Assembly: GCA_046484345.1 (NCBI GenBank)
Contig: JAWOJA010000010.1
Coordinates: forward strand, 1,811 to 65,810
Length of the DNA stretch: 64,000 bases
Direction of reading: 5' to 3'
Origin: Kiritimatiellia bacterium
GTDB lineage: Bacteria > Verrucomicrobiota > Kiritimatiellia > CAIKKV01
The notes beneath the pieces were generated by a model that saw only the letters and a list, made by a program, of their open reading frames with translations, searched no databases and had not been told where the DNA came from. The position numbers and the translations under genes were made by a program. This document shows positions 1-64,000 of the stretch, piece after piece (positions within the stretch are counted from its first letter, which is position 1; the number at the start of each line of letters is the position of its first letter).

Positions 1-9428: not shown

Positions 9429-10163
9429 ATGAAACCCTGGTTCGAAGAACTCGATTACCGCCGCACGCCGATGGGCGAACTGGTTCTCCAGCGACGCCGG
9501 ATCGCCGAGATGGGCGACGCCGAGGCGTACGAGGTCAAGCTCAACAGCGAGTACCTCATGTCGAGCCTCTTCCACGAGGCGGAAGTGGCGCTGGCCGACC
9601 TGGCCCTGGCCCGCCTCCCGGGGTCGGACTGGGAGGTGGTCGTCGGCGGGCTGGGCCTCGGGTATACCGCCGCGGCGACCCTCGCGTTCAAACAGACGAA
9701 ACGTTTAGTCGTCGTCGAAGCCCTCGAGCCCGTCATCGATTGGCACTGCAAGGGGCTGGTGCCCAACGGCCCGCTTTTGTCCGACGACCCGCGCTGCGTC
9801 TATCACCACGCCGATTTCTTCGCATTGGCGCGCGGAAGCGGGTTCGACCCCGCAACGCCCGATTACCGGTTCGACGCCGTGCTCCTGGATATCGACCACA
9901 CCCCGAAGCACCTGCTGGCGGTCGGGCACACCGATTTCTACACCGAGGCCGGCGTGCGGCGGCTCGCGCGGTTTATCAAGCCCAACGGCGTGTTCGGGCT
10001 CTGGTCGAACGAGCCCCCGGATGACGCCTTCCTGGCCATCCTGACCCGGGTGTTCGGTCGCGCCGAGGGCCACGTTGTCGCATTCGACAATCCCCTCCAG
10101 AACAAACCCGCCTCCAACGGCATCTACGTGGCGGGGGGAGCCCTGTCTCACGGGGCCGTATAA
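9429..10163 (+). CDS. Spermidine/spermine-synthase-fold (PABS) aminoalkyl transferase-like protein, lacking the N-terminal tetramerisation domain
   Basis: 244 aa. VVVGGLGLGYTAAATLA resembles the GGGDGG SAM-binding loop. AVLLDIDHTP resembles the DSSDP catalytic motif of aminopropyltransferases. Confidence 0.6.
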   Translation: MKPWFEELDYRRTPMGELVLQRRRIAEMGDAEAYEVKLNSEYLMSSLFHEAEVALADLALARLPGSDWEVVVGGLGLGYTAAATLAFKQTKRLVVVEALEPVIDWHCKGLVPNGPLLSDDPRCVYHHADFFALARGSGFDPATPDYRFDAVLLDIDHTPKHLLAVGHTDFYTEAGVRRLARFIKPNGVFGLWSNEPPDDAFLAILTRVFGRAEGHVVAFDNPLQNKPASNGIYVAGGALSHGAV

Positions 10164-10849
10164 ATCAGGTACAATCCGCCCAGCAGGACCAGCCCGCCGC
10201 AGACCTTTTTCAGGATCACCGCGCCCCGGGAGTTCTCGGTCCAGTTCAGGTAATGCTGCACGACTTCCGTGAAAGTGCCGGCGAACACGATAACCGAGCA
10301 GTGGCCGATCCCGTAGAACAACAGCAGAAGAATGCCATAGGGCAGATTGGTCGCCGCCAGCCGGAAGGAGACCGCCAGCATCGGCGCCATGTAGGCGAAG
10401 GTGCAGGGTCCCAACGCGACGCCGAAGACCAGCCCCAGGACCAGGGCCGCCAGCATCCCCTTGCGTTTCAGGCCGGGTTGGGCCGCCCCGGGCATGGGCA
10501 GGCGGATGACGTCGAGCAGGTAGAGGCCGACCACAAAGAAAATGAGGGCCACCCCGTAGTTCCCCCAGCGCCCGACATCACCCATCATCCGTCCGGCCGC
10601 CGCCGTGAGCGCCCCGATCAAGCCGATGGTGACCAGGATGCCGGCGGAAAACAGAAGCGAGATCGCGAAGGCCCGCCGGGTCGGCATCTGGCCCTGCTGG
10701 TCAATGAACCCCACGATCAGCGGGATGCTGGCCAGATGGCACGGACTCAGCAGGATGCTGAGCACGCCCCAGACGAAGGCGGCGCCCAGCGCCACGCCGG
10801 CCGATCCTTCAACCGCGCGGGAGAGTGCCGTAAATAATTGTTCCAGCAT
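10148..10849 (-). CDS. ccdA: Cytochrome c biogenesis / thiol-disulfide transporter CcdA (DsbD transmembrane-domain family)
   Basis: 233 aa from ATG 10849 (GGGAGG RBS). Polytopic membrane protein with the two conserved Cys in TM regions (LLSPCHLASIP ... ALGPCTFAY). Confidence 0.8.
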   Translation of the reverse strand: MLEQLFTALSRAVEGSAGVALGAAFVWGVLSILLSPCHLASIPLIVGFIDQQGQMPTRRAFAISLLFSAGILVTIGLIGALTAAAGRMMGDVGRWGNYGVALIFFVVGLYLLDVIRLPMPGAAQPGLKRKGMLAALVLGLVFGVALGPCTFAYMAPMLAVSFRLAATNLPYGILLLLFYGIGHCSVIVFAGTFTEVVQHYLNWTENSRGAVILKKVCGGLVLLGGLYLIYTAP

Positions 10850-10864
10850 ATAGCCTCCCACAGG

Positions 10865-11353
10865 TTAAAACTCGACGCCCAATTCCTTCCACTTGCCCAG
10901 AATGTCTTCCTTGCCGTAGAAACCCTCATGCCGGAAGAGCTCCTTGCCGTCGGCGCCGAAGAAGATCTGCGTCGGGATCATGTTGACCCCGTATTTTTTC
11001 CCCTCCTCCGGATTTTCCCATACATCGATAAACGTGATATCGAGTTTCCCGGCGTAGGTTTTCTTGAGGTCTTCCAGGATCGGCGCCATCAGCTTGCAGG
11101 GAATGCACTTGGTCGCGCCGAGATCCACCAACCGGGGCAGGGCCTTCCCCTGCTCAACCGCTGCCGGCACAACGGCAGAAGCGACGCTCGCCGCCGGCGC
11201 GTTCCCCGCGGCCTTGTTTTTCCACGCGCTTTTGGCCATCAGCACCCCGACAACCGCCAGGGCCAGAACGATCCACATCCACTTCGACGACCCGCCGCCG
11301 CACCCGCCGCCGCCGCACCCGCAACTCCCGCCCTGCTTTTCACAATTGCTCAT
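10865..11353 (-). CDS. Membrane-anchored thioredoxin-fold protein (TlpA/ResA-like, CxxC = CIPC) with a Cys/Gly-rich N-terminal tail
   Basis: N-terminus MSNCEKQGGSCGCGGGGCGGGSS, then a TM helix (WMWIVLALAVVGVLM), then a thioredoxin domain with TKCIPCK. Confidence 0.75.
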   Translation of the reverse strand: MSNCEKQGGSCGCGGGGCGGGSSKWMWIVLALAVVGVLMAKSAWKNKAAGNAPAASVASAVVPAAVEQGKALPRLVDLGATKCIPCKLMAPILEDLKKTYAGKLDITFIDVWENPEEGKKYGVNMIPTQIFFGADGKELFRHEGFYGKEDILGKWKELGVEF

Positions 11354-11363
11354 AGGTGTGCTC

Positions 11364-11597
11364 CTAAACTAAATGCTTCTTGATATCGTCCGCGCTCAAC
11401 ACCCGGCCCGCGCTCTTGACCTGGCCGTCCACGACTAGCGCCGGCGTGGTCATCACGTTGAACTTCATGATGTCCATGATCTTCTCGACCTTCTCGATCT
11501 GGGCCTCAATGCCCAGCGCCTGGACGGCCGCTTGCGTGTTCGCGAACAGCGTCTTGCACTTCGGGCAGCCTGTTCCCAGTATCTGTATTTTTTTCAT
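11364..11597 (-). CDS. Small thioredoxin-like protein (redox-active disulfide protein 2 / TM0996-like), CPKC active site
   Basis: 77 aa, MKKIQILGTGCPKCK... This family typically accompanies COG0701 permeases and ArsR. Confidence 0.75.
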   Translation of the reverse strand: MKKIQILGTGCPKCKTLFANTQAAVQALGIEAQIEKVEKIMDIMKFNVMTTPALVVDGQVKSAGRVLSADDIKKHLV

Positions 11598-14500
11598 GTT
11601 TCTTTCCTTCCGGTTAAAATTAAATAAAGGCAGGGCATCAGGAACAGCGCAACCAGGATTTCCATGGTCAAGCCTCCGATGGCAGCCACAGCCATGGGCT
11701 TGAGCAAGTCGCCCCCCTCGCCGAAGTTCAGGGCCAGCGGGACAAAACCGGCGATGGTGCTGACGGTGGTCATGACACGCGGCCGCAGCCGGATCTTCGC
11801 GGCCTTCAGCACCGCCTCGAAAGGCCGCAAGCCTTCCGTGACCCGCAACTCTTCGGCGAAGCTGAGCAGCAGCACGCCATCGTTGATCGCCGCCGCAATC
11901 ACGATGAAGACGCCGATGGCCACGGTGGCGCCCACGGGCATATGGGCAAGCCCGAGGGCGTAAACCATGCCCGCCAAACAGAACGGAACCGAAATCAACA
12001 TGATCAACGGCAGGCGGTAGCTCTCGAACTGGATGGCCAGCACAACAAAGGCGAAAAACAGGGCGAACCCGAGGATCAAGACCATGGTGCGGGCGTTTTC
12101 GGCCATCATCTGCGCCTGGGCGCCCATGGCGAATGACACGCCCGAAGGCAAGGGCATGGCCGCGACCGCCTCCCGCGCCCGGCGCGTGGCTTCCCCCACG
12201 CTGATTCCCGCGGCATCCGCGCGGACAATAACCTGCTTGATCTGGTTCTCGCGGGCGATCTCCACGGGTCCCACCGCCCGGCGGACTTCCGCCAGGTCGC
12301 TCACGTAGAGCGGCCGGCCTCCCCGCGATTCCAGAACGAGATTCTCCAAATCCTCTTTGCCGGCAATCTTCGCCTCGGGCACCATCACGCGGATATTATA
12401 ATATTCGCTGCCCTCCCGGTAGGCGGTGGAAACCACGCCGCCCACCAGGCCGCGCAGAGTGTCCGCCACCTTCCCGACGGGAATGCCCAGGGCCGAGGCG
12501 CGAGCGCGGTCCACATAAACGCGGTATTCCGGCTTCGTCATGTCCATCGAAATATTGACGCCGCCCAGGCCGGGCGTCTCGCCGAGCCGGGCCGCCGCCT
12601 GCCGGGCGAAGTCATAGATCGGCAGCACATCGGCGCCCTGAACCTTGATTTCGACATCCTGCAGCCCGATCTTGCGGATTCCCTTGATCGGCATGCTCAT
12701 CACCGGAAGCTTCGCGCCGGGCGCCACGACCTTTCCGACCAGCGGCTTGATCTTTTCAATGAAGGCTTCCGTGCCGATAGTTCGTTCTTTTTTGGGAACA
12801 AGCTGGATGTTCACCTCGCCCTCCTGGGCGATCTCATAGGTGGCCAGACCCCAGACCCGCCCGCCCGCCATCGTGAAGACGCTCCGCACCTCCGGCAGGC
12901 CCCGGACCCGCTCTTCAACCTGCGCCAGGATCCGGTCGGTTTCGCCGACAGCGGTTCCGGCGGGCATCTTGAGCTTCACCATCACGCGGCCATCATCCAC
13001 CTTGGGCAGGAATTCCGAGCCCACCCGGGGCATCAACCACCCCGCGAACCCGAGGGCCGCCAGGAACAGGACCAGCACGGCCCACCGGAAACGCAACACC
13101 GGGCGCAGGCTCGCGCCGTAGGCGTCGGTCGCCCGTTCCACGATCCGGTCAAAGCCCTTCGCGGGCAGGCCCGCCGACGCGCTCCGTCTGACCCGCAGCA
13201 GCCGGTCCGCCAGGAAAGGGGTAAGCGTGGCGGCTACCAAGTACGATATCAGAACGATTCCGGCCACCACCAGCACCAGTTCCTTGAACAGCAACGAGGC
13301 CATGCCCGGCACAAAGAGAAAGGGCAGAAAGATGACCAGGAACGCCACGGTGGAGGCGATCATGGCCGGCCCGACTTCCGCCGTCGCCCGGACGGTCACG
13401 TTCCCGCCGGGCTCGCGGCCGGCAACCTCCTCCTCGTGCCGCATCCGCGTGATGTTCTCCAGCACCACGATGGAGTTGTCGAGGATCACGCCGAGCGCCA
13501 CAACCAGCCCGCCTAGCGAAAACAGGTTCAGCGAAAACCCGGCCAGCCGCATGAAAAAGAAATTGGCCAGCAACGTCACCGGCAGCGCCACGAGCATCAC
13601 GACGATCTGGCGCCAGTGCCCGAGAAAGAAATAGGTGACAAGAATGACCAGGATGGCGGCCAGCACGGCCGAGTCGCGCACGCTCAGAATCGCGCCCAGG
13701 ACATAGTCCCCCTGGCTCTCCACCACGCCGAATTCGATGTCCGCCGGAATTTCGGCGCGCAACGCGGCCAGCTTCGCCTTCACCGCCTGGGTCACCCGGA
13801 CCGTGTTCGCCTCCGCCTGCTTCAGCACGTTGACCTTCACGCACGGCCGGCCGTTGAAACGGGTGTTGACCCGCAGCTCCTCGTGCGCGTCCTCAACCGT
13901 GGCGACGTCGCGGACATAAACGAGGGCGTCCTGATTGCCGCGCGCAACGGCCGTGTCGCGGATTTCGTCAAGGTTCTCAAACTCCCCCATGGTGCGGGCG
14001 ATTATTTCCTTTGTCTCCACCGTCACGCGGCCGGCGAAAATCTGCCGGTTCCCGCTGTGCAGCGCCTCGGCTACGCGCTCCGGAGAGACCCCCCGGGCAT
14101 TCATGCGCTCGGGATCGAGGTGGACCCGGATTTCCCGCTTGAGCCCGCCTATTACCTCCGCGCCGGCCGTTCCGTCAACGGCGCTCAGCCGGTCCACCAG
14201 CCAGTTGTCGGCCCAATCCCGGAGCCAGACCAGGCTGCGCCGGTCGGAGGCGAGGGTGACCTCCATGACCGGCAATTGCGAAGGGTCGGCCTTCATGATC
14301 ATGGGAGGCTCCATGCCCGGGGGAAGCTGCGGGTTCACACGCCCCATGACCGCCATAACGTCCTGGTAGGCGACATCGACATCGGTGCCGTAGCGGAAAT
14401 TGACCAGCAGGGTATACATGCCCTCGATGCTGGAGGAATCGAGGTAGTCCAGGTCGTCCACCGTGGCCATGGCGCGTTCGACGGGCTCGGCGAGGTTGGT

Positions 14501-14680
14501 CTCGATTTCCTCGGGCGTGGCCCCGCGCCACCAGACATGGATCTTCACCATCGGGTAGGTGATTTCGGGCAGGTAGTCGACGTCCAGCCGGGCCATTCCA
14601 AACCAGCCGAGGACCATGGCGGCAACGGACAGCACGGTCATGGCCACCGGATGCTTCAGGCTCAGCTCCGTGATTTTCAT
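11594..14680 (-). CDS. RND efflux transporter permease subunit (AcrB/HAE-type)
   Basis: 1028 aa, 12-TM RND architecture. TM4 region LGVILDNSIVVLENI is HAE-like rather than heavy-metal-efflux-like. Confidence 0.9.
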   Translation of the reverse strand: MKITELSLKHPVAMTVLSVAAMVLGWFGMARLDVDYLPEITYPMVKIHVWWRGATPEEIETNLAEPVERAMATVDDLDYLDSSSIEGMYTLLVNFRYGTDVDVAYQDVMAVMGRVNPQLPPGMEPPMIMKADPSQLPVMEVTLASDRRSLVWLRDWADNWLVDRLSAVDGTAGAEVIGGLKREIRVHLDPERMNARGVSPERVAEALHSGNRQIFAGRVTVETKEIIARTMGEFENLDEIRDTAVARGNQDALVYVRDVATVEDAHEELRVNTRFNGRPCVKVNVLKQAEANTVRVTQAVKAKLAALRAEIPADIEFGVVESQGDYVLGAILSVRDSAVLAAILVILVTYFFLGHWRQIVVMLVALPVTLLANFFFMRLAGFSLNLFSLGGLVVALGVILDNSIVVLENITRMRHEEEVAGREPGGNVTVRATAEVGPAMIASTVAFLVIFLPFLFVPGMASLLFKELVLVVAGIVLISYLVAATLTPFLADRLLRVRRSASAGLPAKGFDRIVERATDAYGASLRPVLRFRWAVLVLFLAALGFAGWLMPRVGSEFLPKVDDGRVMVKLKMPAGTAVGETDRILAQVEERVRGLPEVRSVFTMAGGRVWGLATYEIAQEGEVNIQLVPKKERTIGTEAFIEKIKPLVGKVVAPGAKLPVMSMPIKGIRKIGLQDVEIKVQGADVLPIYDFARQAAARLGETPGLGGVNISMDMTKPEYRVYVDRARASALGIPVGKVADTLRGLVGGVVSTAYREGSEYYNIRVMVPEAKIAGKEDLENLVLESRGGRPLYVSDLAEVRRAVGPVEIARENQIKQVIVRADAAGISVGEATRRAREAVAAMPLPSGVSFAMGAQAQMMAENARTMVLILGFALFFAFVVLAIQFESYRLPLIMLISVPFCLAGMVYALGLAHMPVGATVAIGVFIVIAAAINDGVLLLSFAEELRVTEGLRPFEAVLKAAKIRLRPRVMTTVSTIAGFVPLALNFGEGGDLLKPMAVAAIGGLTMEILVALFLMPCLYLILTGRKET

Positions 14681-15741
14681 GACGGCGGCCTCCCCTTTTC
14701 GCCCATGACCCGAACGGGCAGGCCCTCCTTCAGCGCTTCCTGGCCCCGTGTGACGACTCTTTCGCCCGCCTCGAGCCCGCTCTCGACGGCGATAAAGCCG
14801 CCCGCCTCCAGGGCCACCTTCACGGGGCGGCGCACGGCGGTTTCCCCGCTCAGCACAAAAACCACGTTCTCGCCGCCGGGGAGCACCACCAGCGCCGCCT
14901 CGGGCGCCACAACGGCGTCCTTCACGGTGCGCAGGGGCGCTTCCACGCGGGCAAACAGGCCGCTCAGCAGCCGGGCCTCCCCGCGCAGCTCCGCTTCAAC
15001 GGTCACCGTCCGGGTGGCTCGTTCCAGTTCCGGGTAAATACGAACGACCTCCGCCGGGATGCCGCGCCCGGGATAGGCGTCCAGCTTCACCCGCACGGCG
15101 GCGCCGGCGTGGATGAACGGCATATCTTTTTCGGGAACAGGAAAGCGGACCACCAGGCTGGCGGGATCGTACATCTCGACCAGCGGCGTGCGCGGCGAGA
15201 CGTAATTGCCGTCGGCGATCCAGATTTTGGACACGACTCCCGCCCAGGGGGCCTTGATTTCATAATCGCCCGCGCCCGTTTCCATGGCCGCCACCTGGGC
15301 CTCCGCGCGCTTCAGGTTGGAACGGGCCGCCTCGATCTGCTCGCCAGCCAGCGAGCCGCTCTTCACCAGCTGCTCCACCCTCTTGTACTCCGCCGCCTGC
15401 CGCCGCAACTCCTCGCTGGCGGCCTCCAGGGCCGTGTCCGCCATGCGGCTGCGGCCCACCCGGGCCAGCAACTGCCCGGCCTCGACGCGGTCGCCTTCGC
15501 GCACCGCGCACGCCATGATCGGGCCCTCCGCGGGCGAGGCCATGCGGGCGACTTTCACCGGTTCGATCGAGCCGGTGTAAAGCATCACGCGGGACAAATC
15601 CCGCTTTTCCGCCATAACGGCCTGCACCACGACGACCGGCTTCTTGGCCGGCTCTGTCCTGGAAGATTCCGTTTTTCCGCAACCCGCCGCCAGCAGGGCC
15701 AGCGCGAGGCCCAGCACCGAAATGGAAACCTGTTTTTTCAT
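14677..15741 (-). CDS. RND efflux periplasmic adaptor (membrane fusion protein), lipoprotein
   Basis: Signal peptide plus lipobox (LLAAGCG), followed by a biotinyl/lipoyl-like hairpin and beta-barrel regions typical of HlyD/AcrA proteins. Its end overlaps the RND permease start. Confidence 0.85.
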   Translation of the reverse strand: MKKQVSISVLGLALALLAAGCGKTESSRTEPAKKPVVVVQAVMAEKRDLSRVMLYTGSIEPVKVARMASPAEGPIMACAVREGDRVEAGQLLARVGRSRMADTALEAASEELRRQAAEYKRVEQLVKSGSLAGEQIEAARSNLKRAEAQVAAMETGAGDYEIKAPWAGVVSKIWIADGNYVSPRTPLVEMYDPASLVVRFPVPEKDMPFIHAGAAVRVKLDAYPGRGIPAEVVRIYPELERATRTVTVEAELRGEARLLSGLFARVEAPLRTVKDAVVAPEAALVVLPGGENVVFVLSGETAVRRPVKVALEAGGFIAVESGLEAGERVVTRGQEALKEGLPVRVMGEKGRPPS

Positions 15742-17072
15742 GGAATCCCGTCTCCCACCGCCAGTTTACGCCGGGCGTCGGCCAGGACCAGGTCCGCAAA
15801 AGCGCGGGCCTGGGCCGTTTCCTGAAGCACCTGGGCGGATTGGGCGTCCAACACGTCCGTCAGCGTGCCCTTGCCCAGGTCATACTTTTCCTTGATAAGC
15901 CGAAAGCTCTCCCGCGCCTGCTCAACCGATTGAGACAGAATCGCCACCCGCTCGCGGGCGGAGGTGATGTCTGCCAGGGCAGTTTCAACCTCATACCGGA
16001 CTTGCAGTTCCAGCTTGCGCACCCGTTCCCGCGCGGAGTTAAGCTTGGCGGTCTGTTCGCGGACACGGGCCGCCGTGAGGCCGCCTTCGAACAGCGGCCA
16101 TTCCGCCACAAGCCCGATGCGGCCCACATCCTGCGCCTCGTCCGCGCCCGCCGGCCGGACGGCCGGATCCGGCATCCAGCGCTCGCCGTAGGCGGCCTGG
16201 AGCGAGACGGTCGGCCGGTAGCCGGCGCGGGTCGACTCCACCGCCCGCTCCTGGGCGGCCACGCTGTGCCGGGCCGCGGCATAATCGACTCGCCGGGCAA
16301 GCGCCTGCCGCAGGCAGGCCGCTGCGTCCGGACACGACGGAGCCTCAAGAGCCCGAAGCTCCCCGGCGATTTCGGGGGACTGGGGCGACTCCCAGCCCAG
16401 AACGGCCGCGAAGGCGCGCTGCTGCGCCGTCAAGCCGTTGCGCTCGCGGCTGAGAATCTCCCGCAGGGCGGCCAGACGCACTTCCGCGCGCAACAGATCC
16501 ACGCGCGCCGCCTTTTGCGCGTCCATTTGTTCGGCAATGGAGCGGCGCTGTTCTTCCATGGCCTGAACGGCCGATTCAACGGAGGCAATCACCTCTTTCT
16601 GGGCCAGCAAGCCGTAAAACAGAGCCGTCACATTGTAGATGAGGCCTTCGCGGGTCCGCGCCAGCTGGCCTTCCGCCGCCAGCCGGAGCAACTCCGTCCC
16701 TTTGATTTCGCTCGTCACGCGGCCCCCGGTGTAAAGCGGCAGGCTCAACACCAGCTCCGCGCCCCACACATCGGGGCCGAAGACGCCCGCCTCACCGTTG
16801 GCGGTGGCCGGGAAAAGCCGCTGATCTTCCGTGGAGGCGTCATAGGCGGCGCGCGTCTTCAGCACCGGAAGGCGGGCCGACCGGGCCTGTTCGGCCCGCC
16901 CCGCCGCCTCGTCCACCCGCCATTCACTCTCCAACGCATCGGGATTTCCGGTCAGAGCCCGCTCAATGGCCCGCGACAAGGTCAGCGGTTCGCTCGTCAC
17001 TTGCGCCATGGCTGTGACAGCGAACACAACGACCGCGGCAATCATAATTGTCCTGATCAGGTAATTTTTCAT
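15738..17072 (-). CDS. Outer-membrane efflux protein (TolC/OprM family)
   Basis: Real start at internal ATG 17072 (MKNYLIRTIMIAAVVVFAVTAMAQ signal peptide). Repeated coiled-coil/beta-barrel halves are typical of the outer-membrane factor family. The track ORF's 229-aa N-terminal extension overlaps the upstream permease gene and is spurious. Confidence 0.8.
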   Translation of the reverse strand: MKNYLIRTIMIAAVVVFAVTAMAQVTSEPLTLSRAIERALTGNPDALESEWRVDEAAGRAEQARSARLPVLKTRAAYDASTEDQRLFPATANGEAGVFGPDVWGAELVLSLPLYTGGRVTSEIKGTELLRLAAEGQLARTREGLIYNVTALFYGLLAQKEVIASVESAVQAMEEQRRSIAEQMDAQKAARVDLLRAEVRLAALREILSRERNGLTAQQRAFAAVLGWESPQSPEIAGELRALEAPSCPDAAACLRQALARRVDYAAARHSVAAQERAVESTRAGYRPTVSLQAAYGERWMPDPAVRPAGADEAQDVGRIGLVAEWPLFEGGLTAARVREQTAKLNSARERVRKLELQVRYEVETALADITSARERVAILSQSVEQARESFRLIKEKYDLGKGTLTDVLDAQSAQVLQETAQARAFADLVLADARRKLAVGDGIP

Positions 17073-18466
17073 CGCATGATTTCGCCAAAAACCAGCCCCG
17101 TAATGGTCGACATCAAAACAACCAGGCCGACAAAAGTCAGCGTTTTGCGCGGCCCGAGAATGGAATTGATTACGATCATGCTGGGCAGGGAAAGGGCGGG
17201 GCCGGCCAGCAGGAGCGATAGCGCCGGGCCCTGGCCCATGCCGCTGTCCATCAGCCCGCGCAAAATGGGCACCTCGGTCAAGGTCGCGAAATACATCAGC
17301 GCCCCGGTTATGGAAGCGAAGAAATTGGTCCAGACGGGCCAGATGGCGGACAGCCAGCCGGGCAGGGCCGCGCCCTCGCCAACAAATCCCCAGAAGACGG
17401 CCGGCGAATCCCCCACGAGCGCCTGGATCCATCGGTTGGGAACGATGCCGGCGTCGATCGAATCGGGGCTGCCCAGGAAAAATCCCGCTGCGAGAACGCC
17501 GCCGAACAGCAGCGGGAGGATCTGTTTGGTGAATCCCCAGGTCTGGTCCCGCCAATCCTTGAGCTCCGTTCCCCCGCAAAATGTGAGGCTGGCCAATCCA
17601 GCCGCCCCGGCGGCAAAAGCGGCCACCGGATAGCCGGGGAATACCAGGGCCAGAATCACGGCCGGCACGGCAGCCAGGACGATCCAGAGCAACCGCACCC
17701 GGAAGAACCGCCACAAACAACCCGCCATGAGCACGGCAAACAGGCTCGTCACCAGCCATTTGGCCTTAAATATGGCATGCCAGATCCCGGTCTGTTCGAT
17801 CGGCCTGCCCCAGTTGGCGAACACCAGGATGCCCACCATGGAAAAGAAATAGAGGGCCACCTGCCAAAGAGGGCGGTTGCCCTTTTCGTCGCCCTCCAGA
17901 AAGATATCCTGCGCTTGCGCCGCCTTCGCCCGCTCCTCTTTCAGGAAAATAAGGTGCATCAGCAGGCCAATGACCACACTGAACACAACGGCCCCGATCG
18001 CCCGGGCGACACCCAACTGCCAGCCCAGCACGCGGGCGGTCAGCACGATGGCCAGGACATTGATGGCCGGGCCCGAGTAGAGGAAGGCAATGGCCGGGCC
18101 GAGGCCCGCGCCGCGCATATAAATCCCGCCGAACAGCGGAAGCACCGTGCAGGAACAGACGGCGAGGATGGCGCCGGATACCGATGCGACGGAATAGGAG
18201 AGCCACTTCGGGGCCTTGTGGCCGAAATACTTCATCACCGCGTTCTGACTCACGAACACCCCGATGGCGCCGGCGATGAAAAAGGCCGGCACCAGGCACA
18301 ACAGGACGTGTTCGCGGGCGTACCACTTCGCCAGCTTGACCGATTCAATGAGCGCGCCCTGAAAACGGGCCGCCTCGATGGGCAGGTAATACAGGAGCGC
18401 AAAAAGTCCGATCAACACGGCGAGAATTTTAAGTTCCTTGCGACCTTCTTCGTTCACGTCCGACAC
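17069..18466 (-). CDS. Permease, COG0701/DUF318 family with a conserved CSC motif (ArsP-like organoarsenical-permease relatives)
   Basis: 465 aa, polytopic. Motif AILAVCSCTVLPLF. ATGA overlap with tolC. The start overlaps the arsR2 3' end. Confidence 0.7.
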   Translation of the reverse strand: MSDVNEEGRKELKILAVLIGLFALLYYLPIEAARFQGALIESVKLAKWYAREHVLLCLVPAFFIAGAIGVFVSQNAVMKYFGHKAPKWLSYSVASVSGAILAVCSCTVLPLFGGIYMRGAGLGPAIAFLYSGPAINVLAIVLTARVLGWQLGVARAIGAVVFSVVIGLLMHLIFLKEERAKAAQAQDIFLEGDEKGNRPLWQVALYFFSMVGILVFANWGRPIEQTGIWHAIFKAKWLVTSLFAVLMAGCLWRFFRVRLLWIVLAAVPAVILALVFPGYPVAAFAAGAAGLASLTFCGGTELKDWRDQTWGFTKQILPLLFGGVLAAGFFLGSPDSIDAGIVPNRWIQALVGDSPAVFWGFVGEGAALPGWLSAIWPVWTNFFASITGALMYFATLTEVPILRGLMDSGMGQGPALSLLLAGPALSLPSMIVINSILGPRKTLTFVGLVVLMSTITGLVFGEIMR

Positions 18467-18755
18467 TCCTCTTTGTGATCCGGATCACGCCCATTGCGCA
18501 ATCGAAAATATTCAAAATGCAAGGGGTCCGCAGCTTCAGGTAACAGCGAACGCCCTCGCGGCGCTCGCTCACGATCCCCACATTTCTTAACTCGGTCACG
18601 TGTCGCGACAGCGTCGATTTGTTCATTGGAAACAAGGGCTGAAGCTCGCACATGCACCGCTCGCCCGTGCTCAGTTGGTCCACGATCTTCAAGCGGACCG
18701 GGCTGGAAAGAGCCTTCATGATCTTGGCGCGCGCCTTGAATTCTTCCGACTTCAT
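18429..18755 (-). CDS. arsR: ArsR/SmtB-family regulator (second copy), CxC site ERCMCEL
   Basis: 108 aa. HTH motif PVRLKIVDQLSTGERCMCELQPLFPMNKSTLSRHVTELRNVGIV. First gene of the minus-strand operon. Confidence 0.8.
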   Translation of the reverse strand: MKSEEFKARAKIMKALSSPVRLKIVDQLSTGERCMCELQPLFPMNKSTLSRHVTELRNVGIVSERREGVRCYLKLRTPCILNIFDCAMGVIRITKRSVGRERRRSQGT

Positions 18756-18773
18756 CCGATTACTCTACTCTTA

Positions 18774-18791
18774 GTTGCACAACTACGCAAC
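18774..18791. promoter_or_regulatory. Candidate operator: inverted repeat GTTGC-N8-GCAAC roughly 20-35 nt upstream of the arsR2 start
   Basis: Inverted repeat seen directly in the sequence, in the position expected for an autoregulated ArsR-family operator. Confidence 0.25.
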
Positions 18792-18857
18792 AATATTTTG
18801 CGGGAATAACGACATTGACTGCCTGGCGGGACCGCTCCGCCTCCTCGACTTTCCCCC

Positions 18858-18950
18858 CGGGCAAACGCATGAACAAACCGAGTGCCCGCCGGGATCGCTG
18901 TTGGGGAGCGCCTGAACCGGGGAACCGGCCGGAAGCGGAGAGCCCGCGAT
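18858..18950. repeat. Intergenic conserved element, copy A (GGGCAAACGCATGAAnAAACCGAGTGCC ... GGGGAACCGGCCGGAAGCGnAGAGCCCGC)
   Basis: Near-identical segments shared with 22892-22953. Contains a GCCGG-GGAA-CCGGC GNRA-type hairpin. Copy A carries a roughly 25-nt insertion relative to copy B. Confidence 0.5.
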
Positions 18951-19035
18951 GCCGCGGTTTTTGGCGGTTTCCCGTTTCAACATGCAAAACACCACAAAGG
19001 CATGGAACAATTCACGGGGACCACAGGCGGTCTCC

Positions 19036-19353
19036 TCAGGATTCCAGGTGAAAGACCTCGCGTATCTCTTCGGAGCGGGGACTGTTGTCGGGATTGGACG
19101 GCATGATGTCCTTCATGTGGGCCCACCAGCGGCGGCACGGTTCGGTGTTCGCGATGGCGTTCCATTGCGCCTCATTTTCGAATTCCACATAACCGAAGAG
19201 CTGGTGCGTGCCCGGATGCAGGAAAATGGTGTAGCTGCGAACGCCGTGCGCTTTCAGAACGGCTTCCAGGTCGGGCCAGATGGGATTATGCCGCTTCTCG
19301 TACTCGACAAGCTGGTCGGGGTTGACGGACATGACAAAGGCTTTGCGGATCAT
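19036..19353 (-). CDS. rhaM: L-rhamnose mutarotase (RhaM/YiiL family)
   Basis: 105 aa, [64 protein letters not shown], the characteristic family sequence. Confidence 0.75.
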
Positions 19354-19368
19354 GCGGGCTCCCGGGTT

Positions 19369-20301
19369 TCAGGGTTGCTTCCATTCGACGGTCACGGTGG
19401 CGGGCCGACCTTCGCGGCCGAACCGGTTTACGGTGGTGACGCAGAGGGTGTTGACGCCCGGCTCCAGCCTCCAGGCATAAGCCGCGCCGCGCGAATCCGG
19501 ATCCGGTCCCTCGCCGGGCAGTTGCGCGGGATCCCGGCCGGAGGCGGCGAACCGGAAGGACTGGAGATGGGGCGTGACGGTCTCGGCCAGGACGGTGATG
19601 ACCCCGGCCGTTTCCGAGGCGGTCAGAATCAGATACGGCGCGGAGGGCTCGGCATTTGTTTGAGAGCCGCTGGCAAACGGCGGGTTCCGGAAGTCCCGCA
19701 AGAGCAGGCCCTGGCTTTCCGCCGTGGCCCCGGTCTCGCCCCGGGCGATGACGGTGAGGCGGGTCAGAGCGGGCGCGATGACGCCCGATCCGGCAACAAG
19801 AACGGCCCGCACCTGGACAAAGCGGGCCGGCAGGGCATTTTCGGCCGGACGCCAGGGACTCCACCCCGCGTCGGGCCAAGGGGCGGCGCCGCTGCGGGCC
19901 TCGATTTTCACGGAGGCCGAGCCCGGCACAATGGCGCGCCACTGCACGGCGAGGCTTCGGATCTTGAAAAGAGGGACAATGGAACCGCCCTTGCCGGGGT
20001 CTGCCATATCGATGACGGGCGAGGTGATGAGGCCTGTGGCCGAATAGCGGGGGGCACGAACGGAGGCGCCCTCGTTGCCGGCGCCCGCGGTGGCGTTGTC
20101 AATTGGGGCGGACAGGCCGGTTTCCTGGCGAAGGGTGACAGCGCCCGGCGCGGCTTGCAGGTCGATGGCGGAATCCCTGAAAAAGGAATCGAATTCCGCG
20201 GCCGTGGCGAACGATTTCTCCACAGTGGCATCCGTGGCCCCGGTCGCCGCCGGTGCCACGGCGAGGGCCATAATAAAAAGCAGGCCAAGCTTGTTGGGCA
20301 T
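19369..20301 (-). CDS. Secreted hypothetical protein (signal peptide)
   Basis: 310 aa. N-terminal signal peptide (LLFIMALAVAPAATGA). No recognisable domain. Confidence 0.45.
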   Translation of the reverse strand: MPNKLGLLFIMALAVAPAATGATDATVEKSFATAAEFDSFFRDSAIDLQAAPGAVTLRQETGLSAPIDNATAGAGNEGASVRAPRYSATGLITSPVIDMADPGKGGSIVPLFKIRSLAVQWRAIVPGSASVKIEARSGAAPWPDAGWSPWRPAENALPARFVQVRAVLVAGSGVIAPALTRLTVIARGETGATAESQGLLLRDFRNPPFASGSQTNAEPSAPYLILTASETAGVITVLAETVTPHLQSFRFAASGRDPAQLPGEGPDPDSRGAAYAWRLEPGVNTLCVTTVNRFGREGRPATVTVEWKQP

Positions 20302-20371
20302 GCGAACCTCCTGCCGATGATCAGTTTCGAATCTTAGAAGAATGGAGGACCGGAAGCAATGGGGGAAACGG

Positions 20372-20408
20372 ACGAAAAAAGGGCGGGTTGGAGACCCCGC
20401 CCTTTTTG
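20372..20408 (-). terminator. Rho-independent terminator downstream of hppA (minus strand)
   Basis: GC stem AAGGGCGGG/CCCGCCCTT with an 8-nt loop, followed on the minus strand by a T-run (TTTTTTCG). Confidence 0.5.
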
Positions 20409-20424
20409 GAATTGGAAAGGTGCT

Positions 20425-22779
20425 TTACTGGGCCAGGTGCAGGAACTTCTGAATCGCCGGGGAGAATTTGATGATCACGGGCGTGAACACGATGGCCACC
20501 ATGCTCATCAGCTTGATCAGGATGTTCATGGACGGCCCGGCGGTGTCCTTGCAGGGATCGCCCACGGTATCGCCGATCACGGCGGCGCCATGGACGGGGC
20601 TCTTGGCCTCGGCGCGGGTGGCGACGACTTCGCCCCGGGCGTTGATCCACTGGCCCTGGGCGTTCTTCAGATACTTGCCGCCCAGGTTGCCCTTTTCGAT
20701 GTGCTTCTTGGCGTTGTCCCAGGAACCGCCGGCGTTGTTCAGCATGCAGGCGAGGGAGAAGCCGGCGGTGAGGGCCCCGACCAGCAGGCCCATGATCCCG
20801 GCCACGCCCAGCACCAGGCCGGTGAGGACCGGCACGGCGATGGCCATCAGCGAGGGGAGCATCATTTCGCGCTGGGCGCCGGCCGTTGAGATCTGCACGC
20901 AGCGGGCGTAGTCGGGCTTGTCCGTCCCCAACATGATGCCGGGCTTCGACCGGAACTGGGCGCGCACCTCTTCGACCATGGCGCCGGCGGCGCGGCCGAC
21001 GGCTTTCATCGTCATGGCGCAGAAGACAAAGGCCATCATGGCGCCGAGGAAGATGCCGGCCAGCATGAAGGGGTTCAGGATGGTCAGGTTGAACTGGGCG
21101 ACCAGGTTCATCAGCTTCTCCTGGGCGGTGACGCAGAGCGCATAGGCGTCGTAGTCGAAGGGCATGCCCGTTTTGCCCTGCAGTTTGTGGACCCACAGGT
21201 CCACTTCCTGGACGACGGCCGCCAGCAGGGCCAAGGCGGTGAGGGCCGCCGAGGCGATGGCGAAGCCCTTGCCGGTGGCGGCCGTGGTGTTGCCGAGCAT
21301 GTCGAGGGCGTCGGTTTTTTCGCGGACCGTATGATCGAGTCCGGCCATTTCGGCGTTGCCGCCGGCGTTGTCGGCGATGGGGCCGTAGGCGTCGGTGGCG
21401 AGGGTGATGCCGAGGGTGGAGAGCATGCCGACCGCGGCGAAGGCGACGCCGTAAAGGCCGTCGCCCAGATCCGCCAGGCCGCCCGACAGAATGAAGGCGG
21501 CGAGGATGCCGAGGACGGTCGTGATGACGGCCGGCGCGGCGGACTGCATGCCCACCGCGAGCCCCTCGATGATAACGGTGGCCGGACCCATCTTGGCCTG
21601 GGCCGCGACGCTCTTGGTCGGGGTGTATTCATCGGAGGTGGCGCGCTCCGTGAAGTAGCCGATGATGACGCCGGCGAGCAGGCCGGCCACGGTGGCGCCG
21701 CAAACGCCCCAGGAGATAATGCCCAGCTTGGCCATGATGGCGGCGGCGACGATGATCAGGGCCGAGCTGCCCCAGGTTCCGACGCGCAGGGCCTTGAGCA
21801 GGGTCATCATGCTGGCGCCTTCCTTGCAACGCACGGCGAAGATGCCGGCCACGGAAAGAACTGTTCCGATACCCGCGATGATCATGGGAGCGGTCACCAT
21901 GCGGACCTGGTCCTGAACGTTCATGGCGATTGTGGCGCCCAGGGCCGCCGTGGCCAGGATGGATCCGCAATAGGATTCGTAGAGGTCCGCGCCCATGCCG
22001 GCCACGTCGCCCACATTGTCGCCCACGTTGTCCGCGATGGTCGCGGGGTTGCGCGGATCATCCTCGGGAATGCCCGCCTCGACCTTGCCGACCAGGTCCG
22101 CGCCCACATCGGCGGCCTTGGTGAAGATGCCGCCGCCCACGCGGGCGAAGAGCGCCTGGGTGGAGGCGCCCATGCCGAAGGTCAGCATGGTGGTGGTGAT
22201 TTCCACCATTTTCTCTTTCATCGAGCAATCAACCGGAACCAGGTGAAGGCCGAACACGGTCAGGCCGTTGACCATGTGCTCGGGCGTGAAGATGAGCCGG
22301 TCGAGGATCCAGTACCAGATGCAGATGTCCAGCAGGCCGAACCCGACCACCACGAGGCCCATGACGGCGCCGGAACGGAAGGCGACCTGCAGGCCGCGGT
22401 TCAGGCATTCGCTGGCGCCCTGGGCGGTGCGGCTCGAGGCGCTGGTGGCCGTTTTCATGCCGATGAAGCCGCACAGGCCCGAGAAGAACCCGCCGGTCAG
22501 GAAGGCCACCGGCACAAAGGGATTCTGCACCCCGAAGATGGCCAGGCCCAGAAAGATCATTACCAGGACGGCAAAGACGACGCCGACGCGCGAATACTGC
22601 TGCCGCAGGTAGGCCATGGCGCCTTCGCGGACATAGCCCGCGATCTCCTCCATGCGGGCGTTGCCGGCCGGCGCTTTCATCATGAGCTTGTAGCAGACCA
22701 AGGCGAAAAACAATCCGAAGAAGGCTCCGAAGGGAGCGATCCACCATGCGTTTGTTATACCCGAAACGACTTCGTTCAT
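20425..22779 (-). CDS. hppA: Membrane-bound proton/sodium-translocating pyrophosphatase (H+-PPase, K+-dependent type: GNTTAA)
   Basis: 784 aa, about 16 TM helices. Conserved motifs [40 protein letters not shown]. Confidence 0.9.
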
Positions 22780-22891
22780 AGCGTCCTTCCTGTGTCTCTC
22801 TTCCGGATTTATCCGGATAATGCTTAAAAAATGCGATTGAATACGCTACCGTATGTCGCTTTCAACGTCAAGCGGAGAGAGAATGCAATCC

Positions 22892-22953
22892 AGGGCAAAC
22901 GCATGAAAAACCGAGTGCCAGCCGGGGAACCGGCCGGAAGCGTAGAGCCCGCC
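22892..22953. repeat. Intergenic conserved element, copy B (shorter copy; see 18858-18950)
   Basis: Shares GGGCAAACGCATGAAAAACCGAGTGCCAGCCGGGGAACCGGCCGGAAGCGTAGAGCCCGC with copy A. Lies in the divergent hppA/oxidoreductase promoter region. Confidence 0.5.
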
Positions 22954-23118
22954 CGAGGCGAATACGCCCGGCGGCGGGAGCGGGCGCCTTGGAATGGTCA
23001 GCCGCTAATCAACCCCCGATAACCGACCGATTACTTTTTTGATGCGTTTCCTCTGGACTTTCCCCCGCTTTCCCCCGATAATACCAAACTTTTAAAGCAC
23101 TTTACACGGAGCCCGATC

Positions 23119-24168
23119 ATGGCGAAAATTGAACCGATTGCGGTTGGCATTCTGGGTTACGGACGCGCGGGTTGCAGCATGCAGACCAACGAACTGAAGG
23201 CGCACGAGGGCAAGTTCCGCATCGCCGCCGTCTGCGACATCCTCCCCGCGCGGCGCGAAAAAGCCGCCGCCGCCCACGGTTGCAAGACTTACGCGACCAT
23301 CGGGGAGCTGCTCGCCGATCCCGAAATCGAGCTCGTCTGCGTGGCCACCCGCTCCTGCGACCACTTCAAGCACGCCATGATGGCCCTCAAGGCCAACAAG
23401 CTGGTGTTCCAGGAAAAGCCGATGTGCATGACCTTCGCCGAGGCCAAGAAACTTCGCGCCGAAGCCGCCAAGCACCACGACGCCCTGTTCATCCGCCACA
23501 ACCGGCGCTTCGAACCCCTCTTTCAGCACATCCGCGAAATCATCGCCTCCCGCATCCTGGGCGATGTCTTCGAAATCAAGCTCCGCCGCAACAGCTACGC
23601 CCGGCGCGACGACTGGCAGACCATCCGCCAATTCGGCGGCGGCCAGCTCCTGAACTGGGGCCCCCACATCATCGACCACGCCCTCCAGTTCCTGGGCACC
23701 CCGCCTGTGGATGTGTGGGGCGACCTGAAGAAAACGGCCGCCGCGGGCGACTCCGAGGACCATCTCAAAATCGTCATGAAAAACGAAAAGGGCCTCGTCG
23801 TCGACCTCGAAATCAGCGGCGGCAGCGCCATCGGCGAGCCCGAATACCTGGTCTCCGGCACCAAAGGCGCCCTCAAGGCCTCTGGCAAGACCATCACCTT
23901 GCGCTACTGGGATCCCAAGGTGAAACCCGTCAAACGGGTCGCCTCCCCGCAGACGCCGGAAACCGGTTTCGGAAGCAAGGACAACCTCGCCTGGATCGAC
24001 CAGGAAATCGAGGTGGCGCCCAAATTGAAATGCAACATGGCCTCCATCTGGGGCTGCCTGTTCGACACGATCCGCAAGGGCAAGCCCTTCCCCATCAGCC
24101 TCGACGAGGCGGTCGCCGTTATGGAAGTGGTCTCCTTCGTCAAGAAGGGCACGCCCTTCGAGGCCTGA
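23119..24168 (+). CDS. Gfo/Idh/MocA-family NAD(P)-dependent oxidoreductase
   Basis: 349 aa. N-terminal Rossmann motif IAVGILGYGRAG and the family's EKP motif (VFQEKPMCMT). Confidence 0.85.
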   Translation: MAKIEPIAVGILGYGRAGCSMQTNELKAHEGKFRIAAVCDILPARREKAAAAHGCKTYATIGELLADPEIELVCVATRSCDHFKHAMMALKANKLVFQEKPMCMTFAEAKKLRAEAAKHHDALFIRHNRRFEPLFQHIREIIASRILGDVFEIKLRRNSYARRDDWQTIRQFGGGQLLNWGPHIIDHALQFLGTPPVDVWGDLKKTAAAGDSEDHLKIVMKNEKGLVVDLEISGGSAIGEPEYLVSGTKGALKASGKTITLRYWDPKVKPVKRVASPQTPETGFGSKDNLAWIDQEIEVAPKLKCNMASIWGCLFDTIRKGKPFPISLDEAVAVMEVVSFVKKGTPFEA

Positions 24169-24204
24169 TCGACCGTTCCTAAAAACGCCCAATCCCAACA
24201 CCCA

Positions 24205-24253
24205 AAAAAGCCAAAAGGGCGCCAAAAAACGGCGCCTTTTGGCTTTTTTATTA
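24205..24253 (+). terminator. Rho-independent terminator after the oxidoreductase gene
   Basis: Roughly 18-bp stem AAAAAGCCAAAAGGGCGCC / GGCGCCTTTTGGCTTTTT with loop AAAAAAC, followed by TTTTTTATT. Confidence 0.6.
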
Positions 24254-24314
24254 TTTCGCTTGCCTTTTGAAAGCCGACGGGCCTACCATAGCTGATTATT
24301 TTTCGAAAGGTTTT

Positions 24315-25232
24315 ATGCAACCACCCGCCTCGCAAATATCGGCCTTCCTCCATCCGGAAGACATCTGTCTTCCCCTGTGCTCGGATTCCTCCCGGGCCGC
24401 CATCGAAACCCTGGTCCGCCACATCCACACGCGTCACGGGGGATTCGACCCCGCCGCCGCCGCCGCCGCCGTTGAAGCCCGTGAAAAGGTCATGCCCGTT
24501 ATCATGGAACGGGAGCTCGCCATGCTCCATGCCCGGCTCCCGGAGCTGACCCGGCCCCTGCTGGCCGTCGGCGTCTGCCCGAACGGCATCCCCATGTCCC
24601 CCCCCGCCGAGCCCGTCAAGGTCGTGGTGCTGACCCTCATTCCCAGCGGCGACCCCAACCTCTACCTGCGGATTCTCGCCGCCACCACCAAAGCCCTGCG
24701 CGCACCGCAGGCGATTGCCCGGATTGCCGCCGCACACACGCCGGACGAAGTTCTCGCCGTGCTCGGTCTCGCACCCGAACACCTGCCCGACGTCCTCGAC
24801 GTGCGCCATGTCATGAACGCCGCGCCGCGGACGCTCCGGGACACCGACACGCTCGGGGCCGCCATCGAATTTTTCTGCGCCAACACACTGATGGACCTTC
24901 CCGTGGTGAACGCCCAGAACGACGTGCTCGGTTCCATCGCCATCGAGGACCTGCTGCGCCTGGCCCTTCCCGTTCATTTGCGCTGGATGGAAGACCTCTC
25001 CCCCATCCTGCGCTTCGAACCCTTCGCCGAACTGCTCAAACGCGAGTCCGCCTCCCCTGTGACCCGCTTTATGCGCGCGGATGTTCTCTCCATCGCGCCC
25101 GACGTCCCGGCCATCCAACTCGCCAAACTGCTCCTGCTCGACGAACGACGCCAGGTGGTGGTGATGGAGGGCAAACGCCTCGTGGGCACCGTGGACCTTC
25201 ACAATTACGTCCGTAAACTTTTCTGGGATTAA
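24315..25232 (+). CDS. Regulatory protein: PTS EIIA-Ntr (PtsN-like, EIIA type 2) domain fused to a CBS-domain pair (module copy 1)
   Basis: EIIA-2 region with conserved His (ELAMLHARLPE), then two CBS domains. Start at ATG 24315 with GAAAGG RBS, chosen by alignment with the paralogue at 26836. Confidence 0.75.
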   Translation: MQPPASQISAFLHPEDICLPLCSDSSRAAIETLVRHIHTRHGGFDPAAAAAAVEAREKVMPVIMERELAMLHARLPELTRPLLAVGVCPNGIPMSPPAEPVKVVVLTLIPSGDPNLYLRILAATTKALRAPQAIARIAAAHTPDEVLAVLGLAPEHLPDVLDVRHVMNAAPRTLRDTDTLGAAIEFFCANTLMDLPVVNAQNDVLGSIAIEDLLRLALPVHLRWMEDLSPILRFEPFAELLKRESASPVTRFMRADVLSIAPDVPAIQLAKLLLLDERRQVVVMEGKRLVGTVDLHNYVRKLFWD

Positions 25233-25236
25233 CATC

Positions 25237-26718
25237 ATGCAAGAAGAAGAAGCCTCCGCCCCTTTAACCACCTCCGGATTTATCAAAAAAATCCTCATCC
25301 TCCTGGCCATCAGTTCCCTCACCGCCTGGTCCGGACGTTTTATCGGCCTCTCCACGCAGCAACAACTGGCCTCCGGGGTCTTTCTCTCGGCCATTCTGGG
25401 CACGTTGCTTTTCTGGAACCTCCGGCTGAGCATCGCTTTCATCGGGGTGAGCGTGCTCGTCATGACCCATTCCATGACCATCACCCAATATGTCGAATCC
25501 GCCGAAGTGCCCATCATCCTGTTTTTAATCGGCATGATGATCATCCTGGGCTGCCTGGAGGATCTCGGCTTCTTCACCTGGGTGGTCCAATCTATCATCT
25601 CGCTGCCCAACATGTCCGCCCGCCGCTTCGTCGCGGTGGTCAGCGTGGTCTCCGCCCTTCTCGCCTGCGCGGTGGGCGAGGTCGTCTCCATCATCATCAT
25701 CGTCACCTTGGTCTTCCAGGTCTGCGGCCGGCTCAAAATAAAACCCGTCCCGTTCGTCATCGCCTCGGTCATCGCCACCAACATCGGCAGCGCGGGAACC
25801 ATGATGGGCAACCCCGTGGGCATCCTCATCGGCGCCAAGGCGGGCTTCACCTTCGGCGATTTCATCGTCTGGGCCTTCCCCGTCATGGCCGCCTGCCTGG
25901 TGGCCAATATCCTGCTCACGTTCTTCGTCTACCGGCACTCGCTAAGCGGCTTTGACGCCGCCCTGTCGGAACGGGCCAGCAGCGGCACGACCGAGCCCCA
26001 GGTGCATGTCCCCTACAAGCGCAGCCTCGTCGTGCTCGGCGTCTCCATCCTGTGCATCGCCTTCCATCACCAGGCCGAACAGCTGCTGGGCATCGAGAAA
26101 AACTCGGTCCTCTTCCTGGCCCCGGTCTTCTGCGCCGCCTTCGTGATGCTCTATCGCCGCGACCGCGCCCGCCATTATGTGGAGCGCTCCGTGGACTGGT
26201 GGACGCTGCTTTTCTTCATGATGCTCTTCGCCATCGCCGGCGCCCTCAAATCCAGCGGGGTGACCACCGTGCTGGCGAAGCAATTCATCGCCCATTTCGG
26301 AACCAACCTGAACCTGCTCGTGGTGGGCATCACAGCCGTCTCGGCCGTCGGTTCGGCCTTCGTCGACAACGTCGTCTTCGTGGCCGCCTTCGCCCCCATC
26401 ATCGAGGGACTCAAGGCCACCGGCTTCACCGTCACCCCCCTCTGGTGGGCGCTGCTCTTCGGCGCCTGCTTCGGCGGCAACATCACGCTCATCGGCTCCA
26501 CCGCCAACATCGTGGCGCTCGGCATGCTGGAAAAACAGGCCCACACCCAGATCCGCTTCATGGACTGGCTCAAAGTCGGCCTGCTTTCAGCCGTGGTGAC
26601 CTGCGCGCTCGCGGGCGGCACGATCATCCTGCTCAAAAACCGGATGCCCGAAATTGACCTGTCCGCCGCGCACGAAACCCCCGAGGCCCCGCCGTCGGCG
26701 GCCCATTCGGCGGAATAG
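25237..26718 (+). CDS. Ion-transporter-superfamily permease (ArsB/NhaD/CitMHS-like) (module copy 1)
   Basis: 493 aa, polytopic. Conserved segments TNIGSAGTMMGNPVGILIG and GSTANIVALGML resemble the ArsB/NhaD family. Starts 4 nt after the regulator gene. Confidence 0.8.
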   Translation: MQEEEASAPLTTSGFIKKILILLAISSLTAWSGRFIGLSTQQQLASGVFLSAILGTLLFWNLRLSIAFIGVSVLVMTHSMTITQYVESAEVPIILFLIGMMIILGCLEDLGFFTWVVQSIISLPNMSARRFVAVVSVVSALLACAVGEVVSIIIIVTLVFQVCGRLKIKPVPFVIASVIATNIGSAGTMMGNPVGILIGAKAGFTFGDFIVWAFPVMAACLVANILLTFFVYRHSLSGFDAALSERASSGTTEPQVHVPYKRSLVVLGVSILCIAFHHQAEQLLGIEKNSVLFLAPVFCAAFVMLYRRDRARHYVERSVDWWTLLFFMMLFAIAGALKSSGVTTVLAKQFIAHFGTNLNLLVVGITAVSAVGSAFVDNVVFVAAFAPIIEGLKATGFTVTPLWWALLFGACFGGNITLIGSTANIVALGMLEKQAHTQIRFMDWLKVGLLSAVVTCALAGGTIILLKNRMPEIDLSAAHETPEAPPSAAHSAE

Positions 26719-26835
26719 AGCCCAACGCCTCCGGCACAGGCTTTGGCAAAAACCGCCGCATCGCCATTCGCGCTTGCGTACCGCCTCACATTCCGATACG
26801 ATGACGATCAAAATCGTTCACACGCGAGGCGCCAC

Positions 26836-27756
26836 ATGACTACGAATCCGCCCCCTCCGATGCTGCAGTACCTGCACCCCGAAGACATCCTGATGCCCCT
26901 CTGCTCGAACTCCGTGGAAGACACGATCTGCCGGCTCGTGCGCCACATCCACACCCGTCACGGCGGGTTCGACCCCGAATCCGCCATCAGCGCCGTCGAA
27001 GCCCGTGAAAAAGTCATGCCCGTCATCATGGAACGGGAACTGGCCATGCCCCACGCCCGGCTTTCGGAACTGACCCGGCCCCTGCTCGCCGTCGGCGTCT
27101 GCCCGGCCGGCATCCCCATGTCCCCTCCCGCCGACCCCGTCAAGGTCGTGGTGCTGACGCTCATCCCCAGCGGCGACCCCAACCTCTACCTGCGAATTCT
27201 CGCCGCCATCACCAAGGCGTTGCGCACGCCCCAGGCCATCGCCCGCATCGCCACCGCCCGCAACCCGGGCGAAGTGCTGGCGGTGCTCGGCATCTCGCCC
27301 GAACATCTGCCCGACGTCCTCACGGTGCGCCATGTCATGAACGGCGCGCCCCAGAAGCTCCGGAACACCGACACCCTCGGCGCCGCCATCGAACTCTTCT
27401 GCGCCAACCAGCTCATGGACATCCCCGTGGTGGATCCCCAAAACAACATCCTGGGCACCATCGCCGTCGAGGACCTGTTGCGCCTCTGCCTGCCGGTCCA
27501 CCTGCGCTGGATGGAGGACCTCTCCCCCATCCTCCGCTTCGAGCCCTTCGCCGAACTCGTCAAGCGCGACTCCGGCATGCCCCTCACCCACTTCATCCGC
27601 CAGGATATCCTCTCCATCGGCCCCGAGGTTCCCGCCATCCAGCTCACCAAGCTGTTCCTGCAGGACGAACGGCGCCAAGTGGTGGTGGTGGAGGACAAGC
27701 GCCTGGTGGGGACCGTCGATCTTCACGCCTTCGTCCGCAAATTATTCTGGGACTAA
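26836..27756 (+). CDS. PTS EIIA-Ntr + CBS-pair regulatory protein (module copy 2)
   Basis: About 80% identical to 24315-25232 by eye. His retained (ELAMPHARLSE). Confidence 0.75.
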   Translation: MTTNPPPPMLQYLHPEDILMPLCSNSVEDTICRLVRHIHTRHGGFDPESAISAVEAREKVMPVIMERELAMPHARLSELTRPLLAVGVCPAGIPMSPPADPVKVVVLTLIPSGDPNLYLRILAAITKALRTPQAIARIATARNPGEVLAVLGISPEHLPDVLTVRHVMNGAPQKLRNTDTLGAAIELFCANQLMDIPVVDPQNNILGTIAVEDLLRLCLPVHLRWMEDLSPILRFEPFAELVKRDSGMPLTHFIRQDILSIGPEVPAIQLTKLFLQDERRQVVVVEDKRLVGTVDLHAFVRKLFWD

Positions 27757-27760
27757 GTTC

Positions 27761-29257
27761 ATGCAAGACGAAATGGCCACGGCGCCCCTGAGCACCGGCG
27801 CGTTCATCAAAAAGATTCTCCTGCTGGTCGCGCTCAGCTCCGGCATCGCCTCCTGCGGCCGGTTCATCGGCCTTTCCGGGGAGCAACAACTCACCACCGG
27901 CGTTTTCCTCTCCGCCGTCATCGGCACTCTTTTTTTCTGGAACCTCCGGCTGAGCATCGCGTTTTTGGGCGTCAGCGCCCTGATCATGACCCGGGCCATG
28001 ACGATACCTCAATATGTCGGGTCCATCGAAATGCCCATCATCCTGTTTTTAATCGGCATGATGATCATCCTCGGCTGCCTGGAAGATCTGGGTTTTTTCA
28101 CCTGGATCGTGCAATCCATCATCTCCCTGCCCCGCATGTCCGCCCGCCGCTTCATCGCCATCGTCTGCGTGGCGGCCATGCTCCTGGCCTGCGCGATCGA
28201 TGAAGTCACCTCCATCATCATCATCGCCACGCTGATGTTCCAGGTCTGCGGCCGGCTGAAAACCAATCCGACCCCCTTCATCATGATCGCGGTCATCGCC
28301 ACCAACATCGGCAGCGCCGGCACCATGATGGGCAACCCCGTGGGCATTCTGATCGGGGCCAAGGCGGGCTTCACCTTCGGCGACTTTATCCGCTGGTCCT
28401 TCCCGGTCGTCCTGATCTGCACGGCCGCCAACATCGCCCTGCTTTTCTTCCTGTTCCGGAAAGAGCTGCGCCTCTTCGACGAGCGACTCCTGGAACATGC
28501 CGCCGCGGGTGGCGGAATCGAACCCGGCGTTCGGATCCCCTATAAACGCAGCCTCTTCATCCTCGGCCTGGTCCTGCTCTGCATCGCCCTGCACCACCAG
28601 GCCGAACAGCTGCTGGGCATCGAGAAAAATTCGGTGCTTTTCCTGGCGCCGATCTTCTGCGCGGCCGGGGTTATGCTCTATCGCCGCGACCGGGCCCGCC
28701 ATTACGTGGAGCACTCGGTGGACCTCTGGACGCTCCTCTTCTTCATGATGTTCTTCGCCATCGCCGGAGCCCTCAAGCACAGCGGGGTCACCGAAGTGCT
28801 GGCCCATAAATTCACCGGCGCGGTCAGCGGCAACACCGGAATGCTGGTCGCCGTCGTCATCGGCGTCTCGGCCATCGGCTCGGCCTTCGTGGACAATGTG
28901 GTCTTCGTGGCCGCCTTCGCCCCGATCGTCGAAGGCCTTCGCGCCACCGGGGCGGTCGTCACCCCCCTGTGGTGGGCCCTTCTTTTCGGCGCCTGCTTCG
29001 GCGGCAACATCACGATCATCGGCTCCACCGCCAACATCGTGGCTCTGGGGATGCTGGAAAAACAGGCCCATGCCCATATCCGCTTCAAGGATTGGCTGAA
29101 AATCGGGCTGGCCTCCGCCGCCCTCACCTGCGGCATCGCCACGGTATGGGTCCAGCTGACAATGCCCCACATGAAGGAGGCCTCTCCCCATGAACCCGAA
29201 ATCAAAATGGGCGGGGCCGTAGAAACCACCGCTCCCATTATCCCCGATTCTCCCTGA
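27761..29257 (+). CDS. Ion-transporter-superfamily permease (ArsB/NhaD/CitMHS-like) (module copy 2)
   Basis: 498 aa, about 75% identical to 25237-26718 by eye. Confidence 0.8.
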   Translation: MQDEMATAPLSTGAFIKKILLLVALSSGIASCGRFIGLSGEQQLTTGVFLSAVIGTLFFWNLRLSIAFLGVSALIMTRAMTIPQYVGSIEMPIILFLIGMMIILGCLEDLGFFTWIVQSIISLPRMSARRFIAIVCVAAMLLACAIDEVTSIIIIATLMFQVCGRLKTNPTPFIMIAVIATNIGSAGTMMGNPVGILIGAKAGFTFGDFIRWSFPVVLICTAANIALLFFLFRKELRLFDERLLEHAAAGGGIEPGVRIPYKRSLFILGLVLLCIALHHQAEQLLGIEKNSVLFLAPIFCAAGVMLYRRDRARHYVEHSVDLWTLLFFMMFFAIAGALKHSGVTEVLAHKFTGAVSGNTGMLVAVVIGVSAIGSAFVDNVVFVAAFAPIVEGLRATGAVVTPLWWALLFGACFGGNITIIGSTANIVALGMLEKQAHAHIRFKDWLKIGLASAALTCGIATVWVQLTMPHMKEASPHEPEIKMGGAVETTAPIIPDSP

Positions 29258-29849
29258 CCCAGGCCGCCGCCGCGGCCTCGCCGGGCGGAACCACCCCCAG
29301 AACAAGCCGCGCGGGCGGGTTTTGCCCCAGCTCCACGCTCCCGCGTTCGGGAAGGCAGACCAAGCCGCTTCCCAAAACCACCAGTTGAAAATCGCCCGCC
29401 TCGCGGCGCATCCAGTTCTCTGCGCCCGCCACCCATGCGGCCCCGCCCAGCGGCAGCCCCATTTCCGCCGTTTGTTCGGGGAGGCCCTGCGGCACCACCT
29501 CAACCCGAAGCAACGCGTCATCCGCATTCACTCGAAAACGAAGATTCCACCGGCCGGCCGCCAAAACCAACTCAGCCGCCAGCTCGGCCCCGGCTTGGTT
29601 AAACCGCAACCGGCCACGTGAAAACCGGGCCAGCTCCGCCGTTTGCCCCGCGGAACCCCGCGCCACAAGTTGGAACGGATGGGGAAGCGCTTCCGGATCG
29701 ATCAATTCCCGAACCGGCCCGCCCCGGAAAAGAAGGGATCGCAGGCCGCCACTGGCCAGGTCAAGCTGAAGCCGCCAAATCCGGCTTTCCAGCGCCTGCT
29801 CGGAACCCGACACCCCGTCGGGCGGCGCGCTGGGCGGGGCCGTGTTCAT
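29238..29849 (-). CDS. Hypothetical protein
   Basis: 203 aa. Its start overlaps the phosphomannomutase stop (ATGA). Its 3' end overlaps the convergent permease by 20 nt. No recognisable domain. Confidence 0.4.
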   Translation of the reverse strand: MNTAPPSAPPDGVSGSEQALESRIWRLQLDLASGGLRSLLFRGGPVRELIDPEALPHPFQLVARGSAGQTAELARFSRGRLRFNQAGAELAAELVLAAGRWNLRFRVNADDALLRVEVVPQGLPEQTAEMGLPLGGAAWVAGAENWMRREAGDFQLVVLGSGLVCLPERGSVELGQNPPARLVLGVVPPGEAAAAAWVRENRG

Positions 29850-31168
29850 GCGCGGATCAGCTCCAGCAGCTCGTCACGCTTGCGCTCCATGCGGGCCTTT
29901 GTCTTGGCCTCCAGGTTCAACCGCACCAGCGGCTCGGTGTTGGAACAGCGCACGTTGAACCACCAGTCGTCATACTCCACGCTCACCCCGTCCAACTCGA
30001 TCGTGCGGCCGTCCGCATACTTTTTGCGCATCGCCCGCAGAACGGCCTGTGGATCGTGCACCTCGGAGTTGATCTCGCCGCTGGCGAAATAACGCTGAAT
30101 CGGGCGGATCAGCTCGGAAAGCGGCTTGCCGGACCGCCCCACGATGTCGGCCACGGCGAGCACCGCCATGGCGGAGCTTTCAGTGTAATAGTTGTCTCGG
30201 AAATAGTAGTGCCCGGAGAGCTCGCCGGCAAAAAGGGCCTTGGCATCGCGCATCTGTTGCTTGATGAAGGCATGCCCCACCCGGCTCATCATGGGCGTGC
30301 CGCCGTTTTCCTCAATGACCTCCTTGACCGCCCAGCTGCTGCGAAGGTCGTAGAAAATCACGCCCTTCTCCTTTTGCAGCACGCTTTCGGCCACCAAGGC
30401 GGTGATGATGTCCATCGGAACCACGTCGCCCTTCTCATCCAGGAACCCCGCGCGGTCGGCATCGCCGTCAAAGGCCACGCCAAAGGCGTATCCGCCTTGC
30501 CGGACCCGCTCCTGAAGCGCTTCAAGCGTCTCCGTTTTCAGCGGGTTGGCCTCGTGGTTCGGGAAGGTCCCATCCAGAGTGTCGAACAGAGGATCGATCT
30601 CCAGGAGCCCTTCGAAGCAGCGGGCCTCCATGACGCCCATGGAATTGGCGAAATCCACCGCCACCTTCAGCTTGCGGGCCGGCCGGACCTTCTCCTGCAC
30701 GTGTTTCACGTATTCGGGTACAATGTCCACCCTGGATACCTTGCCCGGCGCGGCGGCAAGCGGGGCAAAGGCCCCGGATTCCACAATATTCTCGATATCC
30801 TGGATGCCCGTGGCCCCGCTGATCGGCACCGCCTGGGCGCGGCAGGGTTTGAATCCGTTCCACTCTCCGGGATTGTGCGAGGCCGTGATCATGATGCTGC
30901 CGTCGGCCCCCAGCGAGCCGTTGGCGAAATAGGACATGGGCGTGGAGCAGAGCCCCAGCCCGATGACATCACAGCCCTGGCGGGTCAGCCCGCGGGCCAG
31001 GGCCTCGAAAAGAGGCACGGAATGGGGCCGCATATCCATCCCCACCACCACCTTGCGGGGCTTGTTGAGAAACGTGGCATAGGCGCGGCCGATTTTTTCG
31101 GCCGTCTCGTCGGTCAGCGTCTGACCGTAAATCCCGCGAATATCATAGGCTTTGAAAATGCCGGACAT
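29846..31168 (-). CDS. Phosphomannomutase/phosphoglucomutase (alpha-D-phosphohexomutase family)
   Basis: 440 aa. Active-site TASHNPGEWNGFK. Four-domain PGM/PMM layout. Confidence 0.85.
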   Translation of the reverse strand: MSGIFKAYDIRGIYGQTLTDETAEKIGRAYATFLNKPRKVVVGMDMRPHSVPLFEALARGLTRQGCDVIGLGLCSTPMSYFANGSLGADGSIMITASHNPGEWNGFKPCRAQAVPISGATGIQDIENIVESGAFAPLAAAPGKVSRVDIVPEYVKHVQEKVRPARKLKVAVDFANSMGVMEARCFEGLLEIDPLFDTLDGTFPNHEANPLKTETLEALQERVRQGGYAFGVAFDGDADRAGFLDEKGDVVPMDIITALVAESVLQKEKGVIFYDLRSSWAVKEVIEENGGTPMMSRVGHAFIKQQMRDAKALFAGELSGHYYFRDNYYTESSAMAVLAVADIVGRSGKPLSELIRPIQRYFASGEINSEVHDPQAVLRAMRKKYADGRTIELDGVSVEYDDWWFNVRCSNTEPLVRLNLEAKTKARMERKRDELLELIRA

Positions 31169-31558
31169 CTGTTTTCTCCTTCGTTTAACCGTCCCACAAG
31201 ATAAGCCAACAGGCGCGCTTTCGTCTATGGGGAATTTGTAAAGGCGGTAATCGCTCAGTTATCGGGGGTTGATTGGCGGCTTTGAATTGGCCTGCGGAAT
31301 ACGGGTCCGTATTTCAGGCTTCCGCAGGCGAGAGTCCGTGATGCGCAGAGGCCGCGGCGGACACCGTGCCGGGACCGTCCGTCTTGGCGGTCGGCGCTAT
31401 CCGCCCCTGCCCTCCGGCTTCGCGGGGCTTCGCCGCGACACGTCGGGGCGGGAGCTCCTTTCGCCCCCGCGCCCCCGCGCGGGCTCACCTCGGGCGACGT
31501 GGCCGCCGAGGCTCGGCATGCGGACCATTCCCGCCGAAAACAATCTGCTGGCTCCGGA

Positions 31559-32596
31559 TTAACGGATTGCCGGGGTGGAGCGCGAGCCAGGGCGAGGGAA
31601 GGCTTCGCTTAGAACCAGATGAGTGACCCCTGTCCCGGGCTCCCTTTGCCGTCCTCCGCACATCATGGCCGTCAGCGCCGCCTCCGGAGTCCATCCTTCC
31701 AATAGCGTCGCGCCGGCGCGTTTCAACCCCGCCGTGCTGCCATAGGCGATCCGCACCCGGTCGCCATGCTGCGAAACCAGCCAAACGGGGACCCCGCGGT
31801 CAACCGCTTCGCGCACCGCCGGCCGCAAATCGTAGGCGCCTTCCGCGCAGCCCGTGCCCGACCCGTATCCCGCCAGCACAATGCCCCGCGCGCCCGCCCG
31901 CCACGCGCGCCGGAACGTCTCGGGCTCAAAGCCCGGATGCAGGGTGAAGAGCGCGGCCCGCGAATCGACATTGAAATGAGGCTCATACTCCGGAGCCTGC
32001 ACCGGCAAAGGAATGCGCCACGAAACTTTTCCAGCGTCGCCCCGGATCGCCCCGGCCGCACAACCCCACACCGGCTGGAAAAAATCGGGCCGCGCGGCGT
32101 CTTTCCGCGCGTTGACGGGGTCCAGCACCAGGCTGCCGCCGGGCATGCCGGCAAACGCCAGCCAGACCCCCGGCCGCTTGCGGGCCGACCGGGCCAGGGC
32201 CATGGCATGCCCCAAGTTGCGAATGGCATCGGTGCCCGAATCCCCGAGCGGCAGGGCGGAGCCCGTCAGCACCACAGGGACCGGCACCCCCTTCAACAGC
32301 CAGCGCAACGCGCAGGCCGTGTAGATCATCGTATCCGTCCCATGCGCCACCACGATCGCCCGGACGCCCCGGCGAACGCCGGCGTCGATCGTGCGGGCCA
32401 GGACGGCCCAGTCCGCGGGCGCCACATTTTCGCTCAACTTGCCCAGCGCCGACTCCACAACCCAGTCGCCCGCTTCCGGCAAACTTTTTTCCAAAAGACG
32501 CGCAAAGGCCGCCGGTTTGTAATCGGCAAAAACGGGACCGCGTCCCCGGCGCTTTCCGCCCAAGGTGCCGCCCGTATAAATCAGGAGCCCGCTCAT
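31559..32596 (-). CDS. L-asparaginase, type I (AnsA-like)
   Basis: Start at internal ATG 32596 (MSGLLIYTGGTLGG, threonine catalytic motif; HGTDTM). ATGA overlap with the upstream methyltransferase gene. Confidence 0.8.
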   Translation of the reverse strand: MSGLLIYTGGTLGGKRRGRGPVFADYKPAAFARLLEKSLPEAGDWVVESALGKLSENVAPADWAVLARTIDAGVRRGVRAIVVAHGTDTMIYTACALRWLLKGVPVPVVLTGSALPLGDSGTDAIRNLGHAMALARSARKRPGVWLAFAGMPGGSLVLDPVNARKDAARPDFFQPVWGCAAGAIRGDAGKVSWRIPLPVQAPEYEPHFNVDSRAALFTLHPGFEPETFRRAWRAGARGIVLAGYGSGTGCAEGAYDLRPAVREAVDRGVPVWLVSQHGDRVRIAYGSTAGLKRAGATLLEGWTPEAALTAMMCGGRQREPGTGVTHLVLSEAFPRPGSRSTPAIR

Positions 32597-33867
32597 GCCG
32601 GGACCGCCGGTTTGCGGCTCCGGGTCCGGGTTCCCGGCAGGCGCAGCCACGCCACCGCTTCAAAATGGGGGGTGCGGGGAAACATATCCACCAGCTGCAG
32701 CCGTTTGGGTTGGTAGCCGGCGGCCGTCAGCCGCCCCAAATCGCGCGCCAGCGTGTCGGCCGCGCAGGAAACATAGACGAGGTCCCGCGGCTTGAAGGCG
32801 TTAATGGCGGCCGTGACGCCAACCTCGAGCCCGGTGCGCGGCGGATCCACCAGCAGCAGCGTGGAGGCCGGATCCCCGGCGGCCAACAGGGGACCCACTC
32901 CGCGCGCGGCGGAAGCGGCCTGGAAGGAAAAATCCGTCATGCCGTGGCGGGCGGCATTTTCGCCGGCCGCCGCAATCACCGCCGGATCGGCATCCAGCCC
33001 GGTGCCCTCTTTAACACCGGCCCGCGCGGCCGCGAGTGAGAAAAAGCCGACGCCACAAAAGAGATCCACAAACCGGTCCGGCTTGGACTGACGCACGATC
33101 TCCCGCACGGTTTCGAACAGCAGCGCCGCGCTCCAGGGGTTAACCTGGAAAAAGCCGCCCCGGGGCACGCGCAGGGATCCGCCCGGCGTCTCTTCGAGCA
33201 GCCAGGTGTCACGCGGCGAAGCATCGCCCCGCCAGTAGACCGCGCCATCGCGCTCAGTCCAGCGAAGCGTCACATCCATGTCCTGTCGGAGGGTCGCGAA
33301 GAAGCCCGGCTTGCTCCTGAGCTCATCGAGCAAGGTGTTAAGGGCCGGAACGGCCAGGGGGCAAACCGAAATGTCGAGCACGGTGCGGTTCTCGCCGCCC
33401 TGATAGCCCAGGCGCGTCTCCCGGCCGTCTTTCTGGGTATGCAAGGTGATCTTGTTGCGGTAATAAAGCGGTTGCGGGGCACCGATGGGCTTGCGGAACG
33501 TCAGCTCCTTCAAGCCGCCGATGCGGGCCAGCACCTCGGCAAACTGCTCCTGCTTCAAGGCCAACTCGCGCTTGTACGCGATATGCCCGTAGGAACAGCC
33601 CGGACAAACGGGCACGGGCTTCGGCCCCACGCCGCGGGGGCGGATCATGAGGGGACATTCGGGAGCGATGCGGTCGGAGGAAGGCTCCAGCACCTCCAAG
33701 AGCACGCCCTGTGAGAACGTGCGGCGCCCGCTGAGGATGCGGTAGCGGATCCGTTCGCCCGGCAGCACGCCGGGAATAAACACCACGCAGCCATCCAGCC
33801 GGACCACACCGGAACCGCCGTAGGCCACGCTCTCCACCACGCCTTCATACCGTGTTTCAAATGCCAT
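32593..33867 (-). CDS. TRAM-domain class-I SAM-dependent RNA (uracil-5)-methyltransferase, RlmD/RumA-like
   Basis: 424 aa. N-terminal TRAM-like beta-barrel region, Cys cluster, C-terminal methyltransferase fold (DLFCGVGFFSLA). Confidence 0.75.
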   Translation of the reverse strand: MAFETRYEGVVESVAYGGSGVVRLDGCVVFIPGVLPGERIRYRILSGRRTFSQGVLLEVLEPSSDRIAPECPLMIRPRGVGPKPVPVCPGCSYGHIAYKRELALKQEQFAEVLARIGGLKELTFRKPIGAPQPLYYRNKITLHTQKDGRETRLGYQGGENRTVLDISVCPLAVPALNTLLDELRSKPGFFATLRQDMDVTLRWTERDGAVYWRGDASPRDTWLLEETPGGSLRVPRGGFFQVNPWSAALLFETVREIVRQSKPDRFVDLFCGVGFFSLAAARAGVKEGTGLDADPAVIAAAGENAARHGMTDFSFQAASAARGVGPLLAAGDPASTLLLVDPPRTGLEVGVTAAINAFKPRDLVYVSCAADTLARDLGRLTAAGYQPKRLQLVDMFPRTPHFEAVAWLRLPGTRTRSRKPAVPA

Positions 33868-33971
33868 AATTACCCATCCGTGTGACTTCCTGTTCGCCGG
33901 TGGAGCAACTTAGCAGGACGGGAGGAGTTAAGAAAGCCCAAAGAACGGCAACAACCCACAAAACAACTCGC

Positions 33972-34012
33972 GTAAAAAAAGAAAACGGGGAAGCCTAAGC
34001 TTCCCCGTTTTC
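33972..34012 (-). terminator. Strong rho-independent terminator (minus strand) between the small ORF and the methyltransferase gene
   Basis: Perfect 13-bp stem AAAACGGGGAAGC/GCTTCCCCGTTTT with loop CTAA. On the minus strand it is followed by TTTTCTTTTTTT. Confidence 0.55.
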
Positions 34013-34028
34013 AAGAATCTGCCCGCTC

Positions 34029-34121
34029 TTACTTCGCGGCGGGAGCCGCGGGAGCCTCTGTGGGGGCATTCGTCGAGGTGGGAGCATTCGTGGTGGGGGC
34101 AACAACAACTTCGTCTTTCAT
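34029..34121 (-). CDS. Candidate small protein (30 aa) MKDEVVVAPTTNAPTSTNAPTEAPAAPAAK
   Basis: ATG preceded by AAAGGAA at roughly 9-nt spacing. Ends 17 nt before the strong terminator. AT-rich promoter-like region upstream. Too short to appear in the ORF track. Confidence 0.3.
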   Translation of the reverse strand: MKDEVVVAPTTNAPTSTNAPTEAPAAPAAK

Positions 34122-34220
34122 TTAAACCGTTCCTTTCTTGGTTTTGGTTTCGATAATATATACGCTTACGCCGTCCCAAATTCAATAAATAATTAATGGA
34201 TTTCCATGATTATTCTATTG

Positions 34221-34246
34221 CCTTCTTTTCTCAAACCCATTTATAA
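34221..34246 (+). promoter_or_regulatory. Sigma70-like promoter (TTGCCT-N18-TATAAT) for the zinc-ribbon protein gene
   Basis: TATAAT lies 40 nt upstream of ATG 34286 inside an unusually AT-rich 180-bp island in a GC-rich genome. Confidence 0.35.
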
Positions 34247-34285
34247 TGAAAGATTAATTATTCGATCCTTTCCCGAGGAACCGAT

Positions 34286-35374
34286 ATGTTTATCACCGTC
34301 GTGTGTCCAAAATGCGGCCGCAGCATCAAGGCAAAAAAGAAATTCGTTCTGGGCTCCGGGGGCGTGCCCTGCCTGAAATGCAGGGTCCGCATCCCCGTTT
34401 CCCGGGAGCAGGTGGAGGCCTACAAGCCCGCGTCCGCCGTGGAGGAAGAGGCGGAAACCATGGCCGGACTCGAAACTGCGCCCGATTCGGCAGAAGCGGC
34501 GCCCCTGTCCCCCGCCGTGCAGGAAACCCCGCCTGAGCCCGAAGCCATTCCGGAACCCGAACCGCTGCCGCAGGCGGAACCTTTCGCGCCCACCGACTCC
34601 GTGCCCCTGCTCGAGGACACGGATCGCATCACCGGTGCCATCTCTCTCGAATACGAGCAGGAAGCCGAAAAAAAGACAACTGCCGCACAGGAAGCGGCTC
34701 CGTCGGGAACGGGGCCTCAAATCACCTTCACGTGCCAGTATTGCCAGACCCAATACCCGCTGCGCCAGGCTCTTGCCGGCAAAAAAATACGTTGCAAAAG
34801 CTGTTCGCGCATCGTCAAGGTGGCCCCCGATTCCCCCGTCATCCAAGCCAACGAACCGACTCCCCCGCCGCCGCTTGAGGACGATATCCCCGTCGTCTTC
34901 TCCCCGGCCTTTGTGCCGCAGACTCCCGAACCAAATCCGCCGCCGCCTCTTCCGCCGCCTCCTCCGCCGCCTCCGCCGCCTCCTCCGCCGTCCCGGGAGG
35001 CCCCCGTTTTTTCCTCAACAGATGGAACAGCCACGGAAGTCGTTAACCGACTTCGCAAGGCGCTCGCGGAAGCCGAGGAACGGGCCAACAGCGCCGAAGA
35101 ACTGTTGCACCGCTCCAATCAGGAAAAAATGAACGCGGAAATGGTCGCCTTCCGGAAAATCCGGGACCTGGAAACCCAAGTTCGTGACCTCAGCGGCCAA
35201 TTGAAAGAGCGGGAGGCACAAAGCCGCTCCGCCGGCAGGCTAAACCGGGCCGATGTGGAGGCGTTGCTCAAATCGTTGTGCGACGAGTTGGACGCCAACC
35301 TGAAGCAGGAAATCGCGGCGCACCAAAACCTGCTTGAGGATCTGAAGAAGCAACTGAAACAGGCCCTGCAGTAG
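34286..35374 (+). CDS. Double zinc-ribbon (MJ0042-type CxxC...CxxC x2), proline-rich, coiled-coil protein
   Basis: CPKCGRS...CLKCRV and CQYCQTQ...CKSCSRI. An 18-residue poly-Pro run. C-terminal heptad-repeat region (EAEERANSAEELLHRSNQEKMNAEM...). Confidence 0.7.
   Translation: MFITVVCPKCGRSIKAKKKFVLGSGGVPCLKCRVRIPVSREQVEAYKPASAVEEEAETMAGLETAPDSAEAAPLSPAVQETPPEPEAIPEPEPLPQAEPFAPTDSVPLLEDTDRITGAISLEYEQEAEKKTTAAQEAAPSGTGPQITFTCQYCQTQYPLRQALAGKKIRCKSCSRIVKVAPDSPVIQANEPTPPPPLEDDIPVVFSPAFVPQTPEPNPPPPLPPPPPPPPPPPPPSREAPVFSSTDGTATEVVNRLRKALAEAEERANSAEELLHRSNQEKMNAEMVAFRKIRDLETQVRDLSGQLKEREAQSRSAGRLNRADVEALLKSLCDELDANLKQEIAAHQNLLEDLKKQLKQALQ
34937..34990 (+). repeat. Simple sequence repeat (CCGCCTCCT-like) encoding the poly-proline tract
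   Basis: CCGCCGCCTCTTCCGCCGCCTCCTCCGCCGCCTCCGCCGCCTCCTCCGCCG sits within the CDS. Confidence 0.6.
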
Positions 35375-35407
35375 CCGCTACTCGACGCATCCGGCGCCTT
35401 ATTATTT

Positions 35408-37084
35408 TCAATCGATCGGAAACCGGGCGGTCAGCGCGAGCGCCTGCTCGCGCAACTTGGCCAGCGCCGGCTCATCACCGGCTTGGCGCAAGCCTTCCGT
35501 GATCAACTGGGCGATGGTTTCCATTTCCGCCTCCTTCATGCCGCGCGTGGTCACCGCCGCGGTGCCCAGCCGAATGCCCGACGTCTGGAACGGACTGCGC
35601 GTGTCGAACGGAATGGAATTCTTGTTGCACGTCACCCCCGCCTTTTCGAGGGCGTTGGCGGCGTCCTTGCCCGACAGGCCGGTCGGAGCCAGGTCCACCA
35701 GCATCAGATGATTGTCCGTGCCGCCGGAGATGATACGCAATCCGGAAGCCGCCAGCCGGTCGGCCAGCACGCGGGCGTTCACCAGTATCTGGGCGATGTA
35801 GGCCCGGAAGGCGGGCTGCTCGGCTTCATGGAAACAGACCGCCTTGGCCGCCACCGCGTGCATGAGGGGCCCGCCCTGGATGCCGGGGAACACCTGCTTA
35901 TCGATGTCGGCGGCATATTTTTCGCGGCACAAGATCAGGCCGCTGCGGGGACCCCGCAGGGTCTTGTGCGTGGTGGTGGTGACCACATCGCAGAAGGGAA
36001 CGGGATTGGGATGGCCGCCGCCCGCCACCAGGCCGGCGATGTGGGCCATATCCACCATCAGCAGGGCGCCGACGGAATCGGCAATGTGCCTCAGCCGCTC
36101 GAAATCGAGCAGGCGCGGATAAGCGCTGGCGCCGGCCACGAGGAGCCGCGGCTTGCGCTCCTTCGCCAAGCGCTCGACCTCGTCGTAATCGATCAGCTCG
36201 GTCTTCGGGCTGACCCCGTAATGGCTGACCTTGTACAGGCGGCCCGAAAAATTGACGGCGCTGCCGTGCGTCAGGTGCCCGCCCTGGTCCAGCCGCATGG
36301 CGAGAATGGCGTCGCCCGGCTGCAGAAGGGCGAAATAGACCGCCATGTTCGCGCCGCTTCCGCTGTGGGGCTGCACATTGGCGTGATCAGCGCCAAAAAG
36401 GGACTTGGCCCGCTCGATGGCCAGCCGCTCCACCTCGTCAACCCACAGGCAGCCGTTGTACCAGCGTTTGCCGGGATAGCCTTCGGCGTATTTGTTCGTG
36501 AGCAGGGAGCCCTGCGCCTCGCGGACCGCGCGACTGCTGTAGTTTTCGGAGGCGATCAGGTCGATCGTCTCGGCCTGGCGCCGCCGCTCGCCCTCCATGG
36601 CGGCGTAGAGCTCCGGATCGGCGGCGGCGATCTCCAGCGGATCGGTAACGCCCGAGCCGCCCATCTTGAAAACCCGCCGCCGGTGGCGCTCCGCCATGTC
36701 GGGAACAGCCTTCAGCCAGGCCTCGAGAATGGCGTCGGCCTGCGCCGGCGTCGTGTGCCGCCCTGAAAGGACCAGCACGTTGGCCTCGTTATGGGACCGC
36801 GTCATGGCCGCCATTTCCGGGGTCATGCACAGCGCCGCGCGGACCTTGGGATACTTGTTGGCCGCCATGCTCATGCCCTGGCCAGTGGTGCAGACGAGCA
36901 GGCCCAGGTCGGCCCGGCCGGTCGTGACGGCCGCGGAAACTGAATTGGCGAAATCCGTATAATCGCAGGAATCCGGCTTGCCGCAGCCCAGGTCCTCAAT
37001 CACAATACCCCGGGCCTGGAGCGTGCGCTTCAGGTGTTCCTTCAACTCAAAGCCGCCGTGGTCGGCGCCCAATGCCCATTTCAT
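35408..37084 (-). CDS. glyA: Fusion protein: ribose-5-phosphate isomerase B (RpiB/LacAB family) N-terminal domain plus serine hydroxymethyltransferase (GlyA)
   Basis: Residues 1 to about 145 are [18 protein letters not shown]...[24 protein letters not shown] (RpiB). The remainder carries SHMT motifs [65 protein letters not shown]. The reading frame is continuous. Confidence 0.85.
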
Positions 37085-38181
37085 GACTGTCCCTTTCCAT
37101 CCGACCGGTCAAGCCGATCAAGATCGTGCACGGTTAAAAGCAATTCCGGAAACGCCGCTTCGATCTCCCCGAGGATGCGCTCATATTCGCCGGGCGTGCC
37201 GCCCAGCGGATCCTCCACATCGCCGCCCCGCTCGCGGCTGTCGAAGTCCTTCATTAGATGAACCCGGGCGGCGGCATCCGGAAAACGCCGCCTCACGGTC
37301 GCACGGTGACTGTGGGTCATTACCACAATCAGCCTCGCCTCGTCAACCAGTTCCCTTGTCAGCGGCCGGCTGCGATGCGCCGCGCCGTCCAGCCCCCGCG
37401 CGGCCAGTGTTTCGCGGGCCAACCCGGTGGCGGGAAAGCCGTCCGCCGCCTCCACGCCCGCGGACGCGGTGCGCCAGGCGAAGCCGCTTTCCCGGAGCCG
37501 GTGCCGGAAGCTGATTTCGGCCATCGCGCTGCGGCAGGTGTTGCCGGTGCAGACAAACAGCACCAGCGGCAGGAAGGCCTCCCTCACCCGCTCCTCGGGA
37601 ATGGCGCCGGCCCGCAAAATCTCCACTGCGCCCCGGCAGGTCCGCACCACGGTGGAGGCCTCGCCGAGGCGGCAGGGTCCGGAATCCAGGGCCAGGGCCA
37701 CGCCGTGACCGAGCGCGGCCACCGCTTCCGCGCAGGTGACGGCCGCCGGGGCGCCGCTCGTGTTGGCGCTGGTCACGCGCAAGGGGCGCCCCATTTTTTG
37801 AAGAACCGCCCGCATGACGGCGTGGTCGGGCACGCGAAAGCCCTCCTCCCCCGCCGACGCACTCAGCACCAGCGTCAGGGGCCCCGGCCAAAACCGGGCC
37901 GCCAGCGCTCGGGCGCGCTCGTCGAGCACGCCGCCGAATTCCAACACCTGCCGGCGGTCCGCGGCCATGAGCGGCAGGGGCTTGCCCTCATCGCGCCCCT
38001 TGAGGGCGTAAATCCGGGCCTCCACACCCGGAGCCTCCGGATCGCCCGCCAGCCCGTAGACCGTTTCCGTGGGCACAAGAATCAGTTCGCCGGCTTTCAA
38101 AAGACGGACGGCGGTATCCACGGCGCCCGCTTCGGGGCGGCGCGGATCAATGGGACGCAGCGAGGGGCGGGACGGGGGCAT
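37081..38181 (-). CDS. tsaC: Fusion protein: L-threonylcarbamoyladenylate synthase (TsaC/YrdC/Sua5 domain) plus low-molecular-weight protein tyrosine/arginine phosphatase
   Basis: N-terminal YrdC fold ([15 protein letters not shown]). C-terminal LMW-PTP P-loop [16 protein letters not shown] with the DP motif. Confidence 0.8.
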
Positions 38182-39106
38182 CGGGGTTCTCCGGCAAAAG
38201 GGCCATGGCTTTCAGCCCCAACAACAGGTCCACGGCGCGGGACAGGGCGGGATCCTGCCGCACGCGGGAGAAGAGCTCCAGGCGCCGCCGGGCCCGCTCG
38301 CCCAGCGACCGGCCGGTGCGCGACAGGGCGTTGGTGGGCAACGGCAAATCCGCCGCGGCCGCCGCGGCGGCGTCAACCGCGATATGCGGAACGACTGACG
38401 CCGGCCAGGCGGCGCCGTCGGGCCGGACAAAACGGCCCGTGGCCAGAAAGGCGTAGCGGCCGTCGGAAAGCGCCGTCAGCTCCCGCCGGACGGCCTCCCC
38501 GCGGGTCGCGGCCCCAACCAGAATCACGCCGCCGGGCCGTTCGAAAAGGGCGGCCAGCAGTTGGGCCGTTCCCATGGTCTCGCCGTTGATTAGCATCAAA
38601 ACGGGAACAACGGCGCGCTCCGCGCGCGGCGCCGAGTGAAGCTCGACCTCTTCCCCGCGCCCGTTCTGGACGGCATACAGGAAGCGGTCGGGCGGCAGGA
38701 AACGGCCGGCCAGCGCATCCACGCAGGCCAGGTTGGTGCCGCCCGCGCCCCGGCAGTCGAGTATGAACCCGCCGCCGGCGGCCGCCGCCGCGGTCAGGCC
38801 CGAGGCCACCCCGTTCACCGCCGCCTCGTTGATGACGCCCGGCGCGAAAAGAAAAAGCCCCTCGCCCATATCCTGCGGAACCGGGGAATTCGTGGGGCCG
38901 GCCATTTGCGCTTCAAATGCGGCGGCGTCGGCGGCGTCGAAAAACCGGACGCCCGGATCGGCGAGGCGCAGGACAGCCTCGTCGGCGGCCCTGGCGGCCG
39001 CCTGGGTGTCGACCGGGAAACCCCGCCCGTTGAGCACGGCCAACAGATCCCGGGGTGTTTCCTGGGGAACCGCCTGAACCAGCATGGATAGGAGAAGCGT
39101 CAGCAT
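38147..39106 (-). CDS. S41-family peptidase (C-terminal processing protease-like), probably secreted
   Basis: 319 aa. GFILDCRGAGGTNL and downstream conserved Lys region. The true start is uncertain (the start region overlaps the tsaC-PTP gene). Confidence 0.6.
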   Translation of the reverse strand: MLTLLLSMLVQAVPQETPRDLLAVLNGRGFPVDTQAAARAADEAVLRLADPGVRFFDAADAAAFEAQMAGPTNSPVPQDMGEGLFLFAPGVINEAAVNGVASGLTAAAAAGGGFILDCRGAGGTNLACVDALAGRFLPPDRFLYAVQNGRGEEVELHSAPRAERAVVPVLMLINGETMGTAQLLAALFERPGGVILVGAATRGEAVRRELTALSDGRYAFLATGRFVRPDGAAWPASVVPHIAVDAAAAAAADLPLPTNALSRTGRSLGERARRRLELFSRVRQDPALSRAVDLLLGLKAMALLPENPDAPVPPLAASH

Positions 39107-39634
39107 TTATACCCTGGCCGCAGTCAATTCAGCCTGGAGTTTTTCGTCGGCGGCGGCCACCTTCTCGGCCAGCGATTTCTTATGCAACGTCAGCCGCTGG
39201 GCCAACTGGGGGTTGCCGAGCGCCAGCATCTGGACCGCCAGCAAAGCGGCGTTCACCGCGCCCGCATTGCCCAGCGCCACTGTGGCCACCGGGATGCCCG
39301 CCGGCATTTGGACGGTCGAGAGCAACGCGTCCAGCCCGTCCAGCGCCCCGCCCTTGACCGGCACGCCGATCACGGGAAGGATGGTGTGGGCCGCCAGCAC
39401 GCCGGCCAGGTGGGCGGCGCAACCCGCCGCCGCAATGATGACTTTCAGGCCCCGGCCATGGGCTTCGCCGGCGAAGCGGACAGCCGCGGCCGGCGAGCGG
39501 TGCGCGGACATCACGTGGACTTCATACCCCACGCCGAAGGAGTCCAGGGTGGAGGCCGTCTGCTTGAGCAGCGGCCAGTCCGAGTCGCTGCCCATGATGA
39601 CGCCCACGTCGATGATCTTGCTTTTGTCCATCAA
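39107..39634 (-). CDS. purE: 5-(carboxyamino)imidazole ribonucleotide mutase
   Basis: 175 aa. VGVIMGSDSDWP and AAGCAAHLAGVLAAHT motifs. Confidence 0.9.
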   Translation of the reverse strand: MMDKSKIIDVGVIMGSDSDWPLLKQTASTLDSFGVGYEVHVMSAHRSPAAAVRFAGEAHGRGLKVIIAAAGCAAHLAGVLAAHTILPVIGVPVKGGALDGLDALLSTVQMPAGIPVATVALGNAGAVNAALLAVQMLALGNPQLAQRLTLHKKSLAEKVAAADEKLQAELTAARV

Positions 39635-39646
39635 GGAATCCTCCCG

Positions 39647-40924
39647 TTAAAGGCCGCGCCGCAAGGCGCGGGCGGCGATATCCCGCCTCATCTGCATGCC
39701 GTCAAACGTGATCCGGTCGGCCGCCCGGTAGGCTTGCCGCACCGCCGCGCTCATCGTGGCCCCCAGGGCCGTCACCCCCAGCACCCGGCCGCCCGCAGTG
39801 ACCACCCGGCCATCCTTGAGCGACGTGCCCGCATGAAACACAATCGTATCGTCCAGTTGCGCCGCCTCTTCCAGCCCGTGAATGACATGGCCCTTCGGAT
39901 AGGCGTCGGGATAGCCGCGCGCGGCGATGACGATGGAGACGCAGGCGGCCGGTTTCCAGGCCACGTGCGACTCCTGGAGCGTGCCGTCGATGCAGGCTTC
40001 AAGCGCGGGGATCAGGTCGGAGGCGAGGCGCGGCAGCAGGGCCTGGGTTTCGGGATCGCCGAAGCGGCAGTTGAATTCCAGCACCAGGGGGCCCCTGGCC
40101 GTCATCATGAGCCCGGCATACAGAACGCCCTTATAGACAATTCCGCGGCGATTCAACTCGGCCAGCATACGGTTGAAGACCTGCTCGCGAATGACGGGCT
40201 TCCACGCCTCCGTCATCACGGGGGCCGGGGAATAGGCGCCCATACCGCCCGTATTGGGGCCCTGGTCGGCGTCGAAAATCCGCTTGTGATCCTGGGCCGA
40301 ATCGAGCAACACCGCCCGATTTCCGTCCACCAGGGCCAACATGGAAACCTCTTCGCCCTCCAGGAACTCCTCGATGAGGATGGAGCGGCCGGCCTCGCCG
40401 TGGCGATTTTCCACCAGCGCCGACCGCACCGCCGCTTCGGCCTCGGCGCTCGTGGCGCACACGTAGACGCCTTTGCCCGCGGCCAGGCCGTCGGCCTTGA
40501 TCACCAAAGGGCCGGCGTTTTTGCGCACATAGGCCAGGGCCTTATCAGGATCGGCGAACGACGCGGAGGCGGCGGTCGGCACGCCGGCGGCGGCCATGAC
40601 CTCCTTTGAAAACAGCTTGCTGCCCTCGAGCCGCGCGGCCGCCTGGCAGGGGCCAAACACGCGGTGACCGACGGCCTGGAACCGATCCACAATACCGGCG
40701 CACAAGGGGGCCTCTGGCCCGACCACGGTGAGGGCGGGCTTGTTGACCCGGGCCCAGGCCAGCATCGCCTCGATGTTGTCGGCGGCCACGGGAACGTTTT
40801 CCGCCAGCGCGGCGGTGCCGGCATTGCCGGGCGCGCAGAACAATTCGGGCTTGCGGCTGTCGCGGGACAGGGCCCAGAGAACGGCGTGCTCGCGGCCGCC
40901 GCCGCCAATGACCAGTATTTTCAT
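39647..40924 (-). CDS. purD: Phosphoribosylamine-glycine ligase
   Basis: Start at ATG 40924 (MKILVIGGGGREHA). The track ORF begins 7 codons upstream at a TTG. ATP-grasp architecture. Confidence 0.9.
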   Translation of the reverse strand: MKILVIGGGGREHAVLWALSRDSRKPELFCAPGNAGTAALAENVPVAADNIEAMLAWARVNKPALTVVGPEAPLCAGIVDRFQAVGHRVFGPCQAAARLEGSKLFSKEVMAAAGVPTAASASFADPDKALAYVRKNAGPLVIKADGLAAGKGVYVCATSAEAEAAVRSALVENRHGEAGRSILIEEFLEGEEVSMLALVDGNRAVLLDSAQDHKRIFDADQGPNTGGMGAYSPAPVMTEAWKPVIREQVFNRMLAELNRRGIVYKGVLYAGLMMTARGPLVLEFNCRFGDPETQALLPRLASDLIPALEACIDGTLQESHVAWKPAACVSIVIAARGYPDAYPKGHVIHGLEEAAQLDDTIVFHAGTSLKDGRVVTAGGRVLGVTALGATMSAAVRQAYRAADRITFDGMQMRRDIAARALRRGL

Positions 40925-40958
40925 AAGAGAGTCATGATAACGCAAAACGGCCCGGATT

Positions 40959-41516
40959 TCAAGCTTTCCGGAGGGCCGAAGCGTTGACCCATTCCAGGGC
41001 GTCGCGCACGACGTTGCGCTCCTCGCGCAGCCGCTTGGAAATAACGGCCGCCTGCTCCCGGTAAAGGCCGAAAACGTGCAGGATGTCCTCGCCCATCTCG
41101 GCGCTCTTGAACAGCTCGGGCGAAGCGGTGCCGAAGTCGAGCGAATACTGGACGATGCCGGTTTCCCCGATCCAGCGGCCGATGTTGAAATTGGTCAGCA
41201 ACAGCCGGGTTTGGGAGGAATCCTCGATCTCGCACGCCTCCATGTACCAGAGGGGCGAGGCGGCGGCGGTGTCGACCTTGAGCAGCTGCATGAGTTTCTT
41301 CTCGAGGGCGAACAGGGAGGCGATATCGTCCAGCGGCACGCCGAAAACGCGCAGGTAGATGACGCGGTCCAGAAAGGCGGCGTAACAGCGCGGATAGCCC
41401 GTGGAATTGGGAATCAGCGGAAGCCCCAGCCCCTGCTGGAGATGGCGGATGAAGTGCGGGCCCCGTCTCAGGAAGGCGCACAGCTCCGAAAGGGACATGC
41501 CGGACCGTTTGGACAT
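40959..41516 (-). CDS. Hypothetical protein
   Basis: 185 aa. Coding-like codon usage, no recognisable domain. Lies between purD and tsf. Confidence 0.45.
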   Translation of the reverse strand: MSKRSGMSLSELCAFLRRGPHFIRHLQQGLGLPLIPNSTGYPRCYAAFLDRVIYLRVFGVPLDDIASLFALEKKLMQLLKVDTAAASPLWYMEACEIEDSSQTRLLLTNFNIGRWIGETGIVQYSLDFGTASPELFKSAEMGEDILHVFGLYREQAAVISKRLREERNVVRDALEWVNASALRKA

Positions 41517-41555
41517 AAAATGGAAGGCCGCGGGATCGCTCCCGCGACCTCTCGA

Positions 41556-42392
41556 TTACTCGCCCAGCATCCAGCGCACGTAGCGGCGAATCGTCAGCGT
41601 GTCGCCCAGTTCCTTGCCCTTGGCCTCGAGGAGTTGCTTGATCGACATCTTCTGTTCCTTCACGAAGGGCTGATCGATCAGGCACACTTCGGAATAGAAC
41701 TTGTTGACCTTGCCGTCCACGATCTTTTCGACGATGTTGGCCGGCTTGTCGAGCACCTGTTTCGCGAAGATGGCGCGCTCGGCGGCGATGATGTCGGCCG
41801 GCACTTCCGTGCGCTCCAGCCAGCGGGGCGACACGGCGGAGATGTGCATGGCCAGGTCGCGGCCCAGCTCCAGAAAGCCCGGGGTTGCGGCGGTGGCGGC
41901 CTTCGCGCAACCGAGCTCGACCAGAACGCCTTCCTTGGCGCCCAGGTGGATGTAGCTGACGATGCGGCCTTCGCCCTGACACTGGAAGCGGATGTTCCGG
42001 CGGATTTGCATGTTCTCGCCGGTCTTCTGGATGAGGGCGGTAACGACGTCCTTCTCCGAGTCGAGGAGGGGCGCGTCGGTGGCGAGCGCCTTCTGGGCCA
42101 GCTCGGCGGCGTACGCCTTGAACTGGTCGTTGCGGGCCACGAAGTCGGTCTCGCAGTTGATCTCGGCCAGGGAGGCCGTCTTGCCGTCGTCGGTGGCGGC
42201 GGTGGCGATGACGCCCTGGTTGGTGGCGCGTCCGGCCCGCTTCTGGGCCGAGGCCATGCCGCGCTCGCGCAGCAGGGTGACGGCCTTGTCCTTGTCGCCG
42301 CCGGCTTCCACGAGCGCCTTTTTGCACTCCATCATGCTGACGCCGGTAGTTTCGCGCAAATCACTGACCATCTTGGCTGTAATATCGGCCAT
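41556..42392 (-). CDS. tsf: Translation elongation factor Ts
   Basis: 278 aa. N-terminal UBA-like MADITAKMVSDLRETTGVSMMECKKAL and EF-Ts core (INCETDFVARN). Confidence 0.9.
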   Translation of the reverse strand: MADITAKMVSDLRETTGVSMMECKKALVEAGGDKDKAVTLLRERGMASAQKRAGRATNQGVIATAATDDGKTASLAEINCETDFVARNDQFKAYAAELAQKALATDAPLLDSEKDVVTALIQKTGENMQIRRNIRFQCQGEGRIVSYIHLGAKEGVLVELGCAKAATAATPGFLELGRDLAMHISAVSPRWLERTEVPADIIAAERAIFAKQVLDKPANIVEKIVDGKVNKFYSEVCLIDQPFVKEQKMSIKQLLEAKGKELGDTLTIRRYVRWMLGE

Positions 42393-42427
42393 GGCAAAAT
42401 CCTTTCAATTGTAATTCGGGGCAGGTC

Positions 42428-43438
42428 TTACTTGGCTTCACCTTCGGGGGCGGGAGCGGCCGGAGCGGCAGGTGCGGCGGCGGGAGCCGCCTTGTCGCGG
42501 CGGGGGGCGCGCGGGCCGCCGCGCATGCCGGTCGAAGGACGGTCGCCGCGGTCATTGGGGCGGCGTTCGCGGCGGGGGCGTTCCTTGGGTTGCTCGCCAG
42601 CCGGGCGCAGCGGCGGGAGGCCGTCGGCTTCGCGCTGGCGCTTGATTTCGCCGGCGCGCTTGGACCATTCGCCGTAGGCGCGGACGATGGAAGCGCCAAG
42701 GGCGGTGATCACGATGCGGATGGCACGGATGGCGTCATCGTTGCCGGGGATCGGGTAATCGATCGGGTCGGGATCGCAACAGGTGTCGCAAATGGCGACG
42801 ACGGGGATGTGGAGGGTATTGGCTTCCTTGACGGCATTGGACTCACGGTTGATATCCACAATGACCATGGCGCCGGGGAGCTGCTCCATGTTGGCGATGC
42901 CGGTGAGGTTCTTCTGCAACTTGGCCAACTCGTGGCGGAGGACGGCCACTTCCTTCTTGGGCAATTTCTCGAACTCGCCCTCTTTCTCCATCTTCTCGAG
43001 CTGGCGCATGCGCTTGATGCTGTTGCGCACGGTGCGGTTGTTGGTCAGCGTGCCGCCGAGCCAGCGGCTGGTCACGGAGTACTGGCCGCTCATCTTGGCC
43101 ACTTCGCGCACCGTCGTCTGGGCCTGCTTCTTGGTGCCCACGAAGAGCACGCCGCGGCCGCCGGCGACGATGTTGGCCAGGAATTCCTGGGCCTTCTGGA
43201 GCTGGGAAAGGCTCTGCGACAAATCGATGACGTGGATGCCGTTGCGCTTGTCGAAAATGAAGGGGCGCATCTTCGGGTTCCAGCGCTTAGTCTGGTGGCC
43301 GAAGTGAACGCCGGCGTCGAGCAGGTCGCGCAGGCCGACGGTCTCGTTGAGGGCGATGGGTTCGGCCGCGATGGCGGCCGCTTCGGCGGCATCGGTTGCC
43401 GCGGGGGTCACGGGCACAACAGGGGTAGTCTCGTCCAT
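42428..43438 (-). CDS. rpsB: 30S ribosomal protein S2 with N-terminal extension and long basic/Ala-Pro-rich C-terminal tail
   Basis: Start at ATG 43438 (GAGGAG RBS). Core HFGHQTKRWNPKMRPFIF...VDLSQS. The tail (about 80 aa) is rich in R, P and A. Confidence 0.9.
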   Translation of the reverse strand: MDETTPVVPVTPAATDAAEAAAIAAEPIALNETVGLRDLLDAGVHFGHQTKRWNPKMRPFIFDKRNGIHVIDLSQSLSQLQKAQEFLANIVAGGRGVLFVGTKKQAQTTVREVAKMSGQYSVTSRWLGGTLTNNRTVRNSIKRMRQLEKMEKEGEFEKLPKKEVAVLRHELAKLQKNLTGIANMEQLPGAMVIVDINRESNAVKEANTLHIPVVAICDTCCDPDPIDYPIPGNDDAIRAIRIVITALGASIVRAYGEWSKRAGEIKRQREADGLPPLRPAGEQPKERPRRERRPNDRGDRPSTGMRGGPRAPRRDKAAPAAAPAAPAAPAPEGEAK

Positions 43439-43776
43439 ATGCCATCTCCTCTTTGGCGGCTTTCGCCGCAATCCGCTTTGGCCTCCCCGATGGCGCGGAG
43501 AGGCGCTCGCTTCCGTTTCGGGGATCGGACACGGACCTCACGATCCGGCTTCCCCAAACTAATTAAGACCCGTAAATATACCGAATGCCGCCCCCCGGGG
43601 CAAGCGTTTTCCGTTCATAATAGGCAGGCATCACTCGACCGTGGCGCGGGAAATTCTCGCGCGGCGCATCGAGAGCAACAAGGGGGCCGTCGGGCGGATC
43701 GCCAACCGGTGCATCCTGCGGCGGAATTGCGACAAGGTGCAGCTGTGCACGTATGCAAACAAGAGCCGCGGTGTGT

Positions 43777-44991
43777 CTATACTTTATCGATAATGTCCCC
43801 GGCTCCGCCCTGCGCATTCAGCTTGGACTGGCGGCGGGTGCCCGAATAGAGCTCGAACTCAAGCAGGCGGCACTCGATCTCGCTGTTGAAAAAGGGGATC
43901 TTGCGGCGGGTGCGCAACCCCACGCGTTTGCCCAAATCCGAGTTGCCGGTGAACACGTAGCCGGTGTAGCCCTGCCCGTGTTTCTTGAAAAAATCGCCAA
44001 TCGCATGATAGAGCGTCTCCAGTTCGGGCGTCGCTCCCATCCGCTCGCCATACGGCGGATTCAGCAACACCACCCCGCCGCATTCCGGCAGGGGGGTGTC
44101 CTCAAAATCGCACTCGCCAAAGGTGATGCCCTCCGCCACCCCGGCGTTGACCGCATTGCGCCGCGCCGCCTCCACGGCCATCGGATCGATGTCCGAGGCC
44201 ACGATCAGGGGCTCGGCGGGCCAGGGCCGGACCTGCCCCGCCGCCTCCGCGCGCAGCGCCTCCCAGCGCGCCGCCGGAAAGCCGAAAATGTGCATGAACC
44301 CGAAGTTATCCCGCCCGAGGCCCGGCGCTCGGTTCGAGGCGATCAGCGCGGCCTCAATGGCCAGCGTGCCGCTGCCGCACATGGGGTTCACGAACGCCGC
44401 CGCCCGGTCCCACGCCGTGGCCAGCACCACGGCCGCAGCCAGCGTCTCCTGCATCGGCGCCTTCATCGGCTCCTTGCGGTAGCCGCGGCGCGAAAGGCTC
44501 TCGCCGGAGGTGTCCAGGTAAAGCCGGGCGTCACGCTCGCGCCAATACAGGAACACGACCGTCCGGTTCGTGTCGCTGCCCGAATCGGGCCGGCGGCCGC
44601 AGACTTTCTGGATCCGGTCCGCGATGGCGTCCTTGATGGTCAGGCCGGCAAAGCGGGTGTCCCGGATGCTGGGGGTCTGGGTGAAGCTGTTGACGCAGAC
44701 GTAGCCGTCGGGCGCGATCCATTGTTCCCACGGCAACTCGGCCGCCAGGGCGTGGAGGCGCTTGGGCTCGTCCGCCTGGAAGGCGCCGATTTGATAGAGC
44801 ACGCGCAGGGCGGTGCGCAGGCGCAGGTTCAAAAGAAGAGCGTCGCCCAGCGTGCCTTCGGTCTCCACGCCGCCCACGCTCTCTTCGCGCACCGGAAAGC
44901 CCAGCGCTTCCACCTCCGTGCGGAGGAAAGGAGCGATGCCCTTGCCGCAGGTGATCCGCAGCGGCCGCTTTTCATCGCTCCAGAAGCTCAT
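43777..44991 (-). CDS. THUMP-domain class-I SAM-dependent rRNA methyltransferase (RlmL/RlmK-like, UPF0020), NPPY motif
   Basis: Start at internal ATG 44991 (MSFWSDEKRPLRITCGKG). Motifs PMCGSGTLAIEAAL and LLNPPYGERMG. The 190-aa N-terminal part of the track ORF overlaps the upstream gene and is spurious. Confidence 0.75.
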   Translation of the reverse strand: MSFWSDEKRPLRITCGKGIAPFLRTEVEALGFPVREESVGGVETEGTLGDALLLNLRLRTALRVLYQIGAFQADEPKRLHALAAELPWEQWIAPDGYVCVNSFTQTPSIRDTRFAGLTIKDAIADRIQKVCGRRPDSGSDTNRTVVFLYWRERDARLYLDTSGESLSRRGYRKEPMKAPMQETLAAAVVLATAWDRAAAFVNPMCGSGTLAIEAALIASNRAPGLGRDNFGFMHIFGFPAARWEALRAEAAGQVRPWPAEPLIVASDIDPMAVEAARRNAVNAGVAEGITFGECDFEDTPLPECGGVVLLNPPYGERMGATPELETLYHAIGDFFKKHGQGYTGYVFTGNSDLGKRVGLRTRRKIPFFNSEIECRLLEFELYSGTRRQSKLNAQGGAGDIIDKV

Positions 44992-44993
44992 GG

Positions 44994-45740
44994 TCAGGCC
45001 AGCCTGGCCAGCTTCAGGTTGGTGATCGACGTGCGGGCGCTTTCCAGCTCCGGCCCGGGGCAGGTGTCCTGCTCCACGATGACCCACTTGGCGCCGACTT
45101 TCTTGCCGATCTTGAAGATGGCCTTGAGGTCCATCAGGCCGTTGCCCACTTCGGTGAAGACGCAGGTGAGGGGGTTCATGTCCTTGAGGTGGATCTGCGG
45201 CACGCGGCCGGCGTACTGCGCGATGTAGGCCACGGGATCGGGACCGCCCTTGCGGATCCAGAAGGTGTCGAGCTCGGCGAACACTTCCGTCGGATCGGTC
45301 TTCTGGAGCAGCATATCCTCGGCGTAGACGCCGTCGAAAGTTTTGAACTCCTGCGCGTGGTTGTGGTAGGTGAACATGCAACCCTTGGATTTGGCTGTGG
45401 CGCCGCATTTGCGGTAGACCTCGATGGTGCCGGCCCAATCCTTCTCCACCAAATGCGCGCCGCTGGTGGTCAGATAGGGACAGCGCAACGCCTTGGCGTA
45501 GGCGTAGACCTTGTGCTCGGGATTGCCGATATCGTTGGCGCTCACGTGCTGGCCGCAGCACTTCAGCCCGAGTTCTTTCAAAAAGGCGGCCAGCTCGGCG
45601 GGCTCCATGTTGCCGTAATTGCCGGCAAATTCAACTCCCTTATAGCCCATTTCGGCGAGTTGCTTCAGCGTGCCCTTGAAATCCAAGTCCAACGACTGGC
45701 GAACCGTGTACAACTGGATGCCGACCGGAATCTTGGCCAT
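44994..45740 (-). CDS. Sugar phosphate isomerase/epimerase (xylose-isomerase-like TIM barrel)
   Basis: 248 aa. MAKIPVGIQLYTVRQSL...GYKGVEFAG...HNHAQEF...GRVPQIHLKD matches the AP-endonuclease-2/xylose-isomerase-like family. Confidence 0.8.
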   Translation of the reverse strand: MAKIPVGIQLYTVRQSLDLDFKGTLKQLAEMGYKGVEFAGNYGNMEPAELAAFLKELGLKCCGQHVSANDIGNPEHKVYAYAKALRCPYLTTSGAHLVEKDWAGTIEVYRKCGATAKSKGCMFTYHNHAQEFKTFDGVYAEDMLLQKTDPTEVFAELDTFWIRKGGPDPVAYIAQYAGRVPQIHLKDMNPLTCVFTEVGNGLMDLKAIFKIGKKVGAKWVIVEQDTCPGPELESARTSITNLKLARLA

Positions 45741-45895
45741 ACAACCTCCTTTAAAGTTTCAAAACGTTGATTGTTAGCGAAATTCGTAGTGTTGCGCAAT
45801 ATAATAAAGACCGCGTAAAGTAATCGCGCGCGTTGCCGCTGGCTCCCTTCAAGAAAGAATTGCATAAGCTGCATAGATATGGCATATTGATATGC

Positions 45896-46084
45896 ATGAG
45901 AACGACGCTTAACATCGATGACCAAATTCTGAAGCGCGCAGCCGACATCACCGGCGTCAAGGAGAAGACGTCCCTCGTGCGCATGGGGCTGGAAGCGCTT
46001 GTGTCCAAGGAAAGCGCGAAGCGTTTAGCCCGTCTCGGTGGCACAGAGCGCAACCTTCAACCGATTCCTCGGCGTCGGACGTAG
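45896..46084 (+). CDS. vapB: Type II antitoxin VapB (ribbon-helix-helix-like)
   Basis: MRTTLNIDDQILKRAADITGVKEKTSLVRMGLEALV, 62 aa. Lies 9 nt upstream of the PIN-domain gene. An upstream TTG at 45833 is unlikely to be the start. Confidence 0.7.
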   Translation: MRTTLNIDDQILKRAADITGVKEKTSLVRMGLEALVSKESAKRLARLGGTERNLQPIPRRRT

Positions 46085-46093
46085 GAGGAGTCC

Positions 46094-46456
46094 ATGGTTC
46101 TGGTTGACACCTCGGTTTGGATCGAACATCTACGTCTGGGGGTGCCTTTGCTTGGCGATCTGCTGAATGCCGAAGAGGTGGCAACACACCCATTCGTCAT
46201 CGGCGAATTGGCTTGCGGGAACCCGGCTAACCGAGCGGAGATTCTCAGCCTTCTCTCCGCCCTGCCTTCGGTGAAGGCCGCGACCCATTCAGAAGCCCTT
46301 AGGCTGGTAGAGGCACATCGTCTGTACGGGCGGGGGATCGGTTGGATCGATACCCACCTGCTTGCTTCAGCCCTCTTGAGTCAGACCGGGCTGTGGACCC
46401 GAGATCGAAGACTGCATTCCGTGGTCAAGACGCTCGGAATCGCAGAGAAGACCTGA
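46094..46456 (+). CDS. vapC: Type II toxin VapC (PIN-domain ribonuclease)
   Basis: MVLVDTSVWIEHLR...IGELACG...IGWIDTHLLASAL. Acidic PIN residues (D5, E, D). Confidence 0.8.
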   Translation: MVLVDTSVWIEHLRLGVPLLGDLLNAEEVATHPFVIGELACGNPANRAEILSLLSALPSVKAATHSEALRLVEAHRLYGRGIGWIDTHLLASALLSQTGLWTRDRRLHSVVKTLGIAEKT

Positions 46457-46467
46457 ACCAACCCGCG

Positions 46468-47514
46468 TTATTTCTGAATCGCCCTGATCGCGCCGAGCAG
46501 CTTCGTGATCTCCGCATCCGTTCCCACGGTGATGCGAATGTAACCGGGATGCCAGTCCTTGGGATTGTACCGCACCAGGATCCGGCGTTGCCGAAGGGCC
46601 TCGAACAAAACTTTCGCCGCCACGCGCGTGGGCCGCACCCACACAAAGTTCGCCTGCGAAGGCGTGATGACAAAGCCCAGCCGTTCCAGTTCCCGGACCA
46701 GCCGAACGCGGCTCTTGAGTATCCGCCCGACCTGCCGCCGCATGTAGGGCATGTCGTCCAGCGCGGCCAGCGCCGCCGTCTGCGTCAACACATTGACATT
46801 GTAGGAATCCTTAAGCTTCAGCAGGGTGTCGATCAGCGGGCGGGGCCCCACCGCATAACCCAAGCGGATCCCGGCCAGGCCGAACGACTTGGACAGCGTC
46901 CGCAGCACCAGCACGTTGGGAAATGCGTTCGCCAGCTCCATATGGTTCCAGTCGCAAAAATCCACATAGGCCTCGTCAATCACCACCAGACCTTTGAAGC
47001 TCGCGCAGAACCTCCTCACCTCGCGAGCCGGATAGGCCACGCCCGTGGGATTGTTGGGCGACGTGATGAAAAACACCGACGCCCGGAAGGAGGCCGGCAT
47101 ACGCCAGCCGAAATCCGCCCCCAGCGGAACCTTCTTCATCGGCACGCCGATGGAATCGGCCAGCACATCGTAAAGCGAATAGGAGGGGCTGAACATGCCC
47201 AGCGCCCCGTTGTTCTCAACGAACGCCAAGGTGATCAGCCGCAGGACCTCGTCCGACCCGTTCCCCACGAAAATCTGCTCCGGCTCCACGCCGTGCAGGG
47301 CCGCCAGCTTTGTTCTAATCTGGGAACAAACCGGATCGGGATAAAGGCGCAACCGCGCGGGATCAAGCGCCCGCAGCGACCGGGCCGCCTTCGGCGAGGG
47401 CGGGTACGGATTCTCGTTCGTGTTCAGCTTGACCAGGTCCCGGCCCGCCATCTGCTCGCCGGGCGTGTAACCGGCCATGAGCCGGATGTTGCGTCGAATC
47501 AGCGATTTCTTCAC
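46468..47514 (-). CDS. hisC: Histidinol-phosphate aminotransferase
   Basis: 348 aa. LNTNENPYPP and PLP-lysine region VLRTLSKSFGLAGIRLGY. Confidence 0.9.
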   Translation of the reverse strand: MKKSLIRRNIRLMAGYTPGEQMAGRDLVKLNTNENPYPPSPKAARSLRALDPARLRLYPDPVCSQIRTKLAALHGVEPEQIFVGNGSDEVLRLITLAFVENNGALGMFSPSYSLYDVLADSIGVPMKKVPLGADFGWRMPASFRASVFFITSPNNPTGVAYPAREVRRFCASFKGLVVIDEAYVDFCDWNHMELANAFPNVLVLRTLSKSFGLAGIRLGYAVGPRPLIDTLLKLKDSYNVNVLTQTAALAALDDMPYMRRQVGRILKSRVRLVRELERLGFVITPSQANFVWVRPTRVAAKVLFEALRQRRILVRYNPKDWHPGYIRITVGTDAEITKLLGAIRAIQK

Positions 47515-48812
47515 TTACCGAACCTTGCCTTCCCGGATGCCGCGTGGGCGTCCAACCCCTCCACACGGCCGAACACCTCGATAATCGGCAACGCCCGCAT
47601 CAGCGCGGCGCGCGAATACCGCACCACGCTGATGCGCCGGACAAAATCGTTCACTGTCAGCCCGGAGAACAAAGCCGCCGTACCGCCCGTGGGCAGCACA
47701 TGGCTGGGGCCGGCCGTGTAATCCCCCACGCACTCGGGCGTCCAGGGGCCCAAAAACACAGCGCCCGCACGCGTGATCCGCGGCAGCAGCCGCCCGGGAT
47801 TCCGCACCATCAGCTCCAGGTGCTCCGGCGCAAACTCATTACACAGGGCGACGCCCTCCTCCAAGTCCCCCACCACGGCGAACAGGATGCCGCCGCGCTT
47901 CATGACCTCGGCAATGGCCGGGGCGCGGCCCAGCCGCTGGGCCTGCTCCAGCAAGGCCTTTCGCACCGCTTCGGCAAACGGCAGACTGTCGGTCACCAGC
48001 AGGGCCTTCTCGTGGCCCGTGCCATGCTCCGCCTGGGAAAGCAAGTCGGCGGCCGCGAAACCGGGGTTGGCGGCCCCGTCGGCCAGCACCGCAATCTCAC
48101 TGGGCCCGGCCACGGAATCGAGCGCCACATCGCCGTAGACCAGTTTCTTGGCCGCCGTGACGAACGCGCCGCCGGGGCCCACTATTTTCTGGACCTTCGC
48201 AATCGTCCGGGTGCCGTAGGCCATCAGGCCGATGGCCTGGATGCCGCCCACGCGATACACCTCCGTGGCTCCCGCGAGTTTCAACGCGTGCAGCACATGC
48301 GGGTTCACGGTTCCGTCAAAACCGGCGGGCGTGCAGGCCACGATTTCGCGCACCCCGGCCGTCTTCGCCAGCGTCACCGTCATCAGCACGGTGGAGGCCA
48401 GCGGTGCGGCCCCCCCGGGAACGTAGACGCCAATGCGGTCGTACGGCACAAACCGCTCGCCCAGCCGAGCGCCCCGGCCGTCGTTCATCGTCCAGTTCCG
48501 GCGCAAGCCCGCCCGCGCAAAAGCGCGGATGCGCTTGTGCGCCTCGGCCGCGGCCCGACGAAAAGAAACATCCACCGCTCTTGAGGCTGCCGCCAACTCG
48601 GCATCCGACACGCGCAGGTCCCGGGCCATCATGCGGTCGAACCGCTTCGTGTATTCCCGCACGGCAATATCCCCGCGCTTCCGGATGTCGGCCAGCACGT
48701 CGCGGGCGGTGTTCTCCGCGGCCGCATCAACCGCCGGCCGCCGCAAAAACTTCCCGATCCGGGCGCCGCCTCGGCGCCGCGACCACGCCACAATCTTCAC
48801 GTTGTCCGTCAT
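47511..48812 (-). CDS. hisD: Histidinol dehydrogenase
   Basis: 433 aa. Motifs are typical of HisD (GGTAALFSGLTVNDF, QAEHG). Confidence 0.9.
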   Translation of the reverse strand: MTDNVKIVAWSRRRGGARIGKFLRRPAVDAAAENTARDVLADIRKRGDIAVREYTKRFDRMMARDLRVSDAELAAASRAVDVSFRRAAAEAHKRIRAFARAGLRRNWTMNDGRGARLGERFVPYDRIGVYVPGGAAPLASTVLMTVTLAKTAGVREIVACTPAGFDGTVNPHVLHALKLAGATEVYRVGGIQAIGLMAYGTRTIAKVQKIVGPGGAFVTAAKKLVYGDVALDSVAGPSEIAVLADGAANPGFAAADLLSQAEHGTGHEKALLVTDSLPFAEAVRKALLEQAQRLGRAPAIAEVMKRGGILFAVVGDLEEGVALCNEFAPEHLELMVRNPGRLLPRITRAGAVFLGPWTPECVGDYTAGPSHVLPTGGTAALFSGLTVNDFVRRISVVRYSRAALMRALPIIEVFGRVEGLDAHAASGKARFGK

Positions 48813-49528
48813 GGCCTCGCTCCTTCTCCGGCGCCGTCCGCGGGCACCTCAATCCGGCTTACTTTCACAACCCCCTCGCGCGACCCCGCCTCGAACCGCA
48901 CCCGCTTCATCAGCGCGCTCAACCGCGAGGCCACTCCCGTTTCGGGAACAGGCGGCAAAATAAAGACGTGCGCCGCGCGGCCGTCCGGCCCGCCCTGGAC
49001 CCGCACGGTCGCCGACCAGGCGCCCGGGGCCGGCCACAGGGCCGCATCGGCCAGGTCGTCGGGCAGGACAAGGCCGCCGCCCTCCACCACGGTCGCCACC
49101 ATTCCCCAGGCCGGCGCGCCGGCCGGGGCGGGCCGGAAAACCGGTGCCTCGTCCTGCTCGGGCCGGAAGACCGGAGCCTCGTTTTTTGCCAGGGTCGGCA
49201 GGGCGTTATCGGCCCCCGTTTCACGGGGCAGGAAAACAGGGTCCGCCAGGCGGGAGCCCAGGGTGGTGGTCATACGCGGATCGCCGGGCTGCACGGTCCG
49301 GCTGAAACCAATCTTGGAAGGCAGTGAAAAATGGATCGGCGCCAGCGCCGTGCGGGCCGCGTTCTCGCGCACATACATCACCCGGCAGCGCGCCGGCGGC
49401 AGGGGAATCGCCGGCCGCGGCTTCACATACCAAAGGGCAATCAGGACCAGCAGGATGGCCACGAGCAGGATGCCCGCGCCCGAGGCCAGAAAATCCCGGC
49501 TGGTCCGTGGATCCGCATAGGCGGTCAT
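48809..49528 (-). CDS. TonB-like energy-transducer candidate (N-terminal TM anchor, Pro-rich repeats, C-terminal domain)
   Basis: ILLVAILLVLIALWY anchor. Repeats APVFRPEQDE/APVFRPAPAG. Position immediately downstream of exbB-exbD. Confidence 0.5.
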   Translation of the reverse strand: MTAYADPRTSRDFLASGAGILLVAILLVLIALWYVKPRPAIPLPPARCRVMYVRENAARTALAPIHFSLPSKIGFSRTVQPGDPRMTTTLGSRLADPVFLPRETGADNALPTLAKNEAPVFRPEQDEAPVFRPAPAGAPAWGMVATVVEGGGLVLPDDLADAALWPAPGAWSATVRVQGGPDGRAAHVFILPPVPETGVASRLSALMKRVRFEAGSREGVVKVSRIEVPADGAGEGARP

Positions 49529-50031
49529 GGCGTCTCCCCGCCGGAGGGCCGCGTGGCCACGTAGACCTGGGGAATACCCGAGGCCGCCGCCAGGTTGATC
49601 AAATTGACCATGGTGCCGTGCCGGACCTGCCGGTCGGCCTCGATGATCATGGCCTGGCCGGGCTTGTTCTGCGCGGCCGCGCCGAGGACACGCTTCACCT
49701 TGTCCGCCGCGTCGGCCTGGCCCAGCAAAAACCGCTCGTCGTCAAAAAACAGGATCTCCTCCGCGTCCCGGTTGTCCGCCGTCGCCTGGACAACCACCAC
49801 GGCCATCAGCCCGTAGGGGGAAATGCCGTCGTTGAAAGGTGACTCGGGCAACCGGATATGCAGGCCGGGCTGAAGCACGAAACGAGAGGCGAGCAGCAGG
49901 AAAAAAATCAACAGCAGGGCCACGTCGACCCAGGGGGCCGTCGTGACCAGACCCCGGTTGACCCGGTTGGGCGGACGGTAGGTCTCGAAGGTCCGCGCCT
50001 GCCAGTGAAATTGGGAGGGAAGATCATTCAC
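49525..50031 (-). CDS. exbD: Biopolymer transport protein ExbD/TolR
   Basis: 168 aa. Single TM helix plus a periplasmic ExbD-fold domain (QAMIIEADRQVRHGTMVNLINLAAASGI). Confidence 0.85.
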   Translation of the reverse strand: MNDLPSQFHWQARTFETYRPPNRVNRGLVTTAPWVDVALLLIFFLLLASRFVLQPGLHIRLPESPFNDGISPYGLMAVVVVQATADNRDAEEILFFDDERFLLGQADAADKVKRVLGAAAQNKPGQAMIIEADRQVRHGTMVNLINLAAASGIPQVYVATRPSGGETP

Positions 50032-50656
50032 GGTTCCCTCCCGGCCGGGCCTTGGCAGATTGGAAAAAGGCGGTGATCTCGGAGGCCGCCCGTTCCATGT
50101 CGAGCACGATTTTCTCCACCTTGTTGACGAGCAGGTTATAGCCGCCGTAGGCGGGGATGGCCACCAGCAAGCCCAGGGCGGTGGTCACCAGCGCCTGCAT
50201 CAGCCATCCGGACAGGTCGGCAAACTGAACGAGGGGCCCCCGCTGGTTCATGACCAGCAGCGCGCGCACGAGCCCGAGAACCGTGCCCAGCAGGCCGATG
50301 AGCGGCGAGAGCTGGGCCGTTGTGGCGAGGACCGCGAGGCGGCGCTCCATGCGCGAGATCTCCGCGCGGCCAGCATTGTCCAGGGCCCGCTTGAAGGCCT
50401 CCGGCTCGTTTTCGCGGTGGAGGATGGCGGTCTTTCCCAAATAGGCGACGGGGCCGGGCGTCTCATCGCAGATCTTGAGCCCCTCCTCCACATGTCCGTA
50501 CTGCAGGTTGCGGAAGAGGCCCTCCAGGAAATCCTCGGACCGGATCTTCGCGCGGTGCAAATGAAGAAGACGCTCCAGGAAGACGAGAAGACCGATTGCG
50601 CCCAGCGCCAAAAGCACCAACACCAGGGGGCCGCCCTGCAATAAAACCTTTATCAT
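50024..50656 (-). CDS. exbB: MotA/TolQ/ExbB proton-channel protein
   Basis: 210 aa. Conserved TM2-3 region LATTAQLSPLIGLLGTVLGLVRAL. Confidence 0.85.
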   Translation of the reverse strand: MIKVLLQGGPLVLVLLALGAIGLLVFLERLLHLHRAKIRSEDFLEGLFRNLQYGHVEEGLKICDETPGPVAYLGKTAILHRENEPEAFKRALDNAGRAEISRMERRLAVLATTAQLSPLIGLLGTVLGLVRALLVMNQRGPLVQFADLSGWLMQALVTTALGLLVAIPAYGGYNLLVNKVEKIVLDMERAASEITAFFQSAKARPGGNRE

Positions 50657-50671
50657 GATGAGCCTCGTCCT

Positions 50672-53215
50672 TTAAAAGAAACGCCAGTGTTTCCGCTGAA
50701 TGTCTTCGATCCGGCGCCGCGCGTCACCCGCCGCGGCCACGCCGGCATCCACCACCCGCTGATATAGGCGCACGGCCTGCCGCCACCGGCCGCGCCCTTC
50801 CTGGATTGCCGCCGCCTCGAACACGGCGCGCGTGAACCAGGCCGTGCACGATTCATTCATCGGCTTGCCGGCGTTGCGGGCCTCCAGATACGGCAGAATG
50901 ACCTGGGTGTAGTACTGCTCGAACGCCTCGTCGATCCGCCCCGTCTTCTGCCTGGATCGGCCCATCTTGAAAGCCGCCTGAAGACGCAGTTCAAAGGGGG
51001 CCTTGAGATTCTCGGCGATCTCCTTGTACGACTTCAGGGCGTCCTCGAACCGGGCCGGATCCTCCGCGCCGAGATTAAACTGCCAATCTCCGCGACGGCC
51101 CATGGCGGCAAAGGCGAGGAAGGAATCCGGCTGGCGCCGGATGACCTCGTCGAGCAGGGCGATCGCGCCGGCATAGTTCCCCAGTTCGCCCAAAGCTTCG
51201 GCCTGATAAAACTCGGCCTCGCTCCTCTTGGAGTGCTCGGGATACTCCCGCACCAAGCGCGCATCCAGCTCGATGGACCTCTTGAATTGCCGGCTGGCCC
51301 CGGCGGCCCGGGCAGCCCAGAAGAGCGCCTCGCCGGCCAGCGGATCCCGGGGATAGCCGTCGGCCACCGCCAAAAACTGCCGCTCGGCCGCCTCGTAGGC
51401 GGCCCGGTTGAACTCGAATTCCGCCTGGCGAAACCGCACCTGCGGGATCCAGGTGGAGTTGGTGTGGGAGGCGATGAAGGCCTCCGCCAGCTTTTGCGCG
51501 CGTTCATCGTTGAACCACTCGAAGGCGGCGCAGACGCGCATGTACGCGGCGTTCTCGGCGTGGGTGCTGTCCGGAAAACGGGCGACCACCGAAGCGAAGT
51601 CATCGTATGCCGAATCAAAGAGGTACAGCTGGTAGCTGACCAGTCCGCGATTATACAAGGCCACCGCCCGTCGCGAGCTGTTCGAATAGACGGACAGGAA
51701 GCGGTCGTAGGCCGCCTTGGCCGCCGGCAGCGAGCCGGCATCCTGCTGCAGCTCGGCCATGCGCAGGGCCGCCCGGCCGGCCAGCTCGGTGCCCGCCTCC
51801 TCTTTTTCGATCTGCGCAAAAAGATTCTGCGCCTCCTTCACCCGGCCCAGCCGCGCCTCGGTTTCGGCAAACTGGAAGCGCACCTCGCGGGCGAGCTCGG
51901 GCGAGACGGACGATTCCAAAACGGTTCGATAGCGCTCGGAAGCCAGCAGGAACTGCCCGTTCGCAAAATAGGCGTCCCCCGCCTTGTACAGCAACCGGCT
52001 GCGGCGGGCGGGATCAACGGCCAAAGCCGAGGCCTTCTCAAAGCCGTCCGCCGCCTCCGAGAACCGGCTCAAACCCGACAGCGCCCAGGCGCGGCCGTCC
52101 AACGCTTCGATCACACCGGTCGCATTGGTGAAACTTTCCAGGTAATAGCGGTAATGGGCCTCCGCTTCTCCCGCCTGGCCGGCATCCAGAAAAGCACGGG
52201 CAACGGCCAGTTGCAAAACCGGGGCGCCGGGATCCGAGGGGTCCTCCGCAATCACGATCCGCAGCAACTCCGCCCCCTCCTTCAAGGCCCCGCCGCGCAT
52301 CAGCAACCGGCCCAGCGCCGTGCGGGCCCGTCGCACGCCCTGAGGCTCCACAGCCAGGGCCAGCGCGTTGGACGCCGACGCGCAGGCCGCGCCCCAGTTC
52401 GTGCGCGCCTCCTCCCACTCCGCGCGGGTCAGCCACGCCTCCAGGCGCAAGACGGGCGGAACCGACGGATCCAGCAACGGCTCCAGGGCCTTTTCGGCCG
52501 CCGCCCCCTGCCCCTGCCCCGCCAACGCGCGGGCCATGCCCAACTGCGCAAGCTCCTGCACCGGACGCGCGGGCTTCCGGTCCAACAGATTCTTTAAAAC
52601 GACAGCCGCCTGGGCGTGCCGACCGGTCACCATCAAGGCGCCGGCCCAATCCACCGTGTTGGAGCCCCGGGCCGGATCGGACAGTTTTACCGCCTCCCAA
52701 GCGGCAAAGGCCTGGTCCGCCTCGGGCCATTTCGCCTGCCGCAAGAGGATCCAGGCGCGTAGGCGGCGGGCATCCAACGCGAGGACACCGGCATTCACAT
52801 CAAAATCGGGCGCATCCAGTTCGGCGGCGGCCTCATCCAACGACCCCAGCTCGTAAAGCGCCAGGGCCCGGTAATAATGATAGGCTGCTGCGGGTTCGCC
52901 CTGACGCGGGGCCGCCTTGGCCGGCAACGCCGCCAGCATCTCGCGCGGGGCCTTGCGGCCATAAGCCGCCCGAGCCAGTCCGATCCGGGCTTCAGCTCCC
53001 GAGGGCGAGTCCTCCGGCACCGCCTCCAGCGCCTGCTGGAACAATTTTTCAGCCAGTTCGAACTGGGCGTCCTCCAGGGCCGCCCGCCCCTGCAGGGCCA
53101 GACGTTCCGTTTCGGAAGACGCGGCGGCTGCCACGAAGGCGACCAACGACAGGCAACCGGCCAGCATCAGCACCCGCGGCAGCCTGCGCCCGCTCTTAAC
53201 TGCTCGTTCAAACAT
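50672..53215 (-). CDS. Large secreted tetratricopeptide-repeat (TPR) protein
   Basis: 847 aa. Signal peptide. Numerous 34-residue TPR-like units (AxxYY/GxA periodicity). Confidence 0.8.
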   Translation of the reverse strand: MFERAVKSGRRLPRVLMLAGCLSLVAFVAAAASSETERLALQGRAALEDAQFELAEKLFQQALEAVPEDSPSGAEARIGLARAAYGRKAPREMLAALPAKAAPRQGEPAAAYHYYRALALYELGSLDEAAAELDAPDFDVNAGVLALDARRLRAWILLRQAKWPEADQAFAAWEAVKLSDPARGSNTVDWAGALMVTGRHAQAAVVLKNLLDRKPARPVQELAQLGMARALAGQGQGAAAEKALEPLLDPSVPPVLRLEAWLTRAEWEEARTNWGAACASASNALALAVEPQGVRRARTALGRLLMRGGALKEGAELLRIVIAEDPSDPGAPVLQLAVARAFLDAGQAGEAEAHYRYYLESFTNATGVIEALDGRAWALSGLSRFSEAADGFEKASALAVDPARRSRLLYKAGDAYFANGQFLLASERYRTVLESSVSPELAREVRFQFAETEARLGRVKEAQNLFAQIEKEEAGTELAGRAALRMAELQQDAGSLPAAKAAYDRFLSVYSNSSRRAVALYNRGLVSYQLYLFDSAYDDFASVVARFPDSTHAENAAYMRVCAAFEWFNDERAQKLAEAFIASHTNSTWIPQVRFRQAEFEFNRAAYEAAERQFLAVADGYPRDPLAGEALFWAARAAGASRQFKRSIELDARLVREYPEHSKRSEAEFYQAEALGELGNYAGAIALLDEVIRRQPDSFLAFAAMGRRGDWQFNLGAEDPARFEDALKSYKEIAENLKAPFELRLQAAFKMGRSRQKTGRIDEAFEQYYTQVILPYLEARNAGKPMNESCTAWFTRAVFEAAAIQEGRGRWRQAVRLYQRVVDAGVAAAGDARRRIEDIQRKHWRFF

Positions 53216-56069
53216 GATTCAACACCGATCGTAAGGCGGCACCCGTAAAGGAGGCAGTCGAAGAGGCCACCTCTTCCGGCGTTCCGCAAGCCGTGAGCCG
53301 CCCCCCGTGAACACCCCCTTCGGGTCCCAAATCTATAATATAGTCGGCGGACTTGATCACGTCGAGATGATGTTCGATCACGACCACGGTATTGCCGCCA
53401 TCGCGCAGCCGGGTCAAAACCCGCAGCAGGCTGTCCACATCCGCCGCATGCAGCCCGGTGGTGGGCTCATCCATCAGGTACAGGGTCTTGCCCGTGGCCT
53501 GGCGAGAGAGTTCCGCCGACAGCTTCACCCGCTGGGCTTCGCCGCCCGAAAGCGTGGTGGCCGACTGCCCCAGCCCCAGGTAGCCCAGCCCGACTTCCGA
53601 CAGGGTCTTCAATTTGCGGGCCACCCGGGGGATGGCTTCAAAAAAGACGAGCGCCTCGTCGACCGTCATCGCCAGCACGTCGGCAATCGTCTTGCCGCGG
53701 TAGCGGATTTCGAGGGTCTCACGGTTGAACCGCCGGCCCCCGCAGGCCTCGCACACCACGTAAACCTCGGGCAGAAATTGCATTTCCAGTTTCAGGGAGC
53801 CGTCGCCCCGGCAGGCCTCGCACCGGCCGCCCTTGACGTTGAAGCTGAACCGGCCCGGCCCGTATCCGCGCACTTTTGCCGCCGGCAGCGAGGCGAACAG
53901 GGTGCGGATGTCGACGTAGGCGCCGGTGTAGGTCACCGGGTTGCTGCGCGGCGTCCGGCCGATCGGGGACGGATCGATAACCACGAGCTTGTCGATCTTT
54001 TCCAGGCCCTCGATCCGTTCGTGCGCCCCCGGCCGCTCGCGGCTACCGTAAAGGCGGCGCGCCAGGGCCTTGCGGAGAATGTCGTCCACCAGTGTGCTTT
54101 TGCCGCTCCCCGAAACGCCGGTCACGCAAACGAACAGCCCCAGCGGAATCCGGACATCGATGCCCCGGAGGTTGTGCTCCGCGGCCCCCACGATGGTCAG
54201 GGCGTCGGGTCCCGGGCGCCGGCGCGCCGCGGGCACCGGGATGCGTTTGTTCCCATTAAGGTACTGCCCCGTGAGCGACCGCGGATGGGCCAGCACCTCC
54301 GCGGGCGGCCCCTGGGCCAGCAACTCCCCGCCGAGCCGGCCGGCGCCGGGGCCCAGGTCGATCAGGTAGTCGGCCTGGCGGATGGTGGACTCGTCGTGCT
54401 CCACGATCACCAGCGTGTTGCCCAGGTCGCGAAGGGCGAAGAGCATGTTCAACAGCCGCTCCTGGTCCCGGGCGTGCAGGCCAATGCTCGGCTCGTCGAG
54501 CACGTAGAGCACGCCGGTCAGGCCCGACCCGATTTGGGTGGCCAGCCGGATACGCTGCGCCTCGCCACCCGAAAGGGTGGCGCTTTCGCGCTCCAGGGTC
54601 AGGTAGTCGAGCCCCACTTTGTCCAGAAAGCCCAGCCGGGCGCGGATTTCCCGGACGGGCTCCGAAACCATGACCGCTTCGGTTGCGGAAAGGGTCAGCG
54701 ACTCGAAAAACGCCAGCGCGTCCCGTACCGATTTTTCGGCTATCTCGGCGATGGACGCCCCGCGCAGGAGGCAGGCCAGCGTTTCGGGTTTCAGGCGGCG
54801 GCCTTCGCATCCGTGGCAAGGCTGGCGGACCATGTAGCGGCGCAAGCCCTCGCGGGTGGTTTCGCTGTCGGTTTCGGCAAACCGGCGGGCGAGGTTGGGA
54901 ATAACGCCTTCAAACCCTTTTTTGTGGCGGCTCCACGCGGCGCCCTTCCATCGCCCGAAGGTGATGGTTTCGTCATCCGACCCCTGCATGAGCAGACGCC
55001 GGATCTTGGCGGGGAGCTCGCGATAGGGGGTGTCCAGGGAAAATCCGAAATGCTTGGCCAGCGCCCGCAACAAGCCGTTATAATAAATGATCAGGCGACG
55101 GCCGCCCCGTTTCCAGGCCTGGATGGCGCCGGCCTGGAGCGACAGCGCCGGATCGGGCACAATGACGCTTTCGTCGAACAGCAGGCGGGTCCCCAGGCCG
55201 AGGCATTCCGGGCACGCCCCGTAGGGGCTGTTGAAGGAAAAGTGGCTGGGCTTCAGCTCGTCGAACCGGAGGCCGCAGTCGGGGCATGCGTTTTTTTCGG
55301 AAAAAACAGTCTCGCTCCAGGAACCGTCGGGCTGCTCCGCCAGAGCCGACATCTGCCCCTCGCCCTCGCGCAAGGTGAGCTCCACGGAGTCGGCCAGGCG
55401 GGACCGGACGTTCTCGCCGATCACCACGCGGTCCACGACCAGATCCAGCGAATGTTTCTTTTTCGGGTCCAGTCCCGGCGCGGCGTCCAGTTCCTGGATT
55501 TTTCCGTCCAGCCGGACGCGCGTGAAACCCTTGCGCCGCACGAGGGCCAGGGCGGCCTTGCCGTCGCCCTTGAAATCGCGGGCCAGGGGGGCCAGGAGCT
55601 GAATCTTGGCGCCGGCGGGCAGGGCCAGCAGGGTCTGGACCACCTGTTCGGCATTCTGGCGCACCACGGGCTTGCCGCAGGAGGGGCAGTGGCGGCGGCC
55701 GATGGCGGCAAAAACCAGGCGCAGGTAGTCATGAATTTCCGTGGTGGTGGCCACGGTGGAGCGGGGATTGGAACCGCCTGAGCGCTGTTCGATGGCGACA
55801 GCCGGCGACAGGCCCTCGATGGCGTCCACATCGGGTTTCTGCAACTGGTCCAGGAACTGCCGCGCATAGACCGAGAGGCTTTCCACATACCGGCGTTGCC
55901 CCTCGGCGTACAGAGTGTCGAAGGCCAGGGAAGACTTGCCCGAGCCGCTTAACCCCGTAATGACCGTCAGGGCGTGGCGGGGGATGCGCACGGTGATGTT
56001 CTTCAGGTTGTGCTGGCGCGCTCCCTGCACAACGATCCATTCGCGGTCCTTCATTCCCCCATTAAACAT
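53208..56069 (-). CDS. uvrA: Excinuclease ABC subunit A
   Basis: Two ABC ATPase modules (GLSGSGKSSLAFDT and GVSGSGKSTLV) with zinc-finger insertions (CPSCGK..., CEACRGDG). Start chosen at ATG 56069 (GGGAGG RBS). ATG 56054 is an alternative. Confidence 0.9.
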   Translation of the reverse strand: MFNGGMKDREWIVVQGARQHNLKNITVRIPRHALTVITGLSGSGKSSLAFDTLYAEGQRRYVESLSVYARQFLDQLQKPDVDAIEGLSPAVAIEQRSGGSNPRSTVATTTEIHDYLRLVFAAIGRRHCPSCGKPVVRQNAEQVVQTLLALPAGAKIQLLAPLARDFKGDGKAALALVRRKGFTRVRLDGKIQELDAAPGLDPKKKHSLDLVVDRVVIGENVRSRLADSVELTLREGEGQMSALAEQPDGSWSETVFSEKNACPDCGLRFDELKPSHFSFNSPYGACPECLGLGTRLLFDESVIVPDPALSLQAGAIQAWKRGGRRLIIYYNGLLRALAKHFGFSLDTPYRELPAKIRRLLMQGSDDETITFGRWKGAAWSRHKKGFEGVIPNLARRFAETDSETTREGLRRYMVRQPCHGCEGRRLKPETLACLLRGASIAEIAEKSVRDALAFFESLTLSATEAVMVSEPVREIRARLGFLDKVGLDYLTLERESATLSGGEAQRIRLATQIGSGLTGVLYVLDEPSIGLHARDQERLLNMLFALRDLGNTLVIVEHDESTIRQADYLIDLGPGAGRLGGELLAQGPPAEVLAHPRSLTGQYLNGNKRIPVPAARRRPGPDALTIVGAAEHNLRGIDVRIPLGLFVCVTGVSGSGKSTLVDDILRKALARRLYGSRERPGAHERIEGLEKIDKLVVIDPSPIGRTPRSNPVTYTGAYVDIRTLFASLPAAKVRGYGPGRFSFNVKGGRCEACRGDGSLKLEMQFLPEVYVVCEACGGRRFNRETLEIRYRGKTIADVLAMTVDEALVFFEAIPRVARKLKTLSEVGLGYLGLGQSATTLSGGEAQRVKLSAELSRQATGKTLYLMDEPTTGLHAADVDSLLRVLTRLRDGGNTVVVIEHHLDVIKSADYIIDLGPEGGVHGGRLTACGTPEEVASSTASFTGAALRSVLNHV

Positions 56070-56194
56070 CACCGCGGCCTCCCATGCAATCCCGGAAGCC
56101 CGGGATGCGCGACAAGATTCTCCGTTGACAGATCCTTTGGGAACGTTCATTATTTGTATAAGATGAACATTGGGGACGACGGGAGGGACTGACC

Positions 56195-56425
56195 ATGGAT
56201 ACAGAATTGCTCAACGAGCAGGTTCAAGTGGAACGGAAGATGTTCACGCTTTCACTCCGCGAAAATCCACGCGGTCGTTTTTTAAGAATCACCGAAGATG
56301 TGGGCGGCCGGCGCGACACGATCATCATCCCCTCCACGGGCCTTTTTCAAGTGGCCGAAGCCCTCCGACGCGTGGTCGAAGCCGATACCAAAGCCGGCCC
56401 GCCTCAAATTCAACCGCCGGAATAA
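56195..56425 (+). CDS. PUR-alpha-like nucleic-acid-binding protein (DUF3276 family)
   Basis: 76 aa. KMFTLSLRENPRGRFLRITEDVGGRRDTIIIPSTGLF matches the bacterial PUR-repeat family. Confidence 0.55.
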   Translation: MDTELLNEQVQVERKMFTLSLRENPRGRFLRITEDVGGRRDTIIIPSTGLFQVAEALRRVVEADTKAGPPQIQPPE

Positions 56426-56441
56426 CCCCGCCTCGGGGGCA

Positions 56442-57053
56442 TCACGAAGAGGCCGCTTCCTTTTTCTCCAGCATTTCCCGAAGCCGTTTTCGCCAAGCGT
56501 TATGACGCGGCCATGCCTTCAGATAATCCAGCGTGCTCAAAGCCTCGCGAAGCTGGCCCGCCTCCTCCTGGAACCGGGCCAGGATCTCCAAATTTCCGGG
56601 ATCCCAGAAATGCCACTCCACATATTCCTCCCAAATCGCCACCGCCGCTTCGGGCGATTCGCGTGCTGCCAGGCGCGCTTTCAGATAATGCAGTTCCATA
56701 AGCCAGGGATTCAGGTCGGATCCACGGCCCACATAATACACCGTTTCGTTCCGCAACTGCTCGGCCGCTTGGGGATTGGGTGCCTTTTCAACCGCCGCAA
56801 AAGCGGTTTCCGCCGCCCGTATGCACAGGGCGTATTGGCGGGAGTAGGCGCGCAGGGATTGCCGTGAAAGGCGCAATACGGTTTCCGTGTCTGGCCGATC
56901 AAGAATGATGCGGGCATAAAGCCGATACGCCATGGTCGCCCGCACAGACCATATCCCGCCAAAAATGCCAAAGCAGATCAGGTAAATGCCTGCCATGCCC
57001 AGAATGGTTCTAACCTGGTAGGCGTCTTCGCTGTCTGACAGTGCCCTCTTCAA
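56442..57053 (-). CDS. Hypothetical membrane protein
   Basis: 203 aa. One N-terminal TM segment (ILGMAGIYLICFGIFGGIW). No recognisable domain. Confidence 0.45.
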   Translation of the reverse strand: MKRALSDSEDAYQVRTILGMAGIYLICFGIFGGIWSVRATMAYRLYARIILDRPDTETVLRLSRQSLRAYSRQYALCIRAAETAFAAVEKAPNPQAAEQLRNETVYYVGRGSDLNPWLMELHYLKARLAARESPEAAVAIWEEYVEWHFWDPGNLEILARFQEEAGQLREALSTLDYLKAWPRHNAWRKRLREMLEKKEAASS

Positions 57054-57066
57054 GAAAAAAGAGGCT

Positions 57067-57720
57067 TCACACGCCGCGTCGACCGCGTCCCACCTGCGTG
57101 GGCGTCGGGCCGGGCCGGGGAATCGTTGTCGTCGTGGTCGTGGTCGTCGTGGTCGTGGTCACGGTGGTCGGCGTCGTCGTGCGCCGTGGAAGGGGGATCA
57201 ACTCGTTGACCCCCTGTGCGGCAATCGACTGGCTGACGAAGTCCATGAATTTTCCAGCATTCTGGCTGGCCTCGTCCGCCTTTTTGGCCTGCCGAAGCGC
57301 CTGACCGGCCGCCGCCTGGGCATCCGCCTCTGAAACGCCTTGCGCGGAAGCCCGTTCCGCCGCTTCCGCCGCGGCCAAGGCCGCCTCTTGAGCTGCCGCG
57401 GAGGCCTTGTCCAAGTTGACGATCAAGCGGTCAACCCGCGCTTTCAAATTGCGAAGGGCCGTCAGCTTTTCCTGGGTTTCCCCGATGGCGAGCTGATTCG
57501 TCCCGCCATCCTTGAGCATCGCCTCGAGATCGGCAATGGATTTTTGGAGCGCTTCGGACCGAGCGTGCCCCTCAGTCGAAAAAGCCGCCGCCTTGGAAGC
57601 TGAAAGGGCGGCGTTGTCAGCCGCTTTTTTGGCAATTTCAGCAGGGGTTTGGGCCAAACTCGCCGTGACACTCAGGCCGATCGTCATAACCGTCGCCAAC
57701 AGAATCGTGTTCATACTCAT
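57067..57720 (-). CDS. Secreted alpha-helical/coiled-coil protein with C-terminal poly-threonine tract
   Basis: Signal peptide MSMNTILLATVMTIGLSVTASLAQ. Ala/Gln/Glu-rich heptad-like region. 19-residue T/P/V tract near the C-terminus. Confidence 0.55.
   Translation of the reverse strand: MSMNTILLATVMTIGLSVTASLAQTPAEIAKKAADNAALSASKAAAFSTEGHARSEALQKSIADLEAMLKDGGTNQLAIGETQEKLTALRNLKARVDRLIVNLDKASAAAQEAALAAAEAAERASAQGVSEADAQAAAGQALRQAKKADEASQNAGKFMDFVSQSIAAQGVNELIPLPRRTTTPTTVTTTTTTTTTTTTIPRPGPTPTQVGRGRRGV
57124..57180 (-). repeat. Simple sequence repeat (GTCGTG/GTCGTC)n encoding poly-Thr on the minus strand
   Basis: GTCGTCGTGGTCGTGGTCGTCGTGGTCGTGGTCACGGTGGTCGGCGTCGTCGT within the CDS. Confidence 0.6.
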
Positions 57721-57777
57721 TATGATTCTCCTCTTCTACTTCGCTACAGTAAACCATTTTTGTCCGGTGATCAAGTC

Positions 57778-58479
57778 TTACATCCAACGCTTGGGAACGT
57801 CGATCACATCACCCGGTTCGATGTTCACATCCGGTTCCACCCGGGACTGAATCTTGGGAATGCTCAGAATCATGGTCTCCTCGCCGCGGATCAGCCGAAC
57901 CTTGTTCGGATCGGCAAATTCATTCCACCCCCCTGCCATGCTCAGGGCCTGCAACACGGTTACCTTTCCACGGACGATCGGGTAATTGCCGGGCTTGAGG
58001 ACGTACCCTTTCACGAAAAACTCCCGCGTGGGCGGAATAATCGAGGCCGTGATGGTCTTGTAGAACTGGGCATCCATGTAGGCTTTTTCAATCGCCTTCT
58101 CGGCTTCTGCCGAGGACATTCCAGACACCCTCACGCGGCCCACCAAGTCCAAATTGATGTTTCCGCTTTCATCGATAACGGCTTCAAAGGTCTCGATCTT
58201 GGGATACATCCGGAGCGTGAGGCCCAGGCGGTCCCCCGTCAGCAACGGCCTCAGGGTAGGCTCCGTAGCCGCCGGGACGCCGGCAACGGCATCCGTCGGC
58301 ACAGGAACGAGGTCGGGTGTGGCCGCTTCGACTCCCGGAACAATGGGCCCCTCCGCCGGCGGCTGGTAGGGCGGCGTCGGCGCGGCGCGGCGCGGCAGGC
58401 TGGCGCACCCGGCCAAAACCCCGAGCGCCAAAAGGGAGGTCATAAGTTTTATCACGGGCAGTCTCATCAAAACGCTCAA
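57778..58479 (-). CDS. wza: Polysaccharide export outer-membrane lipoprotein (Wza/Poly_export + SLBB)
   Basis: Lipobox LAGC. Poly_export motif region (TLRPLLTGDRLGLTL ... ESGNINLDLVGRVRVSGMSSAEAEKAI). C-terminal SLBB-like domain. Confidence 0.8.
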   Translation of the reverse strand: MSVLMRLPVIKLMTSLLALGVLAGCASLPRRAAPTPPYQPPAEGPIVPGVEAATPDLVPVPTDAVAGVPAATEPTLRPLLTGDRLGLTLRMYPKIETFEAVIDESGNINLDLVGRVRVSGMSSAEAEKAIEKAYMDAQFYKTITASIIPPTREFFVKGYVLKPGNYPIVRGKVTVLQALSMAGGWNEFADPNKVRLIRGEETMILSIPKIQSRVEPDVNIEPGDVIDVPKRWM

Positions 58480-60611
58480 CTCCCACGCGGAGAATCCGCC
58501 TTCGACTCCGAGGGTTCGGCCTTATAGGCGTAGCCCCCCACATAGTGGTAATAATGGTAATAGTCCCGGTGAATGTTGATGTTGTTAAGGACCACACCCA
58601 CCAGGTTGCCGCCCACGTTCTGTATCATGGAACGGGCGCGGACCGCCACTTCCTTGGGGTAGCTCCGGTGCTCGATCACAAGCAACGTCCCGTCCGATTC
58701 GCTGCACAAGACCGCCGCGTCGCTCACGCCAAGAATCGGAGGCGCATCCAGCAACACATAATCGTAATCTTTTTTGACCGCATCCAGCAACGCGCGGACC
58801 CGGGGCGAATCCACCATTCCATGCATCCCGACGACCGACCGGCCGCTTGGCATGAACGAGAAATTCTCCCAGGACGTGGGCACAATCACTTCGGCCGGAT
58901 TCATGCGCCCCAGTAGCACATCCGTAAGCCCCACGCGATTGGACAGCCCCACCATCTTGTGCTGGGTGGGGCGCCGGATGTCCGCATCGATCAGCAACAC
59001 ACGGCTGCCCAGCTGTGAGAACACATAGGCCAGGTTGAAGAGCGACAGAGACTTGCCCTCGCCGGCGCCGCCGCTGGTGACGCAGAGAACTTTCCCTTGT
59101 CCCCATTTTTTCGAAAATTGCAGGTTGGTCTTCAACACGCGATAGGCTTCCGCGTGGGAGATATCGCCCTTCTCGACGTTCAACGGGCGCACCTTCTGGG
59201 GGATGACGCCCAGAATGGGCGCCCCGATCAAGTCCTCAATTTCCTGAACGGTCTTGACCGAGGTGTCGAGATACTCCATGAAAAAGGCCAGCCCCACGCC
59301 GACGCCCAGCCCCAAAATCACGCTGAGCATAATGTTCAGGATCATTTTCGGAGCGATGGGACGATCGGGTTCCTCGGCCATTTCGATGACTTCCACCGGC
59401 CGGCGGGGCAACTGGAGATCGACCTCTTCCTTCACCACCAGCATCTCCAGGGAATCGCGGATCTGCCGCTGTGCCGTCAACTCGTGCTCGATCTTTCGGA
59501 ACGGCAAGTACTTTTCGCTTTCGGCGCTGATGTCGCTCGCGCGAGACTGCTCAAGGTTCTTGTCGATCAGCTCCATCCCGCGCTTGGCAATTTCAAATTC
59601 AGTCTGGAGCCCCACCTTGAGCCCCTTGAGTGTTTCCTCGATTTTTATCGTCAGGTTGCTGACCACGTTTCCGATGCGAATCACATCCGGGTGGCGGGTC
59701 CCCAGCGCGCCCTGAAGCTGCCCCAGTTGAAGCTGATTTTCCACCAACTGCTCGCGCAGCGTATTAAGCATGGGGTCCCCCAGGAGACTGGCGGCGGCAT
59801 AGAGAAGCTGTTCGCCTTCCATCTTGTTGAGGGCCTCGAGCCGGGTCTGGCGATCGAGCATCCGATTTTGCGCGCCCAACCGATCCGCTTCGAGCTGGGC
59901 AATGCGCGCCTTGTCCACCTGCCCCACGTTCTCGGGCCCGCCGGCGGTGACGTTGATATTCAACTCCTTGCGCAGGGCTTCCATTTTATCCTCCAACTCC
60001 TGCACCTTGAGTTGCTTCTCCTGGAATTGGGTTTTCAGAGCCGCAAGCCCGCTTTCCTTCTCGGTGCGCGCGCTTTTAATGCGGCGATCCCGGTAGACGG
60101 CCGCGATTTCGTTGGCGATCCGGGCGGCGTCGTCCTTCGCCTCCTGCGGCGTCGATCGCTGCGTGCTGCGCTGAATCTGGATCTCGATCAGGTTCGTATC
60201 CCGGTATTGGTGAACCTTCATGCTGTCGTAAACGATTTCATAAGCTCGGGCAGGGGACATCGGGAGCCCGTCTTCATTGTATAACCGGCCAAAATGCTCC
60301 TGGAGCCGGAGGTTGCGGATCACCTCATAGATAATGGGCTTCGACTGGATGATTTCGAACTCGGTGCGCAGAAAGAAAGGATCGTAGCCTTGGACGCCCC
60401 CCTGCGACTTCATGCCTTCCACCGCCGTCGCTTCGCGATTCACCGCAATCCGGGTATAGGCCATGAAGGTCTTGGGCAGATAATAAGTGGCAACCGTGCC
60501 CACAACAATGATGAACAGGAAAATCGCCAGCACGATCTCCTTGCGGGACCGCACGATCTGCCAGTAATCCCAGAAATGAACCGCATTGGGTTGGGAGGAA
60601 GTTTGGTCCAT
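58476..60611 (-). CDS. wzc: Polysaccharide co-polymerase / BY-tyrosine kinase (Wzc/GumC-like)
   Basis: 711 aa. N-terminal Wzz-type TM plus periplasmic coiled-coil, second TM. Walker A in VTSGGAGEGKSLSLFNLAY. C-terminal Tyr cluster YYHYYHYVGGYAY. Confidence 0.85.
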   Translation of the reverse strand: MDQTSSQPNAVHFWDYWQIVRSRKEIVLAIFLFIIVVGTVATYYLPKTFMAYTRIAVNREATAVEGMKSQGGVQGYDPFFLRTEFEIIQSKPIIYEVIRNLRLQEHFGRLYNEDGLPMSPARAYEIVYDSMKVHQYRDTNLIEIQIQRSTQRSTPQEAKDDAARIANEIAAVYRDRRIKSARTEKESGLAALKTQFQEKQLKVQELEDKMEALRKELNINVTAGGPENVGQVDKARIAQLEADRLGAQNRMLDRQTRLEALNKMEGEQLLYAAASLLGDPMLNTLREQLVENQLQLGQLQGALGTRHPDVIRIGNVVSNLTIKIEETLKGLKVGLQTEFEIAKRGMELIDKNLEQSRASDISAESEKYLPFRKIEHELTAQRQIRDSLEMLVVKEEVDLQLPRRPVEVIEMAEEPDRPIAPKMILNIMLSVILGLGVGVGLAFFMEYLDTSVKTVQEIEDLIGAPILGVIPQKVRPLNVEKGDISHAEAYRVLKTNLQFSKKWGQGKVLCVTSGGAGEGKSLSLFNLAYVFSQLGSRVLLIDADIRRPTQHKMVGLSNRVGLTDVLLGRMNPAEVIVPTSWENFSFMPSGRSVVGMHGMVDSPRVRALLDAVKKDYDYVLLDAPPILGVSDAAVLCSESDGTLLVIEHRSYPKEVAVRARSMIQNVGGNLVGVVLNNINIHRDYYHYYHYVGGYAYKAEPSESKADSPRGS

Positions 60612-60629
60612 GGGCAGGCGCGCTTTTTC

Positions 60630-61826
60630 TTAGAAATCGATTCCGACCATCGCGTTGATGGTGTTACGTTGGAATGATTCGCGGACGTCGGAATCCCAGT
60701 CCTCGAATTCATAGGCGAGGCGCGCGTAATAACGGCGGGCCGGCGGCCGGAACGTCATCCCCATTTGCCAATCCAACAGGGTGTCGTCCCCGTCCGGAAC
60801 GGCGGCAGGCGCGCCCTCCACAGCCTGGCCCGAATCATACGCGCCATTCGCGTAAACGAACTGCGCATCGACTGAAATGCTTTGCGAGAGGCGCTTCACG
60901 CCCCTCAGCATGGTGCGCAGATACTCCTTGGAGGAATAATACGACCGGTCGGAGGGTTGCACCGAATATTCAATACCCGCCGTGAGAACGAGGTCTTCCG
61001 CCGGAGTGAAATCCACGATAATTTGAAGATACGGAACGGCCTCGTCATCCTGCTCGCCATCCTCGTAATCGATCCACTCGTACCCTCCCGAAACCCGGCC
61101 CCACAACTGGTCGTTGATACGCCGGCCCACGCCTACGCCCACCAGATAACCCTGGTAGTCTCCCTGCAAATCGTTCTCATAACTCGGCTGATCGTACCCG
61201 AGAAACCCGAAGGTGTAATACTCAGGCGAAAATTTGTAGCGAAGCGCCGTGTTGGCCTCAAGGCGGTCCTCGTCGCCCTCGTCCGAATAGGGTCGCTCGT
61301 CGTAACGCTTGAGCAAATACGAACCGTCCACATCCCACTGCACGCGTTCGCTGACGTTGTAAGCCGACCAGCCCTTGGTCTGGTTGACCCAGTAGCTCGC
61401 ATTCTCACGAACCGTCACGCCACCCCGCGAAACATTGGGATCGTCCGTCATCTCAAACTTGTTCAACCCCCCCACATGCCACAAATACGACGCGTCGTGT
61501 TCCACCTTGGCTTCAACGGCATGGTAGACCTCCGAGTCGTTCTGGTCGTCGCGCTCATTGTCCCGCCAGATCAGCGAGGGGCGGTACTCAAGGAAAGCTT
61601 TCGTAATCTCATCGTCCAAGGTCAACCGAACGCCCGGCGTCAGGCGCAGGGAGGTCATGTTTTCCTTGCCCCTCTCGGTGGCATCCCGGTTGTCTTCAAA
61701 CCGAACTCCGCCTTCGAGACTGAATAAAACCGTTTCGGGGGTGTTCTCAATACTCTGGGCGGAAACCGCTCCGCTGAAAGCCATCGCCAACGCCGTGCCG
61801 ATCAAATATCCCATTGCGCGTTTCAT
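60630..61826 (-). CDS. Outer-membrane beta-barrel protein associated with the EPS export locus
   Basis: Start at internal ATG 61826 (signal peptide MKRAMGYLIGTALAMAFSGAVSAQS). Alternating amphipathic strands rich in Y/W/D. C-terminal residue is F (VGIDF). Confidence 0.55.
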   Translation of the reverse strand: MKRAMGYLIGTALAMAFSGAVSAQSIENTPETVLFSLEGGVRFEDNRDATERGKENMTSLRLTPGVRLTLDDEITKAFLEYRPSLIWRDNERDDQNDSEVYHAVEAKVEHDASYLWHVGGLNKFEMTDDPNVSRGGVTVRENASYWVNQTKGWSAYNVSERVQWDVDGSYLLKRYDERPYSDEGDEDRLEANTALRYKFSPEYYTFGFLGYDQPSYENDLQGDYQGYLVGVGVGRRINDQLWGRVSGGYEWIDYEDGEQDDEAVPYLQIIVDFTPAEDLVLTAGIEYSVQPSDRSYYSSKEYLRTMLRGVKRLSQSISVDAQFVYANGAYDSGQAVEGAPAAVPDGDDTLLDWQMGMTFRPPARRYYARLAYEFEDWDSDVRESFQRNTINAMVGIDF

Positions 61827-62278
61827 CGTGCCTCCTAGTCTTCTTGCGTTTAAATACAGTATCGTTTTTTTCATTTCCGGTGTCAAATCATTTGCCGACA
61901 ATTGACAAGGAGGGCGGGATGCGTGAAAACTCCCACAAAAAGGAGCCGCCCTGGGCTAGCGCATTCTGGATTTTCGCCTGAAAAAAGAACTCCACCCGGC
62001 CACCCTGCTCTGGGGCCGGCACCATCCCGAAAAAGCGCCCCTCCGCTTCGCCGCCCGCACAATCGGTGAGGCTCGACGCTGGCAAAAACAGATACGCACC
62101 GCCCGGGTACGCGCACCTTCTTCTCGGCCTGATGGTCATGAATAAGGGAGAGAGCGGCCAAGGGAGGATTCCTGATCTCCTGCAATCACCAGACGCCACT
62201 CGGCGGATCCTATGAGGACTATAAACTTTACACCCGGCTGTTTCGGGAGTATGCCGAGGAGGCCGGCCGTCTCTCCCG

Positions 62279-62686
62279 TCAGCGCTGAGCCCCGGCGGCC
62301 GGCGCCTCATTATCGGGCGCGTCCTGAAAATCGGCAACCCTCAGCCACGACCGGCCGTCGCGCTCCTCCAGCAAACCCTTCACTCGCACTTTTCGCGTCT
62401 TGGGCGCCTTCGCGAGTTCCCGGCCTTTCGCATCCGTTTCCACCGCCAGCAACTTGTCGCCCGCCACCAACCGGATCGCCTGGACCTCGCCGCTCGCATT
62501 CATCATCACACGCACATAGCCCGTCCACGGCCATTCGGGCCCCAACGGCCGGACCTCGCTCGCCGCCGTGACCGTTCCCGTTGCGGCCGGAATCGCTGCC
62601 AATGCATTCGTGCCCGCCGCCCGGGACCAATCGTCCGCCACGCAGAATCCTGCCGCCAGCATCACCATGAAAATCCATTTTTTCAT
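62279..62686 (-). CDS. Small secreted hypothetical protein
   Basis: 135 aa. Signal peptide MKKWIFMVMLAAGFCVA. Confidence 0.45.
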   Translation of the reverse strand: MKKWIFMVMLAAGFCVADDWSRAAGTNALAAIPAATGTVTAASEVRPLGPEWPWTGYVRVMMNASGEVQAIRLVAGDKLLAVETDAKGRELAKAPKTRKVRVKGLLEERDGRSWLRVADFQDAPDNEAPAAGAQR

Positions 62687-62825
62687 GCCTCTATCCTTCC
62701 CTTACGCATTCGCGCATCCTACCGCTTCCTCCAGGCCGGCGCAACGCTCAAATTCCACCCGCCATTTTCGGCGCAAGGAGTGCTTTCTTTTTGAAAAAGG
62801 ATTCTCTAAGATTATTCGAATATTC

Positions 62826-64000
62826 ATGAAAAGCAAACTTCCCTCCTTCGCCACGCCGTCTCTTCACCCGGCCCTCGCCATGGCCCTTGTTCTGGCCGTC
62901 TTCGCGGCCGGGTTGCTGACCATTATGCCCAATCTTCAGGCCTATTTCTTCGGCGATGAGCACTTCTACACCGATAGCGCCCTTCGCATGCATGAATCCG
63001 GCCGCCTGCTCGTGCCCGAATATGCCGACGGAGCCCCCCGGTTCAACAAACCCATTCTCTCCTACTGGCTGATCCTCGCCGGCTTCCACACTTTCGGGAT
63101 CTCCGTCTTCGCCTCGCGCGTCGCTTCCCTCGCCACGGGCCTGGGCATCCTGGCCCTTTCCTATTTCCTGACGCTCCGGCTCTTCAAAAGCCGCGCGGCC
63201 GCTTTCCTCTCCGTGCTGATCCTGGCCTCCAACATCGCCCTCATCACGGCCTCCATGCGCGCCACACCCGATGTGTTCCTCGGCTTCTCCACCCTGCTCA
63301 GCCTTTACGGATTTGCCGGCTTGCTCCTCCAGGACACACCCCGCCGCAGGGATGCCTGGTACGCCTACCTCGGCATGGGGCTGGCCATCGCCGCCAAGGG
63401 CATGCTGGGCGTGCTGCTGCTCTCCTTCGTCCTGATATTTGCCCTCTTGAGCCCCGGTCACCGCCTCCGCCTGCGCCGCCTTTTCCGCCCCGTCCCCCTT
63501 CTGCTGGGCCTGCTGCTGGGCCTCTTCTGGTTCATCGCTGTTTACATTAAAATGGGGCATACAGCCCTTTCCGGATTCGTGAACGACCAGGTCGGAAACC
63601 GCACGGCCGCCTCGCTTTCGCAGGTGGCCGCCAACCTGTGGCGCTATTCCTTCGGCCTGGCCCTGCCCTTCTTCCCCTGGTCCCTCGTCCTGCTGGCCGC
63701 CCTGGCTTCCGCCCGACCCGCCTTGAAACAAACCATCCGGGAGCACGCGCCGGCCTTCCTGTTCGTGATCGGCTGGCACCTGTTGCTCCTGATCATCTTT
63801 TCGCCGGCCAACCTCACCCGCAGCCGCTACCTGCTGCCCGGCTACCCGCTTATCGCCGCCGGCCTCGCCTTTCTGCTGTCCGAAACCATTGACCGCCATC
63901 CTCCGCTGGAAACCTTCATCCGGCGCCTGCTGGGACTCCTCGCGCTTCTCCTCGTTGCGGGCGGCCTGCTCTTCGGTCTGGCCGCCTGGCAGCTGAAGGA
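62826..64000 (+). CDS. ArnT/PMT-family (GT-C, GT83/GT39-like) glycosyltransferase; partial, continues past the window end
   Basis: ATG 62826. Polytopic. Conserved N-terminal loop FFGDEHFYTDSALRMHESGRLLVPEYADGAPRFNKPILSYWLI, typical of 4-amino-arabinose/mannosyl transferases. Open to position 64000. Confidence 0.8.
   Translation, partial: MKSKLPSFATPSLHPALAMALVLAVFAAGLLTIMPNLQAYFFGDEHFYTDSALRMHESGRLLVPEYADGAPRFNKPILSYWLILAGFHTFGISVFASRVASLATGLGILALSYFLTLRLFKSRAAAFLSVLILASNIALITASMRATPDVFLGFSTLLSLYGFAGLLLQDTPRRRDAWYAYLGMGLAIAAKGMLGVLLLSFVLIFALLSPGHRLRLRRLFRPVPLLLGLLLGLFWFIAVYIKMGHTALSGFVNDQVGNRTAASLSQVAANLWRYSFGLALPFFPWSLVLLAALASARPALKQTIREHAPAFLFVIGWHLLLLIIFSPANLTRSRYLLPGYPLIAAGLAFLLSETIDRHPPLETFIRRLLGLLALLLVAGGLLFGLAAWQLK

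Follow-up and report, generated by a model that had tools for sequence, protein, structure and literature searches.

Eight tightly coupled genes on the minus strand (18755..10148) of the 64,000-nucleotide stretch of DNA analyzed here, which comes from an uncultured anaerobe (Kiritimatiellia) and is hereafter called the window, encode in order an ArsR-family repressor, a permease, an outer-membrane channel (OEP), a periplasmic adaptor (MFP), an RND pump, the small thioredoxin-fold protein Trx3, an exported thioredoxin and CcdA (Table 1). We consider it probable, with moderate confidence, that these genes constitute one autoregulated operon whose products expel a thiol-reactive toxicant across the whole envelope in two stages, the toxicant being most probably a trivalent arsenical, inorganic or organic, and, as part of the same reading and with the same confidence, that an older ars-operon module has acquired the RND trio as an optional cassette.

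Operon layout, predicted promoter and repressor

Domain calls with Pfam and NCBIfam profiles bore out the gene content of the initial annotation, which had placed all eight genes correctly on the minus strand. As it had also stated, this is the second ArsR-controlled operon in the window, the first being ArsR-HgcA-HgcB-ArsC (839..2986, minus strand). All seven junctions are overlaps or very short gaps, in agreement with the architecture claimed at the outset. Read from the sequence, permease/OEP, OEP/MFP, MFP/RND and RND/Trx3 are joined by 4-nt ATGA overlaps; arsR and the permease gene overlap by 38 nt, with AGGAG preceding the GTG start of the latter; and the last two junctions, Trx3/thioredoxin and thioredoxin/CcdA, leave 10 nt and 3 nt between the genes. 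The neighbors, rhamnose mutarotase and H+-PPase on the upstream side and a convergent plus-strand gene on the downstream side, bear no relation to the operon. Given these junctions and one conserved promoter/operator 5' of arsR, the eight genes are, as judged from sequence, probably a single unit.

Table 1. Coordinates and profile matches of the operon features (window positions).
Feature	Coordinates	Strand	Description
ArsR/SmtB-family repressor	18429..18755	-	108 aa; Pfam HTH_5 47 bits; NF033788 75.3 bits (cut-off 55)
ArsP-family permease (COG0701)	17069..18466	-	PF03773 ArsP_1 232.5 bits; inner-membrane; long ~460-aa variant
OEP/TolC outer-membrane channel	15738..17072	-	444 aa; PF02321 170 bits, two repeats; signal peptide
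MFP periplasmic adaptor lipoprotein	14677..15741	-	354 aa; TIGR01730 201.4 bits (cut-off 94.9); HlyD_D23; lipobox LAAGC
RND inner-membrane pump	11594..14680	-	1028 aa; PF00873 775.8 bits
Trx3, small cytoplasmic thioredoxin-fold protein	11364..11597	-	77 aa; PF13192 Thioredoxin_3 92 bits; TIGR00412 111.1 bits (cut-off 62); GCPKC
Exported membrane-anchored thioredoxin	10865..11353	-	162 aa; PF00085 50.5 bits; CIPC
CcdA/DsbD_TM membrane thiol-disulfide transporter	10148..10861	-	237 aa; PF02683 41.6 bits (cut-off 27.1)
Promoter and ArsR operator (predicted)	18756..18800	-	directly 5' of arsR ATG

On the minus strand, the predicted promoter region reads TTGTTGCGTAGTTGTGCAACTAAGAGTAGAGTAATCGG, with the arsR ATG directly after it. 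It comprises a -35-like hexamer (TTGCGT), a palindrome with the halves TAGTTGT and GCAACTA, and a -10-like hexamer (TAGAGT), the palindrome being placed between the two hexamers just 5' of arsR. The -10-like hexamer ends 6 nt before the arsR ATG, so the mRNA would be leaderless or nearly so. An alignment of 20 orthologous upstream regions gave the consensus TTGTTGCAtTGTTGCGCAACaATGCgcTATAGT, a 12-12 inverted repeat found alike in RND-bearing loci and in loci without the RND trio; the window has a single copy of this motif, where chance would give 0.12.

The CxC motif originally ascribed to ArsR is present as C33-M-C35 and sits in helix alpha-3, and its second Cys is not conserved (CVH in L001; CCVN in L014 and L018). 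A C-terminal Cys pair, C79 and C86, within the motif PC(I/V/M)-x4-F-x-C, is invariant in the ortholog alignment and is an uncharacterised site. ArsR is distant from every solved ArsR/SmtB structure (top match 37 bits). Its lack of a close relative among the characterised As(III) sensors counts against an arsenical reading, and so does the variable second Cys of the CxC motif.

The base module and the RND trio

The base module of ArsR, permease, Trx3, thioredoxin and CcdA was seen in L084, L086 and L091-L166, and 44 of the 58 informative metagenome loci carry it without the RND trio. It often shares one operon with ArsC, Acr3, ArsM or ArsF/ArsG: ArsC, an ArsM-like methyltransferase and Acr3 are interleaved with it in a single operon in L086, and in L084 it is followed by ArsR-Acr3-ArsC. 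ArsC, Acr3, ArsF or ArsG was found near 21 of the 44 base modules, and near 25 of 37 module-bearing RND loci compared with only 4 of 42 module-less RND loci. Against an arsenical reading, the window operon itself lacks the canonical ars genes arsC, acr3 and arsM; the nearest such gene is the arsC of the hgcAB operon, at a distance of 7 kb.

The combination of CcdA with a thioredoxin and with 'redox-active disulfide protein 2', together with ArsP homologues, has been noted in ars operons, with support of ArsC offered only as a guess at the function of the redox trio (Castillo & Saier 2010, PMC2963123). That module has three thiol-redox families and the permease family in common with ours, likewise under ArsR and in or beside ars operons; it was described with no RND, MFP or OEP, whereas the window operon has no arsC or acr3. 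The initial annotation spoke of a known but uncharacterised ars association. That it is known is borne out by this paper and by our own loci; that it is wholly uncharacterised is not, since ArsP and ArsEFG are studied relatives.

The RND trio lies between permease and Trx3, at an identical junction, in 10 of the 58 informative loci. Of 79 genome loci, 7 hold every gene of the window set in unchanged order, and complete same-order sets are present in L001, L005, L013, L014, L015, L033, L063 and L085. Partial or rearranged versions occur in many more loci, from Kiritimatiellia, Lentisphaerota, Planctomycetota, Zixibacteria, Anaerolineales, Brocadiaceae and others, and the arrangement recurs in dozens of genomes; module genes lie within 10 kb in 37 of the 79 loci holding RND relatives. 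The trio had been described as inserted mid-module here: the insertion stands, given the 44 loci that lack it and the 10 that share its junction, but it is not peculiar to the window, as the seven complete sets attest. The trio was gained or lost between permeases 89-92% identical, and because such close permease relatives differ in its presence, it behaves as a gained-and-lost cassette.

Pump, permease and thiol relay

By alignment and profile comparison, the RND forms a distinct clade, nearer to HAE-1 than to HME pumps. Its NCBIfam scores (RND_permease_2 695.7, cut-off 1250; HAE1 TIGR00915 488, cut-off 940; HME TIGR00914 430, cut-off 701) all fall below cut-off, those for HAE-1 and multidrug pumps included. 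Its top PDB matches are all HAE-1 pumps (CmeB, MdtB, MexB and AcrB among them), and CusA, CzcA and ZneA are absent among the 60 best. The TM4 motif across the clade is GV(I/L)LDNSIVVLEN; in AcrB numbering, the clade keeps D407, R971 and T978 but has N in place of D408 and N or S in place of K940, and the distal-pocket Phe cluster becomes Q, V, G, V, N/D. When aligned to E. coli AcrB, both the D408/K940 pair and the Phe cluster are replaced throughout the clade. The earlier typing as HAE-like rather than HME thus agrees with the profile scores and PDB matches, but the TM4 motif that it called HAE-like is not the HAE-1 motif: it is LDNSIVVLEN, with D407 kept, N at D408 and N/S at K940. The replaced pocket and D408/K940 pair, together with the metal-type regulators and proteins that neighbor module-less RND relatives (ArsR, DtxR-like, Metal_resist), argue against a generic drug pump.

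AcrAB-TolC and MdtABC have the three-component architecture in common with the window trio and gave the top similarity among solved structures. At 24% identity to AcrB, however, the RND has no Phe-cluster pocket and instead a conserved porter-domain Cys, and the pump is under ArsR rather than a TetR-type regulator. This Cys280 (AcrB A286) is kept in 74 of 80 sequences, and Cys78 of the MFP in 58 of 73. Neither conserved Cys correlated with the presence of the thiol module, which leaves a relay servicing the pump itself without support. The MFP partially matches the CzcB family, and the OEP scores 164 bits on TIGR01844, below cut-off, with PF02321 matched over two stretches.

The permease is a long variant with a ~140-aa extra membrane segment, and the CSC motif claimed for it is present as C104-S-C106; C57, C104 and C106 are invariant in 21 of 21 sequences. 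Its motifs HVLLCLVPAFFIAG and LAV-CSC match 'ArsP cluster 1' (Yang et al. 2015, PMC4435449), whose features here are an extra N-terminal Cys and LAV, not tPF, ahead of CSC. ArsP of Campylobacter jejuni, of the TCDB ArsP family, is a methylarsenite/organoarsenical efflux permease according to Shen 2014 and Chen 2015, as relayed in PMC4435449 and PMC9144182. Common to both proteins are PF03773, a membrane C(S/T)C motif and ars-operon context; the window permease is longer (~460 aa), with the extra membrane insert, and its substrate is a predicted one. A 100%-identical protein carries the annotation 'MAG: permease [Kiritimatiellia bacterium]'. The closest named NCBIfam models are SaoE (103 bits, cut-off 325) and the Cu/Zn exporter SO_0444 (100 bits, cut-off 300), and these matches, far below cut-off as they are, weigh against an arsenical reading.

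SaoE belongs to the SAO locus, a hypothetical system that Haft & Gwadz (bioRxiv 10.1101/2022.07.06.499078) describe in Clostridioides difficile and other anaerobes. This COG0701 CSC exporter and the small thioredoxin-like SaoT resemble the window set, and the DsrE-like and MerB-like proteins of SAO recall, respectively, DGC and the Trx-MerB fusions in sister loci. The families nevertheless differ at equivalog level, as with the window permease on SaoE; the ABC importer, selenoproteins and double-cubane enzymes of SAO were not noticed here; and SAO has no RND, unlike the window operon. YeeE, rhodanese and TauE neighbors in some loci hint at sulfur, against an arsenical reading.

Trx3 belongs to the MTH895/ArsE family, for which 'redox-active disulfide protein 2' is the older name, and follows the permease, or the RND if present, in nearly all related loci. 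The N-terminal Cys/Gly-rich tail of the exported thioredoxin, CEKQGGSCGCGGGGCGGG, was not seen in any ortholog; the N-termini of all 25 orthologs carry a TM anchor, a signal peptide or a lipobox. This thioredoxin was rejected as ArsF (no NF040494 match). Its ortholog is fused to a MerB-like domain in 11 related loci, and these fusions and the hgcAB neighbor hint at mercury, against an arsenical reading. In CcdA, C41 (TM1) and C153 (TM4) are invariant in 17 of 17 sequences. Its assignment as an ArsG equivalog was likewise rejected (NF040495 49.8 bits, cut-off 200; 31% identity over 74 aa to a true ArsG); the CcdA slot of sister loci is taken by ArsF/ArsG pairs at equivalog level, with 84.5 bits for ArsF (cut-off 60) and 272.8 bits for ArsG (cut-off 200). 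In the ArsEFG system of Shewanella putrefaciens, the subject of 2019 work by Chen, Zhang and Rosen, ArsE is reportedly a small MTH895-type thioredoxin, ArsF a membrane-anchored CxxC protein and ArsG a DsbD_TM-family protein. This three-part architecture parallels that of the window, whose Trx3 is of the ArsE family; ArsEFG is not known to have an RND partner, whereas the window module has one.

Proposed mechanism and competing explanations

In the mechanism that the operon's anatomy suggests, the repressor would bind the 12-12 palindrome between the hexamers and be freed by an inducer on its cysteines. Judging from the architecture, RND-MFP-OEP would pick up the compound in the periplasm or at the inner membrane's outer leaflet and pump it out through the outer membrane, which would keep a membrane-permeant species from simply re-entering. 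Reducing equivalents from Trx3 would pass through CcdA to the exported CIPC thioredoxin, which, if its presumed target is right, may keep periplasmic dithiols free of the toxicant or exchange them with it, and may hand the toxicant to the pump. A relay that works in this way is established in CcdA/DsbD systems, and CopA with CusCBA follows the same two-stage logic for Cu(I). In CusCFBA with CopA, as in CzcCBA with ZntA/CzcD, an inner-membrane exporter feeds the periplasm and an RND tripartite pump clears it to the outside; CusF, a small binding protein of the periplasm, may correspond to the exported thioredoxin. In contrast to these systems, the window RND is not HME, its partner is a COG0701 permease rather than a P-type ATPase or CDF, and the accessory proteins are thiol-disulfide oxidoreductases. 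We infer the thiol-reactive (organo)metalloid substrate through guilt by association only: the link to arsenic comes from the ArsP cluster-1 motifs of the permease, the MTH895/ArsE family of Trx3, the ars genes within base-module operons and the ArsF/ArsG in the CcdA slot.

Efflux of a soft-metal cation, Cu(I)/Ag(I), Zn/Cd or Hg(II), with a permease like SO_0444, an RND acting as a Cus/Czc-type periplasmic metal pump and a relay like the copper-stress thiol system ScsABCD, appears unlikely. SaoE and SO_0444 are the top named permease matches and have the CSC motif in common with it (bioRxiv 10.1101/2022.07.06.499078), the MFP partly matches CzcB, and DtxR-like regulators, Metal_resist (PF13801) and CDF transporters adjoin module-less RND relatives. 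Yet both permease matches stay far short of the respective equivalog cut-offs (300 and 325 bits). The RND has no HME TM4 signature, its HME score is below its multidrug scores, and CusA, CzcA and ZneA are missing from its 60 best PDB matches. Operons that include the module also contain ArsC, Acr3, ArsM and ArsF/G rather than cop, cus, czc or mer genes. We regard as highly improbable the export of organomercury (methylmercury or Hg-thiol species) in functional connection with the neighboring arsR-hgcAB operon, even though hgcAB lies 7 kb off in the window and, in L001, immediately downstream of the same cluster, the exported thioredoxin of 11 related loci is fused to a MerB (alkylmercury lyase) domain (PF03243, 55.5 bits, cut-off 27), and the export route of MeHg in methylators is an open question (PMC7438021). 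Against it, hgcAB adjoins in only 2 of ~166 loci, both close relatives, the window contains no MerB-like sequence, MerR, MerA, MerT and MerP were not noticed in any locus, and the arsR-hgcAB link has itself been recorded as an association of arsenic type (PMC11984097, PMC7438021).

That a generic multidrug or solvent RND trio landed in the module by chance, with its own promoter and no functional thiol tie, would fit the closest sequence relatives of the pump (the HAE-1 multidrug pumps CmeB, MdtB, MexB and AcrB), the absence of the trio from most base modules, and its gain and loss between permeases 89-92% identical. We consider this quite unlikely: ATGA coupling at both ends of the trio leaves no intergenic room for its own promoter, all RND-bearing loci have one and the same insertion point, the association outlasts gene-order rearrangement in distant phyla (L050, L052, L056, L060, L073), the drug-binding Phe cluster and D408/K940 are missing throughout the clade, and RND relatives are under ArsR-type or DtxR-type, not TetR-type, regulators. 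Handling of reactive sulfur or selenium (polysulfide, persulfide, selenide), with ArsR as a persulfide sensor like BigR/SqrR, is very unlikely. SqrR and BigR are among the top solved-structure matches of ArsR (30-35 bits), which also partly matches the BigR model, and some related loci contain YeeE/YedE, rhodanese, TauE and DGC genes, the last with a Pfam entry that we take to be distantly DsrE-like; however, the SqrR/BigR matches are weak and no better than SmtB or NolR, the ArsR cysteines fall at other alignment positions than the sensing pair of SqrR/BigR (sensing positions assigned by eye), and sulfur genes are far rarer as neighbors than ars genes.

For the arrangement of a permease/thiol-relay module with a complete RND pump, we found no description in the searchable literature. 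The base module in ars operons is known; the presence of a complete, outer-membrane-spanning RND pump within this module appears to be new.

Operon structure and upstream element

The operon runs on the minus strand and comprises eight genes (see table), and gene calling combined with Pfam and NCBIfam assignments confirmed both the coordinates and the gene list of the initial annotation, which had read it as an ArsR-controlled thiol-redox module carrying an RND efflux pump. By sequence reading, stop and start codons overlap as ATGA at four junctions, the reading frames of arsR and the permease gene share 38 nt, with an AGGAG ahead of the GTG start of the latter, and the final two intergenic gaps measure 10 nt and 3 nt. 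The upstream neighbours (rhamnose mutarotase, H+-pyrophosphatase) and the convergent plus-strand block downstream (octopine-DH-like, two MscS, AsnB) are unrelated in kind. Within the operon, Pfam and NCBIfam place the OEP and MFP genes directly beside the RND gene, the arrangement of a tripartite complex, and OMP-MFP-RND synteny holds in most of 79 genome loci. An exact-sequence look-up of the window RND and permease returned no record; a protein 100% identical to the window permease is annotated 'MAG: permease [Kiritimatiellia bacterium]'. The 3' ends of ccdA and the convergent plus-strand gene share 16 nt, and a convincing intrinsic terminator was not seen between the two; a Pfam search gave no match for the plus-strand gene, whose product may be spermidine-synthase-like or methyltransferase-like, judging by its sequence.

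Features of the window with coordinates, strand and supporting evidence
Feature	Coordinates	Strand	Evidence
ArsR/SmtB repressor	18755..18429	minus	NF033788 75.3 bits (cut-off 55); PF01022 HTH_5 47 bits (cut-off 22); motif ERCMCEL
ArsP-type permease	18466..17069	minus	PF03773 ArsP_1 232.5 bits (cut-off 32.3); motif AVCSCTV
Outer-membrane channel, OEP/TolC	17072..15738	minus	PF02321 170 bits; signal peptide
Adaptor, MFP lipoprotein	15741..14677	minus	TIGR01730 201 bits; lipobox
RND pump	14680..11594	minus	PF00873 775.8 bits; apparently distinct clade
Small thioredoxin Trx3, MTH895/ArsE	11597..11364	minus	TIGR00412 111.1 bits (cut-off 62); PF13192 family; 77 aa; GCPKC
Exported thioredoxin	11353..10865	minus	PF00085; membrane anchor; CIPC
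N-terminus of exported thioredoxin	11276..11353	minus	Cys/Gly-rich tail MSNCEKQGGSCGCGGGGCGGGSSK
CcdA, DsbD_TM	10861..10148	minus	PF02683 41.6 bits (cut-off 27.1); two invariant membrane Cys
Promoter/operator-like element	18756-18800		palindrome TTGCATTGTTGCGCAACAATGCAA
Convergent gene	9488..10163	plus	
Overlap of convergent gene with ccdA	10148..10163		
First ArsR operon	839..2986	minus	arsR-hgcA-hgcB-arsC
Region inspected for an N-terminal Sec extension of HgcA	2480..2786	minus	

A simple sigma-70 consensus scan upstream of arsR yielded no promoter and only weak terminator-like sites, and the promoter/operator surfaced solely when the 100 nt upstream of arsR were subsequently compared across 20 orthologous loci. 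This comparison revealed a very well conserved element, TTGTTGCAtTGTTGCGCAACaATGCgcTATAGT, which consists of a 12-12 inverted repeat (TTGCATTGTTGC and GCAACAATGCAA) with the -35-like hexamer TTGCAT on one side and the -10-like hexamer TATAGT on the other. The window copy is slightly degenerate (palindrome TAGTTGT/GCAACTA, -10 hexamer TAGAGT), and a single occurrence of the motif was counted in the 64 kb, where chance would give 0.12. The same element precedes both RND-bearing and RND-less modules. Its arrangement is the usual one for operators at which an ArsR-family protein blocks its own promoter, and we infer that ArsR would bind it. In each of the 20 aligned loci, a mere 6-7 nt separate the end of the -10-like hexamer from the arsR ATG, so that the arsR message is probably leaderless, or nearly so, in these PVC-group bacteria.

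The regulator belongs to the ArsR/SmtB winged-helix HTH_5 family, scoring above the family cut-offs. Classical As(III) sites place two or three Cys in helix alpha-3 (ELCVCDL type). The window protein has C33 and C35 in ERCMCEL, the second Cys varying among orthologs (CVH, CCVN), and alignment showed a C-terminal PC..C pair to be invariant among them. Homology to solved structures pointed to no one ligand: all matches scored at most 37 bits, mixed sensors of different ligands and included no close characterised relative.

Distribution and lineage of the RND trio

Two independent samples were used to place the RND trio relative to the base module of ArsR, permease, Trx3, exported thioredoxin and CcdA. 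Sampling genomes by the RND protein, with one genome per species scanned, gave 79 loci (80-53% identity), mostly from uncultured Kiritimatiellia, Lentisphaerota/Victivallales, Verrucomicrobiota and Planctomycetota, and also from Zixibacteria, Anaerolineales, Brocadiaceae, Desulfobacterota and more; many extra ORFs extracted from high-GC loci were wrong-frame artefacts and were excluded. By tblastn mapping, the full window gene set recurs in the same order in L001, L005, L013, L014, L015, L033 and L063, partial or rearranged sets occur in many further genome loci, and module genes lie within 10 kb of the RND gene in 37 of the 79. Sampling metagenomes by the permease gave 80 loci, 58 of them with enough downstream sequence. 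The order ArsR-permease-Trx3-(DGC)-Trx-CcdA, free of RND genes, accounts for 44/58, the RND trio sits exactly between permease and Trx3 in 10/58, and the remaining 4/58 are arranged otherwise. The RND-bearing arrangement is thus a recurrent type and no one-off, and the earlier reading of the trio as inserted in the middle of the module holds. One further locus, L085, combines the window arrangement with DUF6951. In a nearest-neighbour test, modules with and without RND were interleaved by permease similarity; for example, the permeases of L089 (with RND) and L096 (without) share 92% identity, and those of L085 and L091 share 89%. The trio therefore appears to be a cassette that has been repeatedly gained or lost, always at the permease/Trx3 junction.

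We next consider the class of the pump itself. The window RND matches PF00873 (ACR_tran) over its full length (positions 4-1022), with the 12 TM helices and two large periplasmic loops of this family, and falls far below the cut-off of every multidrug, HAE-1 and HME model. It scored 696 (NF033617, cut-off 1250) and 557 bits on the NCBIfam multidrug models, 488 bits on the HAE-1 model TIGR00915 (cut-off 940) and 430 bits on the HME model TIGR00914 (cut-off 701). Alignment with E. coli AcrB (24% identical) showed that D407 is kept (window D401), as are R971 and T978 (R964, T971), that D408 corresponds to N402 (N in 78/80 sequences), and that K940 corresponds to N933 (S or N across the clade). 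The distal-pocket Phe cluster is not conserved, F136, F178, F615, F617 and F628 being replaced by Q, V (I in the window), G, V and N/D, and A286 corresponds to C280 (Cys in 74/80). Membership in the HAE-1 (AcrB-type) class was consequently rejected on the missed cut-offs, on D/N/N(S) standing in for the D407/D408/K940 proton relay and on the replacement of the hydrophobic Phe cluster. The HME (CzcA/CusA) class was rejected on TIGR00914 and on TM4, which reads GVILDNSIVVLEN; the HME TM4 motif is said to have been described by Nies in 2003 as of the DFG-DGA-VEN or DAA-VEN type. The best 60 solved-structure matches are all multidrug-type pumps, led by the unnamed pump 7wlv (361 bits) and followed by CmeB, MdtB and MexB, with AcrB at about 297 bits; CusA, CzcA and ZneA are not among these best 60 PDB matches. 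By model scores and structure matches, the pump is thus placed nearer to HAE-1 than to the heavy-metal pumps, and its residues mark it as a candidate distinct lineage. The 'HAE-like TM4 motif' proposed by the initial annotation is therefore only roughly true: the closeness to HAE-1 stands, but the relay reads D/N/N(S).

A generic drug pump would fit the multidrug-type structure matches. Against such a role argue the metal-type neighbours of module-less RND relatives (53-58% identical), which include ArsR, DtxR-like regulators, PF13801 Metal_resist, DUF169 and a conserved periplasmic protein of 253 aa. This last protein carries the motif FL(T/S)CxxxC (L008 16870-17631, L011, L014, L018, L020, L063, L115, L116, L129, L025), gave no significant Pfam or NCBIfam match, and is often encoded directly after the RND gene, with a 74-aa CMD/AhpD-like protein next; both are absent from the window.

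Permease, putative thiol relay and metal(loid) context

The window permease belongs to the ArsP/COG0701 family by its PF03773 score and transmembrane C(S/T)C motif. This CSC and the three membrane cysteines, two of which lie in it, do not vary among the 21 orthologs compared (21/21). ArsP proteins split into two clusters (Yang et al. 2015, PMC4435449), and comparison with that study identified cluster-1 signatures in the window permease, namely HVLLCLVPAFFIAG and LAV before CSC. Two equivalogs were rejected: the SO_0444 Cu/Zn exporter (100.4 bits vs a cut-off of 300) and SaoE (102.7 bits vs 325). The permease may export trivalent organoarsenicals; as context, close homologues (68-86% identical) share operons with ArsC, Acr3 and ArsM. 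The long form of the permease is also present in L080-L083 (about 11460-14650), where Trx3, Trx and CcdA are missing. Its neighbours there are DUF6951, another ArsP_1 permease of 350 aa and an HTH_5 (ArsR-domain) protein of unusual length (382-494 aa), with ArsC and Acr3 coming next.

In CcdA/DsbD systems, a relay from cytoplasmic thioredoxin via CcdA to an exported thioredoxin is established. Trx3 is of the MTH895/ArsE type (~75 aa, N-terminal CxxC), with GCPKC conserved in 31 sequences and no export signal. The exported thioredoxin has an N-terminal anchor, signal peptide or lipobox in 25/25 orthologs, C41 and C153 of CcdA are invariant in 17/17 sequences, one per half of DsbD_TM, and domains, cysteines and anchors together identify a CcdA with an export-signal thioredoxin partner. 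Trx3, CcdA and exported thioredoxin hence have the standard relay anatomy, along which electron transfer is putative. That such a relay keeps the pump's own conserved Cys reduced is unsupported, since RND C280 and MFP C78 do not co-vary with the module. The window thioredoxin additionally carries a cytoplasmic Cys/Gly-rich tail ahead of its membrane anchor, which is absent from all 25 orthologs; an upstream AGGAG supports the start codon of the tailed form.

Arsenic genes (ArsC, Acr3, ArsF or ArsG) lie near 21/44 base modules and 25/37 module-bearing RND loci, as compared to 4/42 module-less RND loci. In L084 the base module is followed by ArsR-Acr3-ArsC, and in L086 its genes alternate within a single operon with those for ArsC, Acr3 and an ArsM-like methyltransferase. 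The window operon itself contains no arsC, acr3 or arsM. The arsenic link is strong guilt by association and nothing beyond. In sister loci, an ArsF/ArsG pair often takes the CcdA position (84.5 bits, cut-off 60; 272.8 bits, cut-off 200). ArsG is a DsbD_TM family member and ArsF a CxxC protein with a membrane anchor, so that one architecture may underlie both the published reading as 'nitroreductase plus efflux permease' and a reading as a CcdA-like electron relay. ArsF/ArsG (NF040494, NF040495) are encoded 3' of the exported thioredoxin in L002, L003, L004, L008, L009, L010, L018, L024 and L070. The window proteins were rejected as members of this pair, the exported thioredoxin giving no NF040494 match and CcdA scoring 49.8 bits on NF040495 vs a cut-off of 200.

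Other hints point to mercury and sulfur. The first ArsR operon of the window encodes an ArsR with the motif ELCACQL, a 339-aa HgcA that matches PF03599 CdhD and has the cap-helix motif GINVWCAAGK, an HgcB-like ferredoxin ending in CCGGDCCCSG, and an LMW-PTP ArsC; on these features, the organism is a putative mercury methylator. The HgcA seems to be a short, non-Sec form, because the in-frame upstream stop lacks a preceding Cys, unlike the selenocysteine 'CU' N-terminal extension described by Haft and Gwadz, and because arsR overlaps the hgcA start. The arsR-hgcAB-ars arrangement is already documented in Kiritimatiellia and others (PMC11984097, PMC7438021). In L001 the same four genes come immediately after the RND cluster, and hgcAB was rejected as a regular neighbour, being found beside the cluster in these 2 loci and no other. 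Fusions of thioredoxin to MerB were identified in 11 related loci (L004 9252-10466; L024, L033, L070, L087, L088, L091, L094, L119, L123, L144; PF03243 alkylmercury lyase, 55.5 bits, cut-off 27), and none in the window. The fused domain is Cys-rich, C-terminal and ~270 aa long, and its motifs WGCCAHC and AGCFHQGFF sit at what we take to be the positions of WC96ALD99 and FC159CHVHFF in MerB. A periplasmic MerB-like enzyme appears to occur inside ars-type operons of related loci. Genes for YeeE, rhodanese or TauE are also present in some loci. What these hints share is the chemistry of a soft, thiophilic metal(loid), possibly carbon-bonded, for which arsenic is the best-supported candidate.

A proposed export route and its implications

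The gene content, coupling, conserved synteny, operator-like element and ars-gene association led us to a four-step model, which we lean towards by a narrow margin and for which we infer ligand, substrate, transport direction and relay target. ArsR, released by its inducer, would control a single transcript; the ArsP-type permease would move a trivalent (organo)arsenical to the periplasm; the RND-MFP-OEP pump would expel it across the outer membrane; and the Trx3-CcdA-thioredoxin relay would provide periplasmic reducing power, freeing or handing over the thiol-bound toxicant.

To our knowledge, none of the known arsenic efflux proteins (ArsB, Acr3, ArsP, ArsK, ArsJ, ArsG) reaches beyond the inner membrane. 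Among the ~700 ars-operon-encoded transporters of one survey, no RND pump is listed (PMC4435449), and literature searches for RND pumps in ars operons or near hgcAB gave nothing specific. Descriptions exist of the base module and of its relatives ArsP and ArsEFG; none was found of the RND-bearing form in the searchable literature. More tentatively, this might be a tripartite exporter of the RND type that serves trivalent arsenicals or other organometal(loid)s specifically, the first of its kind. As a new ars determinant, it would extend ArsP-mediated efflux by an outer-membrane stage in anaerobes of the PVC group and in other uncultured bacteria. The known C-As lyase ArsI requires O2, and the periplasmic thioredoxin-MerB fusions could provide oxygen-independent cleavage of carbon-metal(loid) bonds.

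The conserved operator and the on/off RND cassette offer a clean experimental handle. In some lakes, no hgcA carriers are more abundant than Kiritimatiellia and relatives (PMC11984097), which makes the system relevant to the puzzling association of arsenic genes with mercury methylation in genomes. If correct, the model would explain how re-entry of membrane-permeant arsenicals, methylated or aromatic, is prevented in anaerobes that produce or encounter them, and would give a function to the long-unexplained CcdA and thioredoxin genes of ars operons.

Follow-up and report, generated by a model that had tools for sequence, protein, structure and literature searches.

The window analysed here, a stretch of 64,000 nt, belongs to a 96.8-kb contig of a Kiritimatiellia metagenome-assembled genome (MAG). 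At 24315-29257 it contains two collinear units on the plus strand, each composed of a regulator gene followed by a permease gene (Table 1). In both units the regulator stop and the permease start are separated by 4 nt, and all four ORFs are intact and identical to the NCBI products MFO7534250-53. The initial annotation had described two units of an EIIA-CBS regulator with a permease 4 nt further on, and both the ORF positions and the Pfam assignments agree with this description. A predicted hairpin, located after a GFO/IDH/MocA oxidoreductase gene, marks the putative upstream limit of the transcription unit. The spacer between the units contains no terminator-like site, has no Rfam match and shows no similarity to the DNA 5' of Reg1. 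An ArsR-type HTH gene and an ArsP_1 permease gene lie at 17069-18755 on the other strand, 5.8 kb from the units; a rhamnose mutarotase, an unannotated ORF, an H+-PPase and an oxidoreductase are encoded in between.

Table 1. Features of the duplicated regulator-permease locus (positions refer to the window).
Feature	Position	Strand	Description
Terminator-like hairpin	24214..24240		Bidirectional intrinsic type; 10-bp stem, T-runs on either side; found on both strands
Reg1	24315..25232	+	305 aa; PTS EIIA type-2 (Ntr/Mtl/Fru-like) domain and CBS pair; cytoplasmic regulator
Perm1	25237..26718	+	493 aa; IT-superfamily permease, derived 'G-type'
Spacer between units	26719..26835	+	117 nt
Reg2	26836..27756	+	306 aa; EIIA type-2 and CBS-pair regulator
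Perm2	27761..29257	+	498 aa; IT-superfamily permease, ancestral 'D-type'

Both regulators match PTS_EIIA_2 (PF00359) with 60.6 and 65.8 bits (cutoff 27) over profile positions 2-141 of 144. Using the phospho-acceptor H65 and the catalytic R49 of IIA-Mtl as reference sites, we found R57, H73, and R75 all present in Reg2, with H73 at the position of the phospho-His in IIA-Mtl and PtsN (1a3a and 3urr; motif AVPHG/AIPHG). The aligned His is present in Reg1 as well as Reg2, as had been claimed for both copies. Across 71 sequences of 30-80% identity, H73 and R75 are invariant and R57 is nearly so, and the His/Arg pair is also kept in 8 distant members. At the second His of IIA-Mtl/PtsN (H111/H120), most members have Tyr. 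The AF2 model of Reg2 (pLDDT 86) matches IIA-Ntr and CBS pairs, with a target-normalised TM of 0.80 between its EIIA fold and IIA-Ntr 1a6j. The regulators nevertheless fall outside PtsN as defined by the equivalog TIGR01419 (16.8 and 21.4 bits vs a cutoff of 138.7) and, at 305 and 306 residues including a CBS pair, exceed the ~150-165 aa of single-domain PtsN. A tblastn search of the window and of ~1.3 Mb of fetched loci detected neither HPr, NPr, nor EI, and Pfam scans of the larger window ORFs, chosen with a codon-bias heuristic, gave none either, in agreement with the initial statement that the window holds no HPr or EI.

PF00571 recognised two CBS stretches per regulator (37-38 bits; cutoff 24), that is, a CBS pair, and the AF2 model matched the CBS pairs of AcuB, CBSX, and OpuCA with E-values of ~1e-9 to 1e-11. 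AMP-, ADP-, and c-di-AMP-bound CBS pairs are among the fold matches. The window copies preserve the canonical ribose-binding pattern only in part: as read from the sequence, the CBS1 ligand motif G-T-I-A-V-E-D retains the Asp and has Ala in place of Ser/Thr, and the CBS2 motif G-T-V-D-L-H-A is non-canonical. The inter-CBS linker of Reg2 carries a 22-residue motif, LPVHLRWMEDLSPILRFEPFAE, at residues 219-240, in which W225, D228, L229, P237, and F238 are invariant in the 71 sequences; our literature search found no description of this linker motif.

Both permeases score 172-180 bits against CitMHS (PF03600), which on its own is a superfamily-level model. The AF2 model of Perm2 (pLDDT 85, pTM 0.84) shows the organisation of IT elevator transporters, namely an inverted two-repeat with two helical hairpins and two broken helices, and the internal repeat is also visible in the HMM alignment. 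Foldseek returned target-normalised TM values of 0.81-0.83 to VcINDY and 0.82 to ArsB. Profile and fold bear out the earlier assignment to the ion-transporter superfamily. The hairpin tips of Perm2 are acidic, consisting of D147-E148 and D378-N379. The former aligns to N111-D112 of ArsB, which are substrate and proton-coupling residues (PMC13381914), and the latter, a family motif, aligns to the Ser-Asn-Thr motifs of VcINDY. In Perm1, the first tip reads CAVGEVVS instead of CAVDEVTS.

The window permeases fell under the cutoffs of the curated ArsB, DASS, NhaD, and MamN models. The NCBIfam ArsB models (NF011980, TIGR00935, and NF033877) gave 35-56 bits against cutoffs of 415-760, and Pfam ArsB matched weakly, with 26-34 bits (cutoff 22.2). 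Six residues of ArsB are functionally defined, N111, D112, D148, N158, N337, and S380 (PMC13381914); the first four correspond to D147 (G in Perm1), E148, N182, and G195, and the last two are kept as N379 and S422. The DASS model TIGR00785 reached 65.7-67.3 bits against a cutoff of 198.6, and the tips read D-E-V/G-E-V and D-N-V instead of the DASS Ser-Asn-Thr motifs. The NhaD models (TIGR00775 and NF038006) did not match the window permeases at E <= 0.01, and gave weak matches only for a distant permease type, Perm', which has an EIIA-CBS partner gene as well. MamN (NF040989) was the best-scoring curated model, yet 101.7 and 90.6 bits remain far under its cutoff of 500; Perm' scored 175-182 bits. 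The window units also lack a magnetosome context, and to our knowledge the substrate of MamN itself has not been established. No CitM/CitH-type NCBIfam model was among the permease matches, and no citrate genes were found nearby.

Reg1 and Reg2 share 79% protein identity, Perm1 and Perm2 71%, and the DNA of the two units is 75% identical over 2526 aligned columns, with few short gaps in the coding part. The values for the regulators and the DNA lie within the 75-80% initially estimated, and that for the permeases slightly below; the alignment is also above the 50% under which the initial annotation would have taken the units for independent genes. Homology extends from ~24330 in the first and ~26855 in the second unit to ~26640 and ~29170, respectively; the DNA upstream and the intergenic DNA show no relationship. 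Collinear homology across both genes, in adjacent units on the same strand, identifies a tandem segmental duplication. The paralogue pairs have dN/dS ratios of 0.25 and 0.35 at a dS of ~0.6. These rates mark the duplication as old, with both copies retained under purifying selection; the earlier view that it is not recent and that both copies are maintained stands, given these ratios and the identities. The topology behind this age assignment is that of a neighbour-joining tree. Three of the proteins have a closer relative in another sample than their paralogue in the window: Reg1 is 84% identical to P0008 of contig L005, Perm1 80% to P0124 from another sample, and Perm2 77% to its relative. 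Reg2 is the exception, its closest relative being Reg1. The whole unit would have been duplicated in tandem long ago, within one Kiritimatiellia lineage.

The regulator is present in at least 164 species-level genomes, mostly of Kiritimatiellia and Lentisphaerota, and also of Hydrogenedentota, one Planctomycetota MAG, and Thiogranum. When other genomes were searched for the pair, a Perm2-like permease gene came after the regulator on the same strand in 73 of the 80 fetched loci, with a median gap of 28 nt in the 30 loci measured. In Thiogranum the gene order is reversed, and in six Lentisphaeria loci the regulator has no permease nearby. Reciprocal look-up starting at the permease recovered the regulator upstream. 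Distant regulators of ~25-30% identity (L087, L089, L090, and the second pair in L007/L008) likewise precede an IT-type permease wherever the sequence is long enough to tell. A conserved third gene near the module was not found in the fetched loci. Since synteny is conserved across phyla and recovered from either gene, regulator and permease are supported as a functional pair, in line with the pairing initially proposed, and we infer that the two proteins contact each other. The two-gene unit is conserved, widespread, and unstudied: our literature search retrieved no transport, binding, or phosphorylation experiment on any member.

Apart from these pairs, one protein (P0247) is a bona fide MrpG (TIGR01300, 107 bits vs a cutoff of 63) fused to a regulator of the EIIA-CBS family, encoded at the end of an mrpABCDEF operon for a cation/proton antiporter. 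In its closest MrpG relatives, this position is occupied by a TrkA_N regulatory domain. The fusion is represented by a single protein cluster, and its contig ends 28 nt past the gene.

Several known systems share features with the module. PtsN (EIIA-Ntr) of Enterobacteria, whose targets are TrkA, KdpD, and YcgO/CvrA, acts as a stand-alone single domain on many unlinked targets and is encoded beside rpoN, whereas the window regulators have EIIA fused to a CBS pair and are genetically tied to one permease. The two are alike in that PtsN is an EIIA type-2 protein with a phosphorylatable His that controls cation transport post-translationally and has no sugar role; its control of the K+/H+ antiporter YcgO provides a precedent (PMC7349511). 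MgtE, CorB/CorC/CNNM, ClC, and OpuA/OpuC also have a cytoplasmic CBS pair adjoining a membrane transporter, and the CBS pairs of such transporters typically sense ATP, AMP, Mg-ATP, or c-di-AMP (PMC10710835). The pair there forms part of the transporter chain or the ABC ATPase; that of the window regulators belongs to a subunit of its own, which also has an EIIA domain and the invariant linker motif. In EIIA-Glc inducer exclusion (LacY, MalK) and in LacS IIA, a non-PTS transporter is modulated directly according to whether a PTS EIIA is phosphorylated (PMC10710835); however, EIIA-Glc has another fold (PF00358, not PF00359), and it acts on sugar permeases from the MFS, ABC, and GPH families rather than the IT superfamily. 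On the permease side, VcINDY/SLC13 (DASS) and yeast Pho90 share the elevator fold (TM ~0.8 to VcINDY, lower to Pho90), and Pho90 also has a cytosolic sensor domain (SPX), but identities are 12-17% and the Ser-Asn-Thr motifs are Asp-Glu/Asp-Asn in the window permeases. The H+/arsenite antiporter ArsB (L. ferriphilum 10tp and related entries) has the same fold and couples to protons through acidic residues close to its hairpin tip (PMC13381914).

As the source DNA is a MAG, the tandem copy might have arisen in assembly or binning, through the head-to-tail joining of two strain variants. We consider this vanishingly unlikely: a quarter of the bases differ between the copies, and the independent metagenome contig L005 has the same Reg-Perm-Reg layout; moreover, the flanks are unrelated, each copy has its own closest relatives elsewhere, and the frames of both are intact and under purifying selection. 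It is also very unlikely that the permeases are ArsB-like arsenite/antimonite efflux pumps of an arsenic-resistance region, a function that the initial annotation had raised from the arsenic context. Against the weak Pfam ArsB match, the neighbouring ArsR/ArsP pair, and the fold resemblance to L. ferriphilum ArsB stand the NCBIfam scores far under their cutoffs, the conservation of only N337 and S380 among the six functional residues (PMC13381914), and the lack of an ars operon: arsC, arsA, and arsD are absent, the ArsR/ArsP pair lies on the other strand beyond four unrelated genes, and no ars gene recurs beside the module in 79 loci. The arsenic pump was rejected as a candidate on these grounds.

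For the regulator, the EIIA domain could be a fossil fold serving dimerisation or ligand binding that is never phosphorylated, so that any regulation would act via the CBS pair alone. The lack of donor genes in the window and the fetched loci, the scores far under the PtsN cutoff (17-21 bits), and the Tyr at the second His position would fit such a fossil. However, PTS donor genes are normally unlinked to regulatory EIIA targets, and the invariance of the His, accompanied by a nearly invariant Arg and retained with it in the distant subfamily, is otherwise hard to explain; we therefore favour phosphotransfer chemistry and regard a fossil domain as unlikely. The permease, in turn, might be a DASS/SLC13-like anion carrier for di-/tricarboxylates, sulfate, or phosphate on which EIIA-CBS imposes inducer-exclusion-type carbon control. 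VcINDY, NaDC3, NaS1, and Pho90 are the best solved-structure matches by sequence and fold, the Pfam label is 'Citrate transporter' and the NCBI name 'SLC13 family permease', and EIIA proteins classically inhibit carbon-source permeases (PMC10710835). This reading has some plausibility but is doubtful overall, as TIGR00785 stays far under its cutoff, the DASS structures are no closer in identity than ArsB, no organic-acid catabolic gene is conserved nearby, and the Na+/carboxylate-binding Ser-Asn-Thr motifs are replaced by Asp-Glu and Asp-Asn, invariant in the family. Of the 'anion or cation' transport originally suggested, the anion option is weakened by the acidic tips. These are no proof of a cationic cargo either, because Asp-Asn also occurs at the hairpin tip of more distant ArsB/NhaD-like permeases (Perm' of L008).

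On balance, we lean towards a post-translationally gated two-protein system in which the permease is probably a proton-coupled cation transporter; the acidic hairpin tips together with the MrpG fusion favour this type of transport, for example Na+ or K+/H+ exchange. The membrane part would be an IT-superfamily secondary transporter with an elevator fold as in VcINDY and ArsB, both of which are dimers. The cytoplasmic part would be a dedicated regulatory subunit with two sensors in one chain: HPr or NPr would phosphorylate His73 of EIIA, which would thereby report on PEP/pyruvate and carbon-nitrogen status, and the CBS pair would act as a second sensor, of a type known from other transporters to bind adenine nucleotides. 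The regulator is predicted to dock, perhaps as a 2:2 complex, on the cytoplasmic face of the permease and to act as a post-translational on/off switch of transport; the docking surface may be the invariant inter-CBS linker. Such control would be comparable to that of PtsN over TrkA, KdpD, and YcgO and to the gating of MgtE, CorB, ClC, and OpuA by CBS pairs. After the duplication, copy 1 changed a substrate-site residue (D147G, with T150V), and because of this change Perm1 and Perm2 are probably not simply redundant but differ in ion specificity or stoichiometry. The G147 of Perm1 is common to four relatives.

More tentatively, EIIA-CBS may represent a portable, undescribed class of transporter gate that integrates PTS phosphorylation with adenylate status and was repeatedly recruited to ion transporters, usually as a separate subunit of at least two IT-permease subfamilies that fit none of the curated models tested, and once as a C-terminal fusion on MrpG in place of an RCK/TrkA_N domain. 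The permeases would then form a new proton-coupled cation family whose D- and G-type paralogues differ in ion selectivity.

Both copies of the regulator/permease unit are intact. Reg1, Perm1, Reg2, and Perm2 are uninterrupted ORFs in head-to-tail order, with 4 nt between the regulator stop codon and the permease ATG in both units. NCBI calls the same four proteins (MFO7534250-53) on the 96.8-kb contig of this Kiritimatiellia MAG and names the regulators 'PTS sugar transporter subunit IIA' and the permeases 'SLC13 family permease'. Pfam assigns PTS_EIIA_2 and two CBS repeats to Reg1 and Reg2, and CitMHS (PF03600) to Perm1 and Perm2, with far weaker matches to ArsB, Na_sulph_symp, and DctM. The tandem duplication described in the initial annotation, with paralogue identity of about 75-80%, was confirmed at 75% for the DNA of the two units, 79% for the regulator proteins, and 71% for the permease proteins. 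Homology runs from just inside the regulator gene to near the permease C-terminus; outside these limits the sequences (5' leaders, 117-nt spacer, 3' ends) show no relationship. The dN/dS values (0.25 for regulators, 0.35 for permeases, at a dS of ~0.6 for both gene types) fit a scenario in which the entire unit was duplicated once, long ago, and all four genes then stayed under purifying selection.

The oxidoreductase gene upstream is closed off by a strong terminator-like hairpin that works in both directions, and a scan for such hairpins in the Perm1-Reg2 spacer gave none. No sigma-70 promoter was found in the region by a scan that says little for this phylum. Rfam, searched for an upstream ion or metabolite riboswitch, returned no match at E <= 1 for window positions 23800-29900, and only a tRNA at the gathering score in seven related loci.

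Features of the module, its surroundings, and the related mrp locus
Feature	Position	Strand	Details
ORF, no Pfam match	4934-6793	+	
RND efflux triad	11594-17759		
ArsP_1-family permease	17069-18466	-	
ArsR-type HTH gene	18429-18755	-	precedes ArsP_1 gene
ORF, no Pfam match	19369-20301	-	
H+/Na+-translocating pyrophosphatase	20425-22779	-	membrane-bound, 784 aa; H_PPase 816 bits; 1.5 kb upstream of module
GFO/IDH/MocA oxidoreductase	23119-24168	+	
Terminator-like hairpin	24214-24240		bidirectional
Reg1	24315-25232	+	305 aa
Perm1	25237-26718	+	493 aa
Reg2	26836-27756	+	306 aa
Perm2	27761-29257	+	498 aa
Phosphoglucomutase-family gene	29846-31168	-	
ORF, no Pfam match	34286-35374	+	
LacAB_rpiB-serine hydroxymethyltransferase ORF	35408-37084	-	558 aa
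Sua5/YciO/YrdC-phosphatase ORF	37081-38181	-	366 aa
ORF, no Pfam match	62748-63899	-	
mrpA-F operon with MrpG::EIIA-CBS	L086:2800-9257		Planctomycetota MAG, JGI 3300041081

The regulator has ~200 detectable cluster-level relatives. It is present in 164 species-level genomes, mostly of Kiritimatiellia (Pontiella, Tichowtungia) and Lentisphaerota (Victivallis vadensis, Victivallales), and also in Hydrogenedentota, one Sedimentisphaerales (Planctomycetota) MAG, and the gammaproteobacterium Thiogranum, where the order is reversed and the permease comes first. A search of other genomes for the pair, as proposed in the initial annotation, recovered it in several phyla: a same-strand Perm2-like permease (47-71% identity) follows the regulator in 73 of 80 fetched loci, at a median gap of 28 nt in the 30 loci measured, and at one more locus the contig ends inside the permease. 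Six Lentisphaeria/Victivallales loci (L030, L031, L038, L044, L048, and L073) carry the regulator with no permease in the flanking sequence, which extends up to 10 kb each way; its neighbours there are various housekeeping genes, for example those for PRPP synthetase, riboflavin synthase, a GyrB-like protein, and 2-hydroxyacid dehydrogenase. For these genomes this means either a permease gene at a different site or a different target for the regulator. Viewed from the permease side, the regulator lies directly upstream in both cases looked up (Tichowtungia aerotolerans and an abundant 562-aa variant). When all ORFs within ~7-8 kb around the regulator were clustered for 79 loci, nothing besides the two genes and their shadow ORFs recurred in more than eight loci, so the unit is self-contained, and the genes around it offer no hint of the substrate.

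A profile search for regulator relatives among 1.84 billion representatives (E <= 1e-30) yielded 430 proteins; most of the best 150 of these 430 are full-length EIIA+CBS proteins of ~300 aa. Distant regulators (25-30% identity), too, have an ArsB/NhaD-like permease of 410-435 aa downstream on every contig that extends beyond the gene (L087, L089, L090). On two contigs (L007:169-2318 and L008:7517-9750, - strand), a second, distant EIIA-CBS/permease pair lies beside the close pair, divergently transcribed and 25% and 30% identical to the window genes; its permease scores highest with MamN (175 bits), then with ArsB. These pairs indicate that the pairing is older and broader than the Kiritimatiellia family, and we regard a partnership of regulator and permease as likely.

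The phosphorylatable His ascribed to both regulators is H73, which aligns with the phospho-His of IIA-Mtl (1a3a) and PtsN (3urr), while R57 aligns with the catalytic Arg. In an alignment of 71 sequences sharing 30-80% identity, H73, R75, G92, and P115 of the EIIA domain are invariant and R57 nearly so. Between the two CBS repeats lies the block LPxHLxWMEDLSPILxFEPFAE with invariant P220, W225, D228, L229, P237, and F238. Eight distant members retain H73 and R57 as well as a recognizable linker block. Reg1 and Reg2 score just 17-21 bits with the PtsN equivalog model and so fail its cutoff of 138.7. The AF2 model (pLDDT 86, pTM 0.51) suggests two rigid domains joined by a flexible hinge. It matches IIA-Ntr 1a6j (target-normalised TM 0.80) and, separately, many nucleotide-bound CBS pairs, and none of the structure matches covers EIIA and CBS pair together. 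As the regulator has no DNA-binding domain, any regulation must be post-translational.

The AF2 model of the permease (pLDDT 85, pTM 0.84) reaches a target-normalised TM of ~0.8 with both VcINDY and ArsB (10tp) and of ~0.6-0.75 with NaDC3, NaS1, and Pho90, at only 12-17% identity to all these structures. By this model it is an elevator protein of the IT superfamily, not clearly nearer to DASS than to ArsB. The window permeases fail every curated NCBIfam model: they score 91-102 bits with MamN (cutoff 500), 66-67 with DASS (198.6), and 35-56 with ArsB (415-760), and have no hit to NhaD. HMM alignment places the family S-A-F-V-D378-N379-V segment on the Ser-Asn-Thr motifs of VcINDY. In a direct alignment to Leptospirillum ferriphilum ArsB, N111-D112 correspond to D147-E148, and D148, N158, N337, and S380 to N182, G195, N379, and S422; the functional roles of those ArsB residues have been described (PMC13381914). 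Three carboxylates, together with Asn, Thr, and Ser, thus take up the substrate and coupling-ion positions of solved relatives, and across 50 family members each of these residues is invariant or nearly so. This favours proton coupling and a cargo that is cationic or neutral over an anionic one, but as a lean rather than a proof, because the D-N tip is also present in more distant ArsB/NhaD-like permeases such as that on L008. Many family permeases of 560-760 aa (clusters P0188, P0195, P0196, P0214, and P0218) bear extensions of 80-290 residues, mostly C-terminal, in which Pfam found no domain. P0196 is the abundant 562-aa variant; the contigs that carry it are spread over 78 indexed blocks of the sequence collection.

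An ArsB-like function had been raised as one possibility, given the arsenic context. The ArsR and ArsP_1 genes are the window's only arsenic-type genes and lie 5.8 kb from the module on the opposite strand, beyond genes for rhamnose mutarotase, an unannotated ORF, and the pyrophosphatase. Given this position and strand, the ArsB model scores, and the ArsB residue alignment, we rejected the arsenic link.

A different connection comes from P0247 (418 aa), an in-frame MrpG::EIIA-CBS fusion encoded by the last gene of an mrpABCDEF operon. Its MrpG part is bona fide (TIGR01300, 107 bits against a cutoff of 63), and its regulator part shares 46-51% identity with ordinary family members. Only 28 nt of contig follow the gene. 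The nearest MrpG relatives, P0400 and P0401, are MrpG::TrkA_N (RCK) fusions with the domain at the same position, and regulatory domains appear to have been swapped at the MrpG C-terminus in this lineage. Searching for homologues of the fusion protein turned up one cluster only, and an apparent MrpG extension in L023 proved to be tblastn read-through of non-coding DNA. The fusion, a single cluster, suggests that, on an antiporter for monovalent cations and protons, the EIIA-CBS unit can take the place of regulatory domains of other kinds. In E. coli, K+ transport is under PtsN control, with the K+/H+ antiporter YcgO among the targets (PMC7349511), so an EIIA-Ntr-type protein is able to regulate cation/proton exchange. 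We propose a cation/H+ cargo for the permease tentatively, as a possibility on the doubtful side.

The analysis directly shows that synteny and catalytic residues are conserved, what the fold is, and that the known-family tests fail. In the mechanism that we propose, the permease, probably a dimer by analogy with solved relatives, would be gated by its dedicated EIIA-CBS subunit. Whether H73 is phosphorylated would depend on HPr or NPr, the CBS pair would hold an adenine nucleotide, and the invariant linker would form the contact surface with the permease. The regulator would dock under the permease and may dimerise, as CBS pairs often do. We lean slightly towards this combined model of an EIIA-CBS-gated permease with cation/H+ cargo; otherwise the locus would amount to no more than an ordinary regulated permease duplicated long ago.

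Tandem duplication by itself is ordinary, and its main value here is the natural D147G contrast between the copies, a built-in specificity experiment. Perm1 and Perm2 both keep nearly all conserved residues. Perm1 has G147 and V150 at positions that are D and T in 44 of 48 other family members, and shares G147 with four relatives (P0124, P0126, P0127, and P0129). As judged by pairwise identities, Perm1 is closer to P0124 (80%) than to Perm2 (71%), Perm2 shares 76-77% identity with P0122 and P0123, and Reg1 is 84% identical to the first regulator of contig L005, a Reg-Perm-Reg array that ends 193 nt past the second regulator; the best match of Reg2 is still Reg1. These closer relatives elsewhere place the duplication before the split from several sampled organisms, and neighbour-joining topologies, read without support values, agree. 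The copies are not equivalent, and the change at a substrate-site position in one of them makes sub- or neofunctionalisation likelier than redundancy.

The ingredients are known one by one: PtsN regulates ion transport, CBS pairs gate transporters, and the IT superfamily includes regulated carriers such as Pho90-SPX. In the literature covered, which was partial, searches on EIIA with CBS and CitMHS/antiporter, and on the PTS in Kiritimatiellota, Lentisphaerae, and PVC, gave nothing on this module, and neither the EIIA-CBS subunit, nor its obligate pairing with this permease family, nor the MrpG fusion was found described there. If correct, our reading adds a dedicated type of regulatory subunit for secondary transporters, through which the PTS (a carbon/nitrogen and PEP sensor) and adenylate status would be coupled directly to ion transport in Kiritimatiellota, Lentisphaerota, and other PVC relatives, bacteria in which the working of the PTS has hardly been studied. 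A further benefit would be an entry point to a large IT-superfamily branch that lacks annotation and is currently mislabelled 'SLC13 family permease' and 'Na+/H+ antiporter NhaD/arsenite permease-like', with the regulator as 'PTS sugar transporter subunit IIA'. Strains of Tichowtungia aerotolerans, Pontiella spp., and Victivallis vadensis that carry the module are in culture, which makes the hypothesis directly testable. Complete genomes with the module are those of Tichowtungia aerotolerans (CP047593.1), Lentisphaerota zth2 (CP071032.1), Pontiella desulfatans, P. sulfatireligans, and Victivallis vadensis DSM 14823.

In line with the initial annotation, no other PTS gene was detected in the window: Pfam scans of the larger ORFs gave none, and tblastn with HPr, NPr, and EI queries from E. 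coli and B. subtilis gave no hit in the window or the loci fetched by then. The module's neighbours are unrelated housekeeping genes, further ones encoding an asparaginase and a tRNA methyltransferase, and the H+-pyrophosphatase is not conserved beside the module in other genomes. Elsewhere in the window, the outer-membrane-factor ORF of the RND triad and the long ArsP ORF overlap, and the start codon of one of the two is probably overcalled. Four sizeable ORFs without a Pfam match at E <= 1e-4 have coding-like GC3. A single 558-aa ORF joins a LacAB_rpiB domain (ribose-5-phosphate isomerase B; residues 3-139) to a full serine hydroxymethyltransferase (152-527), and the 366-aa ORF fuses Sua5/YciO/YrdC (threonylcarbamoyl-AMP synthase-type) and low-molecular-weight phosphotyrosine phosphatase domains.
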